From Candidatus Poribacteria bacterium (GTDB taxonomy: Bacteria; Poribacteria; WGA-4E; WGA-3G): 64,000 bases of DNA. Position numbers and translations under genes: made by a program. Under the pieces are notes generated by a model. It saw only the letters and a list, made by a program, of their open reading frames with translations. It did no database searches and was not told where the DNA came from. Positions 1 to 64,000 of this stretch are shown here, one piece after another. The stretch spans positions 6,505,657 through 6,569,656 of the forward strand of contig OZ251998.1 in the NCBI GenBank assembly GCA_965246985.1, in the 5' to 3' direction. How positions within the stretch are numbered: position 1 is the stretch's first letter; the number at the start of each line of letters is the position of its first letter.

Positions 1-711
1 TTGTGGATTCTGTCTATGAAGTTCTCGTCTGCGTATAGGGATAGGCGATATACAGAATATATCCGTGTTATCTACAATAGGATTACCCCCGATAGTGTGA
101 TATGCCAAACACCAAGAATCTACACAATGTGCCTCAAAGGTTTCTGATAACTTGTTAGACGATTTCTTGAGACCGAGCCTATCACGTATCTCTTTGGTTT
201 CCCAACCTTGAAGGGTTAGCAACTTCCACCGCTTTTCTATTTCTGTGTAGAACCACTGCTTACCGACTTCCAATGGACTAAAGGATTTATTCCACTTCTT
301 AGCATGCTGTAGCGTCCGTGCCTTCATGTCTTCTACACAAACGTATGTGATTGGGTAAAGTTTGGACAACCAATCAAGCACCCGTAGTTTCCAATCCCAT
401 CTTGCACGTGTGCCTGCGGGTATCCGCTCTCTGTTGGCAAGGCGATTAGTGCGGTTCTTGCGATTTGGACACTTCCGTGAACGCCTACCTCTACGCAACT
501 CACGACGCTTTTGAACTTTTTTGCCCACATTGCTATGAGCATCTGCTTGAACATTGAAGTAGGTATGTGTTTCCGATTTGACGGTAAAGCCTTCTTTCTG
601 ACTACCGGGGTCAACACCTACACAAATCTCTTGTGTATCTCTATCAGACGGTTCTTTGTTGAGACGGATACAATATATGCCGTTATCCCAATAATACCCA
701 ATTAACCCCAT
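1..711 (-). CDS. IscB/IsrB-like (OMEGA-family) RuvC-fold nuclease, C-terminally truncated by the window edge; lacks an HNH insert
   Basis: Open minus-strand frame of 237 codons from ATG at 711 to the window start with no stop; it is absent from the ORF track because it has no stop in the window. My translation is MGLIGYYWDNGIYCIRLNKEPSDRDTQEICVGVDPGSQKEGFTV...KKVQKRRELRRGRRSRKCPNRKNRTNRLANRERIPAGTRARWDWKLRVLDWLSKLYPITYVCVEDMKA...ETFEAHCVDSWCLAYH.... It shows a RuvC-I-like motif (VGVDPGS), an Arg-rich bridge-helix-like segment, a RuvC-II-like motif (VCVED) and a RuvC-III-like motif (H-x2-D-S-x2-LA). About 65 aa lie between motifs II and III, with no Cys/His HNH pattern. In-frame stops lie just upstream of the ATG, so a PLMP-type N-terminal domain is either absent or lost. 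Confidence 0.4.
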   Translation of the reverse strand, partial: MGLIGYYWDNGIYCIRLNKEPSDRDTQEICVGVDPGSQKEGFTVKSETHTYFNVQADAHSNVGKKVQKRRELRRGRRSRKCPNRKNRTNRLANRERIPAGTRARWDWKLRVLDWLSKLYPITYVCVEDMKARTLQHAKKWNKSFSPLEVGKQWFYTEIEKRWKLLTLQGWETKEIRDRLGLKKSSNKLSETFEAHCVDSWCLAYHTIGGNPIVDNTDIFCISPIPIRRRELHRQNPQ

Positions 712-1098
712 TTGTAGCGCGAGGTCCCTGTGCCTCGCAATGCTGACTTGATCAAAAGACTTCTAATCACGTTAATTGGGTATAAGGTGTCGCTGCGCTA
801 CGTTGGACGAGTTTCCTCGCACGTGCAGCATGCATTGGCATAAGGTGTTGTCCATCTTTTGTCTTTACAGGTACAAACATAAGTTTGTATTCTCCTTTTC
901 AGGGTTTATGTTTCCCCATCCAGATCACAGTGTCCAAGAAGAATCAGACTTGGGGAGCATCCGAAACATTGCTCTAACTGCCACGCTAGGACACCGCGAT
1001 ATATTACTGTAGAAAACTGTTTAACTTGTGGAGTGGACGCTGGCTACGCTTCGCACAAGCCTCGCCTTTTAAGGCGAGGTAGTTGACTTTTAGTACAT

Positions 1099-1548
1099 TC
1101 ATTTCTGGTTATCTCCTGTCTGTAGCCAATTATAGGGGTTTTCGACTCGGACGTGCAATTTGGAACTGAGCCTTTTTGCCCTTCTGAGGAGCCGGTCATC
1201 TGTTGTGAGAAAGACATCCGCATTGCCTCTTTCTGCACACGCAAGGTGCAAAGCATCTAATCGCTTGAACCCTAACTTTTCAAGATCTCTACCCCTTGCT
1301 CTTTCTATCTCACGAATCGAAACGTTTATGTATGCATCGGCCATCTGAGATTTTATTTGGATGCGTTGACTCACATCTCGGTTATTGTCAACTTCAAGCG
1401 TTAGAACTCCGCTAACAATCCAGTGCCAATCGCCTGTACTGAAATTTTTGAGGATTATTTCAATAGCTTCCGTTTCTCGACGAATCCTTGCTGGTGTCTG
1501 ATCATTAAATGGTCGACTCAAACAACACGTATCAAGATAAATTTTCAA
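1099..1548 (-). CDS. PIN-domain protein (VapC-like ribonuclease); no antitoxin partner detected
   Basis: 149 aa with the N-terminal MKIYLDTCCL motif and conserved acidic residues typical of the PIN fold. It lies directly downstream of thiG on the same strand. The 60-nt gap before it holds no recognisable antitoxin ORF. Confidence 0.55.
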   Translation of the reverse strand: MKIYLDTCCLSRPFNDQTPARIRRETEAIEIILKNFSTGDWHWIVSGVLTLEVDNNRDVSQRIQIKSQMADAYINVSIREIERARGRDLEKLGFKRLDALHLACAERGNADVFLTTDDRLLRRAKRLSSKLHVRVENPYNWLQTGDNQK

Positions 1549-1608
1549 GTTGTAAGTGTGTCTTCACTCAGTTACGCGTATCTTTTGTTGACAAAAGCGG
1601 CTTTGTTT

Positions 1609-2379
1609 TTATTCAATCATTCCCGTTTGTGGGCTTGAGGCAGTCGCGTAGAGTTTCCGAGGGATACGTCCTGCTAAAAATGCTGCTCTACCTGCTTCAA
1701 CCGCTTTCTTCATCGCCTCCGCCATCAGTACGGGACGATGTGCTTTCGCGACTGCTGTGTTGAGCAGTACACCGTCACACCCTAACTCCATCGCTATCGC
1801 TGCATCCGATGCTGTCCCGACACCGGCATCCACAATGAGCGGCACTTGTACGAGATCTCGGATAATCTGGATGTTATACGGATTACGGATCCCCATCCCT
1901 GAGCCAATCGGCGCACCCAGTGGCATCACCGCTGCACAACCGATGTTTTCCAATTTCTTACAAGTAATCGGATCATCATTACAATATGGAAGCACAGTGA
2001 AACCGTCTTTGACCAATGTTTCCGCTGCACTGAGCAGCTGCTCCACATCCGGGAATAGCGTCTGTTCATCCCCAATAACTTCGAGTTTGATAAGCGATGT
2101 CTCAAGTGCTTCGCGCGCAAGGTTCGCAGTTAGGATCGCGTCCTTCGCTGTGAAACAGCCAGCGGTATTCGGGAGGATCGTCATACCACGTTCACGTAGG
2201 AGCGCGAACAGGTTTTCACCGGAGGTGTCCGTAAATTTCACACGGCGCATCGACACCGTCGCGATTTCGGCACCACTCGCGGCGATAGCCTCCGTCATTA
2301 TATGGAAACTCGGGTAACCTGCTGTTCCAATAAGTAGCCTTGATGTATAAGTTTGGTCTGCGATTTTGAATTCTTGCAT
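1609..2379 (-). CDS. thiG: thiazole synthase ThiG
   Basis: 256 aa, the ThiG length. Shows the characteristic LIGTAGY..., KLEVIGD and [11 protein letters not shown]...[10 protein letters not shown] motifs. Confidence 0.9.
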
Positions 2380-2432
2380 ATTTTTAATGATTGGGTTTGC
2401 TCAGTTATTTCCGAGACCTACTGGCTAAAACC

Positions 2433-2738
2433 CTATTTTTTGTAGAGTGGTACGCCGATACGTTCAATCTGTTCAACCATTTCAGGGTTACGGATGTTCT
2501 CGAAGATAGACAAATCGATGGTATAAGGTAGCAGCTGATCATCCAGATCATTCGCGATTCGGGAGAGGATTGTGTGTGTCAGCGCATCCCCACCGCGAAG
2601 CGTTAGGTCAATATCAGATCCGTTTTTATAGTCACCTCTGGCGCGCGAACCGTACAACACCACCTCTTCTACCTGCGGATATTGAACGAAAACATCGCGG
2701 ATTTTTTGGAGCGTCTGGTTAGATAAGCCGTATTTCAT
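2433..2738 (-). CDS. minimal nucleotidyltransferase (MNT/MntA-like antitoxin)
   Basis: 101 aa with the GSRARGDY...SDIDL nucleotidyltransferase motif (GS-x9-D-x-D). Its start lies 2 nt after the stop of the upstream HEPN-family gene. Confidence 0.75.
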   Translation of the reverse strand: MKYGLSNQTLQKIRDVFVQYPQVEEVVLYGSRARGDYKNGSDIDLTLRGGDALTHTILSRIANDLDDQLLPYTIDLSIFENIRNPEMVEQIERIGVPLYKK

Positions 2739-2740
2739 TT

Positions 2741-3190
2741 TTAAAGGTTTCCTGCCTCTTTCAACTGTTCCAAGTGAACGAGGAACCTTTCAAATTCAGG
2801 AAAATAAGTAGTGCAGATAGCAGTGACAACTTGGGCTGCGGTTTCCTCATCGTAAGTATGAGAGGTTAAGTTGCGTTTGTCAACCATGTCCATCCAAGCT
2901 TCGCCGTTTTCAATCAGACCGTTCCTAAAAGCCTCTCGGGTTGTGTCGCGCGAACCGTACAGATTCACTGTACCTTGCGCTTCAAGGAAGTTCTTCAGCG
3001 TCTTCCAAGCAAGTTCATGCGTGTATTCAAAGCCTTGTATCAATCCTTGTGCTTCTAAGTCTGAGAGTTCCCGTTGTTCCGCAAGCTTGACTGCTGCCTT
3101 TAATCGAGCGAAAGCCCTCTCAAAACTATTCGCGCGTTGAATCCAACGAATCTCTTGGCTTTTCATGGTGTTCTGCCTACAGTTATCCAC
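2741..3190 (-). CDS. HEPN-superfamily 'nucleotidyltransferase substrate-binding' protein (HI0074/HepT-like toxin partner of MNT)
   Basis: 149 aa. Contains an R-x4-H motif (RNLTSH), the HEPN Rx4-6H signature. Forms a two-gene module with the MNT gene. A likely true start is the internal ATG at 3166 (MKSQEIRW...). Confidence 0.7.
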   Translation of the reverse strand: MDNCRQNTMKSQEIRWIQRANSFERAFARLKAAVKLAEQRELSDLEAQGLIQGFEYTHELAWKTLKNFLEAQGTVNLYGSRDTTREAFRNGLIENGEAWMDMVDKRNLTSHTYDEETAAQVVTAICTTYFPEFERFLVHLEQLKEAGNL

Positions 3191-3200
3191 GAGAAATTTT

Positions 3201-3300
3201 TAAATTAGTCAGGACTTACGCAATTTTTCCATGAAACGCTACATATTGCGCCATTGACGAGGTTAGGAAACCTCGCCAGCAAGGGGGACTGCGTAAGTCC
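3201..3300. repeat. palindromic extragenic element at the toxin-antitoxin/thiS boundary
   Basis: An inverted repeat, ggacttacgcaa ... ttgcgtaagtcc, encloses an inner hairpin cgaggttaggaaacctcg followed by ccagcaaggggg. Related cgaggtt...aacctcg + ccagcRaggg units occur at 56893-56967, and ccccgccagcgaagg occurs at 46139-46153. Confidence 0.4.
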
Positions 3301-3383
3301 TATTAGTATAACACCTGCAAGACCGCTATATCAAGCGATAAAATTATGTCTGTCCGTCTTTGTTGGTTGGCTTTGTAGACGCA

Positions 3384-3590
3384 CTAACCCCCTTGGACGG
3401 GACGGATAATCTCTACATCACTGTTTTCGCGAAGGGGCGTTCCGCGCCACTCCGTTTTCGGGATAACCTCCCGGTCCACAGCCACAGCGATGCCTGCCTG
3501 CATCGGATTCAGTTCTAAAGCGATGAGCAGTTCGTAAATGTTTAAATTCGGATGAACTGTTTTTTCTTCGCCATTCACGCGTATTTTCAT
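3384..3590 (-). CDS. thiS: sulfur-carrier protein ThiS
   Basis: Internal ATG at 3590 gives MKIRVNGEEK...IIRPVQGG, a 68-aa ubiquitin-like protein with a C-terminal GG. The ORF-track ORF is over-extended at its N-terminus. Confidence 0.8.
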   Translation of the reverse strand: MKIRVNGEEKTVHPNLNIYELLIALELNPMQAGIAVAVDREVIPKTEWRGTPLRENSDVEIIRPVQGG

Positions 3591-3629
3591 TGTTTTCCAA
3601 GAGTGGTTACGGCACACGGCGTGTGCCTA

Positions 3630-4769
3630 CTACCTTAAAAACCTGTCTAACTGGAAGGGAGCGATTGTCTCTGAAGTTTCACCTGTCAAAATTAGTTTGG
3701 CTATCTCGTAAGCCGTAACAGGCGTAAGTAGAATACCGTTGCGATAATGCCCCGTTGCATATATCAGATTTTCAACAGGTGTTTTGCCGAGTATAGGTGC
3801 GTTGTCTCTGCTACCGGGACGTAAACCCGTCCATGTCTCCAGAATCGGCAGTTCGTAAACACCCGGCACCGCTTCCCACGCCCCACGAAGGAGTTCAAAC
3901 ATACCGCCAGCGGTTAGACGCATGTCAAATCCCATCTCCTCGCTCGTGGCACCAACGATAAGTCTGCCATCCGCTCTCGGCACCAGATATACCGATGTCG
4001 GATACCTTGCTCTGACGGTGCGGATGACGTTTTTGACCGTAATCCCGGCTTCCATCTGCAATGCCAACATTTGCCCTTTCACGGGACGCACTGGCGGACG
4101 GATGGCAGCTGGAAGTCCGTCAATCTGTGCCGATTCGCATCCGGCTGACAGCACAATAACATCAGCGTTTTGTGTTCCGCTGTCTTGTGTCTGGACACCG
4201 GTCGCAACACCGTTTTCAATATGGATATTTTCGGCCGCGTTGTTTTCATGCAACACACCGCCGCATCTCTGGTAAGCACGTTGCAATGCTGTTACCATCA
4301 GCCGATTGTCAACCTGATGGTCGGTCGCACAGCGGATGGCTGCAGTTATGCGAGGCGAAAGGACCGGTTCAATTTCACGCGCTTCTCGTCCGGTCAACCA
4401 CTGGACATCTAATCCTAAATCTTGTTGTGCAGTGTAGAGGTGCCGAAGTTGATGTGTATCATCAGTCTCTAATCCAACGATGAGCGTGCCTTCCACCCGA
4501 TAGCCGACAGACATCTGCGCGTCTGCCTCTAATTCGACGACCCATTGCGAATAACGTTCTAAGCTTTGGCAGCCGAGTTTAAGGAGTTCTGGTTCTTCGC
4601 TATGTGCTTCAGCGAGTGGCGCGAGCATACCAGCGGCTGCCCAAGAAGCAGCACGCCCGGCTTCAGCGCGATCATAAATGGTGACGGCAGCACCCGCTTT
4701 CGCAAGCTGCCACCCGACACCGAGTCCAATCACACCACCCCCGATGATAAGAATCTTTTTATTTGCCAT
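3630..4769 (-). CDS. thiO: glycine oxidase ThiO (FAD-dependent)
   Basis: Start chosen at MANKKILIIGGGVIGLGVGWQLA (ATG at 4769), a GxGxxG FAD-binding motif. Adjacent to thiS. The ORF-track ORF is extended to 4841. Confidence 0.85.
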   Translation of the reverse strand: MANKKILIIGGGVIGLGVGWQLAKAGAAVTIYDRAEAGRAASWAAAGMLAPLAEAHSEEPELLKLGCQSLERYSQWVVELEADAQMSVGYRVEGTLIVGLETDDTHQLRHLYTAQQDLGLDVQWLTGREAREIEPVLSPRITAAIRCATDHQVDNRLMVTALQRAYQRCGGVLHENNAAENIHIENGVATGVQTQDSGTQNADVIVLSAGCESAQIDGLPAAIRPPVRPVKGQMLALQMEAGITVKNVIRTVRARYPTSVYLVPRADGRLIVGATSEEMGFDMRLTAGGMFELLRGAWEAVPGVYELPILETWTGLRPGSRDNAPILGKTPVENLIYATGHYRNGILLTPVTAYEIAKLILTGETSETIAPFQLDRFLR

Positions 4770-4813
4770 TTTTTTATTATGGCGTTTTCGCTCCCGATCA
4801 ATGTAAGCTAAAA

Positions 4814-5800
4814 CTATTCTCCTAAAACATTCACGAAACAATCTTTTGCTTCAACTGCTTTAGAGATCAACCCTTTTTGATATGCGAATTTTGCGAACGC
4901 AGCCCACTTTTCTTCAGATTGCACCTGCGTTGTTGCGAATAGATCCAACGTATCCCGAAAAGCGAGTTTTTCTAATTCTTTGCTGGCATCCGGATTTGCC
5001 TTAAAAAAGAGTTGTAGCGCATCATCTGGTTTTTCTTTCGTGAACTGAATTGCTTCCTGAATCGCCATCATCAGTTTTTTAGCAGTTTCTGGATGTTCTT
5101 CCAAATAAGCGTCATTAGTGATGATGACTAATTCATAATAGTCCGGAATACCGTGCTTTTCAAGTGCCAAATAATCGGCTTCTGCTCCTTCAAGCTTCAA
5201 CAAGTTAATCTCATAATTCCGAAAGGGCCCGATAACTGCGTCAATTTGACCGCTTAGGAGAGGTGCCAAAATATTCGTGCCTACGTTTATCAATTCATAG
5301 TCATCTTCCGTTAATCCGGCGTTCGCAGCGATTGCATTAAATAGAAGCACATCCAAAGGTGCAACTGTATATCCGATTTTCTTCCCTTTGAAATCTGCTG
5401 GTGTTTTAATGCCTGTTTTCTTCAAGAAGCTAATCGTGTTGAGCGGATGTTCCACGAGTAAACCGATGGATTTGACCGGCAAAGTTTCTTCACTTGCCCG
5501 CGCAATTGTCACACTCTGTTGATAACTAACAGCAAACGGGTATTTCCCTGCCGCTATCAGTTTGAGCGGGGCATCCGGGTCGCCACCCCAACGTAATTCG
5601 ACTTCTAATCCGTGTTTGGCAAAAATCTTGTGCTCCTGTGCAACATAAAGTGGTGCATGATCTATGTTGGGAAACCAATCGAGAAGCAACGTGACCTTCT
5701 CCATTTCAGATTTTTCATGGCTGTCCGCGTTGCTGTTAATGTGTCCTGTTAAGAGTATACCACAACCGATAAGAAACATTAAGCAAATTGCTGTCTTCAT
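4814..5800 (-). CDS. NMT1/THI5-like (ThiY-type) substrate-binding protein of an ABC transporter for a thiamine pyrimidine precursor
   Basis: 328 aa with an N-terminal signal/lipoprotein-like region (LIGCGILL). The family assignment (NMT1/THI5-like, ThiY-type) rests on the signal-peptide/size profile and its place in a riboswitch-controlled operon with a permease and thiO. Confidence 0.7.
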   Translation of the reverse strand: MKTAICLMFLIGCGILLTGHINSNADSHEKSEMEKVTLLLDWFPNIDHAPLYVAQEHKIFAKHGLEVELRWGGDPDAPLKLIAAGKYPFAVSYQQSVTIARASEETLPVKSIGLLVEHPLNTISFLKKTGIKTPADFKGKKIGYTVAPLDVLLFNAIAANAGLTEDDYELINVGTNILAPLLSGQIDAVIGPFRNYEINLLKLEGAEADYLALEKHGIPDYYELVIITNDAYLEEHPETAKKLMMAIQEAIQFTKEKPDDALQLFFKANPDASKELEKLAFRDTLDLFATTQVQSEEKWAAFAKFAYQKGLISKAVEAKDCFVNVLGE

Positions 5801-5842
5801 GAGAATTTTCCTTCCTTATGCTCCGATATGCGTGAGGCACGC

Positions 5843-6685
5843 CTACCGAATATCTAATGTGTTGTGCTGATGTCGCCACGGCATTGCGTAACGCTCCAAC
5901 AGCGTCATCAATCCAAAGAGACTTAAACCTAAAAGTGTTAAACAGAAAATGGCGGCAAATACGAGTGAAATCTGCATCCGTCCATTCGCATACAACATCA
6001 GGAAGCCGAGTCCTGCCTCTGCTCCCACCCATTCACCGATGACCGCGCCAATCGTAGAAATTGATATACCGATCTTCGCGCCGGAAAAAATAAACGGCAA
6101 TGCCGACGGGATACGCACTTTCCAAAGTATCTGCCACCGAGTCGCCCGCAAAATCCGAAACAGGTTTACCGTGTCCGGATCGGTGGACTTCAAACCGTCT
6201 AATGTGTTCAGCACGATCGCAAAAAACACAATCAGTGCCGCCATGACTACTTTTGAGGCAATCCCGAATCCGAACCACAGTACTAACAATGGCGCGATAG
6301 CAAACACCGGCACCGTTTGTGAACCGATAACATACGGATAGAAGGCTTTCTCCAGCATCGGAAACTCAAACATCAGCACGGCTAACGGAATGCCGATGCT
6401 AATCGCGAGGACAAACCCAAGGAGCATCTCTTCCAAGGTTACAAGCGTATGTCTCAGTAATTGCGAATGTTCCACAAATAGCGTCACCACAATTTTCGAG
6501 GGTGCTGGCAAAATGTAGCGCGGTATCTCGAAAAAATGCACGGCTCCTTCCCATACCCCTAATACTGCGAATAGGATAGCCACAGGGACCGCGAATTTGC
6601 TGAACATTATGTATCCACTCCTTAACGCAAAAAAGCCGTCTTCCGTTTTGGGTATATGCCAAAAGGAAGCGGCTCCGCGTCTCAT
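5843..6685 (-). CDS. ABC transporter permease (NitT/TauT family, ThiX-like)
   Basis: Polytopic membrane protein with a binding-protein-dependent transport signature region. Probable true start is the internal Met at about 6607 (MFSKFAVPVAILF...). The ATPase gene is not in the operon. Confidence 0.7.
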   Translation of the reverse strand: MRRGAASFWHIPKTEDGFFALRSGYIMFSKFAVPVAILFAVLGVWEGAVHFFEIPRYILPAPSKIVVTLFVEHSQLLRHTLVTLEEMLLGFVLAISIGIPLAVLMFEFPMLEKAFYPYVIGSQTVPVFAIAPLLVLWFGFGIASKVVMAALIVFFAIVLNTLDGLKSTDPDTVNLFRILRATRWQILWKVRIPSALPFIFSGAKIGISISTIGAVIGEWVGAEAGLGFLMLYANGRMQISLVFAAIFCLTLLGLSLFGLMTLLERYAMPWRHQHNTLDIR

Positions 6686-6739
6686 CGCAAGAGGTTAGCA
6701 ATCGAAGGTGTAACCTGTGGATACTCCAATTGCTAAAGT

Positions 6740-6860
6740 CGCTTAAGAAGGGATGAAATTTGCCCTTCTTCCTATTTCCCTACGCTGGCATGACCCAGAT
6801 CAGGTTCAATGGGTGTTTTCTCAGCTCTTAAGCAGATAAGAGCACCCCATGATGTTGTTC
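6740..6860 (-). promoter_or_regulatory. TPP (thi-box) riboswitch controlling the thiXY-thiOS-thiG operon
   Basis: The minus strand reads ...GGGGUGCU-[P3 hairpin gcucuua/uaagagc]-CUGAGA-aaACACCC-auuGAACCUGAUCUGGGUCAUGCCAGCGUAGGGAA.... This carries all the conserved thi-box blocks. It sits 60-170 nt upstream of the first transporter gene, followed by an expression-platform hairpin (gaagaaggg...cccttcttaa). Confidence 0.8.
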
Positions 6861-6984
6861 AAATATTATTATACCTTATTCTGACTTTTAATGCAAATAT
6901 TTCGGTATATTCAACACCAGGGTCATTTAGTTTTAAACAAATTCTCGGATTGTCTAAATTTTTGGATCCTCTTTTTCAAGCTCG

Positions 6985-8265
6985 GCGCGGTTCCATGAAG
7001 ATTAAATAATTAATTCGGTAATAATCCGACATAGTGTAGCAACTCCTGTGACCCGCCTTTGAACTGTTCCATGAAGTCGCTGACTTTCTCCTGAAGGGCT
7101 GTCCAGTCATTGCTGAGACGATGCAGATGTATGACAGCTTGACGCGCCCAGCGCCACAACTTCTCAATCGGATTCGTCCAACAGGCATACGTTGGGAGCT
7201 GCAATATCTCAATAGGGAGTTTCTCAAGTTTGCCTATTTTCTTTGACGGTTTCTCGCTCCAATTCGGTGGGGTCGGTCTAACAAACCTCGTCGTCTGTGG
7301 CAGAAGTGCTGCCATAAGATTCGCGTGAAAGTGGATCGCCCGATTGTCCTGGATCAAATAGATGCGTTCAGCGTTTGGGTAGCGTTGGCAAATCTGGGTG
7401 TAAAATGTATGGAGTGCGACAACCGTGCAGCTTTTGACTTGCTGATAAACAACATCTCCGGTGTGTGGGTTGAGCGCCCCGATGCCATAGCAGGTCTCCT
7501 CTGGGAGATAACTCTGGCGTGCCAAAGGACATTTCGTCCCTGTCTCCGCCCAGTCTTTTGCGACTCTCGGTTGTAGATTGAAACTAAACTCGTCTTGGTA
7601 AACGACAACGCAAGTTTCTGGGTTTTCACGGGCTTCTTCTAACGCTTGCTTGATGCGAGAAAGTTTTTCAGCATAATCGGTATCAGGACTCCGCAGATAT
7701 TCTCTGGCACGCTTATAGCTGAGACCCAAGCGTGAGAAGATCTGATGAATGCCGGGGAGCGATAGACCCTCAAGCCACGGCACGACCTGACCGAGACTGC
7801 GGAGCGTCCAGCGCGTTTGATGCTCATTGACGCTTCCCGGATCCTGACCGATTGCCACTAAGAGTTCCGACCCGGCTTCTTCGGGCGACTTAGGTGAAAA
7901 AGCAGGTTTGCGACCTCGACCAGGTTTATTAGACAACCCGCTAATACCGTGTTCGCGATACCGACGCAGCCAAGCATAAACGGTATCGGGGTCGCGTTTT
8001 TTCAACAAACCTCTGCGGGCGACTTCATGTGGAGAAAAGCCTTCATGGATTTTCAACAACGCTGTCGCACGCTCTCGAAGATAAGCCGGTTCGCCTTTAT
8101 CCCGAAGATCAACGAGGGCTTGTATTTCGCCTTCAGTTAACTCCAACTTATGGTGTTTTGCCATCAGAGAATACCTCCTTTGGCAATAGGATAACACGAA
8201 TAACAATATTACCGAATTAATATTTTAATCTTCATCAAACCGCGCCTACCGGGCCTGGGGGGTCC
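6985..8265 (-). mobile_element. IS630-family insertion sequence, intact, with about 39-bp imperfect terminal inverted repeats
   Basis: Left inverted repeat 6985-7023 is ggcgcggttccatgaagattaaataattaattcggtaat. Right inverted repeat 8227-8265 in reverse complement is ggcgcggtttgatgaagattaaaatattaattcggtaat. They enclose one DDE transposase gene. The exact ends and target-site duplication were not resolved. Confidence 0.8.
7010..8164 (-). CDS. IS630/Tc1-mariner family DDE transposase
   Basis: An N-terminal helix-turn-helix region (…LRDKGEP…WLRRYREHGISGL) is followed by a DDE_3 core (VVYQDEFSF…, IYLIQDNRAIH…, PTYACWTNPIEKLW). Start taken at MAKHHKLELTEGE (ATG at 8164). Confidence 0.85.
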   Translation of the reverse strand: MAKHHKLELTEGEIQALVDLRDKGEPAYLRERATALLKIHEGFSPHEVARRGLLKKRDPDTVYAWLRRYREHGISGLSNKPGRGRKPAFSPKSPEEAGSELLVAIGQDPGSVNEHQTRWTLRSLGQVVPWLEGLSLPGIHQIFSRLGLSYKRAREYLRSPDTDYAEKLSRIKQALEEARENPETCVVVYQDEFSFNLQPRVAKDWAETGTKCPLARQSYLPEETCYGIGALNPHTGDVVYQQVKSCTVVALHTFYTQICQRYPNAERIYLIQDNRAIHFHANLMAALLPQTTRFVRPTPPNWSEKPSKKIGKLEKLPIEILQLPTYACWTNPIEKLWRWARQAVIHLHRLSNDWTALQEKVSDFMEQFKGGSQELLHYVGLLPN

Positions 8266-8384
8266 AAAATCGGGCTAAAAACCGAAAACTAAATAGCCCT
8301 GATTCAACACTTCTTTGCATATTGGTTTCTTTTATGTTATACTATAAAAGTCCCATACAAATTACAATACATAGGAACTCAATA

Positions 8385-9593
8385 ATGCGAATTATCCTTT
8401 ATACGGGTAAAGGTGGGGTCGGCAAAACCACTATCGCCGCTGCCACGGGTATCAAACTCTCTCAGCTCGGCTATAAGACGATCGTAATCTCACTTGATGT
8501 AGCGCATTCACTCCGTGACGCTTTTGATAACCAGGAAAAACTCGTCCACCAGCGAAAAGAAAAACAGATCCAAATCAATGACAATCTCTGGATACAGGAG
8601 ATTAACGTTCAAGAAGCAATTGTCGAATACTGGGACGACGTTTACAACTATATCCGTTCGTTACTAAATCGTTCGGGACTTGACAGTCTCGTTGCCGAGG
8701 AGATCGCAGTGTTTCCGGGAATGGAGGAGATTTGCGCACTTCTCTATATCAACCAATATGTCCGAGAAAAGAGTTACGATGTAATTATCCTCGACTGTGC
8801 ACCCACCGGGGAGTCGCTCCGGTTCGTTAGTATCCCGACGACGTTGGAGTGGTACATGAGCCACATTTTCAAGTTGGAGCGTAGCTTAGCAAAGATCGCT
8901 GGTCCTATAATCGAAAAAGTGAGTTCGGTTCCCATTCCTCGAGATAACTATTTCCAAAATATCCAAGACCTTTTCAATAAATTGGAAGGGATTGACAATG
9001 TCCTGACAGACCCGAAGATAACAACAGTGCGCTTGGTAACGAACCCAGAAAAAATTGTTATCAAAGAGACACAACGAGCGTTTATGTACTTTTGCCTTTA
9101 TGGACTCTGTATTGACGCAGTGATTATCAATCGCATCTTTCCCGATGGCGTTGATGTGGCATACTTTGAAGCTTGGAAACAGGCGCAGCAGCACTATATT
9201 AAAGAGGCAATGGACTACTTCTCGGACGTGCCAATCTGGAAGGTGAACCTCTTCGCAGAAGAAATTGTGGGAGAAGATGGGCTGCACCGATTAGCAGAGG
9301 CACTCTATTCCGAGATTAATCCGGCAGATCAGTTTTCTCAAGAAAAACCGTATCAATTCAAAAAAACAGCAAATACTTATCAATTGTCTATACGTCTGCC
9401 TTTTCTAAGTAAAGAGGAAATTGGATTGACAAAACATGGCGATGAATTGATTGTCACAGTCGGTAGCTTCAAGCAACACGTCGCATTGCCACGAACCCTT
9501 TCTAATAAAAAAACCACCGGGGCGAAATTGACTGGCGACCAACTCGTGATTACGTTTGAGGGAGAAAATCAGGAATCAGGAAAGATTCGCTGA
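8385..9593 (+). CDS. ArsA/GET3-family P-loop ATPase with a C-terminal Hsp20/CS-like extension
   Basis: MRIILYTGKGGVGKTT Walker A at the N-terminus (deviant Walker A of the ArsA/ParA/MinD clade). About 400 aa. The C-terminal roughly 90 aa (…IRLPFLSKEEIGLTKHGDELIVTVGSFKQHVALP…) resemble an alpha-crystallin/CS beta-sandwich. Plausible promoter TTGCAT-17-TATACT at about 8306-8334. Confidence 0.65.
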   Translation: MRIILYTGKGGVGKTTIAAATGIKLSQLGYKTIVISLDVAHSLRDAFDNQEKLVHQRKEKQIQINDNLWIQEINVQEAIVEYWDDVYNYIRSLLNRSGLDSLVAEEIAVFPGMEEICALLYINQYVREKSYDVIILDCAPTGESLRFVSIPTTLEWYMSHIFKLERSLAKIAGPIIEKVSSVPIPRDNYFQNIQDLFNKLEGIDNVLTDPKITTVRLVTNPEKIVIKETQRAFMYFCLYGLCIDAVIINRIFPDGVDVAYFEAWKQAQQHYIKEAMDYFSDVPIWKVNLFAEEIVGEDGLHRLAEALYSEINPADQFSQEKPYQFKKTANTYQLSIRLPFLSKEEIGLTKHGDELIVTVGSFKQHVALPRTLSNKKTTGAKLTGDQLVITFEGENQESGKIR

Positions 9594-10332
9594 AAAGTGT
9601 ATGGGAACCAAAACCGACAAAGCGGTTTTCACTGTAACAGGTACAACGCTTTTAACGTTCTTAATAGCAAGCCGTATTGGAACTATTTGGATTCTCTATC
9701 CGAATGTGTTGCTTGCGGTCTCTTTATTGTTTTACTGTATCTCACAAACTGATGAAGATGTGTCACTGCTCTCCAGCAGTTCTATTTTTGGGCTCGCAAC
9801 GGTGTTAACCTACGCACCGATGGACTGGTTATTTTCTCGGAAGGCGCGCCTCATCTTCTATCTGCGTTCAGATTTTTTGGCGAATACAACGACACCGATT
9901 GCGATAATTTTAAACTGGGTGGTGTTCGTGACCCTTGCAGCCTACTGTTATCAAAGGCTCACAGCGATTTGCCAAACCCGTTTCGCATCGGATTCTGAAA
10001 ATCGGAGGGGCGGTTTGATAGGAACTGCGATGTTGGCGGCGGGTGTCACGGGCATCGGTGCTGCGGTTGGAAGTATCGTAATTTACGCGCTTGGTGCATC
10101 ACATCTATGGCTATGGAATGCAACGCAGATAGATCGGATACCACAGATTGCATCCGTACCAATTTTTGTGCCCCTCGCTTTTCTATTCACGTTTCTGTTG
10201 TGTCCGTACTTCTTTGGCGTCGCTAATCGTTTTCTGAGGGCGCAACACGCAGGTGTGGCAGGGATACGGTGTGGCATCTTTATGGGGGCACTGCAGTTTC
10301 TCAGTTTTCTGCTGTTTTACGCATGGAAATAG
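9556..10332 (+). CDS. hypothetical polytopic membrane protein
   Basis: Multiple hydrophobic segments and no recognisable family motif. The start may be the internal Met at about 9601. Confidence 0.35.
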   Translation: MREKIRNQERFAEKCMGTKTDKAVFTVTGTTLLTFLIASRIGTIWILYPNVLLAVSLLFYCISQTDEDVSLLSSSSIFGLATVLTYAPMDWLFSRKARLIFYLRSDFLANTTTPIAIILNWVVFVTLAAYCYQRLTAICQTRFASDSENRRGGLIGTAMLAAGVTGIGAAVGSIVIYALGASHLWLWNATQIDRIPQIASVPIFVPLAFLFTFLLCPYFFGVANRFLRAQHAGVAGIRCGIFMGALQFLSFLLFYAWK

Positions 10333-10406
10333 GTGCGGATTGATAAGAAGTTGATTCGTTTGGCAACAAGAGCTTTTAACAACCGCAGGAAAAGGAAATC
10401 ACAAGT

Positions 10407-10943
10407 ATGCGAATTCGTTCAACAACGATTTTAGCCGTTCGGCGCGATGCGCAAGTCGCTATTGCAGGCGATGGTCAAGTCACTTTAGGCGATACAGCGA
10501 TTAAACATGGCGCCCGCAAAATTCGCAAAATCCATAACGACAAAGTGCTGATCGGTTTCGCAGGTTCCGCATCGGATGCAATCACACTCTATGAAAATTT
10601 GGAGAAAAAACTTGAGCAGTACCGTGGGAATCTTCAGAAATCAGCGGTAGAACTTGCACGGGAATGGCGCAGCGATAGGATCCTTAGGCAAGTAGACGCG
10701 CTAATGATCGCTGTAGATGCCAACGACAGTTACCTCATCTCTGGGAACGGCGATGTAATTGCCCCGGACGACGATGTTCTCGCCATCGGGTCAGGTTCAT
10801 CTATGGCACTTGCAGCGGCAAAAGCCATGCTCAAATACTCAGACTTGACCGCAAAAGAGATTGTTTCGGAGGCACTCCAACTCACAAGTGAAATTTGTAT
10901 CTATACCAATGCACGAATTGAAATTGATACAATAGAGATGTAG
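10407..10943 (+). CDS. hslV: ATP-dependent protease subunit HslV
   Basis: 178 aa. TTILAVRRD near the N-terminus (Thr active site after processing). GSGS and AAAKAM motifs. Immediately followed by hslU. Confidence 0.9.
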   Translation: MRIRSTTILAVRRDAQVAIAGDGQVTLGDTAIKHGARKIRKIHNDKVLIGFAGSASDAITLYENLEKKLEQYRGNLQKSAVELAREWRSDRILRQVDALMIAVDANDSYLISGNGDVIAPDDDVLAIGSGSSMALAAAKAMLKYSDLTAKEIVSEALQLTSEICIYTNARIEIDTIEM

Positions 10944-11074
10944 CGCGGTGCTATCCGAGTCGCATCGCCTAACCTATCTCATACACCTAATTGTACGGAA
11001 GCTGCCGGGCATTATCCATACAAAGCGGTTATGAAACAACTGATAGGGTTAATAATTTTTCGGGAGGTTTAACC

Positions 11075-12562
11075 TTGGAGAAATCAAATACAACGCGTGA
11101 AAAGAGCACTTTAGCAGATGCACTCACGCCGCGGCAGATTGTTGAGGAATTGGATAAATATATTATCGGGCAGTTTGAGGCAAAACGTTGTGTCGCTATT
11201 GCCCTCCGCAATCGCGCCCGGCGACAGATGTTAGAAGAAGATATACAAGACGAGGTATCGCCTAAGAACATTATCATGATAGGTTCAACAGGTGTCGGCA
11301 AAACGGAAATTGCACGCAGGCTTGCACGTCTTGTTGACGCGCCTTTCATCAAGGTAGAAGCGTCAAAATATACCGAAATTGGCTACGTTGGTCGCGACGT
11401 TGAATCCATGATTCGTGATCTCACTGAGACAGCCATTAGCCGCGTCAAAGCCGAACAGACCGAGGCAGTTGAGGAAAAAGCACGGGAATTCACTGAAGAA
11501 CGCCTCCTTGATTGTATCTTTCCTATTCCACGCTCTTTGCAGGAGCGTCCTCGTTTAGAAAAGGATATGCTTGACGAACCCGAAGAAGAGGATGATGACG
11601 TGGTCCTCCAGCTGCCTTTCGACCTTGGACCCGATGCGGAAACCGAAGCCGAAGAAGACCGAGATAAAGAGCGAGAACGGCACCTCAAAACCCGCGAGAA
11701 ATTTAGAGAGTGGCTACGCGAAGGTAGGCTTGAGGATAAACCCGTTGAAATCAATGTCAAGGATCAGAGTATGCCTTTTGTTGAAATCTTCTCGCCCGGC
11801 GGCATTGAGGAGATGGATATCAATTTTAAGGATATGTTTAGTAACATCCTCCCGAATCAGACCAAGAAACGACGGATTCCGGTCTCCGAGGCACGCACCA
11901 TCCTGATGCAAGAGGAAGCCGAAAAACTCATTGATATGGATGCTGTTATCAGCGAAGCCATTCAGCGCGTTGAAAACTCCGGTATTGTCTTCTTGGACGA
12001 AATTGACAAGATCGCAGGTAGAGAATCTCGACACGGACCCGATATCTCGCGGGAAGGTGTGCAACGCGATATCCTGCCCATCATTGAAGGTAGCACGGTG
12101 ACATCGAAATACGGCGCAGTGCGCACACACCACATTCTGTTCATCGCCGCCGGTGCGTTTCATGTTTCAAGTCCGTCTGACCTCATCCCAGAGCTACAGG
12201 GTAGATTTCCGATTCGAGTAGAACTGAAAAGCCTCAATAAGGATGACTTCAAATCTATCCTAACGGAACCGAAAAACGCGTTAGTGAAACAGTACGTAGC
12301 ACTCCTTAAAACTGAAGGGATAGAAGCGACTATCACCGACGACGCGATTGACAAAATCGCCGCGCTCGCTTTCCAAGTTAATGAATCGGTTGAAGACATC
12401 GGCGCACGCCGCTTGCACACCATCATGGAGAAACTCTTTGAAAATCTCTTTTTCGACGCACCTGACCTCGATAAAGAAGAAGTTACCATTGATGCCGACC
12501 ATGTCCAATCAGAGTTGGCTGAAATCGTCAAAGACCAGGATTTGAGTAGATATATCCTTTAA
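11075..12562 (+). CDS. hslU: ATP-dependent protease ATPase subunit HslU
   Basis: [32 protein letters not shown] (Walker A) and an I-domain insertion rich in acidic residues. Start proposed at TTG 11075, preceded by GGGAGG 7 nt upstream. The ORF-track start at 10991 looks over-extended. Confidence 0.9.
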
Positions 12563-12675
12563 TCAGATTGTCGCGGTGATGTTTCCCTCGTACGTATGTG
12601 GTGCAATCGGCGAAGGAATGCTAAGCTCTATCAGGAACCCGCTTGCCCATCCGGTAAGCGGGAGGGAAATTCAAC

Positions 12676-13878
12676 GTGCGACAGTTCCTAATTTTTACCC
12701 TTCTATTCATCTATGCCGCGTTCCTACCCAGCAGCTCTGCCCAAAATGGAACGCAATGGCGCGTACCAGAAGTCGACGCGGCACCCTTTGATGATACAAT
12801 GGTGCCAAATGCCATAGCCTTCTCCGCTGATGGCGCGAAACTCGCTGTTGCAACCGAAAGTGGTATTACCCTTTATGATACCTATACCGGGAAAGAACTG
12901 GCACTGTTTTCTGCACCGCTGGATAATGTGGTAGCGTTGGCGTTCTCACCCGATAATCAGACAATTGCAAGCGCGAGCGAAGATACTACTCTCCACCTCT
13001 GGGACACACGCACCGGTGAACACAGAAAAGATTTCATAGGGCATACCTATCCTGTTGTCGCGTTGGCATTCTCACCCGATGGTAATGCCCTCGCCAGTGG
13101 AAGTTTCAGAGAAACTCGTCTCTGGGACTTAACAACAGACCAGTCTATCCGTGTCTCAGTTCTTAAAGGACACCGGGATATGGTCACCACATTAGCATTC
13201 TCACCTGATAGCAAAACACTTGCCAGTACAAGTTTTTATGGCACGATCTTGTTATGGGATGTAGAAACAGTTCAACTCCGACACAACCTCTCCGCACATA
13301 CAGATTCAATCACAGCACTCGCCTTCTCGCCTGATAATCAAACTTTAGCGAGCGGCGGATATTGGAGTCCAGACGCAGAAAGCACAATTCGTATATGGAA
13401 TGTACACACCGGTCAACTCCTGACAACCGTTGACGGATATACCGATCCAGTTTTCGCCTTAGCATTCTCACCGGGGGCCCCGCCCGTTAACGGGGAAGGG
13501 GAATCGGACAGTATCTATGGAAACACACTCGCAAGCGCGGGTTGGGATAGCGCAATTCGTATGTGGCACCCGCAAACAGGAGAATTGCAAGCAATTTTTG
13601 AAGGTGATTCCGCGCCAATCCTTGCTTTAGCGTTTCTACCAGATAGCCACGGCACCTATAGGAACACACTCGCAAGTGCCAGCCTTGATGGCACAATCCA
13701 GTTGTGGCCCCTAACATCTATACCAAGACCGTGGGATGTCAACGCAGATGGTGTTGTAAACGTTTTAGATTTAACTTTCGTCGCCTCACGCTTCGGGCAG
13801 AAAACACCAGATATCAACGGTGACGGCATTGTAAATATTTTGGATTTGACGTTGGTAGCACAACACATTGGAGAATAG
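12676..13878 (+). CDS. secreted WD40-repeat beta-propeller protein with a C-terminal type-I dockerin module
   Basis: Signal peptide (…FLPSSSAQ). Seven or more WD repeats (LAFSPD…LWD). The C-terminal 46 aa, DVNADGVVNVLDLTFVASRFGQKTPDINGDGIVNILDLTLVAQHIGE, form two Ca-binding D-x-N-x-DG-x-VN-x-LDL segments, which is a dockerin I duplication. Confidence 0.8.
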   Translation: MRQFLIFTLLFIYAAFLPSSSAQNGTQWRVPEVDAAPFDDTMVPNAIAFSADGAKLAVATESGITLYDTYTGKELALFSAPLDNVVALAFSPDNQTIASASEDTTLHLWDTRTGEHRKDFIGHTYPVVALAFSPDGNALASGSFRETRLWDLTTDQSIRVSVLKGHRDMVTTLAFSPDSKTLASTSFYGTILLWDVETVQLRHNLSAHTDSITALAFSPDNQTLASGGYWSPDAESTIRIWNVHTGQLLTTVDGYTDPVFALAFSPGAPPVNGEGESDSIYGNTLASAGWDSAIRMWHPQTGELQAIFEGDSAPILALAFLPDSHGTYRNTLASASLDGTIQLWPLTSIPRPWDVNADGVVNVLDLTFVASRFGQKTPDINGDGIVNILDLTLVAQHIGE

Positions 13879-13888
13879 GAGGTGACCT

Positions 13889-16021
13889 ATGAAGTCTAAG
13901 CAACTCCGTTTCCGTGTAGTCATACCTTCCACGAGCGTTCGCCTTTGCAGCACTATCCAGACGCGATTTTTTAGTTTGGTGGCGTTTTCAATTATCGCCC
14001 TATTTCTGTCGAACACTTATGCCCAAGAATACACCCAAATGGGTTTACCCGAAGGCGCGAAACACCGCATAGGCAAAGGAGGAATAAACGGCGGTATAGC
14101 GTATTCACCGGACGGCACTCGACTCGCTGTTGGAAGTTCTATCGGTGTCTGGATATACGATGCGCACACCGGCGAAGAACTCGCGTTGTTCACTGGACAT
14201 ACGGAAACGGTTTTGTCTGTTGCATTTTCGCCCGATGGAAAAATTCTCGCAAGCGGTGCAGGTAGAAAATGGAATTGGTGGCGAGAAGATAGCGAGATTC
14301 GGTTGTGGGATGCGGATACCGGAGAGCACCTTACTACCTTGACAAGACCCCCAGAAATCGCGTTAGTGTTAGCAGAAACAGGGCAGCTTGAAGTCTGGGA
14401 ACTGGCGTTCTCACCGGATGGTAAAACACTCGCAAGTGCAAGTGGTGATGGGTCAATACGACTCTGGGATATAGAAACTGGACAGTATAGATCTATTCTT
14501 GAAGGAGGGCCTTTTATTTCGTCAGTGGCGTTTTCGCCGGATGGGAATACCCTCGTTAGCGGTGATTGGAACAACATGATTCAGTTGTGGGACGTAGCCA
14601 CCGGACAGCACCGTGCGACTCTCAAAGGACACATGGATCGCGTCTCATCTGTTGCGTTTTCGTCGGATGGTAAAACACTCGTGAGTGGGGGCTGGGACAA
14701 AACGGTTCTGTTATGGAATATAGACACCCGTTCCGTACGCGAGATCCTCACTGAACATACGAGAATTGTCTCATCTGTGGCGTTTTCGCCGGATGGTAAA
14801 ACCTTCGCAAGTGGGGGCTATGACCAGACCATCCGATTATGGGAAGCAGATACAGGAAAACTGCGTACTACCCTCTGGAAACATACAGATTCTGTTGATT
14901 GGATCGTGTTTTCACCGGATGGCAAAACTTTTGCAAGTGCAAGTTACGACGACGAGACAATTCGTTTTTGGGAGACGGATACAGGAGAACAACACATTAC
15001 TATCACAGGGCATTGGCGTTTGGGACCCGCGGCATTCTCGCCGGATAAGAGAACTATTGCAATTGGGAACAAGTCAGATACAATCTGGCTATGGGATGTC
15101 GTTGTAGATCAAAAACTCGCTACGCTCGTTGGGCATTCGAGAGATGTTACTGCTTTAGCATTTTCACCTAACGGTAGCACCCTTGCAAGTGGGAGCTGGG
15201 ACAGAACAGTCCGGTTGTGGGATGTGGCTACTGGAAAACTACGTGTTACCCTTGAAGGACATTCGGACATGGTTAATGCTATTTCCTTCTCCCCAGATGG
15301 CAAGATTTTGGCGAGCGGCGGGAATGCTAATAGGCTAATTTATTTGTGGGATACAGAGACCGGGACCAGACGATCTACCCTCAATACTCACACAACTGGT
15401 GTATCACTGGCATTTTCGCCGGGCGGTCAAACCCTTATGGGAGGAGGAGACGATGGCAAGATTCAGTTGTGGGATGTGAACACCAGCGAACTCCGCACGA
15501 CTATTCAAGATGACGATGGTTCAATTGGTGATGTGACGTTTTCACCTGACGGAAAAACAATCGCTAGTATAAACGGTCACGGTGTCTATTTGTGGGATGC
15601 AGATACCGGTCAACGCCGCACGACGCTTTGGGGGCGTACGGGGTACTATGCTATGTCAGCGTTCTCCACAGATGGCGCAATCGTTGCTGCACCTTGCATG
15701 GGCCACGGCATCTATGTGTGGGATATTCACACCGAAGAGCTATTCACAATCTTAGGTGGACCTACGTCTGAAACCGTTGCCTTAGCGTTTTGGCCCGATA
15801 GCCGTAGCCTTGTCAGCTCAAATTATGCCAGCATTCTCTTATGGGACCTCGCGCCGTATCTTGCCCAAACGCCTTGGGATATCAATGAAGACGGTGTCGT
15901 GAATATCTTGGATTTGACTGCTGTTGCTTCACGTTTTGGAGAGAGTTCACCAGATCTCAACGGTGACGGCATCGTCAACATCTTGGATTTAACACTCGTC
16001 GCACAGCACATCGGAGAATAG
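13889..16021 (+). CDS. secreted WD40-repeat protein (about 14 repeats) with a C-terminal type-I dockerin module
   Basis: Signal-anchor/signal peptide, many AFSPDGKTLASG…LWD repeats, and a C-terminal DINEDGVVNILDLTAVASRFGESSPDLNGDGIVNILDLTLVAQHIGE. Confidence 0.8.
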   Translation: MKSKQLRFRVVIPSTSVRLCSTIQTRFFSLVAFSIIALFLSNTYAQEYTQMGLPEGAKHRIGKGGINGGIAYSPDGTRLAVGSSIGVWIYDAHTGEELALFTGHTETVLSVAFSPDGKILASGAGRKWNWWREDSEIRLWDADTGEHLTTLTRPPEIALVLAETGQLEVWELAFSPDGKTLASASGDGSIRLWDIETGQYRSILEGGPFISSVAFSPDGNTLVSGDWNNMIQLWDVATGQHRATLKGHMDRVSSVAFSSDGKTLVSGGWDKTVLLWNIDTRSVREILTEHTRIVSSVAFSPDGKTFASGGYDQTIRLWEADTGKLRTTLWKHTDSVDWIVFSPDGKTFASASYDDETIRFWETDTGEQHITITGHWRLGPAAFSPDKRTIAIGNKSDTIWLWDVVVDQKLATLVGHSRDVTALAFSPNGSTLASGSWDRTVRLWDVATGKLRVTLEGHSDMVNAISFSPDGKILASGGNANRLIYLWDTETGTRRSTLNTHTTGVSLAFSPGGQTLMGGGDDGKIQLWDVNTSELRTTIQDDDGSIGDVTFSPDGKTIASINGHGVYLWDADTGQRRTTLWGRTGYYAMSAFSTDGAIVAAPCMGHGIYVWDIHTEELFTILGGPTSETVALAFWPDSRSLVSSNYASILLWDLAPYLAQTPWDINEDGVVNILDLTAVASRFGESSPDLNGDGIVNILDLTLVAQHIGE

Positions 16022-16140
16022 AAAGCAGTCGCATGAACCAGCAGCAAAATTACACTACGCAAGAGAATTTACAACTTGACGCAGGACTTATTGTATGGTA
16101 AAATAGCAATGTTAAATCAGATACTAAAAAGAAGGATAGA

Positions 16141-17961
16141 TTGATGAAATTATTACGAATGTGCGCGTCTCTGCTGGTATTGCTTCTCCTCGTTTCTCCG
16201 ATATTTGCTGAGGAAGAGACGGAAACCGAGACAACGCTTCCTGTCAAAAAATACGCTGAGTTCACGCTGAGCGGCACCTACACTGACACCAAAACAGTCA
16301 GCACCTTTGGCACCTCCTCAATAAAGACGCTCCGGGGGCTTTTTAAGAAATTAGATGCGCTCAAAACAGATGATGATCTCGCTGGAGTTATCTTCAAAAT
16401 AGAAGGTGTCAGCTTAGGGTGGGCAACACTCCAAGAAATCCGTACCGAACTGCATGAATTCCGCGATGCAGGAAAAGAGACGATCAGTTATCTGGAAAGC
16501 GGTGGTAACGCCGAATATCTTCTCGCTGCGACAATGGATCGCATCGTTCTTATGCCTACCGGAAGTCTCAATCTAACAGGCTTACGCGCCGAAGTTCTCT
16601 TTTACAAAGGACTTTTGGACAAATTGGATATTGAGGCAGACATGTTGGCAATGGGGAAATACAAATCTGGCGTTGAACCCTATATGCGCGATGGCATGTC
16701 GGATGAATTCCGTGAGTCAATGACTGCGCTGCTTGACGATCTGTACGCCCAATTGCTGAACCACATTGCTGAGAGTCGAGACGGTATTTCCACGGAAACG
16801 GCATCGGATTTGATAAACCGCGGTCCTTTCACAGCAGAAGAGGCAAAGCAGGAAAAATTAGTTGACGCTTTGCAATACTACGACGAATTAGTGACGGCGC
16901 TAAAAGCTGCATCTGAAGACGAAGAGGTACAGGTCGTCAAGCCGAGTTTTGAACGTAAGCGGACGGTCCCCGATATGAATAGTTTAGCTGGACTTATGCA
17001 GCTGTTCAGTATGTTGAATCCACCTCAGCGTGCGCGTGCTGCTGGCGAGAATCAGATCGCGCTTATCTATGCCAGCGGCCCCATTTTACCCGATATTGAT
17101 TCGCCTTTCATCTTAATGTCAGCGATTACGCCGGACGCATTAAAGAAGGCATTTCAGAAAGCACGCACCGACGATTCCGTTCGGGCAGTCGTGCTACGTA
17201 TAGACAGTCCTGGCGGTTCTGCACTCGCTTCTGACTTGATTTGGCGAGAGGTGATGCTCACACAACGCGAGAAACCGGTTGTGGTTTCGATGGGGAATGT
17301 TGCTGCCTCTGGCGGTTACTATATAGCGATGGCAGCCGGAACGATTGTTGCACACCCCAGTACACTGACGGGTTCAATCGGTGTATTCGGCGGTAAACTG
17401 AATCTGAAGGGACTTTATAACAAAGCCGGTTTGACCAAGGAGATTATCTCACACGGGCAGAACGCCACCCTCTATTCGGACTACGGCGGTTTTACACCGA
17501 CCGAGCGGGAACGCGTCGGAAAGATGATGAAAACCGTCTATGAAGATTTTGTCAGCAAGGCGGCAGCGGGCAGAGGTAAGTCCTTTGACGAAATTGATGA
17601 GATCGCACAAGGACGTGTCTGGACGGGAAAACAGGCGAAGGAGATCGGGCTCGTTGATAAACTCGGGGGGCTTGATACGGCACTGTCTATTGCCAAGGAA
17701 CAGGCAGGGTTCGCTGAGGACGACAAAGTTAATCTTATCATTTTACCAAAGCAGCGTCCCCTTTTTGAACAGCTAATGGAGCAGATACTTGAAGATACGG
17801 AGGGTTCAATTCAGCTTCCGCTACAATTGGCATCAAATCATCCTCTGCTGTCTATGTTAGGGACGCAGTCGCAGCATATCATTACGTGGCTGAGCCTGTT
17901 TGGTTTTGAAGATGGAACACAAATCGTGACAATCTTACCTTATGATATTTTAATTCGGTGA
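16141..17961 (+). CDS. sppA: signal peptide peptidase SppA (67K type, protease IV)
   Basis: 606 aa with a signal peptide. Tandem ClpP/crotonase-like S49 domains with …RIDSPGGSALASD… and …MGNVAASGGYYIA… motifs. Confidence 0.85.
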   Translation: MMKLLRMCASLLVLLLLVSPIFAEEETETETTLPVKKYAEFTLSGTYTDTKTVSTFGTSSIKTLRGLFKKLDALKTDDDLAGVIFKIEGVSLGWATLQEIRTELHEFRDAGKETISYLESGGNAEYLLAATMDRIVLMPTGSLNLTGLRAEVLFYKGLLDKLDIEADMLAMGKYKSGVEPYMRDGMSDEFRESMTALLDDLYAQLLNHIAESRDGISTETASDLINRGPFTAEEAKQEKLVDALQYYDELVTALKAASEDEEVQVVKPSFERKRTVPDMNSLAGLMQLFSMLNPPQRARAAGENQIALIYASGPILPDIDSPFILMSAITPDALKKAFQKARTDDSVRAVVLRIDSPGGSALASDLIWREVMLTQREKPVVVSMGNVAASGGYYIAMAAGTIVAHPSTLTGSIGVFGGKLNLKGLYNKAGLTKEIISHGQNATLYSDYGGFTPTERERVGKMMKTVYEDFVSKAAAGRGKSFDEIDEIAQGRVWTGKQAKEIGLVDKLGGLDTALSIAKEQAGFAEDDKVNLIILPKQRPLFEQLMEQILEDTEGSIQLPLQLASNHPLLSMLGTQSQHIITWLSLFGFEDGTQIVTILPYDILIR

Positions 17962-17965
17962 TCTT

Positions 17966-18772
17966 ATGAAATCCAAGACTGACTTTCATGTTGACTTAAC
18001 TGACGAACAAATCGCCTTCTTTCAAGAGAACGGATACCTGAGCATCCCGCGTATCACAACAGATGAAGAGGTTGAATGGCTCAAGGGCATTTACGATGAA
18101 CTCTTTACGGATCGCACTGGTGAAGCACAGGGTCGCTATTTTGATCTTGCGGGTCCACGGGCACACAACGGACAGGAAACTTTGCCACAAGTATTGGGTC
18201 CAGAGGCGCAATACCCTGAACTTCGCGAGACTGTCTATTTCCAAAATGCGCAGCGGCTCGCCGCGAAATTGCTCAGTGTAGAGACTGAAAAGGTTAGCGG
18301 CGGCGGACACATGATTTTGAAACCCGCACACTACGGCAATGAAACCCCGTGGCATCAAGATGAAGCGTACTGGAACCCCGAAGTCTTGCCGCATAGTCTG
18401 AGTGTCTGGCTTCCGCTTGATAAAGCGACGCTTGAGAGTGGGTGTCTCCAATTCATCCCGAAATCGCACAAGGGTGATGTGCGTTGGCATCGGCACATCG
18501 ACAATGATCCGCTCGTACACGGCTTAGTGACAGATGATGTTGATGTATCAGAGGCAGCTGCTTGTCCGATACCTGCGGGTGGCGCGACTTTCCATCACTG
18601 TCGGACTCTGCACCATTCCGCACCGAATAGCACAGCAGAAGCACGTAGAGCGTATATCCTCGTCTTCAGTGGACCCCCACAAAAACTGGATAAACCGGCG
18701 AAGCGTCCGTGGCAGACTGAGGAGCAAGAAGCACTCGCGGCACTGAAATCGTTAGCGGCAAAGCGAGTATAA
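17966..18772 (+). CDS. phytanoyl-CoA dioxygenase (PhyH) family Fe(II)/2-oxoglutarate oxygenase
   Basis: WHQDEAYW (H-x-D) plus a distal His (…TFHHCRTLHHS…). 268 aa. Confidence 0.75.
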   Translation: MKSKTDFHVDLTDEQIAFFQENGYLSIPRITTDEEVEWLKGIYDELFTDRTGEAQGRYFDLAGPRAHNGQETLPQVLGPEAQYPELRETVYFQNAQRLAAKLLSVETEKVSGGGHMILKPAHYGNETPWHQDEAYWNPEVLPHSLSVWLPLDKATLESGCLQFIPKSHKGDVRWHRHIDNDPLVHGLVTDDVDVSEAAACPIPAGGATFHHCRTLHHSAPNSTAEARRAYILVFSGPPQKLDKPAKRPWQTEEQEALAALKSLAAKRV

Positions 18773-18861
18773 GACGCATCCGTTTACGTAAGGCGATGTC
18801 TCAGTGTCTTTCCAGTTCCTTGTATTTGTCTACAGTCAACCAAAAGGTGGTATTTGAAATT

Positions 18862-19896
18862 ATGAAAATTGTCTGTACCGGCATCAGCTGTTCGGGTCGC
18901 AAAGAGTTGATGGCGAATTTTAAGATACTCTGCATGAAAAGAAAGTTGAGCATCGGATTCTTCAGCGTCGGTGATGTTATGCACCGCGCCGCTGCGGAAG
19001 CCCGTGTCCATTTTACAGACAAAGTTCTGGATTCGGATCCTGCGGTTTTATCTTTAGCGCGACGCACCGCTTTCTATGAAATCGCGCTACGCGCCGAATC
19101 CTATGAACATGCCATCATCGGGTTACACGGCTGCTTTCGATGGCGCGGGAGCCTCATTGAAGGGTTTTCTTTCAAAGATATTGAAATTCTTCTACCCGAC
19201 CTCTTGATTAACGTCGTTGACAATATCGCCGATATATCGGAACGGATGCAAGAAAGTTCACAATGGTCAGGGATGGGTAATGCGACACTCAATGTCTGGT
19301 TGGACGAGGAGGAGTTCCTGACGCGGCAAATCGCAAATCTCACGGAAAAGCCATACTACACTGTCGCAAGGCAACACAATCTTGAGAATTTTTATGAGCT
19401 GCTCTTTTCGTCAAAACCGAAATTTTACCTCAGTTACCCGATTACACTTTTAAGAGATACGCCCAAGGAAATTGAGAAAATCCGAGAGATCGGCGAAAAA
19501 CTGAGCCGTTCCTTTATTGTCTTTGATCCGCTCACAATTAAAGATATGGCACTGGTGACCGCTGGCGGAGAAGGGAGTAGTGGCACAGAGGATATACCTC
19601 CAACTATGAGTGAGATGGGTGAAGACGTGATCCAACAGATTAAGACGCGAACAATCTCCCGGGATTATCAATTCGTCCATCAAAGCGATTTTGTAGTTGT
19701 CATCTATCCTACGGACAAATTATCTCCCGGTGTCCTCAGTGAGATGAACTACGCTTCTCGCCATAACAAACCGGTGTATGCAGTTTACACTGGCACGCGG
19801 AGTATCTTCTTTGAGAACTTGTGTGACCGGATTTTTGACACCTTTGAGGAATTAGCAGACTTTCTGACGACTACGTATAAGGTAGACGAAAGTTGA
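18862..19896 (+). CDS. hypothetical protein; the C-terminal region resembles the SLOG / nucleoside 2-deoxyribosyltransferase-like Rossmann fold
   Basis: Start taken at MKIVCTGISCSGRKE, 8 nt after AAAGGTGG. The C-terminal …FVVVIYPTDKLSPGVLSEMNYASRHNKPVYAVYTG… resembles LOG/SLOG-family motifs. The N-terminal domain is unassigned. Confidence 0.35.
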   Translation: MKIVCTGISCSGRKELMANFKILCMKRKLSIGFFSVGDVMHRAAAEARVHFTDKVLDSDPAVLSLARRTAFYEIALRAESYEHAIIGLHGCFRWRGSLIEGFSFKDIEILLPDLLINVVDNIADISERMQESSQWSGMGNATLNVWLDEEEFLTRQIANLTEKPYYTVARQHNLENFYELLFSSKPKFYLSYPITLLRDTPKEIEKIREIGEKLSRSFIVFDPLTIKDMALVTAGGEGSSGTEDIPPTMSEMGEDVIQQIKTRTISRDYQFVHQSDFVVVIYPTDKLSPGVLSEMNYASRHNKPVYAVYTGTRSIFFENLCDRIFDTFEELADFLTTTYKVDES

Positions 19897-19966
19897 TACC
19901 CAATTAAGAAGATAATGTTCTAAATTCTGACCGAGTGGTGCGTCGGAGCATCACCCCCCACTATAG

Positions 19967-20518
19967 TTGAAAGGTTTATATCCTATGGTTGATGCGTATT
20001 ACACAACTGACGAATCTCATTATAATGAGTGTATTGAGAAGGGCACTATTGTTCCGACGAAAGATTGGTATGGTAAAAGGTTTTACGTTGAGGATTTTTT
20101 AGCAGGCGATCACAAGTATATTTTTATGTTTGTCAATGATCGCTATAGTATTTTTGACGAGGACGGAAAGGATAACACTTTCGGTTTTGTCTTGAATGCC
20201 GAGTTGTTGGTCACAGAGAGCAATGCCCTTGTAGGACCCGACTTACTAAACGAATATCGCTCTCTGATCAACGAATGCGCAACGTTTTCTGTTCAACAAA
20301 ACCCCGCACTAAAAAATGTCCAATTGATTGTTCGAGGCGTGCTAGCCGGTGCTGTCACCGAGCCGGGGGTTGCTGAGACGATGCTGCTTTTCAGAACACG
20401 TGTATCTGAACTTCAAAACGAACGCCGCTGTCAAGGAGAGGTGGCACTGAAACGTTTGCGAGAATCAACGGAGCCGTTGGAGCTGCTTGTCGGTGGGTCT
20501 TCACCGTCACCGAGATAG
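19967..20518 (+). CDS. hypothetical protein (183 aa)
   Basis: Clean ORF between two same-strand genes with no recognisable motifs. Sits immediately upstream of the RimK-like ligase. Confidence 0.35.
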   Translation: MKGLYPMVDAYYTTDESHYNECIEKGTIVPTKDWYGKRFYVEDFLAGDHKYIFMFVNDRYSIFDEDGKDNTFGFVLNAELLVTESNALVGPDLLNEYRSLINECATFSVQQNPALKNVQLIVRGVLAGAVTEPGVAETMLLFRTRVSELQNERRCQGEVALKRLRESTEPLELLVGGSSPSPR

Positions 20519-20553
20519 GATAGTGCCTTGATGCTATGTCCCGACACAATACT

Positions 20554-21435
20554 ATGAAAATCGGTATCCTCTCTCGGGGACCTCAAAACCACTCTACACG
20601 CAGCCTCACCGAAGCTGCCCTCAATGCCGGACACACCGCAGAAATTTTAGACCCTTTCGGTTTTTATCTCTATGTCGGTGGCACCCGGAACCGCATCACA
20701 TATCACGGAAAACCAGTAGGGGATTTTGATGTTATCATGCCACGTCTCAGTCGCACGACAGCGCAATACGGCGAAGAGGTCGTAGCACACTTTGAATGGA
20801 TCGGCACCCCTGTAATCAATCGCGCAAAACCGATCGCTGCAGCACGGCACAAATTCCACTCCCTACGTATCCTCGCACAGCACGACTTACCCATCCCACC
20901 GAGTCTCACTGTCGGTTCCGCTGCATTTTTAGAGGACACCGTAGCCGAAATGGGAGATTATCCGTTTATTTTAAAACCGTTTTACGGAACACACGGTAGA
21001 GGTATTATGTTGTTAGATACACCGACATCGCTCACGTCGGCAGTGGGCGCGTTGTGTGATCTCCATCACGATTATGTGATTCAGTCTTTCGTTACGGAAG
21101 CAGACGGGGTTGACATCCGTGTCCTCGTCGTAGGCGGTGAAGCAGTCGCGGCGATGAAAAGAAGCGCACCGCCGGGAGAATTCCGTGCGAATATTCACAA
21201 AGGCGCGTCAGGAAAAGCCTTCATGCTACCGGATGAATACAACCGCCTCGCTATAAAAGCCGCAGCTGCGCTCGAATTAGAAATAGCCGGTGTCGATTTA
21301 CTTGAAACGAACGACGGACCTGTTGTTCTGGAGGTCAATCCGTCTCCCGGTTTTGAGGAGCTGGAATCGGTCACTGGACTTGATATTGCAGATGCGATTA
21401 TCGAATTTGCAACGACGTTTGCACAAAACCGTTGA
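20554..21435 (+). CDS. RimK-family ATP-grasp ligase (alpha-L-glutamate ligase-like)
   Basis: MKIGILSR… pre-ATP-grasp domain. ATP-grasp motifs (…FILKPFYGTHGRGIML…, …DIRVLVVGGEAVAAMKR…, …GVDLLETNDGPVVLEVNPSPG…). Confidence 0.8.
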   Translation: MKIGILSRGPQNHSTRSLTEAALNAGHTAEILDPFGFYLYVGGTRNRITYHGKPVGDFDVIMPRLSRTTAQYGEEVVAHFEWIGTPVINRAKPIAAARHKFHSLRILAQHDLPIPPSLTVGSAAFLEDTVAEMGDYPFILKPFYGTHGRGIMLLDTPTSLTSAVGALCDLHHDYVIQSFVTEADGVDIRVLVVGGEAVAAMKRSAPPGEFRANIHKGASGKAFMLPDEYNRLAIKAAAALELEIAGVDLLETNDGPVVLEVNPSPGFEELESVTGLDIADAIIEFATTFAQNR

Positions 21436-21590
21436 TGCACGCGAATCCTTTTTAAATGATCGGTTTTCGCGCTGCCCTCTATTACATTTCGGGCAGGTTT
21501 CTGGTTTATTCGGTTTCCTTAATCAAAAACCATCGTGAAACGTAGTGGAACGATGTACAACGGCCGATCATTAGAAAAACGGTTGTATGT

Positions 21591-22808
21591 ATGGATGATA
21601 CCCCGAAAAAAATATTAATGTTCAATCACGAATTTCCACCGATCGGTGGCGGTGGCGGCTGGGTCAGCTACTTTTTAGGCAAACACTTCGCGGCGGCAGG
21701 ACACGATGTGCACCTGATTACTTCGCAATTTCGCGATTGCCCGAAAGACGAGAAGGTGGAAGGCTTTCACGTGCATCGCGTACGTGCACTTCGGAAAAAT
21801 CCTGATGTATGTGCCGTACACGAAATGCTGACTTACGCGGTAAGCTCAAGTCTCTATGGATTGCGGTTCGCTAAACAGTTTCAACCCGATATCGTCCAAG
21901 TCTTTTTCGGTATTCCTGCCGGTGGCGGCGCATATCTTCTGCAAAAACGTCGCAACGTGCCGTATGTCGTATTTCTGGGGGGACGGGACGTACCGAGCCG
22001 CAACCCGGATCCGCCGTATTATCGGTGGTTATATCTGCTCCTAAAACCGGCCATCCGAGCGATTTGGCGCAACGCGTCAGTCGTTGTCGCTTGCAGCGAA
22101 GGCTTACGCGAACTTGCACAGGAAACGGATACGGATGTGAAAATGGATGTGATTCCTGACGGTTTAGACTTAGCGCGTTTTAAGCCGAGGTCCCCACCCG
22201 TTACTGCGGAGCGGGAACAACGCAATGCCTGTCCAAAAAAAGTCCAGATTCTCACAATCGGGCGGCTCATTCCACGCAAAGGGTTCCAATTTCTAATTCG
22301 CGCGCTGCCTCAGATTATTGAAAAAGCAGCACACAACTTTGAAATTGAAATTGTCGGCGATGGACCCTATCACGGAGAACTCCTGAAATTGGCGGAAAAA
22401 CTCGGCGTAGCCGTACACATCCACTTTGCGGGTTCAGTACCGTATTCGGAATTGCCACAAAAATACCAAGATGCGGATATCTTCATTTTACCCTCACTCG
22501 CGGAGGGGATGCCACTCGTCGTTTTAGAAGCGATGGGGACAGGACTCCCGATTGTTGCCAGCCGCGTTCAAGGCATTGATGAACTTGTCGTAGATGGCGT
22601 TAACGGCGCGCTGTTCGATCCGGGAGATGTTGACGGGCTTGCGAGCTCTCTTATCAAACTAATTAACGCCGGTGAAGGCCGCGTTGAGATGGGCAAGGCG
22701 AGCATTGAACGTGTTGAACCGTACGATTGGAAAAACATAGCCGACGCTTATTTAGCCCTCTATGCTGATATTCTGTCTAAAGGAGAAAATACACATGCTC
22801 CCAACTAA
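21591..22808 (+). CDS. family 4 glycosyltransferase (GT-B)
   Basis: …FPPIGGGGGWV… at the N-terminus. A C-terminal …EGMPLVVLEAMGTGLPIVASRV… E-x7-E-like motif typical of GT4. Confidence 0.8.
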   Translation: MDDTPKKILMFNHEFPPIGGGGGWVSYFLGKHFAAAGHDVHLITSQFRDCPKDEKVEGFHVHRVRALRKNPDVCAVHEMLTYAVSSSLYGLRFAKQFQPDIVQVFFGIPAGGGAYLLQKRRNVPYVVFLGGRDVPSRNPDPPYYRWLYLLLKPAIRAIWRNASVVVACSEGLRELAQETDTDVKMDVIPDGLDLARFKPRSPPVTAEREQRNACPKKVQILTIGRLIPRKGFQFLIRALPQIIEKAAHNFEIEIVGDGPYHGELLKLAEKLGVAVHIHFAGSVPYSELPQKYQDADIFILPSLAEGMPLVVLEAMGTGLPIVASRVQGIDELVVDGVNGALFDPGDVDGLASSLIKLINAGEGRVEMGKASIERVEPYDWKNIADAYLALYADILSKGENTHAPN

Positions 22809-24249
22809 AATTCTTGCTATCGGTGCGGGTGGTTTACAACGCGCCTTAACCCATGAATTTGTCCATATCCTCAACGAACGGAATCTCTATAACGGCGGTA
22901 TCTTCGTCGGACAGCCACGTGGCACTGAGAAAGCCGATGCCTTTAACCAACAAAACGGAATATATCATGTCGTCACGTTTGACCTAAGTGGTATCCACGA
23001 TATCCGACAGGTTTCGAGCGTTGTCGGTGCGACTACGCTCGCTACAGAAGCCGGTCGTGAGCAGTTCTATGCCCAAGCCGAAAATCCGCTTGACCTTATC
23101 CTTATCGGTGTAACCGAAGCTGGGATCGCTAAGGGTGAACTGGCGATGGATGTGCTGGATGAGACCCTCTACCGCTATTTTTGCCACCACGGTACAGACG
23201 CGACACTCTGTGTCATCAATACAGATAACCTCCGAAATAATGGCGATGTTATTCGCGATATTCTTTGCAACGAATATCCAAGACGGAGCGATGATTACGC
23301 GAAGTGGTTGGAGACAAATGTCGGCTTTCTTAACGAAATGGGCGACCGACTCGTACCACAAGTCTATGCCGTTCCTGATGAAATTCAGGCATCCGCACGC
23401 GCACAAATTGAGCATTCTGATGAATTAATAACATACGCGGAGACACTATCTGCAACACCGCTTATTCTGGAAGATTTAGACGACATGCTACGCGTCCCGT
23501 TCGGTGAACTTCAGGACTCCGGCGTTATTGTTAGTCAGGAGAGTATTGAATCGTATCACGACTGGAAACTCCTTTTGGTGAATTCTGTTCATGTACCGGG
23601 GATTACGCACAAAGGGGCACTCTCCGGCATCGAATATGTCAACGAAGCAGCGTCACACCCAACATTCGCACCACATCTGGAACGTCTGATGAACGGATAT
23701 GCCGAGATTGTAGAAGCGGACATCCCGATAACGGGTAAAAGTGCAAGAGAATACACACTGGAATTCGTTAATCGCATTCGTCGAGTCAAAGACGACAATG
23801 CTCGGATTAACATCATTGAAACCGTGAAACTCCGCGAACGTGCCGCTGATATCGTCCGCTCACCGAACTATAATGCCAGCACAGAGCTCTTCAAATCCGA
23901 TTTCGCCTATTCCTTCGCAACGGTGCTCCGATTTCTAACACCACACGCAATCTCGTCTCTTGATGACTACAAGAGTATCACCGATACCGGTACAGCGTAT
24001 GAAATCCGAGACCCTGACCGGACGATACAGGACATTCTGAGGGGGGCATTTGGCGCGAGCCGAACAGACCTGGAAGAACGGATTGAGACTATTTTCTCAA
24101 ATGCAGCACTGTGGTCTCCAGCTGGGGCAACATCACCAAGCGGTTTGAATAAGAACCAAGACTTTATGGAACGGATTGTCCAATATTATCATCGGTTGGT
24201 TAACGGAGAGACGTGTCTTGCGGTTTTGGAGGGTATCTCCACAAAGTAG
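22795..24249 (+). CDS. mannitol dehydrogenase-family oxidoreductase (UxaB/UxuB/MtlD-like)
   Basis: N-terminal Rossmann KILAIGAGGLQRALTHEF is consistent with the mannitol-dehydrogenase family. Start ATG at 22795, preceded by AAAGGAGAAAAT. Overlaps the glycosyltransferase stop by 14 nt. Exact substrate unknown. Confidence 0.5.
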   Translation: MLPTKILAIGAGGLQRALTHEFVHILNERNLYNGGIFVGQPRGTEKADAFNQQNGIYHVVTFDLSGIHDIRQVSSVVGATTLATEAGREQFYAQAENPLDLILIGVTEAGIAKGELAMDVLDETLYRYFCHHGTDATLCVINTDNLRNNGDVIRDILCNEYPRRSDDYAKWLETNVGFLNEMGDRLVPQVYAVPDEIQASARAQIEHSDELITYAETLSATPLILEDLDDMLRVPFGELQDSGVIVSQESIESYHDWKLLLVNSVHVPGITHKGALSGIEYVNEAASHPTFAPHLERLMNGYAEIVEADIPITGKSAREYTLEFVNRIRRVKDDNARINIIETVKLRERAADIVRSPNYNASTELFKSDFAYSFATVLRFLTPHAISSLDDYKSITDTGTAYEIRDPDRTIQDILRGAFGASRTDLEERIETIFSNAALWSPAGATSPSGLNKNQDFMERIVQYYHRLVNGETCLAVLEGISTK

Positions 24250-25492
24250 AAGGGGAAGGATGGCGGTATGTGTTATCAGAATCACAGAAAGCGCGGTGGG
24301 TGACATCCATGCAGCACGTATTGCCGGGTAAACACCAAAAATGACCCCCATGAAAATAGAAAAGATGACAGATATAACCTATACTCCGCACTTCTAATTT
24401 CGGATTTTTGGTATTTATTTTTTAAACCCACGTGGTTCCAACGTTCAACAAGCAATTTCAGGTGAATCAGAGAAGATATACGTGCGAAATGAAATCTTAT
24501 TTACCATCTCTAAATTTTATTATACTGTTTGGATCCTTTCGTGACGTGGGTTTGTCTAAAAATACCAAAATGTGTCAAAACAAGTGCGGAGTGTAGGATA
24601 TAAGTATCCACTGCACGGATAATACCACAGGTCACTCCTCCACAATCGGAACAATACGAACTGCGATGCGTGCCATGCCGTGGGCGAAGAGCCAGCCCCC
24701 GGCAATACCGAGTCTGTGTCTTTTGCGGAGTACCTCCTTGGCAGAGTTAATGACAGTATAGACATCTGTGCCTTTTTGAAAAAAGACGATGAGTCTTTCA
24801 ACATAACGTTCTGAAGATATACGCTGTTGACGTGTTGTCAATGGAACAAAAATGATGTCATCCATTGACATGCCACGGCTGAGGCTTTCGCCTCTGGGCA
24901 CCATGATACCAACCACGCGGCACCTAACCCACCTTCTGCGCCTGAGGCGGATTTTCACCTCTTGTCCAAGTGGCGGAGTATTTCTGAATAACTCTGTAGC
25001 GGCGTTGACACTAAGGACACAAACCTGCTTTGCGTTGTCAACATCGTCTTCAGAAAGGAATCGCCCGTGTTGCACTTCCCATCCCATAATGTGGGCGTAG
25101 TCTGCTGTCACACCTTCAATAGTCGAACGTATTTGGACACCTTGGTTAGATGTAACCCATCTCGGATACTTTCGATTTTGTGGCAAGACATAGAGCACAT
25201 CGGGGCATTCTGCTTCAATGGCACGTGCATCAGCGAGAGAGTATCGCTCGGTTGTCCGCTTCTTCGGCTTTCCCCGTGGATACGTATAAGGGCGGACCCA
25301 GAATCGCACGTGGTTGGGGCCGCCAAGTTTTTCAATGTCGTCGGCTATAATTTTTTGGGTGCCGTCGCCAATGGCCATCATGCAGAGAACACTCGCGACC
25401 CCAATAAGGATACCGAGGATGGATAATCCAGAGCGGAGTCGGTTTTGCTGAAGGTGCGCAATGCCAGAGGTTATCGCATCATAGCACTTCAT
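24250..25492 (-). pseudogene. FtsX/MacB-type ABC permease, cassette copy 1, disrupted by an in-frame deletion and a MITE insertion
   Basis: The N-terminal 255 aa are nearly identical to the intact paralog at 36660-37922. Then an in-frame 258-bp deletion joins …RKRHR to LGIAGGW…. The extreme C-terminus (…GVIFGVYPAIRAAWMSP) lies at about 24290-24350, separated from the body by a 230-bp MITE. Confidence 0.65.
24372..24602. mobile_element. MITE with about 60-bp terminal inverted repeats inserted in permease copy 1
   Basis: Left end is atataacctatactccgcacttctaatttcggatttttggtatttattttttaaacccacgtggt. Right end in reverse complement is atatcctacactccgcacttgttttgacacattttggtatttttagacaaacccacgtcac. 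The interior is AT-rich and non-coding. Confidence 0.6.
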
Positions 25493-27551
25493 GGTATAAA
25501 TAAGGTTTCATGTCCCAAAGCAGAACGGTACCATCATAACTACCACTTGCCAGAAGTTCGCCATCCGGTGTAAAAGCTAAATCCTGTACATCCGTTGTAT
25601 GTCCCCAGAAAGTGTGTATATTTTCACCCGTTGCGACCTCCCATATCCTTATGGACACTCTGTCCACCCCCCTTATCCACCACGCCCCAGAGACGAGGTA
25701 TTTTCCGCAGGGTGAAAATGTAAGCGCAAACGGTTTGCGACAGGTTTCAGGTAGCAGGATAAGCATGCGCGTTTCCAAGGTTGTTGCATCCCGCAACCGA
25801 ATATGATCATATATCCCACAAGCGATTGTCGTGCCACAGGGCGAGAAAGCGAGTTTGTAAGGGTTACACTTATAGCGTCTCCCTATTTTTCTATTTTTTT
25901 CGATATATTGGTGTATCTGATCTGGATCCCCTCTATAGAGGGACCTATCTTCTGGTAGTTCTGTAGGGAACAATCCGATCTGTTCACCACTGACTATATC
26001 CCAGAGTCTTACTGTGCGATCTTTGGCGACGGTTGCGAGGTGTTTACCGCTTGGATGGAAAGCGACTGTTAGAATATAATTTGTATGTCCTGTAAGCATA
26101 TTGACTTTCTTCCCAGACTGTGTGTCCCATACACCAATGTCTCCTGTACCGCCTGTAGGTGCTGTACCAATGAGATGTTCACTCGTAGGTGAAAAACACA
26201 TTGCAGCGTCAAATCCTTTACTGTCTGAGAGTTTTATAATGAGGGTTTCAGACGCAATATCCCAGATTTCAATTGAACCCCTCGGAAGTTTGCAAAGTGC
26301 CAGTCGTTCTCCACAAGTAGACAATGTGCTGACTCGGAATAACTGCTGTCTTTCTTCCGTTGTGAGATTTTTAGTTTGAGTCGTGTATTGTGCCTGCATC
26401 CGCTGCGTTGGGAAAACCTGTTCTGTTTGTCTCTGTGCCACATTCCAGCATACGAGCTGCGCACCAAACATTTCCCGACTTGTTAATGTCTTACCGTTTG
26501 TAAAAAAAGCAACTGAATGTACAACAGGTTGATGATCAGCGGCATTTGAAACTTTCGTTGACAGTGGCCCGACTGTCCATACACAGAGCTCGCTATGCGA
26601 CAGGATGGTCGCGATGTGTGCTCCATCGGTTGAAAAGTGATCATGCCTGCGGTTCTGACATTCAAAGGTATCTATTTTCTCTTTTCGGATAGCATCCCAA
26701 ATCACAACTTGATGATCGTAAATATCGGCAACGCGCAGTGTGCTATCAGGTGTATAGGCAGGGATTAACCTTCTCCCATCATAAATCGTGGGTTCCGTTT
26801 CCAAAGTGCCGTTGTAAACATTCCACACCAACACCTCAGTATTCTGATTGACAGCAGCAAGATATTGCCCACAAGGCGAAAAGATGAGACTACGGTACGC
26901 CAAGGGTGCTGAGCAGTGAAGGTCCGCAATGTGTTCACTTGTTTCTATATCGGAAATCGTGAGCGTGTGACGCGGGGTTCCAGCGGACACATATCCGAGT
27001 AAGTTCCCTATCGGAGAGAAACAAATTGGAAAGTGGTGTCCCCTCTCTTCTTCTGCTACGTCAATCGGAAAGTTTGTGATGGGTGCGTTCGTGTCTTTTT
27101 GCCAAGCGTAGACAACATTTTGCTTGTCAAAACAAGAGGCAGCTAAGTATTGGTTGTCTTGAGAAAAGCAGAGCTGCGAAAAACATCCTAACATTGCTTT
27201 TACATTCTTGCGATGGTCTATCTTTGCGAGGCACTGCAGACTTTGTGTATCCCATACCTTCACAACACCATCAAGATTGCTAGTGACAATCAACTGCGTG
27301 TCGTGTGAAAAGGCAATGGTATTAAGCATCCCGCGTTCTGTTTCAAATAAGGCAAGCGGTTTCAACGACAACCTATCATATAACCAACAGCCGATCGGCG
27401 TTGCTACAGCCAGATATTTACCATCAACCGAAAAGGACATATCCGACACGCGCCCCCTTGCTAATCTGCCGATCGCACCTTCAGGCAGGTGCCAGGTTGT
27501 CACATCCGTATCAACAGCACTTCGCATCAAATTAGACTTTTCTGATTGCAA
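25479..27551 (-). CDS. cytoplasmic WD40 beta-propeller protein, cassette copy 1 (690 aa)
   Basis: No signal peptide. N-terminal W-x-LPEGA-x-GRLARG module, then at least 12 WD repeats, ending …ASGSYDGTVLLWDMKPYLYHEVL. The stop overlaps the start of the permease. Confidence 0.8.
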   Translation of the reverse strand: MQSEKSNLMRSAVDTDVTTWHLPEGAIGRLARGRVSDMSFSVDGKYLAVATPIGCWLYDRLSLKPLALFETERGMLNTIAFSHDTQLIVTSNLDGVVKVWDTQSLQCLAKIDHRKNVKAMLGCFSQLCFSQDNQYLAASCFDKQNVVYAWQKDTNAPITNFPIDVAEEERGHHFPICFSPIGNLLGYVSAGTPRHTLTISDIETSEHIADLHCSAPLAYRSLIFSPCGQYLAAVNQNTEVLVWNVYNGTLETEPTIYDGRRLIPAYTPDSTLRVADIYDHQVVIWDAIRKEKIDTFECQNRRHDHFSTDGAHIATILSHSELCVWTVGPLSTKVSNAADHQPVVHSVAFFTNGKTLTSREMFGAQLVCWNVAQRQTEQVFPTQRMQAQYTTQTKNLTTEERQQLFRVSTLSTCGERLALCKLPRGSIEIWDIASETLIIKLSDSKGFDAAMCFSPTSEHLIGTAPTGGTGDIGVWDTQSGKKVNMLTGHTNYILTVAFHPSGKHLATVAKDRTVRLWDIVSGEQIGLFPTELPEDRSLYRGDPDQIHQYIEKNRKIGRRYKCNPYKLAFSPCGTTIACGIYDHIRLRDATTLETRMLILLPETCRKPFALTFSPCGKYLVSGAWWIRGVDRVSIRIWEVATGENIHTFWGHTTDVQDLAFTPDGELLASGSYDGTVLLWDMKPYLYHEVL

Positions 27552-27832
27552 AAAAATAGACCTCTAAGGATTGTGTGCACAGTAGGGTTGTAATTTGGGT
27601 TGTCTGAAACGTGCAGCACACATCGTAGTTTGCTCACACATTGTAGTTTGCTCACACATTTCAGACAATCCAGACATAAACATTTTGTGTTTAAAACAGT
27701 ATGATAACCTCTGATGAACCAAATGTTTCTACATTTCATCTAGGTTATTTGGTGCACTATCGGTTGTGACAATTGCCTTGACTATCAGCACCGTCACAAG
27801 TTACTGAACCATCGGGTACATTATTATTACAA

Positions 27833-28136
27833 TAGACATTATAATGGTTTAATTGTGTGTTTGTTCATCCATTTTTTTGGTAAAATCGCGGAGACCTACT
27901 CCTAAACGACAACCGTTAGGAGACCTCTCTTTGATAAAGGTTCTACGCGTCGCGCGAACTTTTAGTTTCCGCGGTATACGCCACAAACTAAAAGTTTGTG
28001 CTACAAGGTACGTCTTTGATAGACGAGAGACGAGAAACCTTTAGGGCGGACGAGAAGTCTCAACTGAACTGACGTTTATACCGATACCCCTAAAAGTTAA
28101 TTTACACAACATGTTCTTAAATCGTTATAACGTCTA
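27833..28136. mobile_element. MITE (family with TAGACATTATAA terminal inverted repeats) flanked by two degraded copies of the Cys-rich gene
   Basis: Ends are tagacattataatggtttaattgtgt… and …gttcttaaatcgttataacgtcta. The about-45-bp ends match the 35228-35419 element and the interior differs. One side (27752-27829, minus strand) reads …YCNNNVPDGSVTCDGADSQGNCHNR*, a Cys-rich tail fused directly to the 5' leader. The other side abuts the stop codon of copy B. Confidence 0.5.
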
Positions 28137-28529
28137 ATATGTATCACCTTTCTCATGACAAGGATTTTCAGTTCCTGTACCACAGCTGCTATCACTACAA
28201 CCACTGCCACAGCTATATGAGCCAGTCGAATTGTTACAGTTAGAATCTGCGACACAATCACAAGACGCGTCTGTTTGATCATCATTGTCTAAGCAGCTGC
28301 AACTATAAAAGTTAGATACTTGATCGGTGCTGCCACAACAGCCGCCTGTAGTTGCAGCGACTAAAGTTGCATCGCCGCCACCACAGCATCCTTTCGCTGC
28401 TTCAGACTCTGAGGTGTCCCAACTGCCTGTCAGGAAGAAAATACAACTACCAATTAAATCATACCAGCGGATGTTGTTTTTGTCAATTTTTTTAAGAGAA
28501 ATTAAAGTGTTTTCTTCGGAAACTTTACA
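28134..28529 (-). pseudogene. Cys/Gly-rich small secreted protein, cassette copy 1, lacking a start codon and part of the signal sequence
   Basis: Frame open from an upstream TGA: …KKIDKNNIRWYDLIGSCIFFLTGSWDTSESEAAKGCCGGGDATLVAATTGGCCGSTDQVSNFYSCSCLDNDDQTDASCDCVADSNCNNSTGSYSCGSGCSDSSCGTGTENPCHEKGDTY*. It has no in-frame ATG/GTG/TTG. Compare the intact paralogs at 34769-35227 and 40133-40621. Confidence 0.5.
28458..28486 (-). promoter_or_regulatory. near-consensus sigma-70-type promoter (TTGACA-17-TATGAT)
   Basis: The minus strand reads TTGACAaaaacaacatccgctggTATGAT. It lies within a block that recurs at 36240-36305. Confidence 0.4.
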
Positions 28530-28658
28530 TCATTGAGGCGCAAGGAGCCGGGAGAGCAAGTTTGGTGTAAGGGTTGGGTGACCCAACCCCTACGAGATCA
28601 GAAACTTCATCAAATCGCGCCTAAAAGAAGTAGGTATGGCGCAAAGAACGTAAGTCCG

Positions 28659-29003
28659 CTAATCCACTAAAGAGATAACCCCTTTCTTGCGTTGGAGTAC
28701 GGCATCGTAGAACCGCATCGTGCCAACGCAGTCTTGGATACTTGATACCGGTTCCCGGTTCTCACGAATGGCGTTAACAAACTCGGTGAGACTGATGCCG
28801 TCGCCGGTCAGTTCGCCGTTGCGTTCATCAGAGAAATTAGAGGTAAAGGTATTACCAGATTCGGTGAAATGCTGAGCACCCCACAACCCATCTAAAACAA
28901 TGTATTCGTGTTGTCCAGTAATTTCGATGTAATCGTAGTTACGCCGCCACAACCGTTGGCTGCTGAGTTGCCTGCTGTAATGCCAAGCAATGTTAGCCCC
29001 CAT
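28659..29003 (-). pseudogene. ectopic duplicated 3' fragment of the Gfo/Idh/MocA oxidoreductase gene (43256-43560)
   Basis: The 114-aa ORF is nearly identical to the last roughly 100 aa of the 43256-44203 protein (…SQRLWQRNYDYIEITGQHEYIVLDGLWGAQHFTESGNTF…LQRKKGVISL). The downstream hairpin gtaagggttgggtgacccaacccctac is copied too (28567-28595 vs 43222-43250). A solo IS630-like end (cttcatcaaatcgcgcc, 28602-28618) abuts it. Confidence 0.7.
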
Positions 29004-29872
29004 GCCAGCTTTCGTGCATAGCGGCGTAAGTGTTCTACGTAGGTCAGTAGCAGATATCTTATGCCACGCAATATAAGGACCATCAACGGTGGAAAAAGCA
29101 TAATCGCAGCAAGATGTGTATTAGAGCTGTATCCGCTTCGGTAGGCGGGGCTTATGAAATAGAGCCAGGGAACAAACATAAGCGTCCAGAGAACATACTC
29201 TATGAGACGATTTTCTGTGTCTGTGGTGCAAAACTTCCAAAGTTCTAAGGCAATTATAATGATGAGGAAGAAACCAAACCCTTCCCAACTCATTCCGCCA
29301 AGGAAAACAGTGGCACCGCAGAGCGCGGTTGTTATCCATCTCCGCCATCCCAGCTCCATACGCTCTTTCCAAAGGTAACTTATCACCGCAAGAATACCGA
29401 ACATCCAGCACCACGCGTCTCTGTCGCCGAAACCAACGGAACTACGCTCAATACTCCCCGGTAAAGTCGCAAGGAGTAGGATAATAGTAGCAGTGAAGTA
29501 GAATCCAAAGACACGGGCAAGAAATAGACAAAGCACACCGAGCCCGACAATGAAACAGATAGTAGGAAGATAAATTTGAATATGGTACAGTGTCAGTTCT
29601 GGAAAGATCCACCCGATGGACTTATGGATATAAGCAATACCATAAGCATAGAGATACAAACGTTGTCCATTTTCTCTACCTTCCGGCAACCAACGGCGCA
29701 TATCGCGTGCTGGAAGAACATTTTGCTCAGCGATCTCTTGTGCTTGTAGGGCGTAGAGATAGGCATCATTAGACGTAAACTGATTGTCAGGTAATCTTCC
29801 GACATCTTGAACGCGGATCCAGCAGGCAAGCAGCAGAATCGCACAGAGAAGAATTTTTTGATAGAACTTCAT
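29004..29872 (-). pseudogene. GT-C-fold membrane glycosyltransferase-like protein (ArnT/PMT/STT3-like), 3'-truncated by the inserted fragment
   Basis: N-terminal TM helix, then …TSNDAYLYALQ… (DxD-like) and many TM helices. The ORF-track ORF (28892-29872) reads out of frame into the duplicated oxidoreductase fragment, so the C-terminal half of the gene is missing. Confidence 0.4.
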
Positions 29873-29878
29873 AGTGTA

Positions 29879-31239
29879 TTACAAACGGAAGGCATATTGC
29901 CAACCGAGGGTGAGACTCCATACGTTTTTGAGTTGTGTCCCTGTAAGATTCTGATAAATAGGCAGAGTGAACTCAACTGCAATCCGCTGTCCTGCCAACG
30001 ATTTTCCTGCTGGCACCATCAGGTTGCTTGAAATAGCAACGTCAAGCCGAGTGCCGCCACGAAAATCAGGTCGATGGCTCGGACTCATGTTTGTATTTAA
30101 ATCGGGATGGCTACCGGTAATATGTCCACTGTGCGAAAATAGAAACCGTCCGCCGAGACTGAGCCAATCGCTGAGCTTTCGCGCGCCCCATGCAGTAGCG
30201 TTGACAGAATTCCCGTGTTGGTATTCACCGCTATTAGTATGCAGAGGAAACGTTCCGCGTAATTGACTACCATAAGACCAATTCCCGTAATACCCGAAAA
30301 GCGTTATGCCTGATCGTCCTTCAACGGAACCACTCCCAAGTTGCATCGGATAGGGTAAGATGTTTCCATCCAGCCCAGTCTGTTCAATAGAACCCGTCGG
30401 CAATGACATACCGATGTTTCCAATGAAATTGAGGTGGTCTGTTTTCCACAATGTGAGTAGAGACTCTAATTTGACATCGCCAAGTCCTGAACTTGTCATT
30501 TCGTGCGTGCCCACGGGATGCGCGTGATGACCTGTTGCGTGGTCGTGTGAACCTTCCATCTCCATGTAGCGTTGCTGATAGTTTCCTTGTTTTCGTCCAA
30601 GCATATGGGGATCCAGTTGATCAATGAAAGGCTATCAATCCCAGTCCATATCTGCTTTCAAGAGGGGTTAAAAGGTCTCAAATCACAACACCCTACCTTT
30701 GAAACCCTTATCATAACTGGGCATCAACTTTTTCAAGGCCTCTTTGGTGCCGGAAAAGCGATAAAAATCGTGGTTTTGGTTTCCTTTTTCTCTCAAAGGT
30801 GTGTAGAAGTTGTTTGCCACCTTTTGAGGTGTTGTTTTCTCAATGTGTGTGTAGGTTTGTGCGTGATTAGAGCAAGTATGGTTTCCTACACTTATTGGAC
30901 AAAAACAAGGTAGTTTGCCATTACCATGAGCGTGATTTTGTCGTGTGGTGCGAACATAACCCCGAAACTATGCATTTTCATGTCCATCTGTGTCGGCACC
31001 GTCATAAAATCTTTTAGCACGTCAGCAGTCTCAAGAGCTGTAGTGCCGGATTGTAGTCCCCGCATATCCATTGCCATGAATCTGTAGGATAGCATCCATT
31101 CGCGAGTTTTATGTGCATGTTCACCCATGACACCGATAGGCGCGTGACTATCGGGACGCGAACTTGGGGAATCTGCATAAGCAGCGTTGAGAGTCAGTAA
31201 AAGTAGCAAAACAGTTAAAACATTTATGTGTGATTTCAA
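29879..31239 (-). pseudogene. outer-membrane beta-barrel protein, split into two ORFs by about 290 bp of unreadable sequence
   Basis: The N-terminal piece (30892-31239) has a signal peptide plus …HAPIGVMGEHAHKTREWMLSYRFMAMDM…. The C-terminal piece (29879-30604) has alternating amphipathic beta-strands ending …WQYAFRL, an aromatic-x-aromatic C-terminus. The 30605-30891 gap has no continuous frame. Confidence 0.45.
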
Positions 31240-31302
31240 TCACTTCTCCTTATGAATGGTTATCGGTTATGAGAAAAAATGCTTCACCGATAACTATTTG
31301 TG

Positions 31303-32570
31303 TTATGTATCCGTTCGGAGGGCATCGATAGGGGCCATCTGCGATGCTCGGATAGCAGGATAGACACCAAAAATGATACCCATGAAGATTGAAAAGAGGA
31401 CAGAAATCACCATCCATCGCACAGACAGCACCACCGGCCACACCTCTACAATGGGTAGGATACGGACAGCAACGCGTGCCATACCGTGGGCGAAGAGCCA
31501 GCCACCAGCGATACCGAGCAGTGAACCACAAAAACAGAGGCTCATAGATTCGGTTAGAATTGATAGAAGATATCGATGCATCTTGCGCCGACGGCTTTTC
31601 GCAAACCGATCTCGCGCGTCTTCTCACCGACGGAGACAAGGCAGATATTCATAATCCCGATGCCACTGACAAGCAACGAGAAACCCGCAATGCCACCCAA
31701 GGCAATCTTTATCATTTTTTCAATGCGTTCAAGTTGTTTGACAGTTCGTTTGGGAATCCAATCATATACAAAGTTATCGGTACCCCGGTGTCTTTTACTA
31801 ATCACCTTCCGGGCGGATTTTACCACATCGGAAGCGTCTACGTCTTTTTGAAAAAAGATAATAAGCCTTTCAACATAGCGGATGCCCGTAATACGTTGTT
31901 GATACGTTGTTATCGGAACGCATATCATATCATCTAAACTCCCCCAGGTAATACTGAGGTTCCTCCCTTTCGGTGCCATGGTACCGACAACGCGCATCCG
32001 AACGGGTGTTTGCCGCCAATGATTCCGAAGTTTTATCTCTTGACCGATGGGGGAGACATTTCCGAACAACTCTTCAACTACGTTTGCACCCAAGACGCAG
32101 ACCTGTGTGGCGTTGTCTATATCGTTCTCGGAGAGAAATCTACCCGCTTGCAACTCGTACCGCAAGAGTTCGGCATAGTCTGCTGTTACGCCTTCCAGAT
32201 CAGCACCTCTGAATTGCCCGCCCAGGGGGCTGGTGACAAATGTATTATTTCTCCGATTCCGAGGTAGGACCCCTGTGACCTCCGGGCATTCTGCCTCAAT
32301 CGCAGGAGCGTCCTCCAAAGTATATCGCTCCGTTGTTGGATATCGTCGGCCGCGTCTCCAGCCAGATGTGTGTGTCCAGAATTGGATTTGATTTGCCCCC
32401 CCGATTTTTTCGATGTCATCGGCGATGATCTGTTTCGCGCCATCCCCGATGGCCATCATACAAAGGACACTTGCAATGCCAATGAAGATGCCGAGGATGG
32501 ATAATCCGGCACGGCTTTTATTTTCTTGGATATGCTTGATACCTGCAGCAATTGCCTCATGGAATTTCAT
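31303..32570 (-). pseudogene. FtsX/MacB-type ABC permease, cassette copy 3, split by a 1-nt deletion (frameshift)
   Basis: ORFs 31554-32570 and 31303-31581 overlap by 28 nt in different frames. Alignment to copy 2 shows caatttttgacagaatctat in copy 2 against caattctaaccgaatctat here, one base shorter. Confidence 0.65.
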
Positions 32571-32595
32571 GCGGCTCCACCCAATCTATGTTGGA

Positions 32596-34590
32596 TTAAG
32601 AACCCATCACGGATTTCAGGTCCCAGAGGAGGATGGTGCTGTCAAAACTCCCACTCGCTAAGAGGGTGCCGTCGGGTGAAAACGCGAGATCTTGGACATC
32701 GGTCGGGTGTCCCCAGAAGGTGGCGATGTTTTCGCCGGTGGCAACTTCCCACAAGCGAATAGGCACCTTTTCTGTTTCCACGGCCCTATTCCACCACGCG
32801 CCAGAAGCAAGATATTGCCCACAAGGTGAAAACGCCAAGGCACGCGGATTTCCATTGGTAGGTGCATGAGGAAGAGTCAAAAGAGTTCGACAATTATTGA
32901 CATCCCACAATCGGATTTCCGTTGCCATGCCACAAGCGATCTTATGACCGCAAGGTGAAAACGCGACAGTATAGACACGGTTGACACGGAACTCCGGATT
33001 TTCTTTCCCCGTATCGATGTCCCATAGATTTGCCATCGTGCCAGAAGAACTCGGAACACTTACAAGGTGTTTACCGTCGTGGCTGAATATAAGGCGGCTG
33101 ATACGATTATGATCATCATCCCAATTCCCTTCTAAGGGGAGAGTGTGTGTGAGCACACAGCGCACGTCACCACTTCTCATATCCCATACATACAGATGCC
33201 CTTTGCTATCCCCGCACGCGATGAGATGTCGTAGCGGGGCGTGTGCTGCGGCAGTCACCACTGCCTCTGGGTCGGGAAGTGTAAATGTCATAGGTGTCGT
33301 GTTTTCGTCGGCTTCCCCTATTTTAACGGTTATTTTAACAGTATTTTCATCATACGCAAATGCTGTCGAGTGAATTTTCTCTGAAGTGGACACAGAAACG
33401 GCTCGTGGGTCACCGGATATTTTGAAAAAAGTGGGCGGTTGCATGGGGTTGGCAATATCCCATAATAGCGTGCTTCCATACCTTACAAACCCGGCTGCCA
33501 CCTTTTTGCCATCTTGTGAGAACGCTACGGAATTCGGAAAACCGACATGTAAATGCGGCACCTTGCGGGGTTTGGTATCCCCGGGTGACCAGACTGCCCA
33601 TTCCTTTCCCCCAGCAACGACAAAATGCGAACTGCTTGAAAAAAGTGCTTTATCAATCTCCCATTCCTTTTCAACGTACGTGTAGCGTTTTTCATGACGT
33701 TCCACGTCCCACACGACGACAGTGTTTCTTTCCAGAGCATTTTCCAGAGTCTGAAGAACGCCTTCCTGTGAATAGCAGACGCTCATGCGAGAGGTGCCAT
33801 CATAGTTCTGATATACTCGCTGCTGTTCCCAAGTATTCACATTCCATACGTGCACTGTGCCTTTATCGCTGCCGATGGCCAGAGTTTGTCCACAAGGTGA
33901 AAAGCAGAGGCTGCGCACAAAGCTCGGTTGTTCGGTAAGACAGGCGATGCGCTCACCGGTTACGACATCCCACACCAAAACAACATCGGGGCCATCCGTT
34001 GTCCCGGCGGGAGCCGTACACGCCAGCAGGCGACTGTCTGGCGAAAAAGCAACGGGTCGAGGGAGGGAGGGGTAAGAACTGCGTGTTTCTCTTTGGGGGT
34101 CATGGAACGTAGCCAGCGGTGTGCCGGTTCTGGGGTCCCAGGTGTAGACAATCTCACAACGGCTACCTGTTGCGGCCAGGTGCTGGTTATCAGGTGAAAA
34201 GGCAAGAGACTTAATTGCAGTCGTCCTAGGGACTGGCTTTTTTAACCCTGGCCGCACAATTTTTGTAATGCAGGTGCTCCGCTGGATATCCCACACTTTG
34301 ATAACACCATCCCAGTTGCCGGTCGCAGCCAATCGCCCATCAAGAGAAATAGTAATGGCACCCAGCATTCCTCGTTCTGTTTCCCATAGAGCAACAGGTT
34401 GCATTGTCGCGAGTTCATACCACCAGAGCCCAATTTTGGTTGCGGCTGCGAGGTATGCTCCATCCGGCGATACTGCCATCGCCATCACAGTTCCACGCCC
34501 GAACCGAGAAATCGCACCATCCGGTAAAGCCCAGCTCATTGGATGACCTTTATCAGCGACAATGGGCGTGGACCCTGTTTTTTCTGACAT
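32596..34590 (-). CDS. cytoplasmic WD40 beta-propeller protein, cassette copy 2 (664 aa)
   Basis: AGGAGG sits 8 nt upstream of the ATG. N-terminal W-x-LPDGA-x-SRFGRG module, WD repeats, and a C-terminal …ASGSFDSTILLWDLKSVMGS. Confidence 0.8.
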   Translation of the reverse strand: MSEKTGSTPIVADKGHPMSWALPDGAISRFGRGTVMAMAVSPDGAYLAAATKIGLWWYELATMQPVALWETERGMLGAITISLDGRLAATGNWDGVIKVWDIQRSTCITKIVRPGLKKPVPRTTAIKSLAFSPDNQHLAATGSRCEIVYTWDPRTGTPLATFHDPQRETRSSYPSLPRPVAFSPDSRLLACTAPAGTTDGPDVVLVWDVVTGERIACLTEQPSFVRSLCFSPCGQTLAIGSDKGTVHVWNVNTWEQQRVYQNYDGTSRMSVCYSQEGVLQTLENALERNTVVVWDVERHEKRYTYVEKEWEIDKALFSSSSHFVVAGGKEWAVWSPGDTKPRKVPHLHVGFPNSVAFSQDGKKVAAGFVRYGSTLLWDIANPMQPPTFFKISGDPRAVSVSTSEKIHSTAFAYDENTVKITVKIGEADENTTPMTFTLPDPEAVVTAAAHAPLRHLIACGDSKGHLYVWDMRSGDVRCVLTHTLPLEGNWDDDHNRISRLIFSHDGKHLVSVPSSSGTMANLWDIDTGKENPEFRVNRVYTVAFSPCGHKIACGMATEIRLWDVNNCRTLLTLPHAPTNGNPRALAFSPCGQYLASGAWWNRAVETEKVPIRLWEVATGENIATFWGHPTDVQDLAFSPDGTLLASGSFDSTILLWDLKSVMGS

Positions 34591-34768
34591 TTCTTATGTT
34601 CCTCCTAAAAACTATCCGTTCTAATACCATTAGGGTTTCCCGCTACGTTCTGAATCCTAAAATGGTGTATATCATCACGTAGCCGAAAACCCTCATATTT
34701 TAGTATGACCTACGACAGACATGCACATCTGCAAGGGAGAATGAGGCTCCGGAGATCCATGCTGTTTT

Positions 34769-35227
34769 TCAGCAGTTCGAAGTACAAACGCTGCTGCTGG
34801 TATCATTTGGACACCGTTCCCCATCACATTCACACTCATTTTTGCTAGGAGAACAACTACTCCCCCCACAAACAGTATTCTCAGCACCTGAGCACGTGCC
34901 ATTATCACAGCTGGAACCACAAGATGTCCCAGCCTCAGAGAGACAAGTACATGCACTGTTGCTGCTTGAGGGGATAACTTTACCTTCGCCGCCGCAGCAT
35001 CCACCGGTGACTTCGGCATCCATTGGGATGTCACTGCCGAAATCCCCGCCGTTGTTCGCTGCAAAGGAAGTCAATGCTGCCCCGCCACCACCACAGCATC
35101 CTTTCGCTTCTTCAGCCTCTGAGGCATCCCAACTGCCTGTCAGCAAGAAAATACAGCCACCTACAAACAGCAAGGTGATCATTAAGTTACCGATAGTGTT
35201 CCGGTGGGTTTTCAACATTTTACTCAT
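34769..35227 (-). CDS. small Cys/Gly-rich secreted or membrane-anchored protein, cassette copy 2
   Basis: MSKMLKTHRNTIGNLMITLLFVGGCIFLLTGSWDAS is a signal/anchor segment. It is followed by the conserved GCCGGGGA…TGGCCGG motif pair and then a tail with about 20 Cys that differs from its paralogs. Confidence 0.6.
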   Translation of the reverse strand: MSKMLKTHRNTIGNLMITLLFVGGCIFLLTGSWDASEAEEAKGCCGGGGAALTSFAANNGGDFGSDIPMDAEVTGGCCGGEGKVIPSSSNSACTCLSEAGTSCGSSCDNGTCSGAENTVCGGSSCSPSKNECECDGERCPNDTSSSVCTSNC

Positions 35228-35419
35228 TAGACATTATAATGGTTTAATTGTGTACTTTTGTTCATCTATTTTTTCGCTATCCTACAAACACATTTTTCCT
35301 TAAAATGGCAAAAATGTGGGCAAACTCGTAAACGGCAATCGTTAAAAGACGACAACGTGAAATATACATCTACTAAAAGTTAATTTGATCAACAAGTTCT
35401 TAAATCGTTATAATGTCTA
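35228..35419. mobile_element. MITE (TAGACATTATAA inverted-repeat family) inserted between the RBS and ATG of the copy-2 Cys-rich gene
   Basis: Ends are tagacattataatggtttaattgtgtacttttgttcatc… and …caacaagttcttaaatcgttataatgtcta. The copy-3 paralog has GGGAAAGGAAAGaaaaATG contiguous. Here 192 bp separate GGGAAAGGAAAG from the ATG. Confidence 0.55.
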
Positions 35420-35479
35420 TTATTCTTTCCTTTCCCATATAGGGGTTGTAAAATACAAAAAGTTATACAAAGTTTTAAC

Positions 35480-35679
35480 TCAAAAACATAAAACACTTTA
35501 CCTTGTCACAACGCCTATTGCAAGGAGACAAGGCGCAAATGCATCGAAAGAACTCCCGATGCAACAAAACGATAACAAGAGACACCACAACCCCAACAAC
35601 GAGCAGAAACAAAACCGGTAGCCATTCTTTGAGTCGTTTAGATTTCTGTGAGTCGTTTAGATTTCTGTGAAATTATCAT
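35480..35679 (-). pseudogene. small single-pass membrane ORF in the cassette leader (copy 2), disrupted by a 19-bp tandem duplication
   Basis: GGAGGcgttATG begins MIISQKSKRL…. The repeat gagtcgtttagatttctgt occurs twice in tandem at 35631-35649 and 35650-35668, which brings in a stop after 13 codons. With one copy removed, the frame reads MIISQKSKRLKEWLPVLFLLVVGVVVSLVIVLL…, matching 40835-41017. Confidence 0.4.
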
Positions 35680-36134
35680 AACGCCTCCAATTTATGACGC
35701 TAAGAGGAGGGAGGTATTAGGATACACCATTCGCCTGTTATTGTCAAACAAAAAAGTCGCACGCCGCGGTAGCCGACACTGCGGCACCGGGCACTGCAAC
35801 ACCAAAAGCCCGCGATGCGCGTCTCCATGCAAGACGAAGGCGGCGCGCGGGCGCGAAGAAGATACAACCGTTAGAACGATTACATCTACTTTGTAAAGTA
35901 AATGAAGTAAAATACTTAATGTAAGTAAAGCGCGCGGGGTAAACTTCGTTATGTGAACCGAGTGCACAAGCGATGCTGACAGACATAGGGTACGCTCAGG
36001 CAAACTGTGCCTAAGACAAGCACTATGTAGCGTTGTTGTCCCAATGTGTCGGTTCTTCATCCTCAAGTTTCCTATGTGAAATGCAAGTGTGAAAATAGCG
36101 GTGGCATCATTTTTCGGTTCCACCACCCTACCTA

Positions 36135-36163
36135 TTTGTTGATAATTATATCACAGATCGCGA
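36135..36163 (-). promoter_or_regulatory. consensus sigma-70-type promoter (TTGACA-17-TATAAT)
   Basis: The minus strand reads TTGACAttgttcgcgatctgtgaTATAAT. It points toward cassette copy 2. Confidence 0.45.
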
Positions 36164-36216
36164 ACAATGTCAAATTTTTTCCTAAAAAGTTACAAAATCC
36201 TTAGAAAAACACACCA

Positions 36217-36245
36217 TTTTCACTCAATTATACACGCGGAGCCAA
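36217..36245 (-). promoter_or_regulatory. second consensus sigma-70-type promoter (TTGACA-17-TATAAT), 82 nt upstream of the first
   Basis: The minus strand reads TTGACAaaaattggctccgcgtgTATAAT. It sits in the block that is repeated at 28466-28525. Confidence 0.45.
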
Positions 36246-36529
36246 TTTTTGTCAATTTTTTTAAGAAAAATCAAAAAATTGTTTTCTTCGGAAACTTTAC
36301 ATCATTTCTAATATCATCTATCATCGGTTTATCATCGGTTTCGCCGAGGTACGGGAGTTGGGTGAACAATGTTTGGTGTAGGGGTCGGGGCCCCCCAACC
36401 CCATAGGTGTAAATTTAAGAAAAAAGTTATGCGCTAAGGCCCTCCGGACCGGTAGGTGCGGTTTTGCGGCGTACCATAGGTGTAAATTTAAGGGAAAGTC
36501 TGTGTATTTTTAGTGATTAAAAAAGTGTT

Positions 36530-36605
36530 GCGAAATAGAAACACCTCTTGCCTAATGTAGAAAAAGGATTCAAGTGATTCTACAAAAGAGGTGTTTCCAA
36601 TGTCC
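36530..36605 (-). terminator. rho-independent terminator-like hairpin downstream of permease copy 2 (end of cassette 3)
   Basis: A 13-bp perfect stem, ggaaacacctctt…aagaggtgtttcc, is followed on the minus strand by cacuuuuuuaa. Confidence 0.45.
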
Positions 36606-36659
36606 ATTTTACAACAAGTCAGTGATAAAATGCAAACGATTCTTAGGCCTCTTTTTGTG

Positions 36660-37922
36660 TTATGTATCCGTTCGGAGGGCATCAATCGGAGACATCCGCG
36701 ATGCTCGGATAGCAGGATAGACACCAAAAATGATACCCATGAAGATTGAAAAGAGGACAGAAATCACCATCCATCGCATAGATAGTACCACCGGCCACAC
36801 ATCCACAATCGGCAAGATGCGGACAGCAACGTGTGCCATGCCGTGGGCGAAGAGCCAGCCCCCGGCAATACCGAGAAGGGTACCACAGAGACAGAGGCAG
36901 ATAGATTCTGTCAAAAATTGATAGAAAATGTCGATTCGCTTTGCACCGACAGATTTACGTAGACCTATTTCTCGCGTCTTTTCACCAGCGGAAATGAGAC
37001 ACATATTCATAATACTGATGCCGCTCACAAAGAGCGAGAACCCAGCGATGCCACCCAGTGCGATTTTTATCACTTCTTCAATGCGTTCCAGCATCCTGAT
37101 TTTGCCTGTAGGTCTCCAGTAACCAATAAAATCCGTGACACCTCTGTGTCTTTTGCGGAGTACCTCCTTGACGGAGTTAATGACAGTATAGACATCTGTA
37201 CCTTTTTGAAAAAAGACGATGAGTCTTTCAACATAGCGTTCTGAAGATATACGCTGTTGACGTGTTGTCAATGGAACAAAAATGATGTCATCCATTGACA
37301 TGCCACGGCTGAGGCTTTCGCCTCTGGGCACCATGATACCAACCACGCGGCACCTAACCCACCTTCTGCGCCTGAGGCGGATTTTCACCTCTTGTCCAAG
37401 TGGCGGGGTATTCCTGAATAACTCTGTAGCGGCGTTGACACCAAGGACACAAACCTGCTTTGCGTTGTCAACATCGTCTTCAGAAAGGAATCGCCCGTGT
37501 TGTACGCCCCATCCCATAATGTGGGCGTAGTCTGCTGTCACACCTTCAATAGTCGAACGTATTTGGACACCTTGGTCAGATGTAACCCATCTCGGATACT
37601 TTCGATTTTGTGGCAAGACATAGAGCACATCGGGACATTCTGCTTCAATGGCACGTGCATCAGCGAGAGCGTATCGCTCGATTGTCCGCTTCTTCGGCTT
37701 TCCCCGTGGATACGTATAAGGGCGGACCCAGAATCGCACGTGGTTGGGGCCGCCAAGTTTTTCTATGTCGTCGGCTATAATTTTTTGGGTGCCGTCGCCG
37801 ATGGCTATCATGCAAAGAACACTCGCGACCCCAATAAGGATACCGAGGATGGATAATCCAGAGCGGAGGCGGTTTTGCTGAAGGTGCGCAATGCCAGAGG
37901 TTATCGCATCATAGAACTTCAT
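36660..37922 (-). CDS. FtsX/MacB-type ABC transporter permease, cassette copy 3, the only intact copy (420 aa)
   Basis: N-terminal TM1 (…RSGLSILGILIGVASVL…), a periplasmic MacB-like domain of about 200 aa, and C-terminal three-TM FtsX domain ending …GIIFGVYPAIRASRMSPIDALRTDT. No ATPase gene nearby. Confidence 0.85.
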   Translation of the reverse strand: MKFYDAITSGIAHLQQNRLRSGLSILGILIGVASVLCMIAIGDGTQKIIADDIEKLGGPNHVRFWVRPYTYPRGKPKKRTIERYALADARAIEAECPDVLYVLPQNRKYPRWVTSDQGVQIRSTIEGVTADYAHIMGWGVQHGRFLSEDDVDNAKQVCVLGVNAATELFRNTPPLGQEVKIRLRRRRWVRCRVVGIMVPRGESLSRGMSMDDIIFVPLTTRQQRISSERYVERLIVFFQKGTDVYTVINSVKEVLRKRHRGVTDFIGYWRPTGKIRMLERIEEVIKIALGGIAGFSLFVSGISIMNMCLISAGEKTREIGLRKSVGAKRIDIFYQFLTESICLCLCGTLLGIAGGWLFAHGMAHVAVRILPIVDVWPVVLSMRWMVISVLFSIFMGIIFGVYPAIRASRMSPIDALRTDT

Positions 37923-37923
37923 G

Positions 37924-47236: not shown

Positions 47237-47995
47237 ATGAAAATCATAATAGCGAATTTAATGCTTGCGAGTTTAATTGTTCTGGGTCTAATGTTTGCCG
47301 GTGTTAGCAGTGCCGAATTGGATCTGAAAACCGTTGTCGGGATGTGGCTCTTTGATGAGGGCAAGGGGGATACGGCAGTGGATTCCTCTGAAAATGGCAA
47401 TGACGGGGAACTTGTGAACGGTCCGAAATGGGTAAAGGATGGTAAGTTCGGATCCGCGCTGGAATTTGATGGAAATGAGAGTAAAGGACATGTCGTTGTC
47501 GGGGATTTGGGCTTGTCTGGAACGGTCACGTTAACTTTGTGGGCAAATCCGAGTGATGCCGCCGATGATGATCGGTTAATATCGAATCTCAGTGGGCCAA
47601 CGAATCCGGCTTTCTCAATTCGGTTCCAAAGTGGCGCGGTTGACATTTGGGGCAGGGCGTGGAAACCCGTCATCCCAAAATTTGATGACAATCAATGGGG
47701 ACACTATGCGTTTGTATTGGATGGCGAGGGAAACGCGACGGGCTATTACAATGGCAAAGAAGAGGACACAGTTGCCGATACCTATATTTTTACGGATATC
47801 GGTATTGGGGCAACTTTTTTGCATCAATGGGGACAATATTTTTCCGGTCAGTTCGACGGGATTGCATTTTTCGATGTCGCGCTGACTGAAGATGATATTA
47901 AAATCCTCATGACAAGAGGACTCAAGTCCGCGTTGGCGGTTTACTCGGCAGGTAAATTAGCCACTACATGGGGAAATATAAAAGTCAACCCATAA
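47237..47995 (+). CDS. secreted concanavalin-A-like lectin/LamG-type domain protein
   Basis: Signal peptide; …GNDGELVNGPKW…GSALEFDG… resembles the Laminin_G_3/DUF1080 fold. Confidence 0.55.
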   Translation: MKIIIANLMLASLIVLGLMFAGVSSAELDLKTVVGMWLFDEGKGDTAVDSSENGNDGELVNGPKWVKDGKFGSALEFDGNESKGHVVVGDLGLSGTVTLTLWANPSDAADDDRLISNLSGPTNPAFSIRFQSGAVDIWGRAWKPVIPKFDDNQWGHYAFVLDGEGNATGYYNGKEEDTVADTYIFTDIGIGATFLHQWGQYFSGQFDGIAFFDVALTEDDIKILMTRGLKSALAVYSAGKLATTWGNIKVNP

Positions 47996-48007
47996 GGATC
48001 AGGCTAA

Positions 48008-49453
48008 GTGCAAAGCAACCTTCATCAGCGTTTCCCGTTGCAGATAGAATCTGGTGTACTCAGGACACTCTTCGTCGTCATGGCAATAGTAGTGGTAGGT
48101 CTCTCGGCTTCCTACGCGGAAGACCGTGTTGCGGGGCATTGGGAGGGACAGATTGACATTCCCGGTCAACCCATTGCCGTGAAGATAGATCTCGCAATCG
48201 ATGACGGTGACTGGAGTGGAACGATCGACATTCCGACCCAAGGTGCGAACGGTTTACCCTTATCTGACATCCACGTTGTGGAAGAAGATGGTACGCGCGT
48301 CAAATTCTCAATTCGCGGCGTACCGGGGAATCCGACCTTCGATGGAAAACTACAAGATAGTGCCATCAGTGGCACATTCAGCCAAAGTGGTGCCACCTTC
48401 GGTTTCCGACTCTCTCGTGAGATTGTGAGTGGTCCCAAAAGGCCGCAAGAACCCAAACCCCCATTCCCCTATAAAATCGAAGAGGTCGCATTTCAGAACG
48501 GTGTTGTCAACCTTGCTGGCACTCTGACGTTACCACTTGGTGAGGGTCCGTTTCCTGCGGTGCTGCTCATCTCCGGCAGCGGTTTGCAAGACCGAGACGA
48601 GACTGTGTTCGACCACAAACCGTTTTGGGTGCTTGCCGATCACTTGAGCCGTGCAGGTATCGCCGTACTCCGCGTCGATGATCCGGGTATCGGTAAGTCA
48701 ACACCGCATCCGAAGCCGCCAACGACAGCGGATTTCGCAACTGACGTGGAGGCAGGTGTGGCGTTCCTCAAGCAGGATGACCGAATTGGTCGTGTCGGGT
48801 TGATCGGTCACAGCGAAGGTGGTCTCATCGCAGCCATCGTCGCCAGTCGCAGCAATGATGTCGGTTTCGTGGTGCTGATGGCGGGTCCTGGTGTGCCCGG
48901 TGCCGAGTTACTACGGAAACAGAACGAACGCATTTTTGATGCAGCGGGCATCGCGGGTGAGCGTAAACAGAATTTACTGACGCTCCTTGATCGGTTGTTT
49001 ACTATCTTGACTTCAGAAGATATGACGGAAGACGCACAGCGACAAGGGGTTGATGAAATTGTCCGCAAGCAGCTTGAAATTAACGGTGTTCCTCCGGCAC
49101 AACAGGACGAGGCGCAGGTACAGGCACTCGTAGAACAGTCACTTACGCCTTGGATGCGCTACTTCTTGACTTTCGATCCGCGGCCTGCCATTGAGACAAT
49201 TCAGGTGCCTGTCCTCGCACTCAACGGTGAACTTGATGTGCAAGTTGATGCCGAACAAAACCTTACCGCTATCGCTGAGTCTCTCAACAAAGGCGGGAAT
49301 CGCAACGTCACCGTGCATCGCTTGCTGGAACACAATCACCTGTTTCAACATGCTCGTACAGGTCTGATGAACGAGTACGGTGCGATTGAGGAGACGCTCT
49401 CACCGAAGGTGCTTGACCTTATCCGAGACTGGGTACTGTCTGTGAGACAATAA
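48008..49453 (+). CDS. secreted alpha/beta-hydrolase (S9/dienelactone-hydrolase-like)
   Basis: N-terminal hydrophobic segment. GHSEGG nucleophile elbow (GxSxG) and a downstream Asp/His. Probable start is the internal Met at about 48071. Confidence 0.65.
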   Translation: MQSNLHQRFPLQIESGVLRTLFVVMAIVVVGLSASYAEDRVAGHWEGQIDIPGQPIAVKIDLAIDDGDWSGTIDIPTQGANGLPLSDIHVVEEDGTRVKFSIRGVPGNPTFDGKLQDSAISGTFSQSGATFGFRLSREIVSGPKRPQEPKPPFPYKIEEVAFQNGVVNLAGTLTLPLGEGPFPAVLLISGSGLQDRDETVFDHKPFWVLADHLSRAGIAVLRVDDPGIGKSTPHPKPPTTADFATDVEAGVAFLKQDDRIGRVGLIGHSEGGLIAAIVASRSNDVGFVVLMAGPGVPGAELLRKQNERIFDAAGIAGERKQNLLTLLDRLFTILTSEDMTEDAQRQGVDEIVRKQLEINGVPPAQQDEAQVQALVEQSLTPWMRYFLTFDPRPAIETIQVPVLALNGELDVQVDAEQNLTAIAESLNKGGNRNVTVHRLLEHNHLFQHARTGLMNEYGAIEETLSPKVLDLIRDWVLSVRQ

Positions 49454-49481
49454 AGTGCCGTTTTTCGTTTTTTAAGGATGT

Positions 49482-51434
49482 ATGCTAAGACGCTTTTCAA
49501 GAATACTACATCTCCAAATAGGGATTACCGAAAAAAAACGAGAGTTCATGATGAAAAAAACGTTATTTTCCAACTTTTTGACGCTCCTTATTGTTTTTTC
49601 AATGCTCCACCTACTGCCCAACACCTTCGCCCAAGACAACACACAGTGGGGGGTACCTGAGGGGGCAAGAGCCCGACTCGGTAGAGGCGGAACAGGTGAG
49701 ATGCGGTATTCTCCCGACGGGACGCTCCTCGCGGTGTCAAGCGGCATCGGTATTTGGCTCTACGATACCGCAACCTATCAAGAAATTAGCCTGCTCACCG
49801 GGCAAAGCGAAGAAATCTTCAGCATCGCGTTTAGTCCTGACGGAAAAACAATTGCGAGTGGGTGTTATGATGGGACTATCCGTTTATGGGATCTCGGCAC
49901 AGGTACGCACAAGACAAGGCTCACAACGTATAAGGTTAGTGTCAATAGCGTGGCATTCAGCCCAGATGGGCGCACACTTGTGTGTGGAAGTGACGATGGC
50001 ACTGTCCACCTCTGGGATGCACACACCGGCGAACATCAGAAAACACTCACGGGACATACGGATAATGTCTACAGCGTGGCATTCAGCCCGGATGGACAGA
50101 CACTCGCCAGTGGGAGCGACGACACCGACACCATTCGCCTCTGGGATGCACACACCGGCGAACACAAGAAAACGCTCACAGGACATGCCGATGGGATTAT
50201 AAGTTTATCGTTCACGCCAAATGGGCGCACCCTTGCCAGTGGGAGCTACGATAGGACTATCCGCCTCTGGAATGTACATACCGGCGAACATCAGAAAACA
50301 CTCACGGGACATACGGATAATGTCTACAGCGTGGCATTCAGCCCGGATGGACGCACACTTGCCAGTGGAAGCGAAGACGGCACTGGCCGCCTCTGGGAAG
50401 CACACACCGGCGAACACAAGAAAACGCTCACAGGACATATAGGAGCGGTCTATAACGTAGCATTCAGTCCCGATGGACAGACACTCGCCAGTGGGGGTGG
50501 GAGAGAAGTCCGCCTCTGGAATGCCCACACCGCAGAACATCAAAAAACGCTCACGGGATATACCGAACAAGTCTCAAGTGTAGCGTTCAGCCCAGATGGA
50601 CAGATACTCGCAAGCGGAAGTGATCCTGGCGAGACCGTTGACTTCTGGGATGGAGACACGGGTGCTCACAAAAAAACGCTCACTGGAGATATAGGACGAG
50701 TTTTCAGTATAGCGTTCAGCCCCGATGGAAAAACGCTCGCCAGTGGGACTCTTAAAAATCCGCCCCACTTGTGGGACGTGCATACTGGCACGCACAAGCA
50801 GGCATTCAAAGGACCGGCCCCGGTCTATTGCGTAGCGTTCAGCCCCGATGGAAAAACACTTGCCAGTGGGGGTTGGGAGGATATCCACCTCTGGGATGCA
50901 CACACCGGTGAGCGCAAGAGAATACTTGAAGGACATACGTTGTGGGTGAGAAGCGTGGCATTCAGCCCAGATGGACAGACACTCGCAAGCGGAAGCGGCG
51001 ACGATACCATCCGCCTCTGGGAGGTGCACACTGGCAAGCTCACGAACATACTCATAGGACATGCAGACGGTGTCATAAGTGTGACGTTCAGCCCCGATGG
51101 AAAAACACTCGCCAGTGGGGGTGGGGACGGGACCCTCCGCCTCTGGAATGCACACACCGGCACATCCAAAATAACCCCCACCGGACATACAGATTGGGTT
51201 AATAGCGTGGCGTTCAGTCCCGATGGGAAAATACTCGCTAGCGGAAGCAGAGACGGCAATATCCACCTCTGGGATGCGGATACTGGTGAACACAAGAAAA
51301 CGCTCACAGGGCATACATTCTGGGTGGAAAGTCTCGCCTTCAGTCCCGATGGAAAAACACTCGCCAGTGGGAGTTTGGACAGCACAGTACTATTGTGGGA
51401 ACTATTCGAGACACCGCCACCAACGCCACGATGA
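49482..51434 (+). CDS. secreted WD40-repeat protein (about 14 repeats) without a dockerin
   Basis: Signal peptide (probable start MMKKTLFSN at about 49548). Repeats are nearly identical at the nucleotide level, for example LWDAHTGEHKKTLTGH four times. Ends …LWELFETPPPTPR. Confidence 0.8.
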   Translation: MLRRFSRILHLQIGITEKKREFMMKKTLFSNFLTLLIVFSMLHLLPNTFAQDNTQWGVPEGARARLGRGGTGEMRYSPDGTLLAVSSGIGIWLYDTATYQEISLLTGQSEEIFSIAFSPDGKTIASGCYDGTIRLWDLGTGTHKTRLTTYKVSVNSVAFSPDGRTLVCGSDDGTVHLWDAHTGEHQKTLTGHTDNVYSVAFSPDGQTLASGSDDTDTIRLWDAHTGEHKKTLTGHADGIISLSFTPNGRTLASGSYDRTIRLWNVHTGEHQKTLTGHTDNVYSVAFSPDGRTLASGSEDGTGRLWEAHTGEHKKTLTGHIGAVYNVAFSPDGQTLASGGGREVRLWNAHTAEHQKTLTGYTEQVSSVAFSPDGQILASGSDPGETVDFWDGDTGAHKKTLTGDIGRVFSIAFSPDGKTLASGTLKNPPHLWDVHTGTHKQAFKGPAPVYCVAFSPDGKTLASGGWEDIHLWDAHTGERKRILEGHTLWVRSVAFSPDGQTLASGSGDDTIRLWEVHTGKLTNILIGHADGVISVTFSPDGKTLASGGGDGTLRLWNAHTGTSKITPTGHTDWVNSVAFSPDGKILASGSRDGNIHLWDADTGEHKKTLTGHTFWVESLAFSPDGKTLASGSLDSTVLLWELFETPPPTPR

Positions 51435-51476
51435 CAGCCATTCAACTGATAACCTGAAATATAAGGAGAATCCGCT

Positions 51477-54400
51477 ATGGAGCACCAGGTCCTCATTACA
51501 ATTTCTGTAGTCGTCGTACTGATGTTAGCAAGTGAATTCAGTAGTATGATGGCAGCTGAACCCGAAGGGTTGATTGGTCGTTGGGATTTTGACGATGGAA
51601 CAGGCACTGACCTATCTGGTAACAACAACCATGCGGTACTCGGCGGAACACAGATCTACGCACTCGGTGAAGGACGTGCCTGCATCGAAATGATGCCGGA
51701 TACAGAACCGTTGCGGATTCCCGTGCCTGAGAACTCTCCGCTTGCGATGTCGCGCGGCACAATCTGCTTCTGGCTAAATACGGCGTGGGGTAAACCCAAC
51801 ATCCTCAAATACGATAACGGGGCAGTAGAACTCAACAACTATCGCGGCTGTTTTCAGGTGCGTTTCCAAGGTGAAAACGACTTCCGCTACTGGGACGGGA
51901 TTCTTGATTACGACTGGCCACAGTACGACATGCGCGAATGGGCGTTCTATCCACATCTAAAAGCCTCAGTCTGCGACTCCGAGTGGCATCTGTTCGCGGT
52001 TGCCTACGACGACAAAGCAAAGCAGATCGTAGGGTGGCGCGATGGAGAGCAAATTGCAACTATTGATCTGTCGAAAGTAGACATGGAACTACTACGCCGC
52101 GAAGGTCTAACAGAGATTCACACCGGTGAAGGGTTTGTCGGTTATCTCGACGATCTGCGTATCTACGACAAACCGCTGAACGACACAGAAATCCGCCAGA
52201 TTTATAATGCCACCAAAGCCATCTATGCAGGTAGGCAAGACACGAATCCGACCGATAAAGAGCAAAACATCTACAAATACCAAGAAGTAGACGGGACGCT
52301 TTACAAGGCGTGGCTGCAGTTCAATCCACCCTCCAAACAACACAATCAGGATTTATTTAAAAATATTGTTGCTGAAGGCGAAAATTCAACCGTACAGACA
52401 GCGGGCACTGAATTGGCGCAAGCGATAGAATCAATGTTCAGTTTCAAACCTTCTGTCTCGGCAACCCACCCTGTTTCTGGATCAACAAGGATTATCCTTG
52501 GCACAGTTGAAACCTCTAAATGGATCCGCAATTTTGCTGATGAACTCGGACTGGATCGGATCGAACGGGACGGATTCGTCATCAAGACGTTGAAAGAGGG
52601 CACAGACGTTGCAATTACCGTCGCTGGGAAAATTCCAGCAGGCGTTGTTTTCGGTGCGTTTGACCTAATGCGTCGTATTCAACTCGGGCAAGATCCGCTT
52701 ACATTTGATGTAGTTGAAAACCCACAGGTACCTATCCGCATGGTGGCGCACTGGTCCTACTTCCGTGGGTTTTTGGGAGATAAGTGGCGCGGCGGCGGTA
52801 GAGACGGTTCAATCTTCAGTTGGGAAGAGCTGCGCACCGGCGATACCCAATTGATTCGCGATTGGGTGCGTATGCTGGCATCGTGCGGTTGGAACGCGCT
52901 CTGTCCGAGTGAGATCAATTGGCACTACCGAAACAACTTCTTAGAACATCTTGATGAAGTCGAAAAACTTGGAAACATCTGCCGAGATTACGGGATCAAA
53001 CTCTATTGGAGTCCGAGTTATCTCCTTGCACTCGACCCAAAAACCGCCGACGCAATCTACGCCAGAGTCCCCGACTTCGGCGGATATATGATGAAACTCG
53101 GCTCAGAGAAACAGAACGGCGACCCGCGTCCGCCGATGGTGAACCGGATTGCTGACACGTTGAAACCACACGGTGGAACTGTCCTCGTCCGAGCATTCGT
53201 CTACGGCAACCTCCGATACACACCAGAACCCTACCGAAATCTAATCCCCTACGATCTGTTTGCGCATGAAGATGGCAACTTTCGAGATAACGTCGTTATA
53301 ATTCCCAAGGGCAGCCCTATGGATTGGGACCTTGCGGCACCTATCCCCGCACTTGATGGCGCGATTCAAAAAAACTTATCTGGAAGTGAACTCGTCATCG
53401 ACAAAAGCTGGCCCGTCTCTTGGGTCAAGAAATGGAAGTGGTGGTTTGAACAGGATACCTATCGGGACGGACCCGGAAGTCTGAACAAATCCAGTGTAGA
53501 CTGCATCATGGGTGTGTCTATGATTGAACCTTCGCCAGCATGGACAAAATGCCCACTGAACGCTGTAAACTATTACGGACTCGGACGACTCACTTGGAAC
53601 CCGGATCTAACAGTAGACGATATCTATACAGAATGGATCCGACAGACATTCGGCGATGATCCAGAGGTACTTACGACAACCAAGACCCTCTTGATGATGC
53701 TTGAAGAAGTTACGCGCAAGTGCTACAACTATCGCGGGTATCGCGGCGTGTGGCTCGATTCCAGCGACGACGGTATGACCCAAAACAAGACCCCCTATAT
53801 CGTGAATAAGAAAGGCATGGGCGTTCTAACACCTACGTTGCAAGAACGGGTACTGGCACAGTACGCACCGGGATTGCGCAAGATATATGGAGACCCGTTA
53901 CGTGGGGAGGCGCACCTTACTACCTTCCATTTCGCAGCACATGACCAACCTCTCTCCATCGGCAGAACCCTCATACAAGACATCTACGCCAACATGGAAG
54001 AAGGGGTCGAAATGGCTTCGCAAGCAGCCGAACTCTGGAAAACACTTCAGGGAAAAATAGATCCACACAGATACGAATACACCCTAAAGACCTTGGCAGA
54101 CTATGCCACATCCGTACGCAGCCTTACTCTTAAGAAATGGGTAACGAACTTTGAAGCACATACCGGCAGGACCCGTCTGAACACACTCGCAGAACTGACG
54201 CAAGAGGCACTTGCGAAAGTTGGCACGTATAATGTCCGGCATTTCGGTACTGTTGCCGATGGCAAATCGGACGATGCAGACGCAATCAACCGAGCCATTG
54301 ATGCCTGCAACGCCGCTGGGGGTGGCACCGTCTTTGTGCCATCTGGGGTTTATGCAACGGGCTCCATCTACCTGAAAAGCAACGTCTCCTTTGCCCTTGA

Positions 54401-54920
54401 TACTGGTGCTGCACTCAAATTTTCCTCGTCAGATACTGATGTTTCGCTGCTTATCGGAAAAGACTTAGAAAACGTGAAAATCTACGGTCCTGGCACCCTC
54501 AACGGAGTAGGCAATAACGGCATTACGCTACTACACTGCAAGAATGTAGGAATCCGAAACTTGAATGTCCATAACGGTGGCAATTCTGCCGTCTTTGTGA
54601 TGGAGTGCGATGGCGTGCTGGTGGACAACATCAACATCCGAACAGATCAGGATGGACTCAACCTCTCCGAATGCTGTAACGTAACGGTTAGCGACTGTCG
54701 CATTGACGCAGTACACCGCGAGTACGGAAGACCTGTAGATGGTGGTGCCGCAATAAAATTTGATGGCGAAGTCTCCGCGTCCGATAACATCACTGTTCAA
54801 AATTGCTTTCTTGCCAACGGTGGGAGTGTGGTTGAAACCGACACAGAGAGTAGTCCCCGCAATATCCGTTATGAGAACGTTCGGGTTCTCCATGGTTTAC
54901 CTATAGCGCACACGCACTAA
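51477..54920 (+). CDS. 1147-aa secreted multidomain carbohydrate-active protein: LamG-like N-terminus + GH67 (alpha-glucuronidase)-like catalytic core + C-terminal pectin-lyase-fold beta-helix (GH28-related)
   Basis: N-terminal signal peptide and …GLIGRWDFDDGTGTD…NNHAVLGG… (LamG). A central block, …MVAHWSYFRGFLGD…VRMLASCGWNALCPSEIN…YGIKLYWSPSYLL…VPDFGGYMMKLGSEKQNGDP…VLVRAFVYGN…, matches GH67 TIM-barrel motifs. C-terminal …YNVRHFGTVADGKSDDADAINRAIDACNAAGGGTVFVPSGVYATGSIYL… matches the polygalacturonase / pectate-lyase-like beta-helix. Confidence 0.65.
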   Translation: MEHQVLITISVVVVLMLASEFSSMMAAEPEGLIGRWDFDDGTGTDLSGNNNHAVLGGTQIYALGEGRACIEMMPDTEPLRIPVPENSPLAMSRGTICFWLNTAWGKPNILKYDNGAVELNNYRGCFQVRFQGENDFRYWDGILDYDWPQYDMREWAFYPHLKASVCDSEWHLFAVAYDDKAKQIVGWRDGEQIATIDLSKVDMELLRREGLTEIHTGEGFVGYLDDLRIYDKPLNDTEIRQIYNATKAIYAGRQDTNPTDKEQNIYKYQEVDGTLYKAWLQFNPPSKQHNQDLFKNIVAEGENSTVQTAGTELAQAIESMFSFKPSVSATHPVSGSTRIILGTVETSKWIRNFADELGLDRIERDGFVIKTLKEGTDVAITVAGKIPAGVVFGAFDLMRRIQLGQDPLTFDVVENPQVPIRMVAHWSYFRGFLGDKWRGGGRDGSIFSWEELRTGDTQLIRDWVRMLASCGWNALCPSEINWHYRNNFLEHLDEVEKLGNICRDYGIKLYWSPSYLLALDPKTADAIYARVPDFGGYMMKLGSEKQNGDPRPPMVNRIADTLKPHGGTVLVRAFVYGNLRYTPEPYRNLIPYDLFAHEDGNFRDNVVIIPKGSPMDWDLAAPIPALDGAIQKNLSGSELVIDKSWPVSWVKKWKWWFEQDTYRDGPGSLNKSSVDCIMGVSMIEPSPAWTKCPLNAVNYYGLGRLTWNPDLTVDDIYTEWIRQTFGDDPEVLTTTKTLLMMLEEVTRKCYNYRGYRGVWLDSSDDGMTQNKTPYIVNKKGMGVLTPTLQERVLAQYAPGLRKIYGDPLRGEAHLTTFHFAAHDQPLSIGRTLIQDIYANMEEGVEMASQAAELWKTLQGKIDPHRYEYTLKTLADYATSVRSLTLKKWVTNFEAHTGRTRLNTLAELTQEALAKVGTYNVRHFGTVADGKSDDADAINRAIDACNAAGGGTVFVPSGVYATGSIYLKSNVSFALDTGAALKFSSSDTDVSLLIGKDLENVKIYGPGTLNGVGNNGITLLHCKNVGIRNLNVHNGGNSAVFVMECDGVLVDNINIRTDQDGLNLSECCNVTVSDCRIDAVHREYGRPVDGGAAIKFDGEVSASDNITVQNCFLANGGSVVETDTESSPRNIRYENVRVLHGLPIAHTH

Positions 54921-54988
54921 AGACGTAACGCTCTGCTGGATTGGAATATCAGAGGTAAATTCTCAGTGCCTTAACGAGGTTATAGACA

Positions 54989-56419
54989 ATGTATCTCAAT
55001 AAAAAAATTATACCTCTGCTATTAGGCGGTTTTCTGTTATCCATAGCAATAGGTTGTATCACGGATACCCCCGGCCAATCTAAGCAATCTAAAAACACGT
55101 ATGTCTTTAACCGTGCTAATACCGAAAATGCCCTAGATCGCACCGAGGCATTTACATCAAATCTACCGATTGTGATTATTGATACGTCTGGACAATGGAT
55201 TCGCGACGAACCTAAAATTCCGGCGCGGATGAAGATTATTTACGATCAATCTGGCGGTAGGAACGCATTGGATAGTTCCCATGTTGATTTTGAGGGGGAG
55301 ATCGGTATAGAGATTCGGGGGAAAACTTCGCAAGGGTTTAGGAAAAAACAGTACGGCATTGAAACTCAGGACGAACAAGGTAATGACAAAGATGTTTCGT
55401 TGTTGCAATTGCCAGCGGAATCGGATTGGGTTTTAAATGGACCCTATTCGGATAAAACGCTCATGCGAAATTACTTGGCGTACGAGTTCAGCAATCGAAT
55501 CGGCAGATACGCAAGTAGAACAAAGTTTGTTGAAATGTTTCTGAATGACAGGGGGGATGCGACAATCGGAAACAGACATTATGTTGGTGTCTATCTACTG
55601 ATAGAGAAGATTAAGCGAGGGAAAAACCGCGTCGATATTCAACCGCTAAAACCCGCGGACAGCACGGGTGGTTATATCCTGAAAATTGACAAGATGGACC
55701 GCTATGAAACCTATTTCTCCACTCGTTACGGGACACGGTTGTTTCATGTATATCCGAAAGGATACGAGATGTCTGATGCCCAAAAGGCATGGATTCAGAA
55801 CTATATGAGCGAATTTGAAGCAGCATTAGCTGGCAAGGATTTTAAGGACCCGGAACACGGATATGCCAAGTACATTGATATTGACGCTTTTATCGACCAT
55901 TTCATCATCAATGAGCTTTTCAGAAATATAGATGGATTTCGGAACAGCACATACATGTACAAAGACAGAGACGGCAAACTGACAATGGGACCCGTCTGGG
56001 ATTTCAACTTATCAATGGGCAATTCAAGTTTCAGTGAGGGTTGGAAAACGGATGGATGGCTCATTTATACAAACCGTGTCCCCTTTTGGTGGGATAGACT
56101 CCTAAAAGACAGGAACTTCAGGCAAAAACTCGTCAAGAGATGGCAGGCACTTCGGAGAGATGAACTCGCCACTTCTAAACTCCTTGACGAGATTAATCGA
56201 ACTGCTAAGTATCTGTCCGAGGCACAAAAACGAAATTTCCAGAGATGGCCCGTGCTGGGTCGCCGTGTTTTCGGTAATCCCAATTCTGGTCTGCCTACAT
56301 ACCAACAAGAGGTCCAACAAATGAAAAATTGGGTACAGGCTCGGCTGAAGTGGATAGATAAACATATTGAAGCACCACGTCCATCGCCTTTCAGCAGGCG
56401 GAGGCTAAGAGATTTCTAA
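54989..56419 (+). CDS. CotH-family lipoprotein (atypical kinase fold)
   Basis: Lipobox …SIAIGC. …YLAYEFSNRIGRYASRTKFVEMFLNDRGD…HYVGVYLLIEKIKRGKNRVDI…GGYILKIDK… resembles CotH. Confidence 0.55.
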   Translation: MYLNKKIIPLLLGGFLLSIAIGCITDTPGQSKQSKNTYVFNRANTENALDRTEAFTSNLPIVIIDTSGQWIRDEPKIPARMKIIYDQSGGRNALDSSHVDFEGEIGIEIRGKTSQGFRKKQYGIETQDEQGNDKDVSLLQLPAESDWVLNGPYSDKTLMRNYLAYEFSNRIGRYASRTKFVEMFLNDRGDATIGNRHYVGVYLLIEKIKRGKNRVDIQPLKPADSTGGYILKIDKMDRYETYFSTRYGTRLFHVYPKGYEMSDAQKAWIQNYMSEFEAALAGKDFKDPEHGYAKYIDIDAFIDHFIINELFRNIDGFRNSTYMYKDRDGKLTMGPVWDFNLSMGNSSFSEGWKTDGWLIYTNRVPFWWDRLLKDRNFRQKLVKRWQALRRDELATSKLLDEINRTAKYLSEAQKRNFQRWPVLGRRVFGNPNSGLPTYQQEVQQMKNWVQARLKWIDKHIEAPRPSPFSRRRLRDF

Positions 56420-57051
56420 GAAAAAACATAACCGAACACACCAAAAACCCGTTTTGGTTCTCACTGCGAAGCAGGACAAAACGGAGCAGAAACCCAATAT
56501 ACAAAAAATCTAAGATTATGCACCTTTTTGGCATACAAATTGCGTCATTAATAATTGAAACCTTCAGTCCACCTATATGCTATCGGTGAATAAATTTTGC
56601 CCGATTTCGTGCAATTAGGTATAAAACATGCCCGATTATGTGCAGTTCTTCTGGGATTTTTGCAAAAAGTAGAGCAGGACTGTATTGTTCAAATCGGCAC
56701 AGAATTTGCTGATGTTAGTTGTATAGAGTGATAAGGTTTTCATTCGGTACGGAAAAAGAAGCATTTTTACTGTCTTTTCAAGAATCGGTGTCTCTATAAG
56801 GCAGAGGCATTCAATCTTTCGCTTTCTGGAAATTTCCTATTTTCAAGAAAATCGAAGTAACTTTCAACAAAGATATGGTAAAACCCACAATTACCTATAC
56901 ATTGGCGAGGTTAGGAATGCAGATCGCATTTGGGCGCGTACGCCGCAAAACCTCGCCAGCGAGGGAGAGTGCGGAATTGTTATTCATTGAAATGTAAACA
57001 TATTTTCGGGTTTTACTATAATAAGTATTAAGCACCTGTTGTACAGTCGAG

Positions 57052-64000: not shown

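Follow-up and report, generated by a model that had tools for sequence, protein, structure and literature searches.

The 64,000-nucleotide stretch of Candidatus Poribacteria DNA analysed here (the window) contains two genuine MITEs, mobile elements of an ordinary kind, at positions 27834-28135 and 35229-35418. Both are non-coding, and each lies within one of two paralogous gene cassettes. Copy 1 (302 bp, 40% G+C) is within the 3' coding part of the cysteine-rich (Cys-rich) gene of cassette 1, and copy 2 (190 bp, 30% G+C), which has the canonical form of its subfamily, separates the ribosome-binding site of cassette 2 from its start codon. A MITE family at such a position had been proposed in an earlier sequence-only reading of this DNA. 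That proposal is borne out by terminal inverted repeats, 3-bp target-site duplications, exactly empty paralogous and orthologous sites, the absence of coding capacity in either copy, and an autonomous, transposase-bearing insertion sequence (IS) with the same repeats. Both copies are very probably non-autonomous deletion or mosaic derivatives of an IS lineage found widely among Candidatus Poribacteria.

The terminal inverted repeat of both copies is 19 nt long (AGACATTATAAYGRTTTAA), with 16 of 19 bases complementary in copy 1 (27834-27852 and 28117-28135) and 17 of 19 in copy 2 (35229-35247 and 35400-35418). The sequence-only reading placed two elements here, correctly, but set each end one base too far out (27833-28136 and 35228-35419); the ends read AGACA...TGTCT, and the outer T and A are part of the 3-bp duplication. 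It had also described shared ends of about 45 bp around unlike interiors. Approximately 47 to 52 bp on the left and 47 bp on the right are indeed common to the two copies (89 to 91% identity), and the interiors differ. The TTATAAT that it noticed is present as TTATAA(T) in both ends and is part of the repeat common to the MITEs and the parent IS, in which AGACATTATAA is the end sequence of the elements. When the 12-mer TAGACATTATAA was searched with at most one mismatch, the window contained four matches, all at the four termini, versus 0.22 expected by chance.

Much of the difference between the interiors is probably explained by a palindromic module of 77 bp inside copy 1 (27937-28013), bordered by 8-bp direct repeats (CTTTGATA; 27929-27936 and 28014-28021). 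This module was found in 15 of the 115 Poribacteria loci listed, in some cases within other MITE subfamilies with the same repeat, and is probably a nested small repeat. Copy 2 aligned over its full length, with ca. 73 to 74% identity, with elements from other Poribacteria (L108:4777-4964 and L063:400-592). The window holds only two copies of the particular subfamily to which copies 1 and 2 belong. The subfamily-specific end, when scanned against JGI metagenomes, gave no match.

Both duplications in the window are perfect. Copy 1 is flanked by AAT (27831-27833 and 28136-28138), and copy 2 is flanked by ATT, or AAT on the gene strand, on the gene side (35226-35228) and the leader side (35419-35421). 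Identical 3-bp flanks, AAA/AAA cases included, were found in 29 of 38 paired elements from Poribacteria loci (expected match rate, 0.36; binomial P = 4e-7); some of the nine pairs without matching duplications were nested or mispaired. Alignment of insertion sites, a check that had been suggested for deriving the target, gave a short, AT-rich consensus, WY-AWT-RW. In the target logo, built from 118 unique ends that had been retrieved with A set as the first base of the duplication, the next two duplication bases were W (95%) and T (90%), followed in the adjoining flank by R (84%) and W (88%). Thus, the preferred site is not the element-end sequence TTATAATGTCTA, which had been put forward as the recognised target on the grounds that it also occurs at the native gene start. 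When up to two mismatches were allowed, the only matches to it away from the termini were at 50060 and 50315, and with three mismatches the total in the window was no higher than chance.

The Cys-rich gene of cassette 2 (34769-35227, minus strand; 152 aa) begins with an ATG at 35225-35227 that abuts copy 2. As had been reported, the element stands between this ATG and a purine-rich, Shine-Dalgarno-like tract, GGGAAAGGAAAG, at 35425-35436 on the minus strand. In the paralogous empty site of cassette 3 (40619-40637, minus strand) the tract and the ATG are joined as GGGAAAGGAAAGAAAAATG, also as reported, with the AAT target intact at 40620-40622. Two orthologues, L122 and L116, carry GGGAAAGGAAAGAATAATG(A/C)GTAAAATG, which is the predicted pre-insertion sequence of cassette 2; the orthologous empty sites, which come from two other assemblies, agree exactly with the window after removal of the element and one copy of the duplication. 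AAGGA stops 7 nt short of the ATG in the empty orthologue; in the filled site the AAGGA-type ribosome-binding site is shifted 193 nt further upstream. The duplicated AAT overlaps the A and AT of ...GAATAATG, so that the ATG was rebuilt, with AT of the duplication supplying its first two bases. The new sequence upstream of the ATG has no purine-rich tract, and judging from this arrangement translation from the rebuilt start is somewhat more likely than not to be strongly reduced. The protein P0037 is identical to the cassette-2 protein from residue 4 onward, which indicates that the gene caller picked the second ATG.

Copy 1 interrupted a coding sequence. The body of the cassette-1 Cys-rich gene (28139-28451, minus strand) has no start codon and no open reading frame listed in its frame; its 5' end has been replaced by another repeat family (repeat families D19 and D20). 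The segment at 27757-27830 (minus strand; CNNNVPDGSVTCDGADSQGNCHNR), on the other side of the element, is the detached 3' tail of the same gene and ends in the original stop codon, TAG, at 27757-27759. Insertion of copy 1 thus cut 24 codons from the 3' end of the gene, whose start is missing as well. The stop codon that had been noticed beside the element is a premature TAG (28134-28136, minus strand) abutting copy 1, made of the last T of the duplication and AG of the element. The tail is in frame and collinear with the orthologous proteins P0023 and P0020, which read through the junction as GDTYCNNNVP, and, after excision of the element, with the orthologous locus L121. L121 equals cassette 1 of the window minus 305 bp, with 127 identities over 140 nt and no gap.

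The same 19-nt repeat bounds insertion sequences of ca. 1,041 to 1,045 bp that encode one 315-aa transposase; examples are L009:1919-2959 and no fewer than 11 further elements of ca. 1,041 bp. The encoded protein matched PF13359 (DDE_Tnp_4; E = 9e-25), PF13613 (HTH_Tnp_4; E = 2e-9), and PF01609. Its best NCBIfam match was the IS5-family model NF033581, below the cutoff (53.9 versus 140 bits), and on these domain matches the parent transposase is assigned to the IS5/PIF-Harbinger superfamily. The right repeat of copy 2 is identical at 19 of 19 bases to that of IS copies in four other loci (L083, L094, L112, and L061). Many of the IS copies are split at a poly-T run, where a +1 shift or transcriptional slippage at T8-T9 would be needed. 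The MITEs resemble the IS only over the terminal 19 to 25 bases or so, and it is therefore the repeats and the duplication, and nothing else, that argue for parentage.

Many other MITE subfamilies are bounded by this repeat as well. A scan of a genome collection, of the sort the sequence-only reading had proposed as a copy census, retrieved at least 115 stretches; 107 of the 115 listed were labelled Poribacteria, so the terminal repeat is present in at least 107 stretches from at least 35 Candidatus Poribacteria assemblies. Among the matches listed, the IS lineage was common in sponge-symbiont Poribacteria.

The window itself contains no transposase gene, and the MITEs would be mobilised in trans. 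An intact, full-length IS copy, presumably located elsewhere in the same genome, would make a transposase that binds the MITE repeats, excises the MITE, and integrates it into a short AT-rich target site. Repair of a 3-nt staggered cut at the target would then leave the 3-bp duplication, AAT or ATT.

Several other explanations were weighed. The two copies might represent MITEs of the Stowaway, Correia, or IS630/Tc1-mariner type, with termini TAGACA... or GACA... and a duplicated TA target. TA does border every copy as first read, and the reading frame of cassette 1 would also stay open if excision kept one TA. However, the base past TA is complementary between the two ends in the same 29 of 38 pairs, which makes the duplication a 3-bp AWT, and the AAA/AAA pairs break the TA rule. 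A TA duplication also predicts an additional Tyr codon (GDTYYC) where the orthologues have GDTYC, and it requires a 3-nt gap relative to cassette 3, whereas the 3-bp duplication aligns without a gap. With a DDE_Tnp_4 transposase associated and no mariner or IS630 family among the matches, this origin is extremely unlikely. For cassette 1, MITE-associated deletion or recombination had also been proposed; on this view the element would have joined unrelated gene remnants, with a leader-to-tail fusion at one flank and a truncated gene at the other flank. Overall the cassette is degenerate, and the gene lacks a start and has a different repeat family in place of its 5' end, but this damage goes with that other repeat, 300 bp away. 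Both duplication copies are perfect, and the supposed fusion is the gene's own tail, rejoining the gene body gap-free on the intact orthologue. A plain insertion accounts for these flanks, and deletion or recombination is very unlikely. Both copies adjoin paralogous Cys-rich genes in the same relative orientation, as might be expected if the shared ends were an ancestral leader of all the paralogues, duplicated rather than mobile. The segment is precisely absent, with a single AAT, from cassette 3 and from L116 and L122; L121, P0023, and P0020 all run uninterrupted through the coding sequence in which copy 1 is inserted; and these termini are shared by more than 100 elements from at least 35 assemblies, in contexts unrelated to one another. 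The empty sites exclude the ancestral-leader scenario, which the sequence-only reading had itself named as the alternative and to which we give virtually no credence.

It is also unlikely, although less remote, that copy 2 has been co-opted to serve gene expression. An outward TATAAT 5 nt from the ATG might give a leaderless or near-leaderless mRNA, the repeat hairpin in a read-through transcript might bring the Shine-Dalgarno tract to the AUG as a split ribosome-binding site, or the hairpin might be a processing site. Since ATTATAAT is a palindrome, a TATAAT points outward from each end, and promoter-like hexamer pairs were called, TGAACA-18-TATAAT at the left end of copy 1 and TTGATC-18-TATAAT at the right end of copy 2. 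In the minimum-energy and centroid RNA folds alike, the terminal repeats are paired, and the stem lies 6 nt downstream of the Shine-Dalgarno tract and 1 nt upstream of the AUG; another family member lies at the AAT/G of the start codon in L077, where the gene encodes a 240-aa HAD-type hydrolase; and functional promoters have been reported for Correia MITEs (PMC3184786). Toward the cassette-2 gene, however, the sole -35-like hexamer, TGAACA, has a 20-nt spacer to the -10, and no promoter was called; strong consensus sigma-70 promoter-like sites are present further upstream on the gene strand. A -35 consensus at four or more of six positions with 16- to 18-nt spacing was found in 18 of 88 distinct ends versus 8 at control spacing and is not conserved. 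The fold was no more stable than those of shuffled sequences (z = -1.0), and of the 18 ends that precede an ATG, only 2 open a long reading frame. An outward promoter is not a family trait, and none is predicted toward the cassette-2 gene. The permease of cassette 2, which appears frameshifted, also counts against co-option.

The permease reading frames are truncated or frameshifted in cassettes 1 and 2, and cassette 3 has a 420-aa frame. With damaged permease genes in both hit cassettes and cassette 3 intact, the insertions are most readily taken as neutral or inactivating events in paralogues that are redundant and decaying.

The IS5-family subgroups IS1031, ISL2, and IS427 in ISfinder are approximately 0.85 to 1.1 kb long, with short terminal repeats and a 2- to 4-bp duplication at an AT-containing target, and some members make their transposase from two frames. 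They resemble the Poribacteria IS in its length of ca. 1 kb, short repeats, short duplication, and split transposase frames, but the Poribacteria split differs from a classical -1 shift in the +1 shift or slippage that it needs. Eukaryotic Tourist-like MITEs of the PIF/Harbinger type similarly have a DDE_Tnp_4 parent, a 3-bp AT-only duplication, and one terminal repeat common to many subfamilies with unrelated interiors. However, the PIF/Harbinger duplication is TWA (TAA or TTA) rather than AWT, and the Poribacteria parent is a bacterial single-gene IS of ca. 1 kb, rather than several kilobases, without a Myb-like second protein.

Correia elements are flanked by TA, a duplication rejected for the Poribacteria MITEs. 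These elements of Neisseria (CREE/NEMIS) are MITEs of 100 to 160 bp with terminal inverted repeats that occupy AT-rich sites near gene starts, are co-transcribed, and can form hairpins, and some carry outward promoters (PMC3184786). The Poribacteria MITEs resemble them as bacterial MITEs with terminal inverted repeats and AT-rich insertion close to gene starts but differ in that outward promoters are not conserved in the family. Bacterial MITEs that descend from IS5-family elements include BrickBuilt, MITE293, and MITE700 of Porphyromonas gingivalis (PMC4596501) and MITEAba12 of Acinetobacter (PMC6382973). Like these, the Poribacteria MITEs are AT-rich elements of small size without a transposase, and target duplications flank them (PMC4596501, PMC6382973). 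The terminal inverted repeats are identical or nearly so to those of full-length IS5-family elements of the same clade, with nothing else in common with the parent, and copies can disrupt or adjoin genes. The Poribacteria MITEs differ from those of Porphyromonas and Acinetobacter in host phylum, in their unrelated repeat sequence, and in their 3-bp AWT duplication, and their parent transposase scores below the cutoff of the NCBIfam IS5 model.

The two elements have 19-nt terminal inverted repeats (AGACATTATAAYGRTTTAA), the arms of which are complementary at 16/19 and 17/19 positions in the two window MITEs. MITE copy 1, in cassette 1, spans 27834-28135 (302 bp; duplication AAT/AAT), and MITE copy 2, in cassette 2, spans 35229-35418 (190 bp; duplication ATT/ATT on the plus strand). 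Searches for the 12-mer TAGACATTATAA with up to one mismatch gave four matches in the window, all at the four element ends, compared to 0.22 expected by chance; neither the 12-mer nor the mismatch searches detected further copies or solo ends in the window. A previous, sequence-only reading had described common ends joined to unlike interiors, and alignment bore this out, with 89-91% identity over the left ∼47 to 52 bp and the right ∼47 bp. The same reading had located both elements correctly, but not their boundaries: the true ends lie one base inside those proposed and are flanked by a 3-bp duplication.

The duplication was evaluated in 38 paired elements from Poribacteria genomes by comparing the three bases outside AGACA...TGTCT. 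These 3-bp flanks were identical in 29 of the 38 pairs, against a match rate of 0.36 expected from the flank frequencies (p = 4e-7). Most matching flanks were AAT or ATT, two pairs were AAA/AAA, and the duplication 3-mers comprised 53 ATT, 47 AAT, and a few AAA or ACT. Loci without the element were found for both insertions. In the orthologous locus L121 (ENA ERZ21830300), the cassette-1 gene is uninterrupted, and the window sequence, once 27834-28135 and one AAT are taken out, aligned to it without gaps (127/140 identities) across ...GATACATATTGTAATAATAATG...; the homologous proteins P0023 and P0020 run GDTYCNNNVP through the junction. For cassette 2, the orthologous loci L122 and L116 carry ...GGGAAAGGAAAGAATAATG(A/C)GTAAAATG..., which is the exact cassette-2 sequence less the element and one AAT. 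Repeat analysis and pairwise alignment also showed cassette 3 to be the empty counterpart of cassette 2, since the flanks of 35228-35419 are joined there at 40619-40637 (GGGAAAGGAAAGAAAAATG). The empty sites exclude the alternative that the common ends are ancestral leader sequence present in all paralogues.

The flanking TA...TA had led to a first model of insertion at TA of the IS630/Tc1-mariner-Stowaway or Correia type, with a 2-bp TA duplication. This model was rejected because the 3-bp duplication fits 29/38 pairs and both orthologous empty sites; a TA duplication would also leave an extra Tyr codon at the cassette-1 junction, and the orthologues are without that codon. The element ends were placed at 27834-28135 and 35229-35418 because the paired flanks, L121, and L122/L116 overturn the TA duplication.

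A target logo was constructed from 118 unique ends. The retrieval pattern fixed the first duplication base as A, and hence that position is uninformative. Proceeding outward, the next two duplication bases were W (95%) and T (90%), and the two adjoining flank bases were R (84%) and W (88%). The insertion-site alignment proposed earlier thus gave a preferred target of WY-AWT-RW with a 3-bp duplication, AWT. The suggestion that the element end, TTATAATGTCTA, is itself the recognised target did not hold, as there is no copy of TTATAATGTCTA at any native gene start. The resemblance noted at the native gene start is simply the AT-rich context ...GAATAATGAGTA.

The subfamily has its canonical form in MITE copy 2, with which two loci from other Poribacteria, L108 and L063, align over the full length at ∼73 to 74% identity. 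MITE copy 1 retains the ends and part of the core. Its interior holds a 77-bp palindromic module (27937-28013) between CTTTGATA 8-bp direct repeats, and this module, which recurs in 15 of the 115 listed loci, including the interiors of other MITE subfamilies, may represent a third small repeat that is nested within the element. The module is related to a hairpin repeat of Poribacteria loci, GTAGCGCAAACTGTTAGTTTGCG...GCACAAACTAACAGTTTGTGCTAC. The subfamily-specific right end had 0 matches in JGI metagenomes, and there was no Rfam match at gathering score within 27833-35419. The only Rfam match in the window was a TPP riboswitch (RF00059) at 6760-6859 on the minus strand (67.7 bits).

The window holds two copies of the family in 64 kb, and many more occur in related genomes. 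When one genome per species (596 Gb) was scanned with a 20-nt end pattern (17 specified bases), at least 115 stretches were returned. Among the 115 matches listed, 107 were from Candidatus Poribacteria, representing at least 35 assemblies, and the few non-Poribacteria matches were near chance expectation or came from bins of the same sponge metagenomes. The elements delimited by paired ends are of 190 to 415 bp, in several subfamilies with unrelated interiors, and of 1,041 to 1,045 bp. The latter are insertion sequences (IS) with the same 19-nt repeat as the MITEs, and they encode a 315-aa protein with HTH_Tnp_4 and DDE_Tnp_4/DDE_Tnp_1 domains (PF13359, 87.5 bits, cut-off 24.8; PF13613, 37.1 bits, cut-off 27; PF01609, 31.6 bits, cut-off 23). 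All 19 nt of the right repeat of MITE copy 2 are shared with the right repeat of IS copies in four loci (L083, L094, L112, and L061), and MITE-IS similarity ends within ∼25 nt of the terminus. No transposase was detected in the window by tblastn with the parent transposase (best E = 5.8). More than 4,600 homologues of this transposase are present in public data, typically on contigs of ∼1 kb. Its sole NCBIfam match was the IS5-family model NF033581 (transpos_IS5_4), at 53.9 bits versus a cut-off of 140; judged by these scores, the parent is a distant relative below the cut-off of the curated IS5-family model.

Judged from their sequences, the window elements are MITEs in the usual sense of the term (PMC3184786): they are small, lack a transposase, have terminal repeats, a duplication, and empty sites, and have repeats in common with a transposase-bearing IS. 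On this evidence they are a genuine MITE pair, mechanistically a standard nonautonomous DDE transposon, with no new mechanism. No paper linking Poribacteria with MITEs, and none with the terminal-repeat sequence in a relevant context, was found in the literature, and the MITE pair and its parent IS appear to be previously undescribed.

The parent transposase gene is in a single frame at a poly-T run (T7) in one copy (L009:1919-2959). Other IS copies have the gene broken at that run into two overlapping frames (T8 in L064, T9 in L091, and T7 in L112). The split-frame transposase occurs in several lineages, including at least six copies in OZ250160.1 that match the L009 transposase identically. 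Programmed +1 frameshifting or transcriptional slippage could explain this pattern, as could homopolymer assembly errors. A full-length IS copy is also present on a 123-kb contig binned as Nitrosopumilus (L092, CBDCWS010000001.1), and a contig assigned to a Gammaproteobacteria bin, whose sponge sample also yielded a Poribacteria bin, has an element end (L098, VXYV01000061.1). These two cases reflect either binning error or transfer between co-resident symbionts.

The AAT duplicated in cassette 2 consists of the A before the start codon and the first two bases of that codon, and the gene-side copy rebuilds the ATG. The AAGGA core of the purine tract, which in the empty allele stops 7 nt short of the ATG, has been moved 193 nt further upstream. 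The empty sites, terminal inverted repeats, and duplications support the earlier proposal of an insertion between the ribosome-binding site and the start codon. There is no purine-rich tract in the 20 nt that now precede the ATG (...AAACCAUUAUAAUGUCUAAUG), and a gene caller, on identical sequence, took the second ATG (P0037). We infer that translation of the cassette-2 paralogue would be reduced.

In cassette 1, the insertion is within the coding region. A TAG is formed at the junction by the last T of the duplication and the AG of the element, and 24 codons are cut off, which are intact at 27757-27830. The gene has also lost its 5′ end, independently, to another repeat family and is left without a start codon. 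A MITE-associated deletion or recombination, which had been proposed for this cassette, was excluded because the flanks are collinear with L121. At L121:6120-6150, this orthologue, which has no MITE, has a ∼62-bp deletion covering both Shine-Dalgarno tract and start codon (...TATAACTTT|CGGAACACC...), and the cassette-1 paralogue lineage was therefore decaying independently of the MITE.

The cassette-3 permease is intact. The cassette-2 permease is split into ORFs of 338 and 92 aa by an apparent frameshift at 31554-31581, and the cassette-1 permease (24632-25492) has an internal deletion and is also truncated, at 286 aa versus 420 aa in cassette 3. Because the permeases of cassettes 1 and 2 are damaged and the L121 orthologue has lost its start codon, the MITE insertions sit in redundant, decaying copies.

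The small Cys-rich genes of the three cassettes (27757-28451, 34769-35227, and 40136-40621, all on the minus strand) encode proteins in which GCCGGG motifs come after an N-terminal hydrophobic segment and for which no Pfam family was found. The family is expanded, with 45 homologues (P0001 to P0045) and at least nine paralogues on one 171-kb contig. Downstream of each Cys-rich gene come a WD40 beta-propeller gene and a MacB/FtsX-type permease gene. Directly upstream of cassette 3 is a gene for a 440-aa sigma-54-dependent activator (41502-42824, minus strand), after which there is a -24/-12-like motif, TGGCATGATATTTGCT (41386-41401, minus strand). An activator of the same type adjoins the orthologous cassettes in L116 and L122; this upstream part is missing from cassettes 1 and 2. 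What is left of a GFO_IDH_MocA-type oxidoreductase gene upstream of cassette 1 is a 114-aa piece from its 3′ end (28659-29003, minus strand), 85% identical to the full gene (43256-44203, minus strand) upstream of the cassette-3 activator, indicating that cassette 1 derives from a segmental duplication in which the activator and leader were lost.

The other repeat family, with a GC-rich palindrome (TTGGGTGACCCAACCCC), is found at 28457-28600, 36226-36410, and ∼43110-43250 and is presumably the first MITE family of the sequence-only reading. It is this family that has replaced the 5′ end of the cassette-1 gene. On the minus strand, facing the Cys-rich genes, the family has a consensus sigma-70 promoter-like site: TTGACA-17-TATAAT at 36255-36227 (12/12) and TTGACA-17-TATGAT with an upstream TG at 28486-28458 (11/12). 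A second perfect promoter-like site lies at 36173-36145.

Co-option of the MITE as a promoter or as a split ribosome-binding site is unlikely and weakly supported. A -35-like hexamer was found at the proper spacing in 18 of 88 distinct ends, versus 8 of 88 at a control spacing, and a further family member is located at AAT|G of a start codon. A conserved outward promoter was not supported across the 88 distinct ends, and no sigma-70-like promoter was called towards the cassette-2 gene because TGAACA is 20 nt from TATAAT. Perfect consensus promoter-like sites are present ∼0.9 to 1.0 kb upstream on the gene strand of cassette 2 and make a read-through transcript plausible. The terminal repeats of MITE copy 2 pair in the predicted fold of such an RNA, which is not unusually stable (z = -1.0). 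A search for sigma-54 promoters gave no match in the cassette-2 leader and one candidate upstream of cassette 3.

The further family member (L077:1251-1632) is a 382-bp MITE of a sister subfamily, with the duplication AAT, at the start codon of a 240-aa HAD-type hydrolase gene and 9 nt downstream of the stop codon of the preceding gene. In this second case, too, an insertion at a start codon rebuilds the ATG. Across the 118 unique ends, 18 are followed by ATG; a long ORF begins at two of these (152 and 240 codons), and at one more the frame runs off the end of the locus. With only two of 18 opening long ORFs, general start-codon targeting was rejected, and the pattern is suggestive only. It is conceivable, if highly improbable, that the AGACATTATAA family, whose WY-AWT-RW preference fits ...AATAATG starts, lands repeatedly on start codons (cassette 2 and L077), rebuilding the ATG each time, and that the repeat hairpin or the terminal TATAAT would then serve as a reversible translational or transcriptional switch. 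Such a switch, which could work as a split ribosome-binding site, as a processing site, or through a leaderless transcript, would allow sponge symbionts to tune the expanded Cys-rich/WD40/MacB-like cassette family member by member.

As a MITE pair with a parent IS, the elements define an IS/MITE superfamily of the uncultivated sponge-symbiont phylum Poribacteria by its terminal repeats, 3-bp AWT duplication, target preference, and parent transposase. This is of use in annotating Poribacteria genomes, where such elements fragment short-read assemblies and mislead start-codon calling, as with the second ATG of P0037. Knowledge of the family helps to recognise pseudogenised paralogues, and its insertions can serve as presence/absence markers for strain-level population studies. 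Cassette 2 is a clean natural case in which a start-codon insertion rebuilds the ATG and uncouples it from the ribosome-binding site.

The 3-bp AWT duplication distinguishes these elements from IS630/Tc1-mariner-Stowaway and Correia-type elements, which have a 2-bp TA duplication. The PIF/Harbinger-Tourist duplication is likewise 3 bp but is TWA (TAA or TTA) rather than AWT. The window elements parallel the IS5-family-derived MITEs of Porphyromonas (PMC4596501).

Follow-up and report, generated by a model that had tools for sequence, protein, structure and literature searches.

Gene and domain organization

The window analysed here, a 64,000-nucleotide stretch of contig OZ251998.1 from a Candidatus Poribacteria bacterium, contains a complete open reading frame (51477..54920, forward strand) with an ATG start, encoding 1147 amino acids plus a stop according to the ORF list and its translation, and preceded at a distance of 6 nt by the ribosome-binding site AAGGAGA (51463-51469, forward strand). 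Residues 1-27 (51477..51557) form a putative Sec signal peptide, with a hydrophobic helix (residues 3-22 in the AlphaFold model) and the ending SSMMA↓AEPEG, and the orthologues have K/R n-regions and a common A-x-A↓(A/E)EP junction. A LamG/concanavalin-A-like beta-sandwich, a probable carbohydrate-binding module, follows at residues ~30-262 (51564..52262), as indicated by Pfam, Foldseek and the model. The central core comprises the GH67 N-terminal domain (Glyco_hydro_67N, residues 279-397, 52311..52667), catalytic TIM-barrel (67M, residues 402-667, 52680..53477), and C-terminal helical domain (67C, residues 693-876, 53553..54104), which scored 65.8, 116.2, and 92.7 bits, respectively, all above the gathering cut-offs of PF03648, PF07488, and PF07477 (24.3, 23.5, and 27 bits). 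Profile annotation thus placed the core in GH67, as had been proposed. A helical linker (residues 877-917, 54105..54227; model helices 863-896 and 900-914) leads to a truncated GH28-type right-handed beta-helix (residues 918-1115, 54228..54821) recognized from Pfam, alignments, and the model, and the protein ends in a ragged, poorly conserved tail (residues 1116-1147, 54822..54917) with low pLDDT, which differs from orthologue to orthologue.

The order predicted originally, a secreted 1147-aa protein with LamG, GH67-like, and GH28-type beta-helix parts, was therefore confirmed by the ORF, the Pfam matches, and the signal-like N-terminus. An assembly chimera was ruled out because more than 110 orthologues have equal length and architecture. 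Purifying selection, computed as dN/dS per domain, was strongest in the barrel (0.041), followed by the LamG domain (0.083), the GH28 stub (0.13-0.17), the linker (0.19), and the tail (0.30).

In the window protein, Laminin_G_3 (PF13385) matched residues 90-239 with 27.1 bits against a gathering threshold of 27.6. The LamG assignment was nevertheless retained because relatives in the clade reach 46.7-72.7 bits (most orthologues also carry a precomputed PF13385 match), because AlphaFold gives an all-beta sandwich with pLDDT 70-90 for which Foldseek returned lectin-type jelly-rolls, including AbnA domain 4 (5hon, TMt 0.70) and clostridial neurotoxin Hc lectin domains, and because BLASTP matched the protein to a neighbouring LamG_3 protein (E=8e-7).

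This neighbour, a small secreted protein of 252 aa (47237..47995, forward strand), is a distant paralogue of the N-terminal domain and the commonest neighbour, present in 36 of 40 poribacterial loci. An esterase-like alpha/beta-hydrolase of 481 aa (48008..49453, forward strand) occurs in 22 of the 40; the hypothesis that it is a glucuronoyl (CE15) esterase was dismissed, as it gave no such signal and its carboxyl-/cinnamoyl-esterase similarity was far below the cut-offs. Both genes highlighted previously as context lie in the window, CotH (with an AIGC lipobox) at 54989-56419 and the ECF sigma factor at 46370-47014, but neither is a conserved neighbour, CotH occurring at 13/40 and the sigma factor at 3/40 of the poribacterial loci. 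No other clear glycoside hydrolases, and no xylanase or xylosidase genes, were detected in the poribacterial neighbourhood. A promoter/terminator scan revealed no excess of terminators, and the operon boundaries are consequently not firm.

A GH67 core with an altered active site

Known GH67 structures could be aligned with the entire core, residues 278-874 (1k9d, E=1.9e-71). The general acid position is occupied by E544, matching E285 of AguA and E292 of GlcA67A (PDB mutant entries 1k9e, E285N, and 1h41, E292A). AguA residues E285, D364, K281, R318, and K359 correspond to E544, D616, K540, R572, and K611, none of which varies among the 58 family sequences compared, which come from three phyla. 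E638 is also kept in the barrel.

Other barrel residues are changed, namely E479 (canonical Asn), G434 (canonical Glu), D642 (canonical Thr), and S644 (canonical Glu392), accompanied by loop deletions. The segment ELVIDKSW (residues 638-645, 53388..53411, forward strand) stands in place of the canonical ElqITQEYtGq motif. We take AguA Asp364 to be the first and Glu392 the second water-activating carboxylate of GH67, the latter lying in the ITQEY(T/L)GQ motif. Residue roles in GH67 are said to have been described by Golan et al. in 2004 and Nurizzo et al. in 2002, with both Asp364 and Glu392 (AguA numbering) reportedly needed for activity. Glu at position 392 was found in 100% of 36 canonical GH67 representatives, whereas the family has S, G, N, K, or A there and has lost the loop that follows. 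The change from Glu392 to Ser was checked by phmmer, MAFFT, a canonical-GH67 profile HMM, and hhalign, with the two-module protein P0124 left out, and an alignment artefact was rejected; E386 and E392 cannot both be matched in any alignment. The AguA T390 position is Asp in nearly all family members (D642 here), but a role of this residue as a universal stand-in for Glu392 is not supported, since it is absent from the other E392-less clusters. Hence, the catalytic Glu/Asp check suggested for this protein gave a split outcome, with E544 and D616 present and the Glu392 equivalent absent.

Changes were also detected around the 4-O-methyl group, where six residues (BhGlcA67 W152, E160, N201, V202, N203, and K283) are fully conserved in 24 characterised GH67s (PMC8056927). 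W426, N481, and K540 are kept and I480 is a conservative replacement of Val, but two of the six are changed family-wide, i.e., Glu to G434 (AguA E158) and Asn to E479 (AguA N199), the latter an invariant Glu in the family. In total, 54 of 92 canonical-invariant positions are kept and 32 are changed, including active-site loop deletions, and the window protein has a five-residue deletion after the acid loop compared with canonical GH67. The barrel was modelled by AlphaFold only with low confidence (pLDDT 25-40), owing to a shallow alignment. Overall, the claim of a GH67-like core holds at the level of its three domains, all above cut-off, but does not extend to the canonical residue pattern, given the loss of E392 and the two altered pocket residues.

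A truncated GH28 module

Residues 919-1138 matched the Pfam families Pect-lyase_RHGA_epim (PF12708, 39.6 bits), Beta_helix (PF13229, 35.7 bits), and Glyco_hydro_28 (PF00295, 29.4 bits), the last covering only profile positions 1-183 of 324 (the first ~55%), so that the original description of an N-terminal signature of beta-helix pectinases is supported. The stub keeps the N-terminal cap NVRHFG..DG..DD..AI..A, folds confidently as a beta-helix in the AlphaFold model, and was matched by Foldseek to 3jur and 5olp.

The catalytic motifs of GH28, including the DD of motif II, GHG of motif III, and RIK of motif IV, have been defined previously (PMC6102391). In the window protein, the stretch at motif I (NTD) reads RTDQDG, in which D1059 lines up with the SRDG Asp of the long forms described below and the NNDG Asp of 5olp, and D or N occurs there among short forms. 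The motif II pair is replaced by G1090/A1091 (VDGGAAIK, 54735-54758); the DD pair was found in none of 115 short forms, in contrast to GGDD in 13 of 15 long forms. At the motif III position the protein has ANGG. The long forms also lack the His of this motif, as do rhamno-PGs. The protein ends before motif IV. With its truncation and the absence of the DD, GHG, and RIK segments, the beta-helix is, as read from its motifs, a GH28 remnant predicted to be catalytically dead.

A frameshift, or continuation of GH28 into the next ORF, was ruled out by the complete CotH lipoprotein gene 68 nt downstream and by tblastn searches of the window and the poribacterial loci, none of which yielded a relic of the GH28 C-terminal half. 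The tree places a single truncation on a monophyletic poribacterial stem; it is old, clean, and common to all Poribacteria examined. Neutral decay of the stub was ruled out by its dN/dS of 0.13-0.17, with only the last ~45 residues near relaxed (0.30).

A LamG-fused GH67-like subfamily in three phyla

The GH67-like sequences of this type are separated by a clear score gap (1012/732-335 bits vs ≤227 bits) and form a separate clade in the distance tree with 100/100 support. By these sequence measures, the core falls in a small, distinct subfamily whose members almost all carry a LamG fusion. The NCBI name of its orthologues is "alpha-glucuronidase family glycosyl hydrolase". Nothing usable on this subfamily was found in the literature searched. 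Relatives from Planctomycetota and Bacteroidota are 1357-1414 aa long with a full GH28, and the distribution over three phyla indicates that the LamG-GH67-like-GH28 fusion is ancient. The LamG plus GH67-like unit also recurs without GH28 and is once fused to a canonical GH67 (P0124), which argues for a non-redundant activity. Stand-alone GH28 genes adjoin the fusion in six long-form loci and one fusion gene lies behind SusC/SusD, so the suggested tie to uronic-acid-containing glycans is supported by these relatives.

Proposed function and alternative explanations

We consider it reasonably likely that the window protein is a secreted (periplasmic or extracellular) LamG-fused hydrolase of the GH67 subfamily with a single activity and a non-canonical uronidase specificity, in which LamG and the stub are non-catalytic. 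The strong purifying selection on the barrel and LamG argues for a working active site. The TIM-barrel would most likely be an inverting exo-alpha-uronidase, probably with E544 as the acid and D616 as the base, in which K540, R572, and K611 may grip a non-reducing-end uronic acid by its C6 carboxylate. The loss of Glu392, the loop remodelling by the acid and Glu392, and the changes in the O4/4-O-methyl pocket (Asn to Glu479, Glu to Gly434) together imply a sugar or aglycone other than the 4-O-methyl-glucuronoxylo-oligosaccharides of classical GH67. On a non-xylan acidic glycan, the target could be GlcA without the methyl group or a C4 epimer, for example GalA. LamG, at the N-terminus, may act in carbohydrate binding or targeting. 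The C-terminal beta-helix would be what is left of a GH28 exo-uronidase that an ancestor of the clade carried in fusion with its GH67-like unit; Poribacteria appear to have lost the GH28 C-terminal half and the catalytic Asp pair once and probably kept the remainder in a structural or binding role. It is a more speculative proposal, which we regard as possible but rather improbable as a whole, that the E392-less, O4-pocket-rebuilt LamG plus GH67-like clade represents a new uronidase specificity (e.g., an alpha-galacturonidase, or an alpha-glucuronidase for acidic glycans of marine or animal origin other than xylan) with a single-base inverting mechanism, and that the GH28 partner was made non-catalytic in sponge-symbiotic Poribacteria, where it could have become a binding or scaffold module with adaptation to sponge-matrix or DOM glycans.

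The loss of Glu392 could also mean inactivity. If both modules were dead, the protein would be a secreted lectin-like glycan-binding protein, which might for instance attach to, or sense, acidic glycans of the sponge matrix or of algae, a reading consistent with the missing canonical carboxylate, the deleted adjacent loops, the dead GH28 module, the two lectin-type modules in the locus, and kept carboxylate-binding residues that would fit mere binding. We consider this unlikely, since E544 and D616 never vary among the 58 sequences of the three phyla, no other domain has a dN/dS as low as that of the barrel, and the one acid and one base that an inverting hydrolase requires are both present; in addition, the apparently active GH28 beside the GH67-like module of the long forms fits an enzymatic partnership.

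Somewhat less probable still is a classical-type GH67 alpha-glucuronidase acting on (4-O-methyl-)glucuronoxylo-oligosaccharides. The three Pfam domains above threshold, the end-to-end alignment with AguA, the conserved acid, Asp364 equivalent, and carboxylate clamp, and the NCBI naming are in line with such an enzyme, and GH67 transcripts attributed to the poribacterial class WGA-4E in a sponge metatranscriptome were filed under "xylan degradation" (PMC13200403). However, Glu392 is lost, E158 and N199 are replaced by Gly and Glu, the 32 differing canonical-invariant positions go together with ~30% identity and the score gap, and no xylanase or xylosidase genes are nearby; P0124, although it joins this LamG plus GH67-like module type to a canonical GH67, by the same token counts against redundancy. 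A debranching enzyme and a pectinase both active in one polypeptide on complex uronic-acid glycans, as originally predicted, is highly improbable despite matches to both Pfam families, the apparently retained motif I Asp (D1059), and full-length relatives that are plausibly bifunctional with their GGDD, because the beta-helix stops at profile position 183 of 324 without DD (absent from all 115 short forms), GHG, or RIK, and the missing half is not encoded downstream.

The preferred reading, a single-activity uronidase, bears on genome and metatranscriptome surveys, including those of sponge symbionts, in which GH67 is a marker of glucuronoxylan debranching. The family has so far been seen as one of (4-O-methyl-)alpha-glucuronidases acting on xylo-oligosaccharides, and such surveys would score the window protein, like its relatives in three phyla, as GH67 and at times also as GH28. 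If the subfamily substrate differs, calls of "xylan/pectin degradation" based on it would be wrong and the known activities of GH67 would be widened. Furthermore, the stub locus offers a clean natural case in which the second catalytic domain of a fusion has decayed to a module that is conserved but non-catalytic.

Comparison with known systems

Lectin-type LamG/ConA-like modules are also appended to other glycoside hydrolases, and the beta-sandwich predicted here is similar in size to domain 4 of the GH43 arabinanase AbnA (5hon, TMt 0.70); sequence identity to such modules is 12-13%, and the window protein lies 0.5 bit under the Laminin_G_3 threshold. The core shares the N/TIM-barrel/helical architecture of AguA from Geobacillus stearothermophilus T-6 (1k9d/1mqq, E=1.9e-71) and GlcA67A from Cellvibrio japonicus (1gqi, E=4.4e-38), together with the acid Glu, the Asp364 and Glu386 equivalents, and the Lys/Arg/Lys carboxylate clamp. 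It differs from both in its ~28-33% identity, the Ser at Glu392, the Glu158 to Gly and Asn199 to Glu changes, and the additional N-terminal LamG and C-terminal beta-helix modules.

With respect to GH28 exo-pectinases, the stub resembles the galacturonidase of B. thetaiotaomicron (5olp, E=1.3e-17) and the exo-polygalacturonase of Thermotoga (3jur) in the N-terminal cap and first helix coils, and scored 104 bits against positions 1-65 of the NCBIfam BT4146 model (BT4146/BT4153 rhamnogalacturonidases and BT4155 alpha-D-galacturonidase). This is well below the equivalog cut-off of 500 bits, and about half of the helix is present, without DD, GHG, or RIK. The best structural match to the stub was PARMER_00599 of Parabacteroides merdae (4mxn, 226 residues; TM 0.70-0.72, rmsd ~4 A), also detected by sequence (E=1.9e-9), which shows that a stable stand-alone beta-helix of such length is possible; however, this "putative glycosyl hydrolase" shares ~20% identity and has no GH67-type fusion partner. 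The closest systems are the long fusions of Planctomycetota and Bacteroidota (P0112, P0118, and loci L030-L065; one is named "alpha-glucuronidase/polygalacturonase" by JGI), which match the window protein in domain order and are 56-68% identical to it over residues 1-~1139; their GH67-like active sites show the E392-less pattern too. They differ by a complete GH28 with GGDD and an R-x-G-K segment and by an adjoining second GH28 gene or SusC/SusD, whereas the window protein is ~230 residues shorter at its C-terminus, with two further deletions inside the beta-helix, and carries G/A in place of DD.

Domain architecture and distribution

The target ORF at 51477..54920 (+) starts with ATG, carries a Shine-Dalgarno sequence (AAGGAGA) 6 nt 5' of the start, and encodes 1147 aa with a hydrophobic, signal-like N-terminus (MEHQVLITISVVVVLMLASEFSSMMA/AEPEG). 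Pfam analysis placed GH67 N, M, and C domains at residues 279-397, 402-667, and 693-876, all over the curated thresholds, and the GH67 core aligned end to end with AguA (1k9d, E=1.9e-71) and GlcA67A (1gqi, E=4.4e-38). A C-terminal right-handed beta-helix (residues 919-1138) was matched by Pect-lyase_RHGA_epim, Beta_helix, and Glyco_hydro_28, the last limited to profile positions 1-183 of 324. The domain content of the original prediction was thus recovered, including its remark that the C-terminus bears only the N-terminal signature of a pectinase. At residues 90-239, Laminin_G_3 scored 27.1 bits against a cut-off of 27.6; the LamG assignment was supported by relatives (46.7-72.7 bits), by a confidently predicted beta-sandwich whose structural matches, among them domain 4 of AbnA, which binds carbohydrate, were lectin-type jelly-rolls, and by similarity to the adjacent LamG_3 protein (E=8e-7).

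More than 110 orthologues of equal length and domain set (77-87% identity) were found, and every one with a named source belonged to Candidatus Poribacteria, which are sponge symbionts. Scanning a single genome of each species located 63 loci, comprising ~40 poribacterial loci, where intact genes encode 1107-1167 aa (short forms), and ~20 from Planctomycetota (Phycisphaerae, Pirellulales, Sedimentisphaerales, Fuerstiella) and Bacteroidota (Prolixibacteraceae, Maribellus, Bacteroidaceae), with 56-68% identity and 1357-1414 aa (long forms). The LamG-GH67-like-GH28 fusion is real, old, and present in three phyla, and its recurrence in orthologues and relatives across them rules out an assembly chimera. 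At three poribacterial loci (L004, L028, and L057), the longest orthologue ORFs encoded 604, 791, and 1029 aa and tblastn covered nearly the whole query; the gene may be frameshifted or a pseudogene in some genomes, or the assemblies may be wrong. Existing pipelines name these proteins 'alpha-glucuronidase family glycosyl hydrolase' or 'right-handed parallel beta-helix repeat-containing protein', and our literature search found no paper on the LamG plus GH67-like subfamily.

A remodelled GH67 core

An exhaustive HMMER search with target residues 270-880 against 1.84 billion cluster representatives returned 1011 hits with a marked score gap: the target's own cluster scored 1012 bits, ~8 clusters scored 732-335 bits (37-51% identity), and all remaining hits were canonical GH67 at no more than 227 bits and ~30% identity. 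Judged by sequence, the core is a distinct, remodelled subfamily. In canonical GH67, D364 and E392 (AguA numbering) are said, after Golan et al. 2004 and Nurizzo et al. 2002, to form the water-activating pair. In a MAFFT alignment anchored on AguA numbering, W150, E158, N199, V200, N201, K281, E285, R318, K359, D364, E386, T390, E392, and Y393 were near-invariant among 36 canonical representatives, with E392 itself invariant and lying in the motif ITQEY(T/L)GQ. All 58 family sequences kept the Trp, N201, K281 (K540 in the target), the general acid E285 (E544), R318 (R572), K359 (K611), D364 (D616), and E386 (E638), but at the E392 position all 58 had a non-conserved S/G/N/K/A (S644) followed by a 4-6 residue deletion. 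In addition, the T390 position was Asp in nearly all members (D642), the N199 position was an invariant Glu (E479), and E158 was lost (G434). Both a canonical-GH67 profile HMM and hhalign gave the identical register, with posteriors of ~0.9 at D642 and ~0.6 at S644. Since E638 and D642, the sole acids of this segment, are 4 residues apart, the two canonical acids, 6 apart, cannot be matched together in any alignment.

Canonical GH67 has 92 positions with conservation of at least 90%; of these, 54 were retained and 32 differed, with nine deletions among the latter, clustered by the acid-bearing loop and by E392. The six residues around the 4-O-methyl group are completely conserved in 24 characterised GH67s (PMC8056927); two of them were changed in the target and one conservatively substituted. 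As fold, architecture, acid (E544), Asp (D616), and carboxylate clamp agreed with GH67, whereas Glu392 and the methyl pocket did not, the alpha-glucuronidase core of the original prediction stands only in part, and the target is filed as a divergent GH67 subfamily member, not a canonical alpha-glucuronidase. Moreover, the barrel had the lowest dN/dS in the whole protein (0.041) and is thus functional in some sense.

Four E392-less clusters (P0123, P0126, P0127, and P0129) combine LamG_3 with the GH67-like barrel without a beta-helix, indicating that LamG plus GH67-like is the conserved evolutionary unit and GH28 an add-on of one subclade. One 1599-aa protein (P0124) joins a canonical GH67 (66-736, LQVTQEY), LamG_3 (791-930), and an E392-less GH67-like domain (961-1568, FMIAKDFP), a tandem that speaks against redundancy between the two types of barrel.

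Decay of the GH28-type beta-helix

The conserved active-site segments of GH28 are NTD, the 'DD' catalytic pair, GHG, and RIK (PMC6102391). Alignment of the C-terminal modules showed a full GH28-type helix with GGDD in the long forms, while the target reads VDGGAAIK at motif II, with G1090/A1091 occupying the DD positions, has two internal deletions (~21 and ~12 residues), and stops ~55 residues later, short of motifs III and IV. Among all collected sequences, GGDD occurred in 13 of 15 long forms and DD in none of 115 short forms (GGGE 57, GGGA 23, GGGT 16, GGGD 5, others), whose tails vary in length and sequence. Likewise, tblastn matched the GH28 C-terminal half in all 18 non-poribacterial loci covering the region (E<=1e-61), but it was absent from the window and every poribacterial locus (chance matches at E>2 only). 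The target is thus not a functional GH28, and the unusual bifunctional enzyme of the original prediction was not borne out.

Neighbour-joining on the GH67 core recovered the short forms of Poribacteria as monophyletic (100/100) and likewise grouped short and long forms together against LamG-only relatives (100/100); a clade of long forms gained no support (46/100). The simplest history is one GH28 truncation on the poribacterial stem. In four further proteins (P0115, P0116, P0117, and P0119; ~64-66% identity, 1142-1209 aa), the beta-helix is truncated at different points, motif II reads GGGD/GGGE, and the tails are odd and basic (…RFSSVRKR). GH28 may have decayed independently in these proteins, beyond the main clade of Poribacteria, or their genes may have been called with frameshifts.

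Across 534 orthologue pairs, dN/dS was 0.13-0.17 in the stump and 0.30 in the C-terminal tail. The stump was predicted as a regular beta-helix (pLDDT 75-91) closest to 4mxn, a stand-alone short beta-helix of 226 residues (TM 0.70-0.72), with the full GH28s 3jur and 5olp ranking lower (TM 0.40). Its constraint, confident prediction, and 4mxn match rule out junk; given the lost catalytic residues, the stump is predicted to be non-catalytic and may have a structural or binding role.

Genomic neighbourhood

Genes around the target run in one direction with short gaps: an ECF sigma factor (46370-47014, +), a secreted 252-aa LamG_3 protein (47237-47995, +), an alpha/beta-hydrolase (48008-49453, +), a 12-repeat WD40 protein (49482-51434, +) between this esterase and the target, a CotH lipoprotein directly 3' of the target (54989-56419, +), and, downstream, a Bat-type cluster of MoxR AAA+ ATPase, DUF58/vWA, and BatA proteins (57602-61750, +). 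The small LamG gene lay immediately upstream of the orthologue in 36 of 40 poribacterial loci, with the esterase in 22, an MFS gene in 17, CotH in 13, and ECF sigma in 3; CotH and ECF sigma, the context originally proposed, are present in the window but are not conserved partners. The esterase showed only generic carboxyl- or cinnamoyl-esterase similarity. A WD40 gene (76-90% identity) occupied the same position in ~4/40 loci (L008, L009, L010, and L015), and in those without it the esterase abuts the orthologue directly; this gene is a presence/absence polymorphism.

None of the poribacterial neighbours accompanies the long forms. Those of Planctomycetota adjoin a separate stand-alone GH28 (L002, L030, L031, L033, L035, and L054), once plus a LamG_3-GH31 protein of 1043 aa lying between the GH28 and the long fusion (L035, 4817-7945); glycosidases in long-form loci thus repeatedly bear LamG_3 at the N-terminus. 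In one Bacteroidaceae genome, the long form stands directly behind SusC/SusD. These GH28 and SusC/SusD neighbours indicate that the ancestral setting was an acidic-glycan degradation locus, of which Poribacteria would keep only the GH67-like activity.

The Bat-type cluster flanks the variable glycosidase region and is very highly conserved in Poribacteria (MoxR 93-98% identity). At L001, the orthologous locus in a poribacterial genome of 6.5 Mb, CotH and MoxR are separated by an inserted IS605-type OrfB/TnpB (Cas12f1-like) gene (15407-16615), which the window lacks. A perfect sigma-70 consensus (12/12, TTGACA-17-TATAAT; a consensus match only) at 46202-46230 (+), ~140 nt 5' of the gene for the ECF sigma factor, was the sole such match in the 12-kb region scanned. 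A complete TPP riboswitch (RF00059, 67.7 bits, E=3.8e-11) was located at 6760-6859 (-), upstream of the ORF at 5843-6685 (-). The window also encodes five large WD40-repeat proteins of 650-718 aa (13889-16021 (+), 25479-27551 (-), 32596-34590 (-), 37924-40080 (-), and 49482-51434 (+)), in keeping with a published account of eukaryote-like repeat proteins in Poribacteria (PMC3909097). Furthermore, 22762-24249 (+) encodes a mannitol-dehydrogenase-family oxidoreductase, for which the best NCBIfam model was tagaturonate reductase (118.9 bits, under cut-off), and L001 has a homologue at 1-554, ~10 kb upstream of the orthologue. Tagaturonate reductase is an enzyme of the hexuronate-catabolism type.

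Proposed function

Taken together, the target is probably a secreted, exo-acting, inverting alpha-uronidase for a non-canonical sugar or aglycone, with LamG targeting and a non-catalytic stump. K540, R572, and K611 would hold the substrate carboxylate, E544 would protonate the leaving group, and D616 would activate water. An inverting hydrolase requires only one base, which makes the loss of E392 survivable; consistent with this, E285 and mostly D364 are kept even in several clusters of the E392-less clade that lack an acid at both 390 and 392. The rebuilt O4 pocket (Glu479, Gly434) and deleted loops would point to a sugar or aglycone that differs from 4-O-methyl-glucuronoxylo-oligosaccharide. 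LamG would serve to target the enzyme to the glycan on which it acts, and the stump would take no part in catalysis.

The loss of E392 could also point to a pseudoenzyme or lectin, but a non-enzymatic barrel seems unlikely. An ordinary GH67, compatible with the retained fold and clamp, is somewhat less likely still, given the results for Glu392 and the methyl pocket. A bifunctional GH67+GH28 enzyme, suggested by the fusion itself, is highly improbable with the GH28 catalytic residues lost.

In a sponge metatranscriptome, GH67 transcripts of the poribacterial class WGA-4E were placed under xylan degradation (PMC13200403); these may derive from the target gene. The target descends from GH67 and is proposed to work like it. 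It usefully warns against inferring function from CAZyme assignments alone, is a candidate for a new GH67 specificity, and neatly illustrates how a catalytic domain, once fused, can decay into a conserved module without catalysis.
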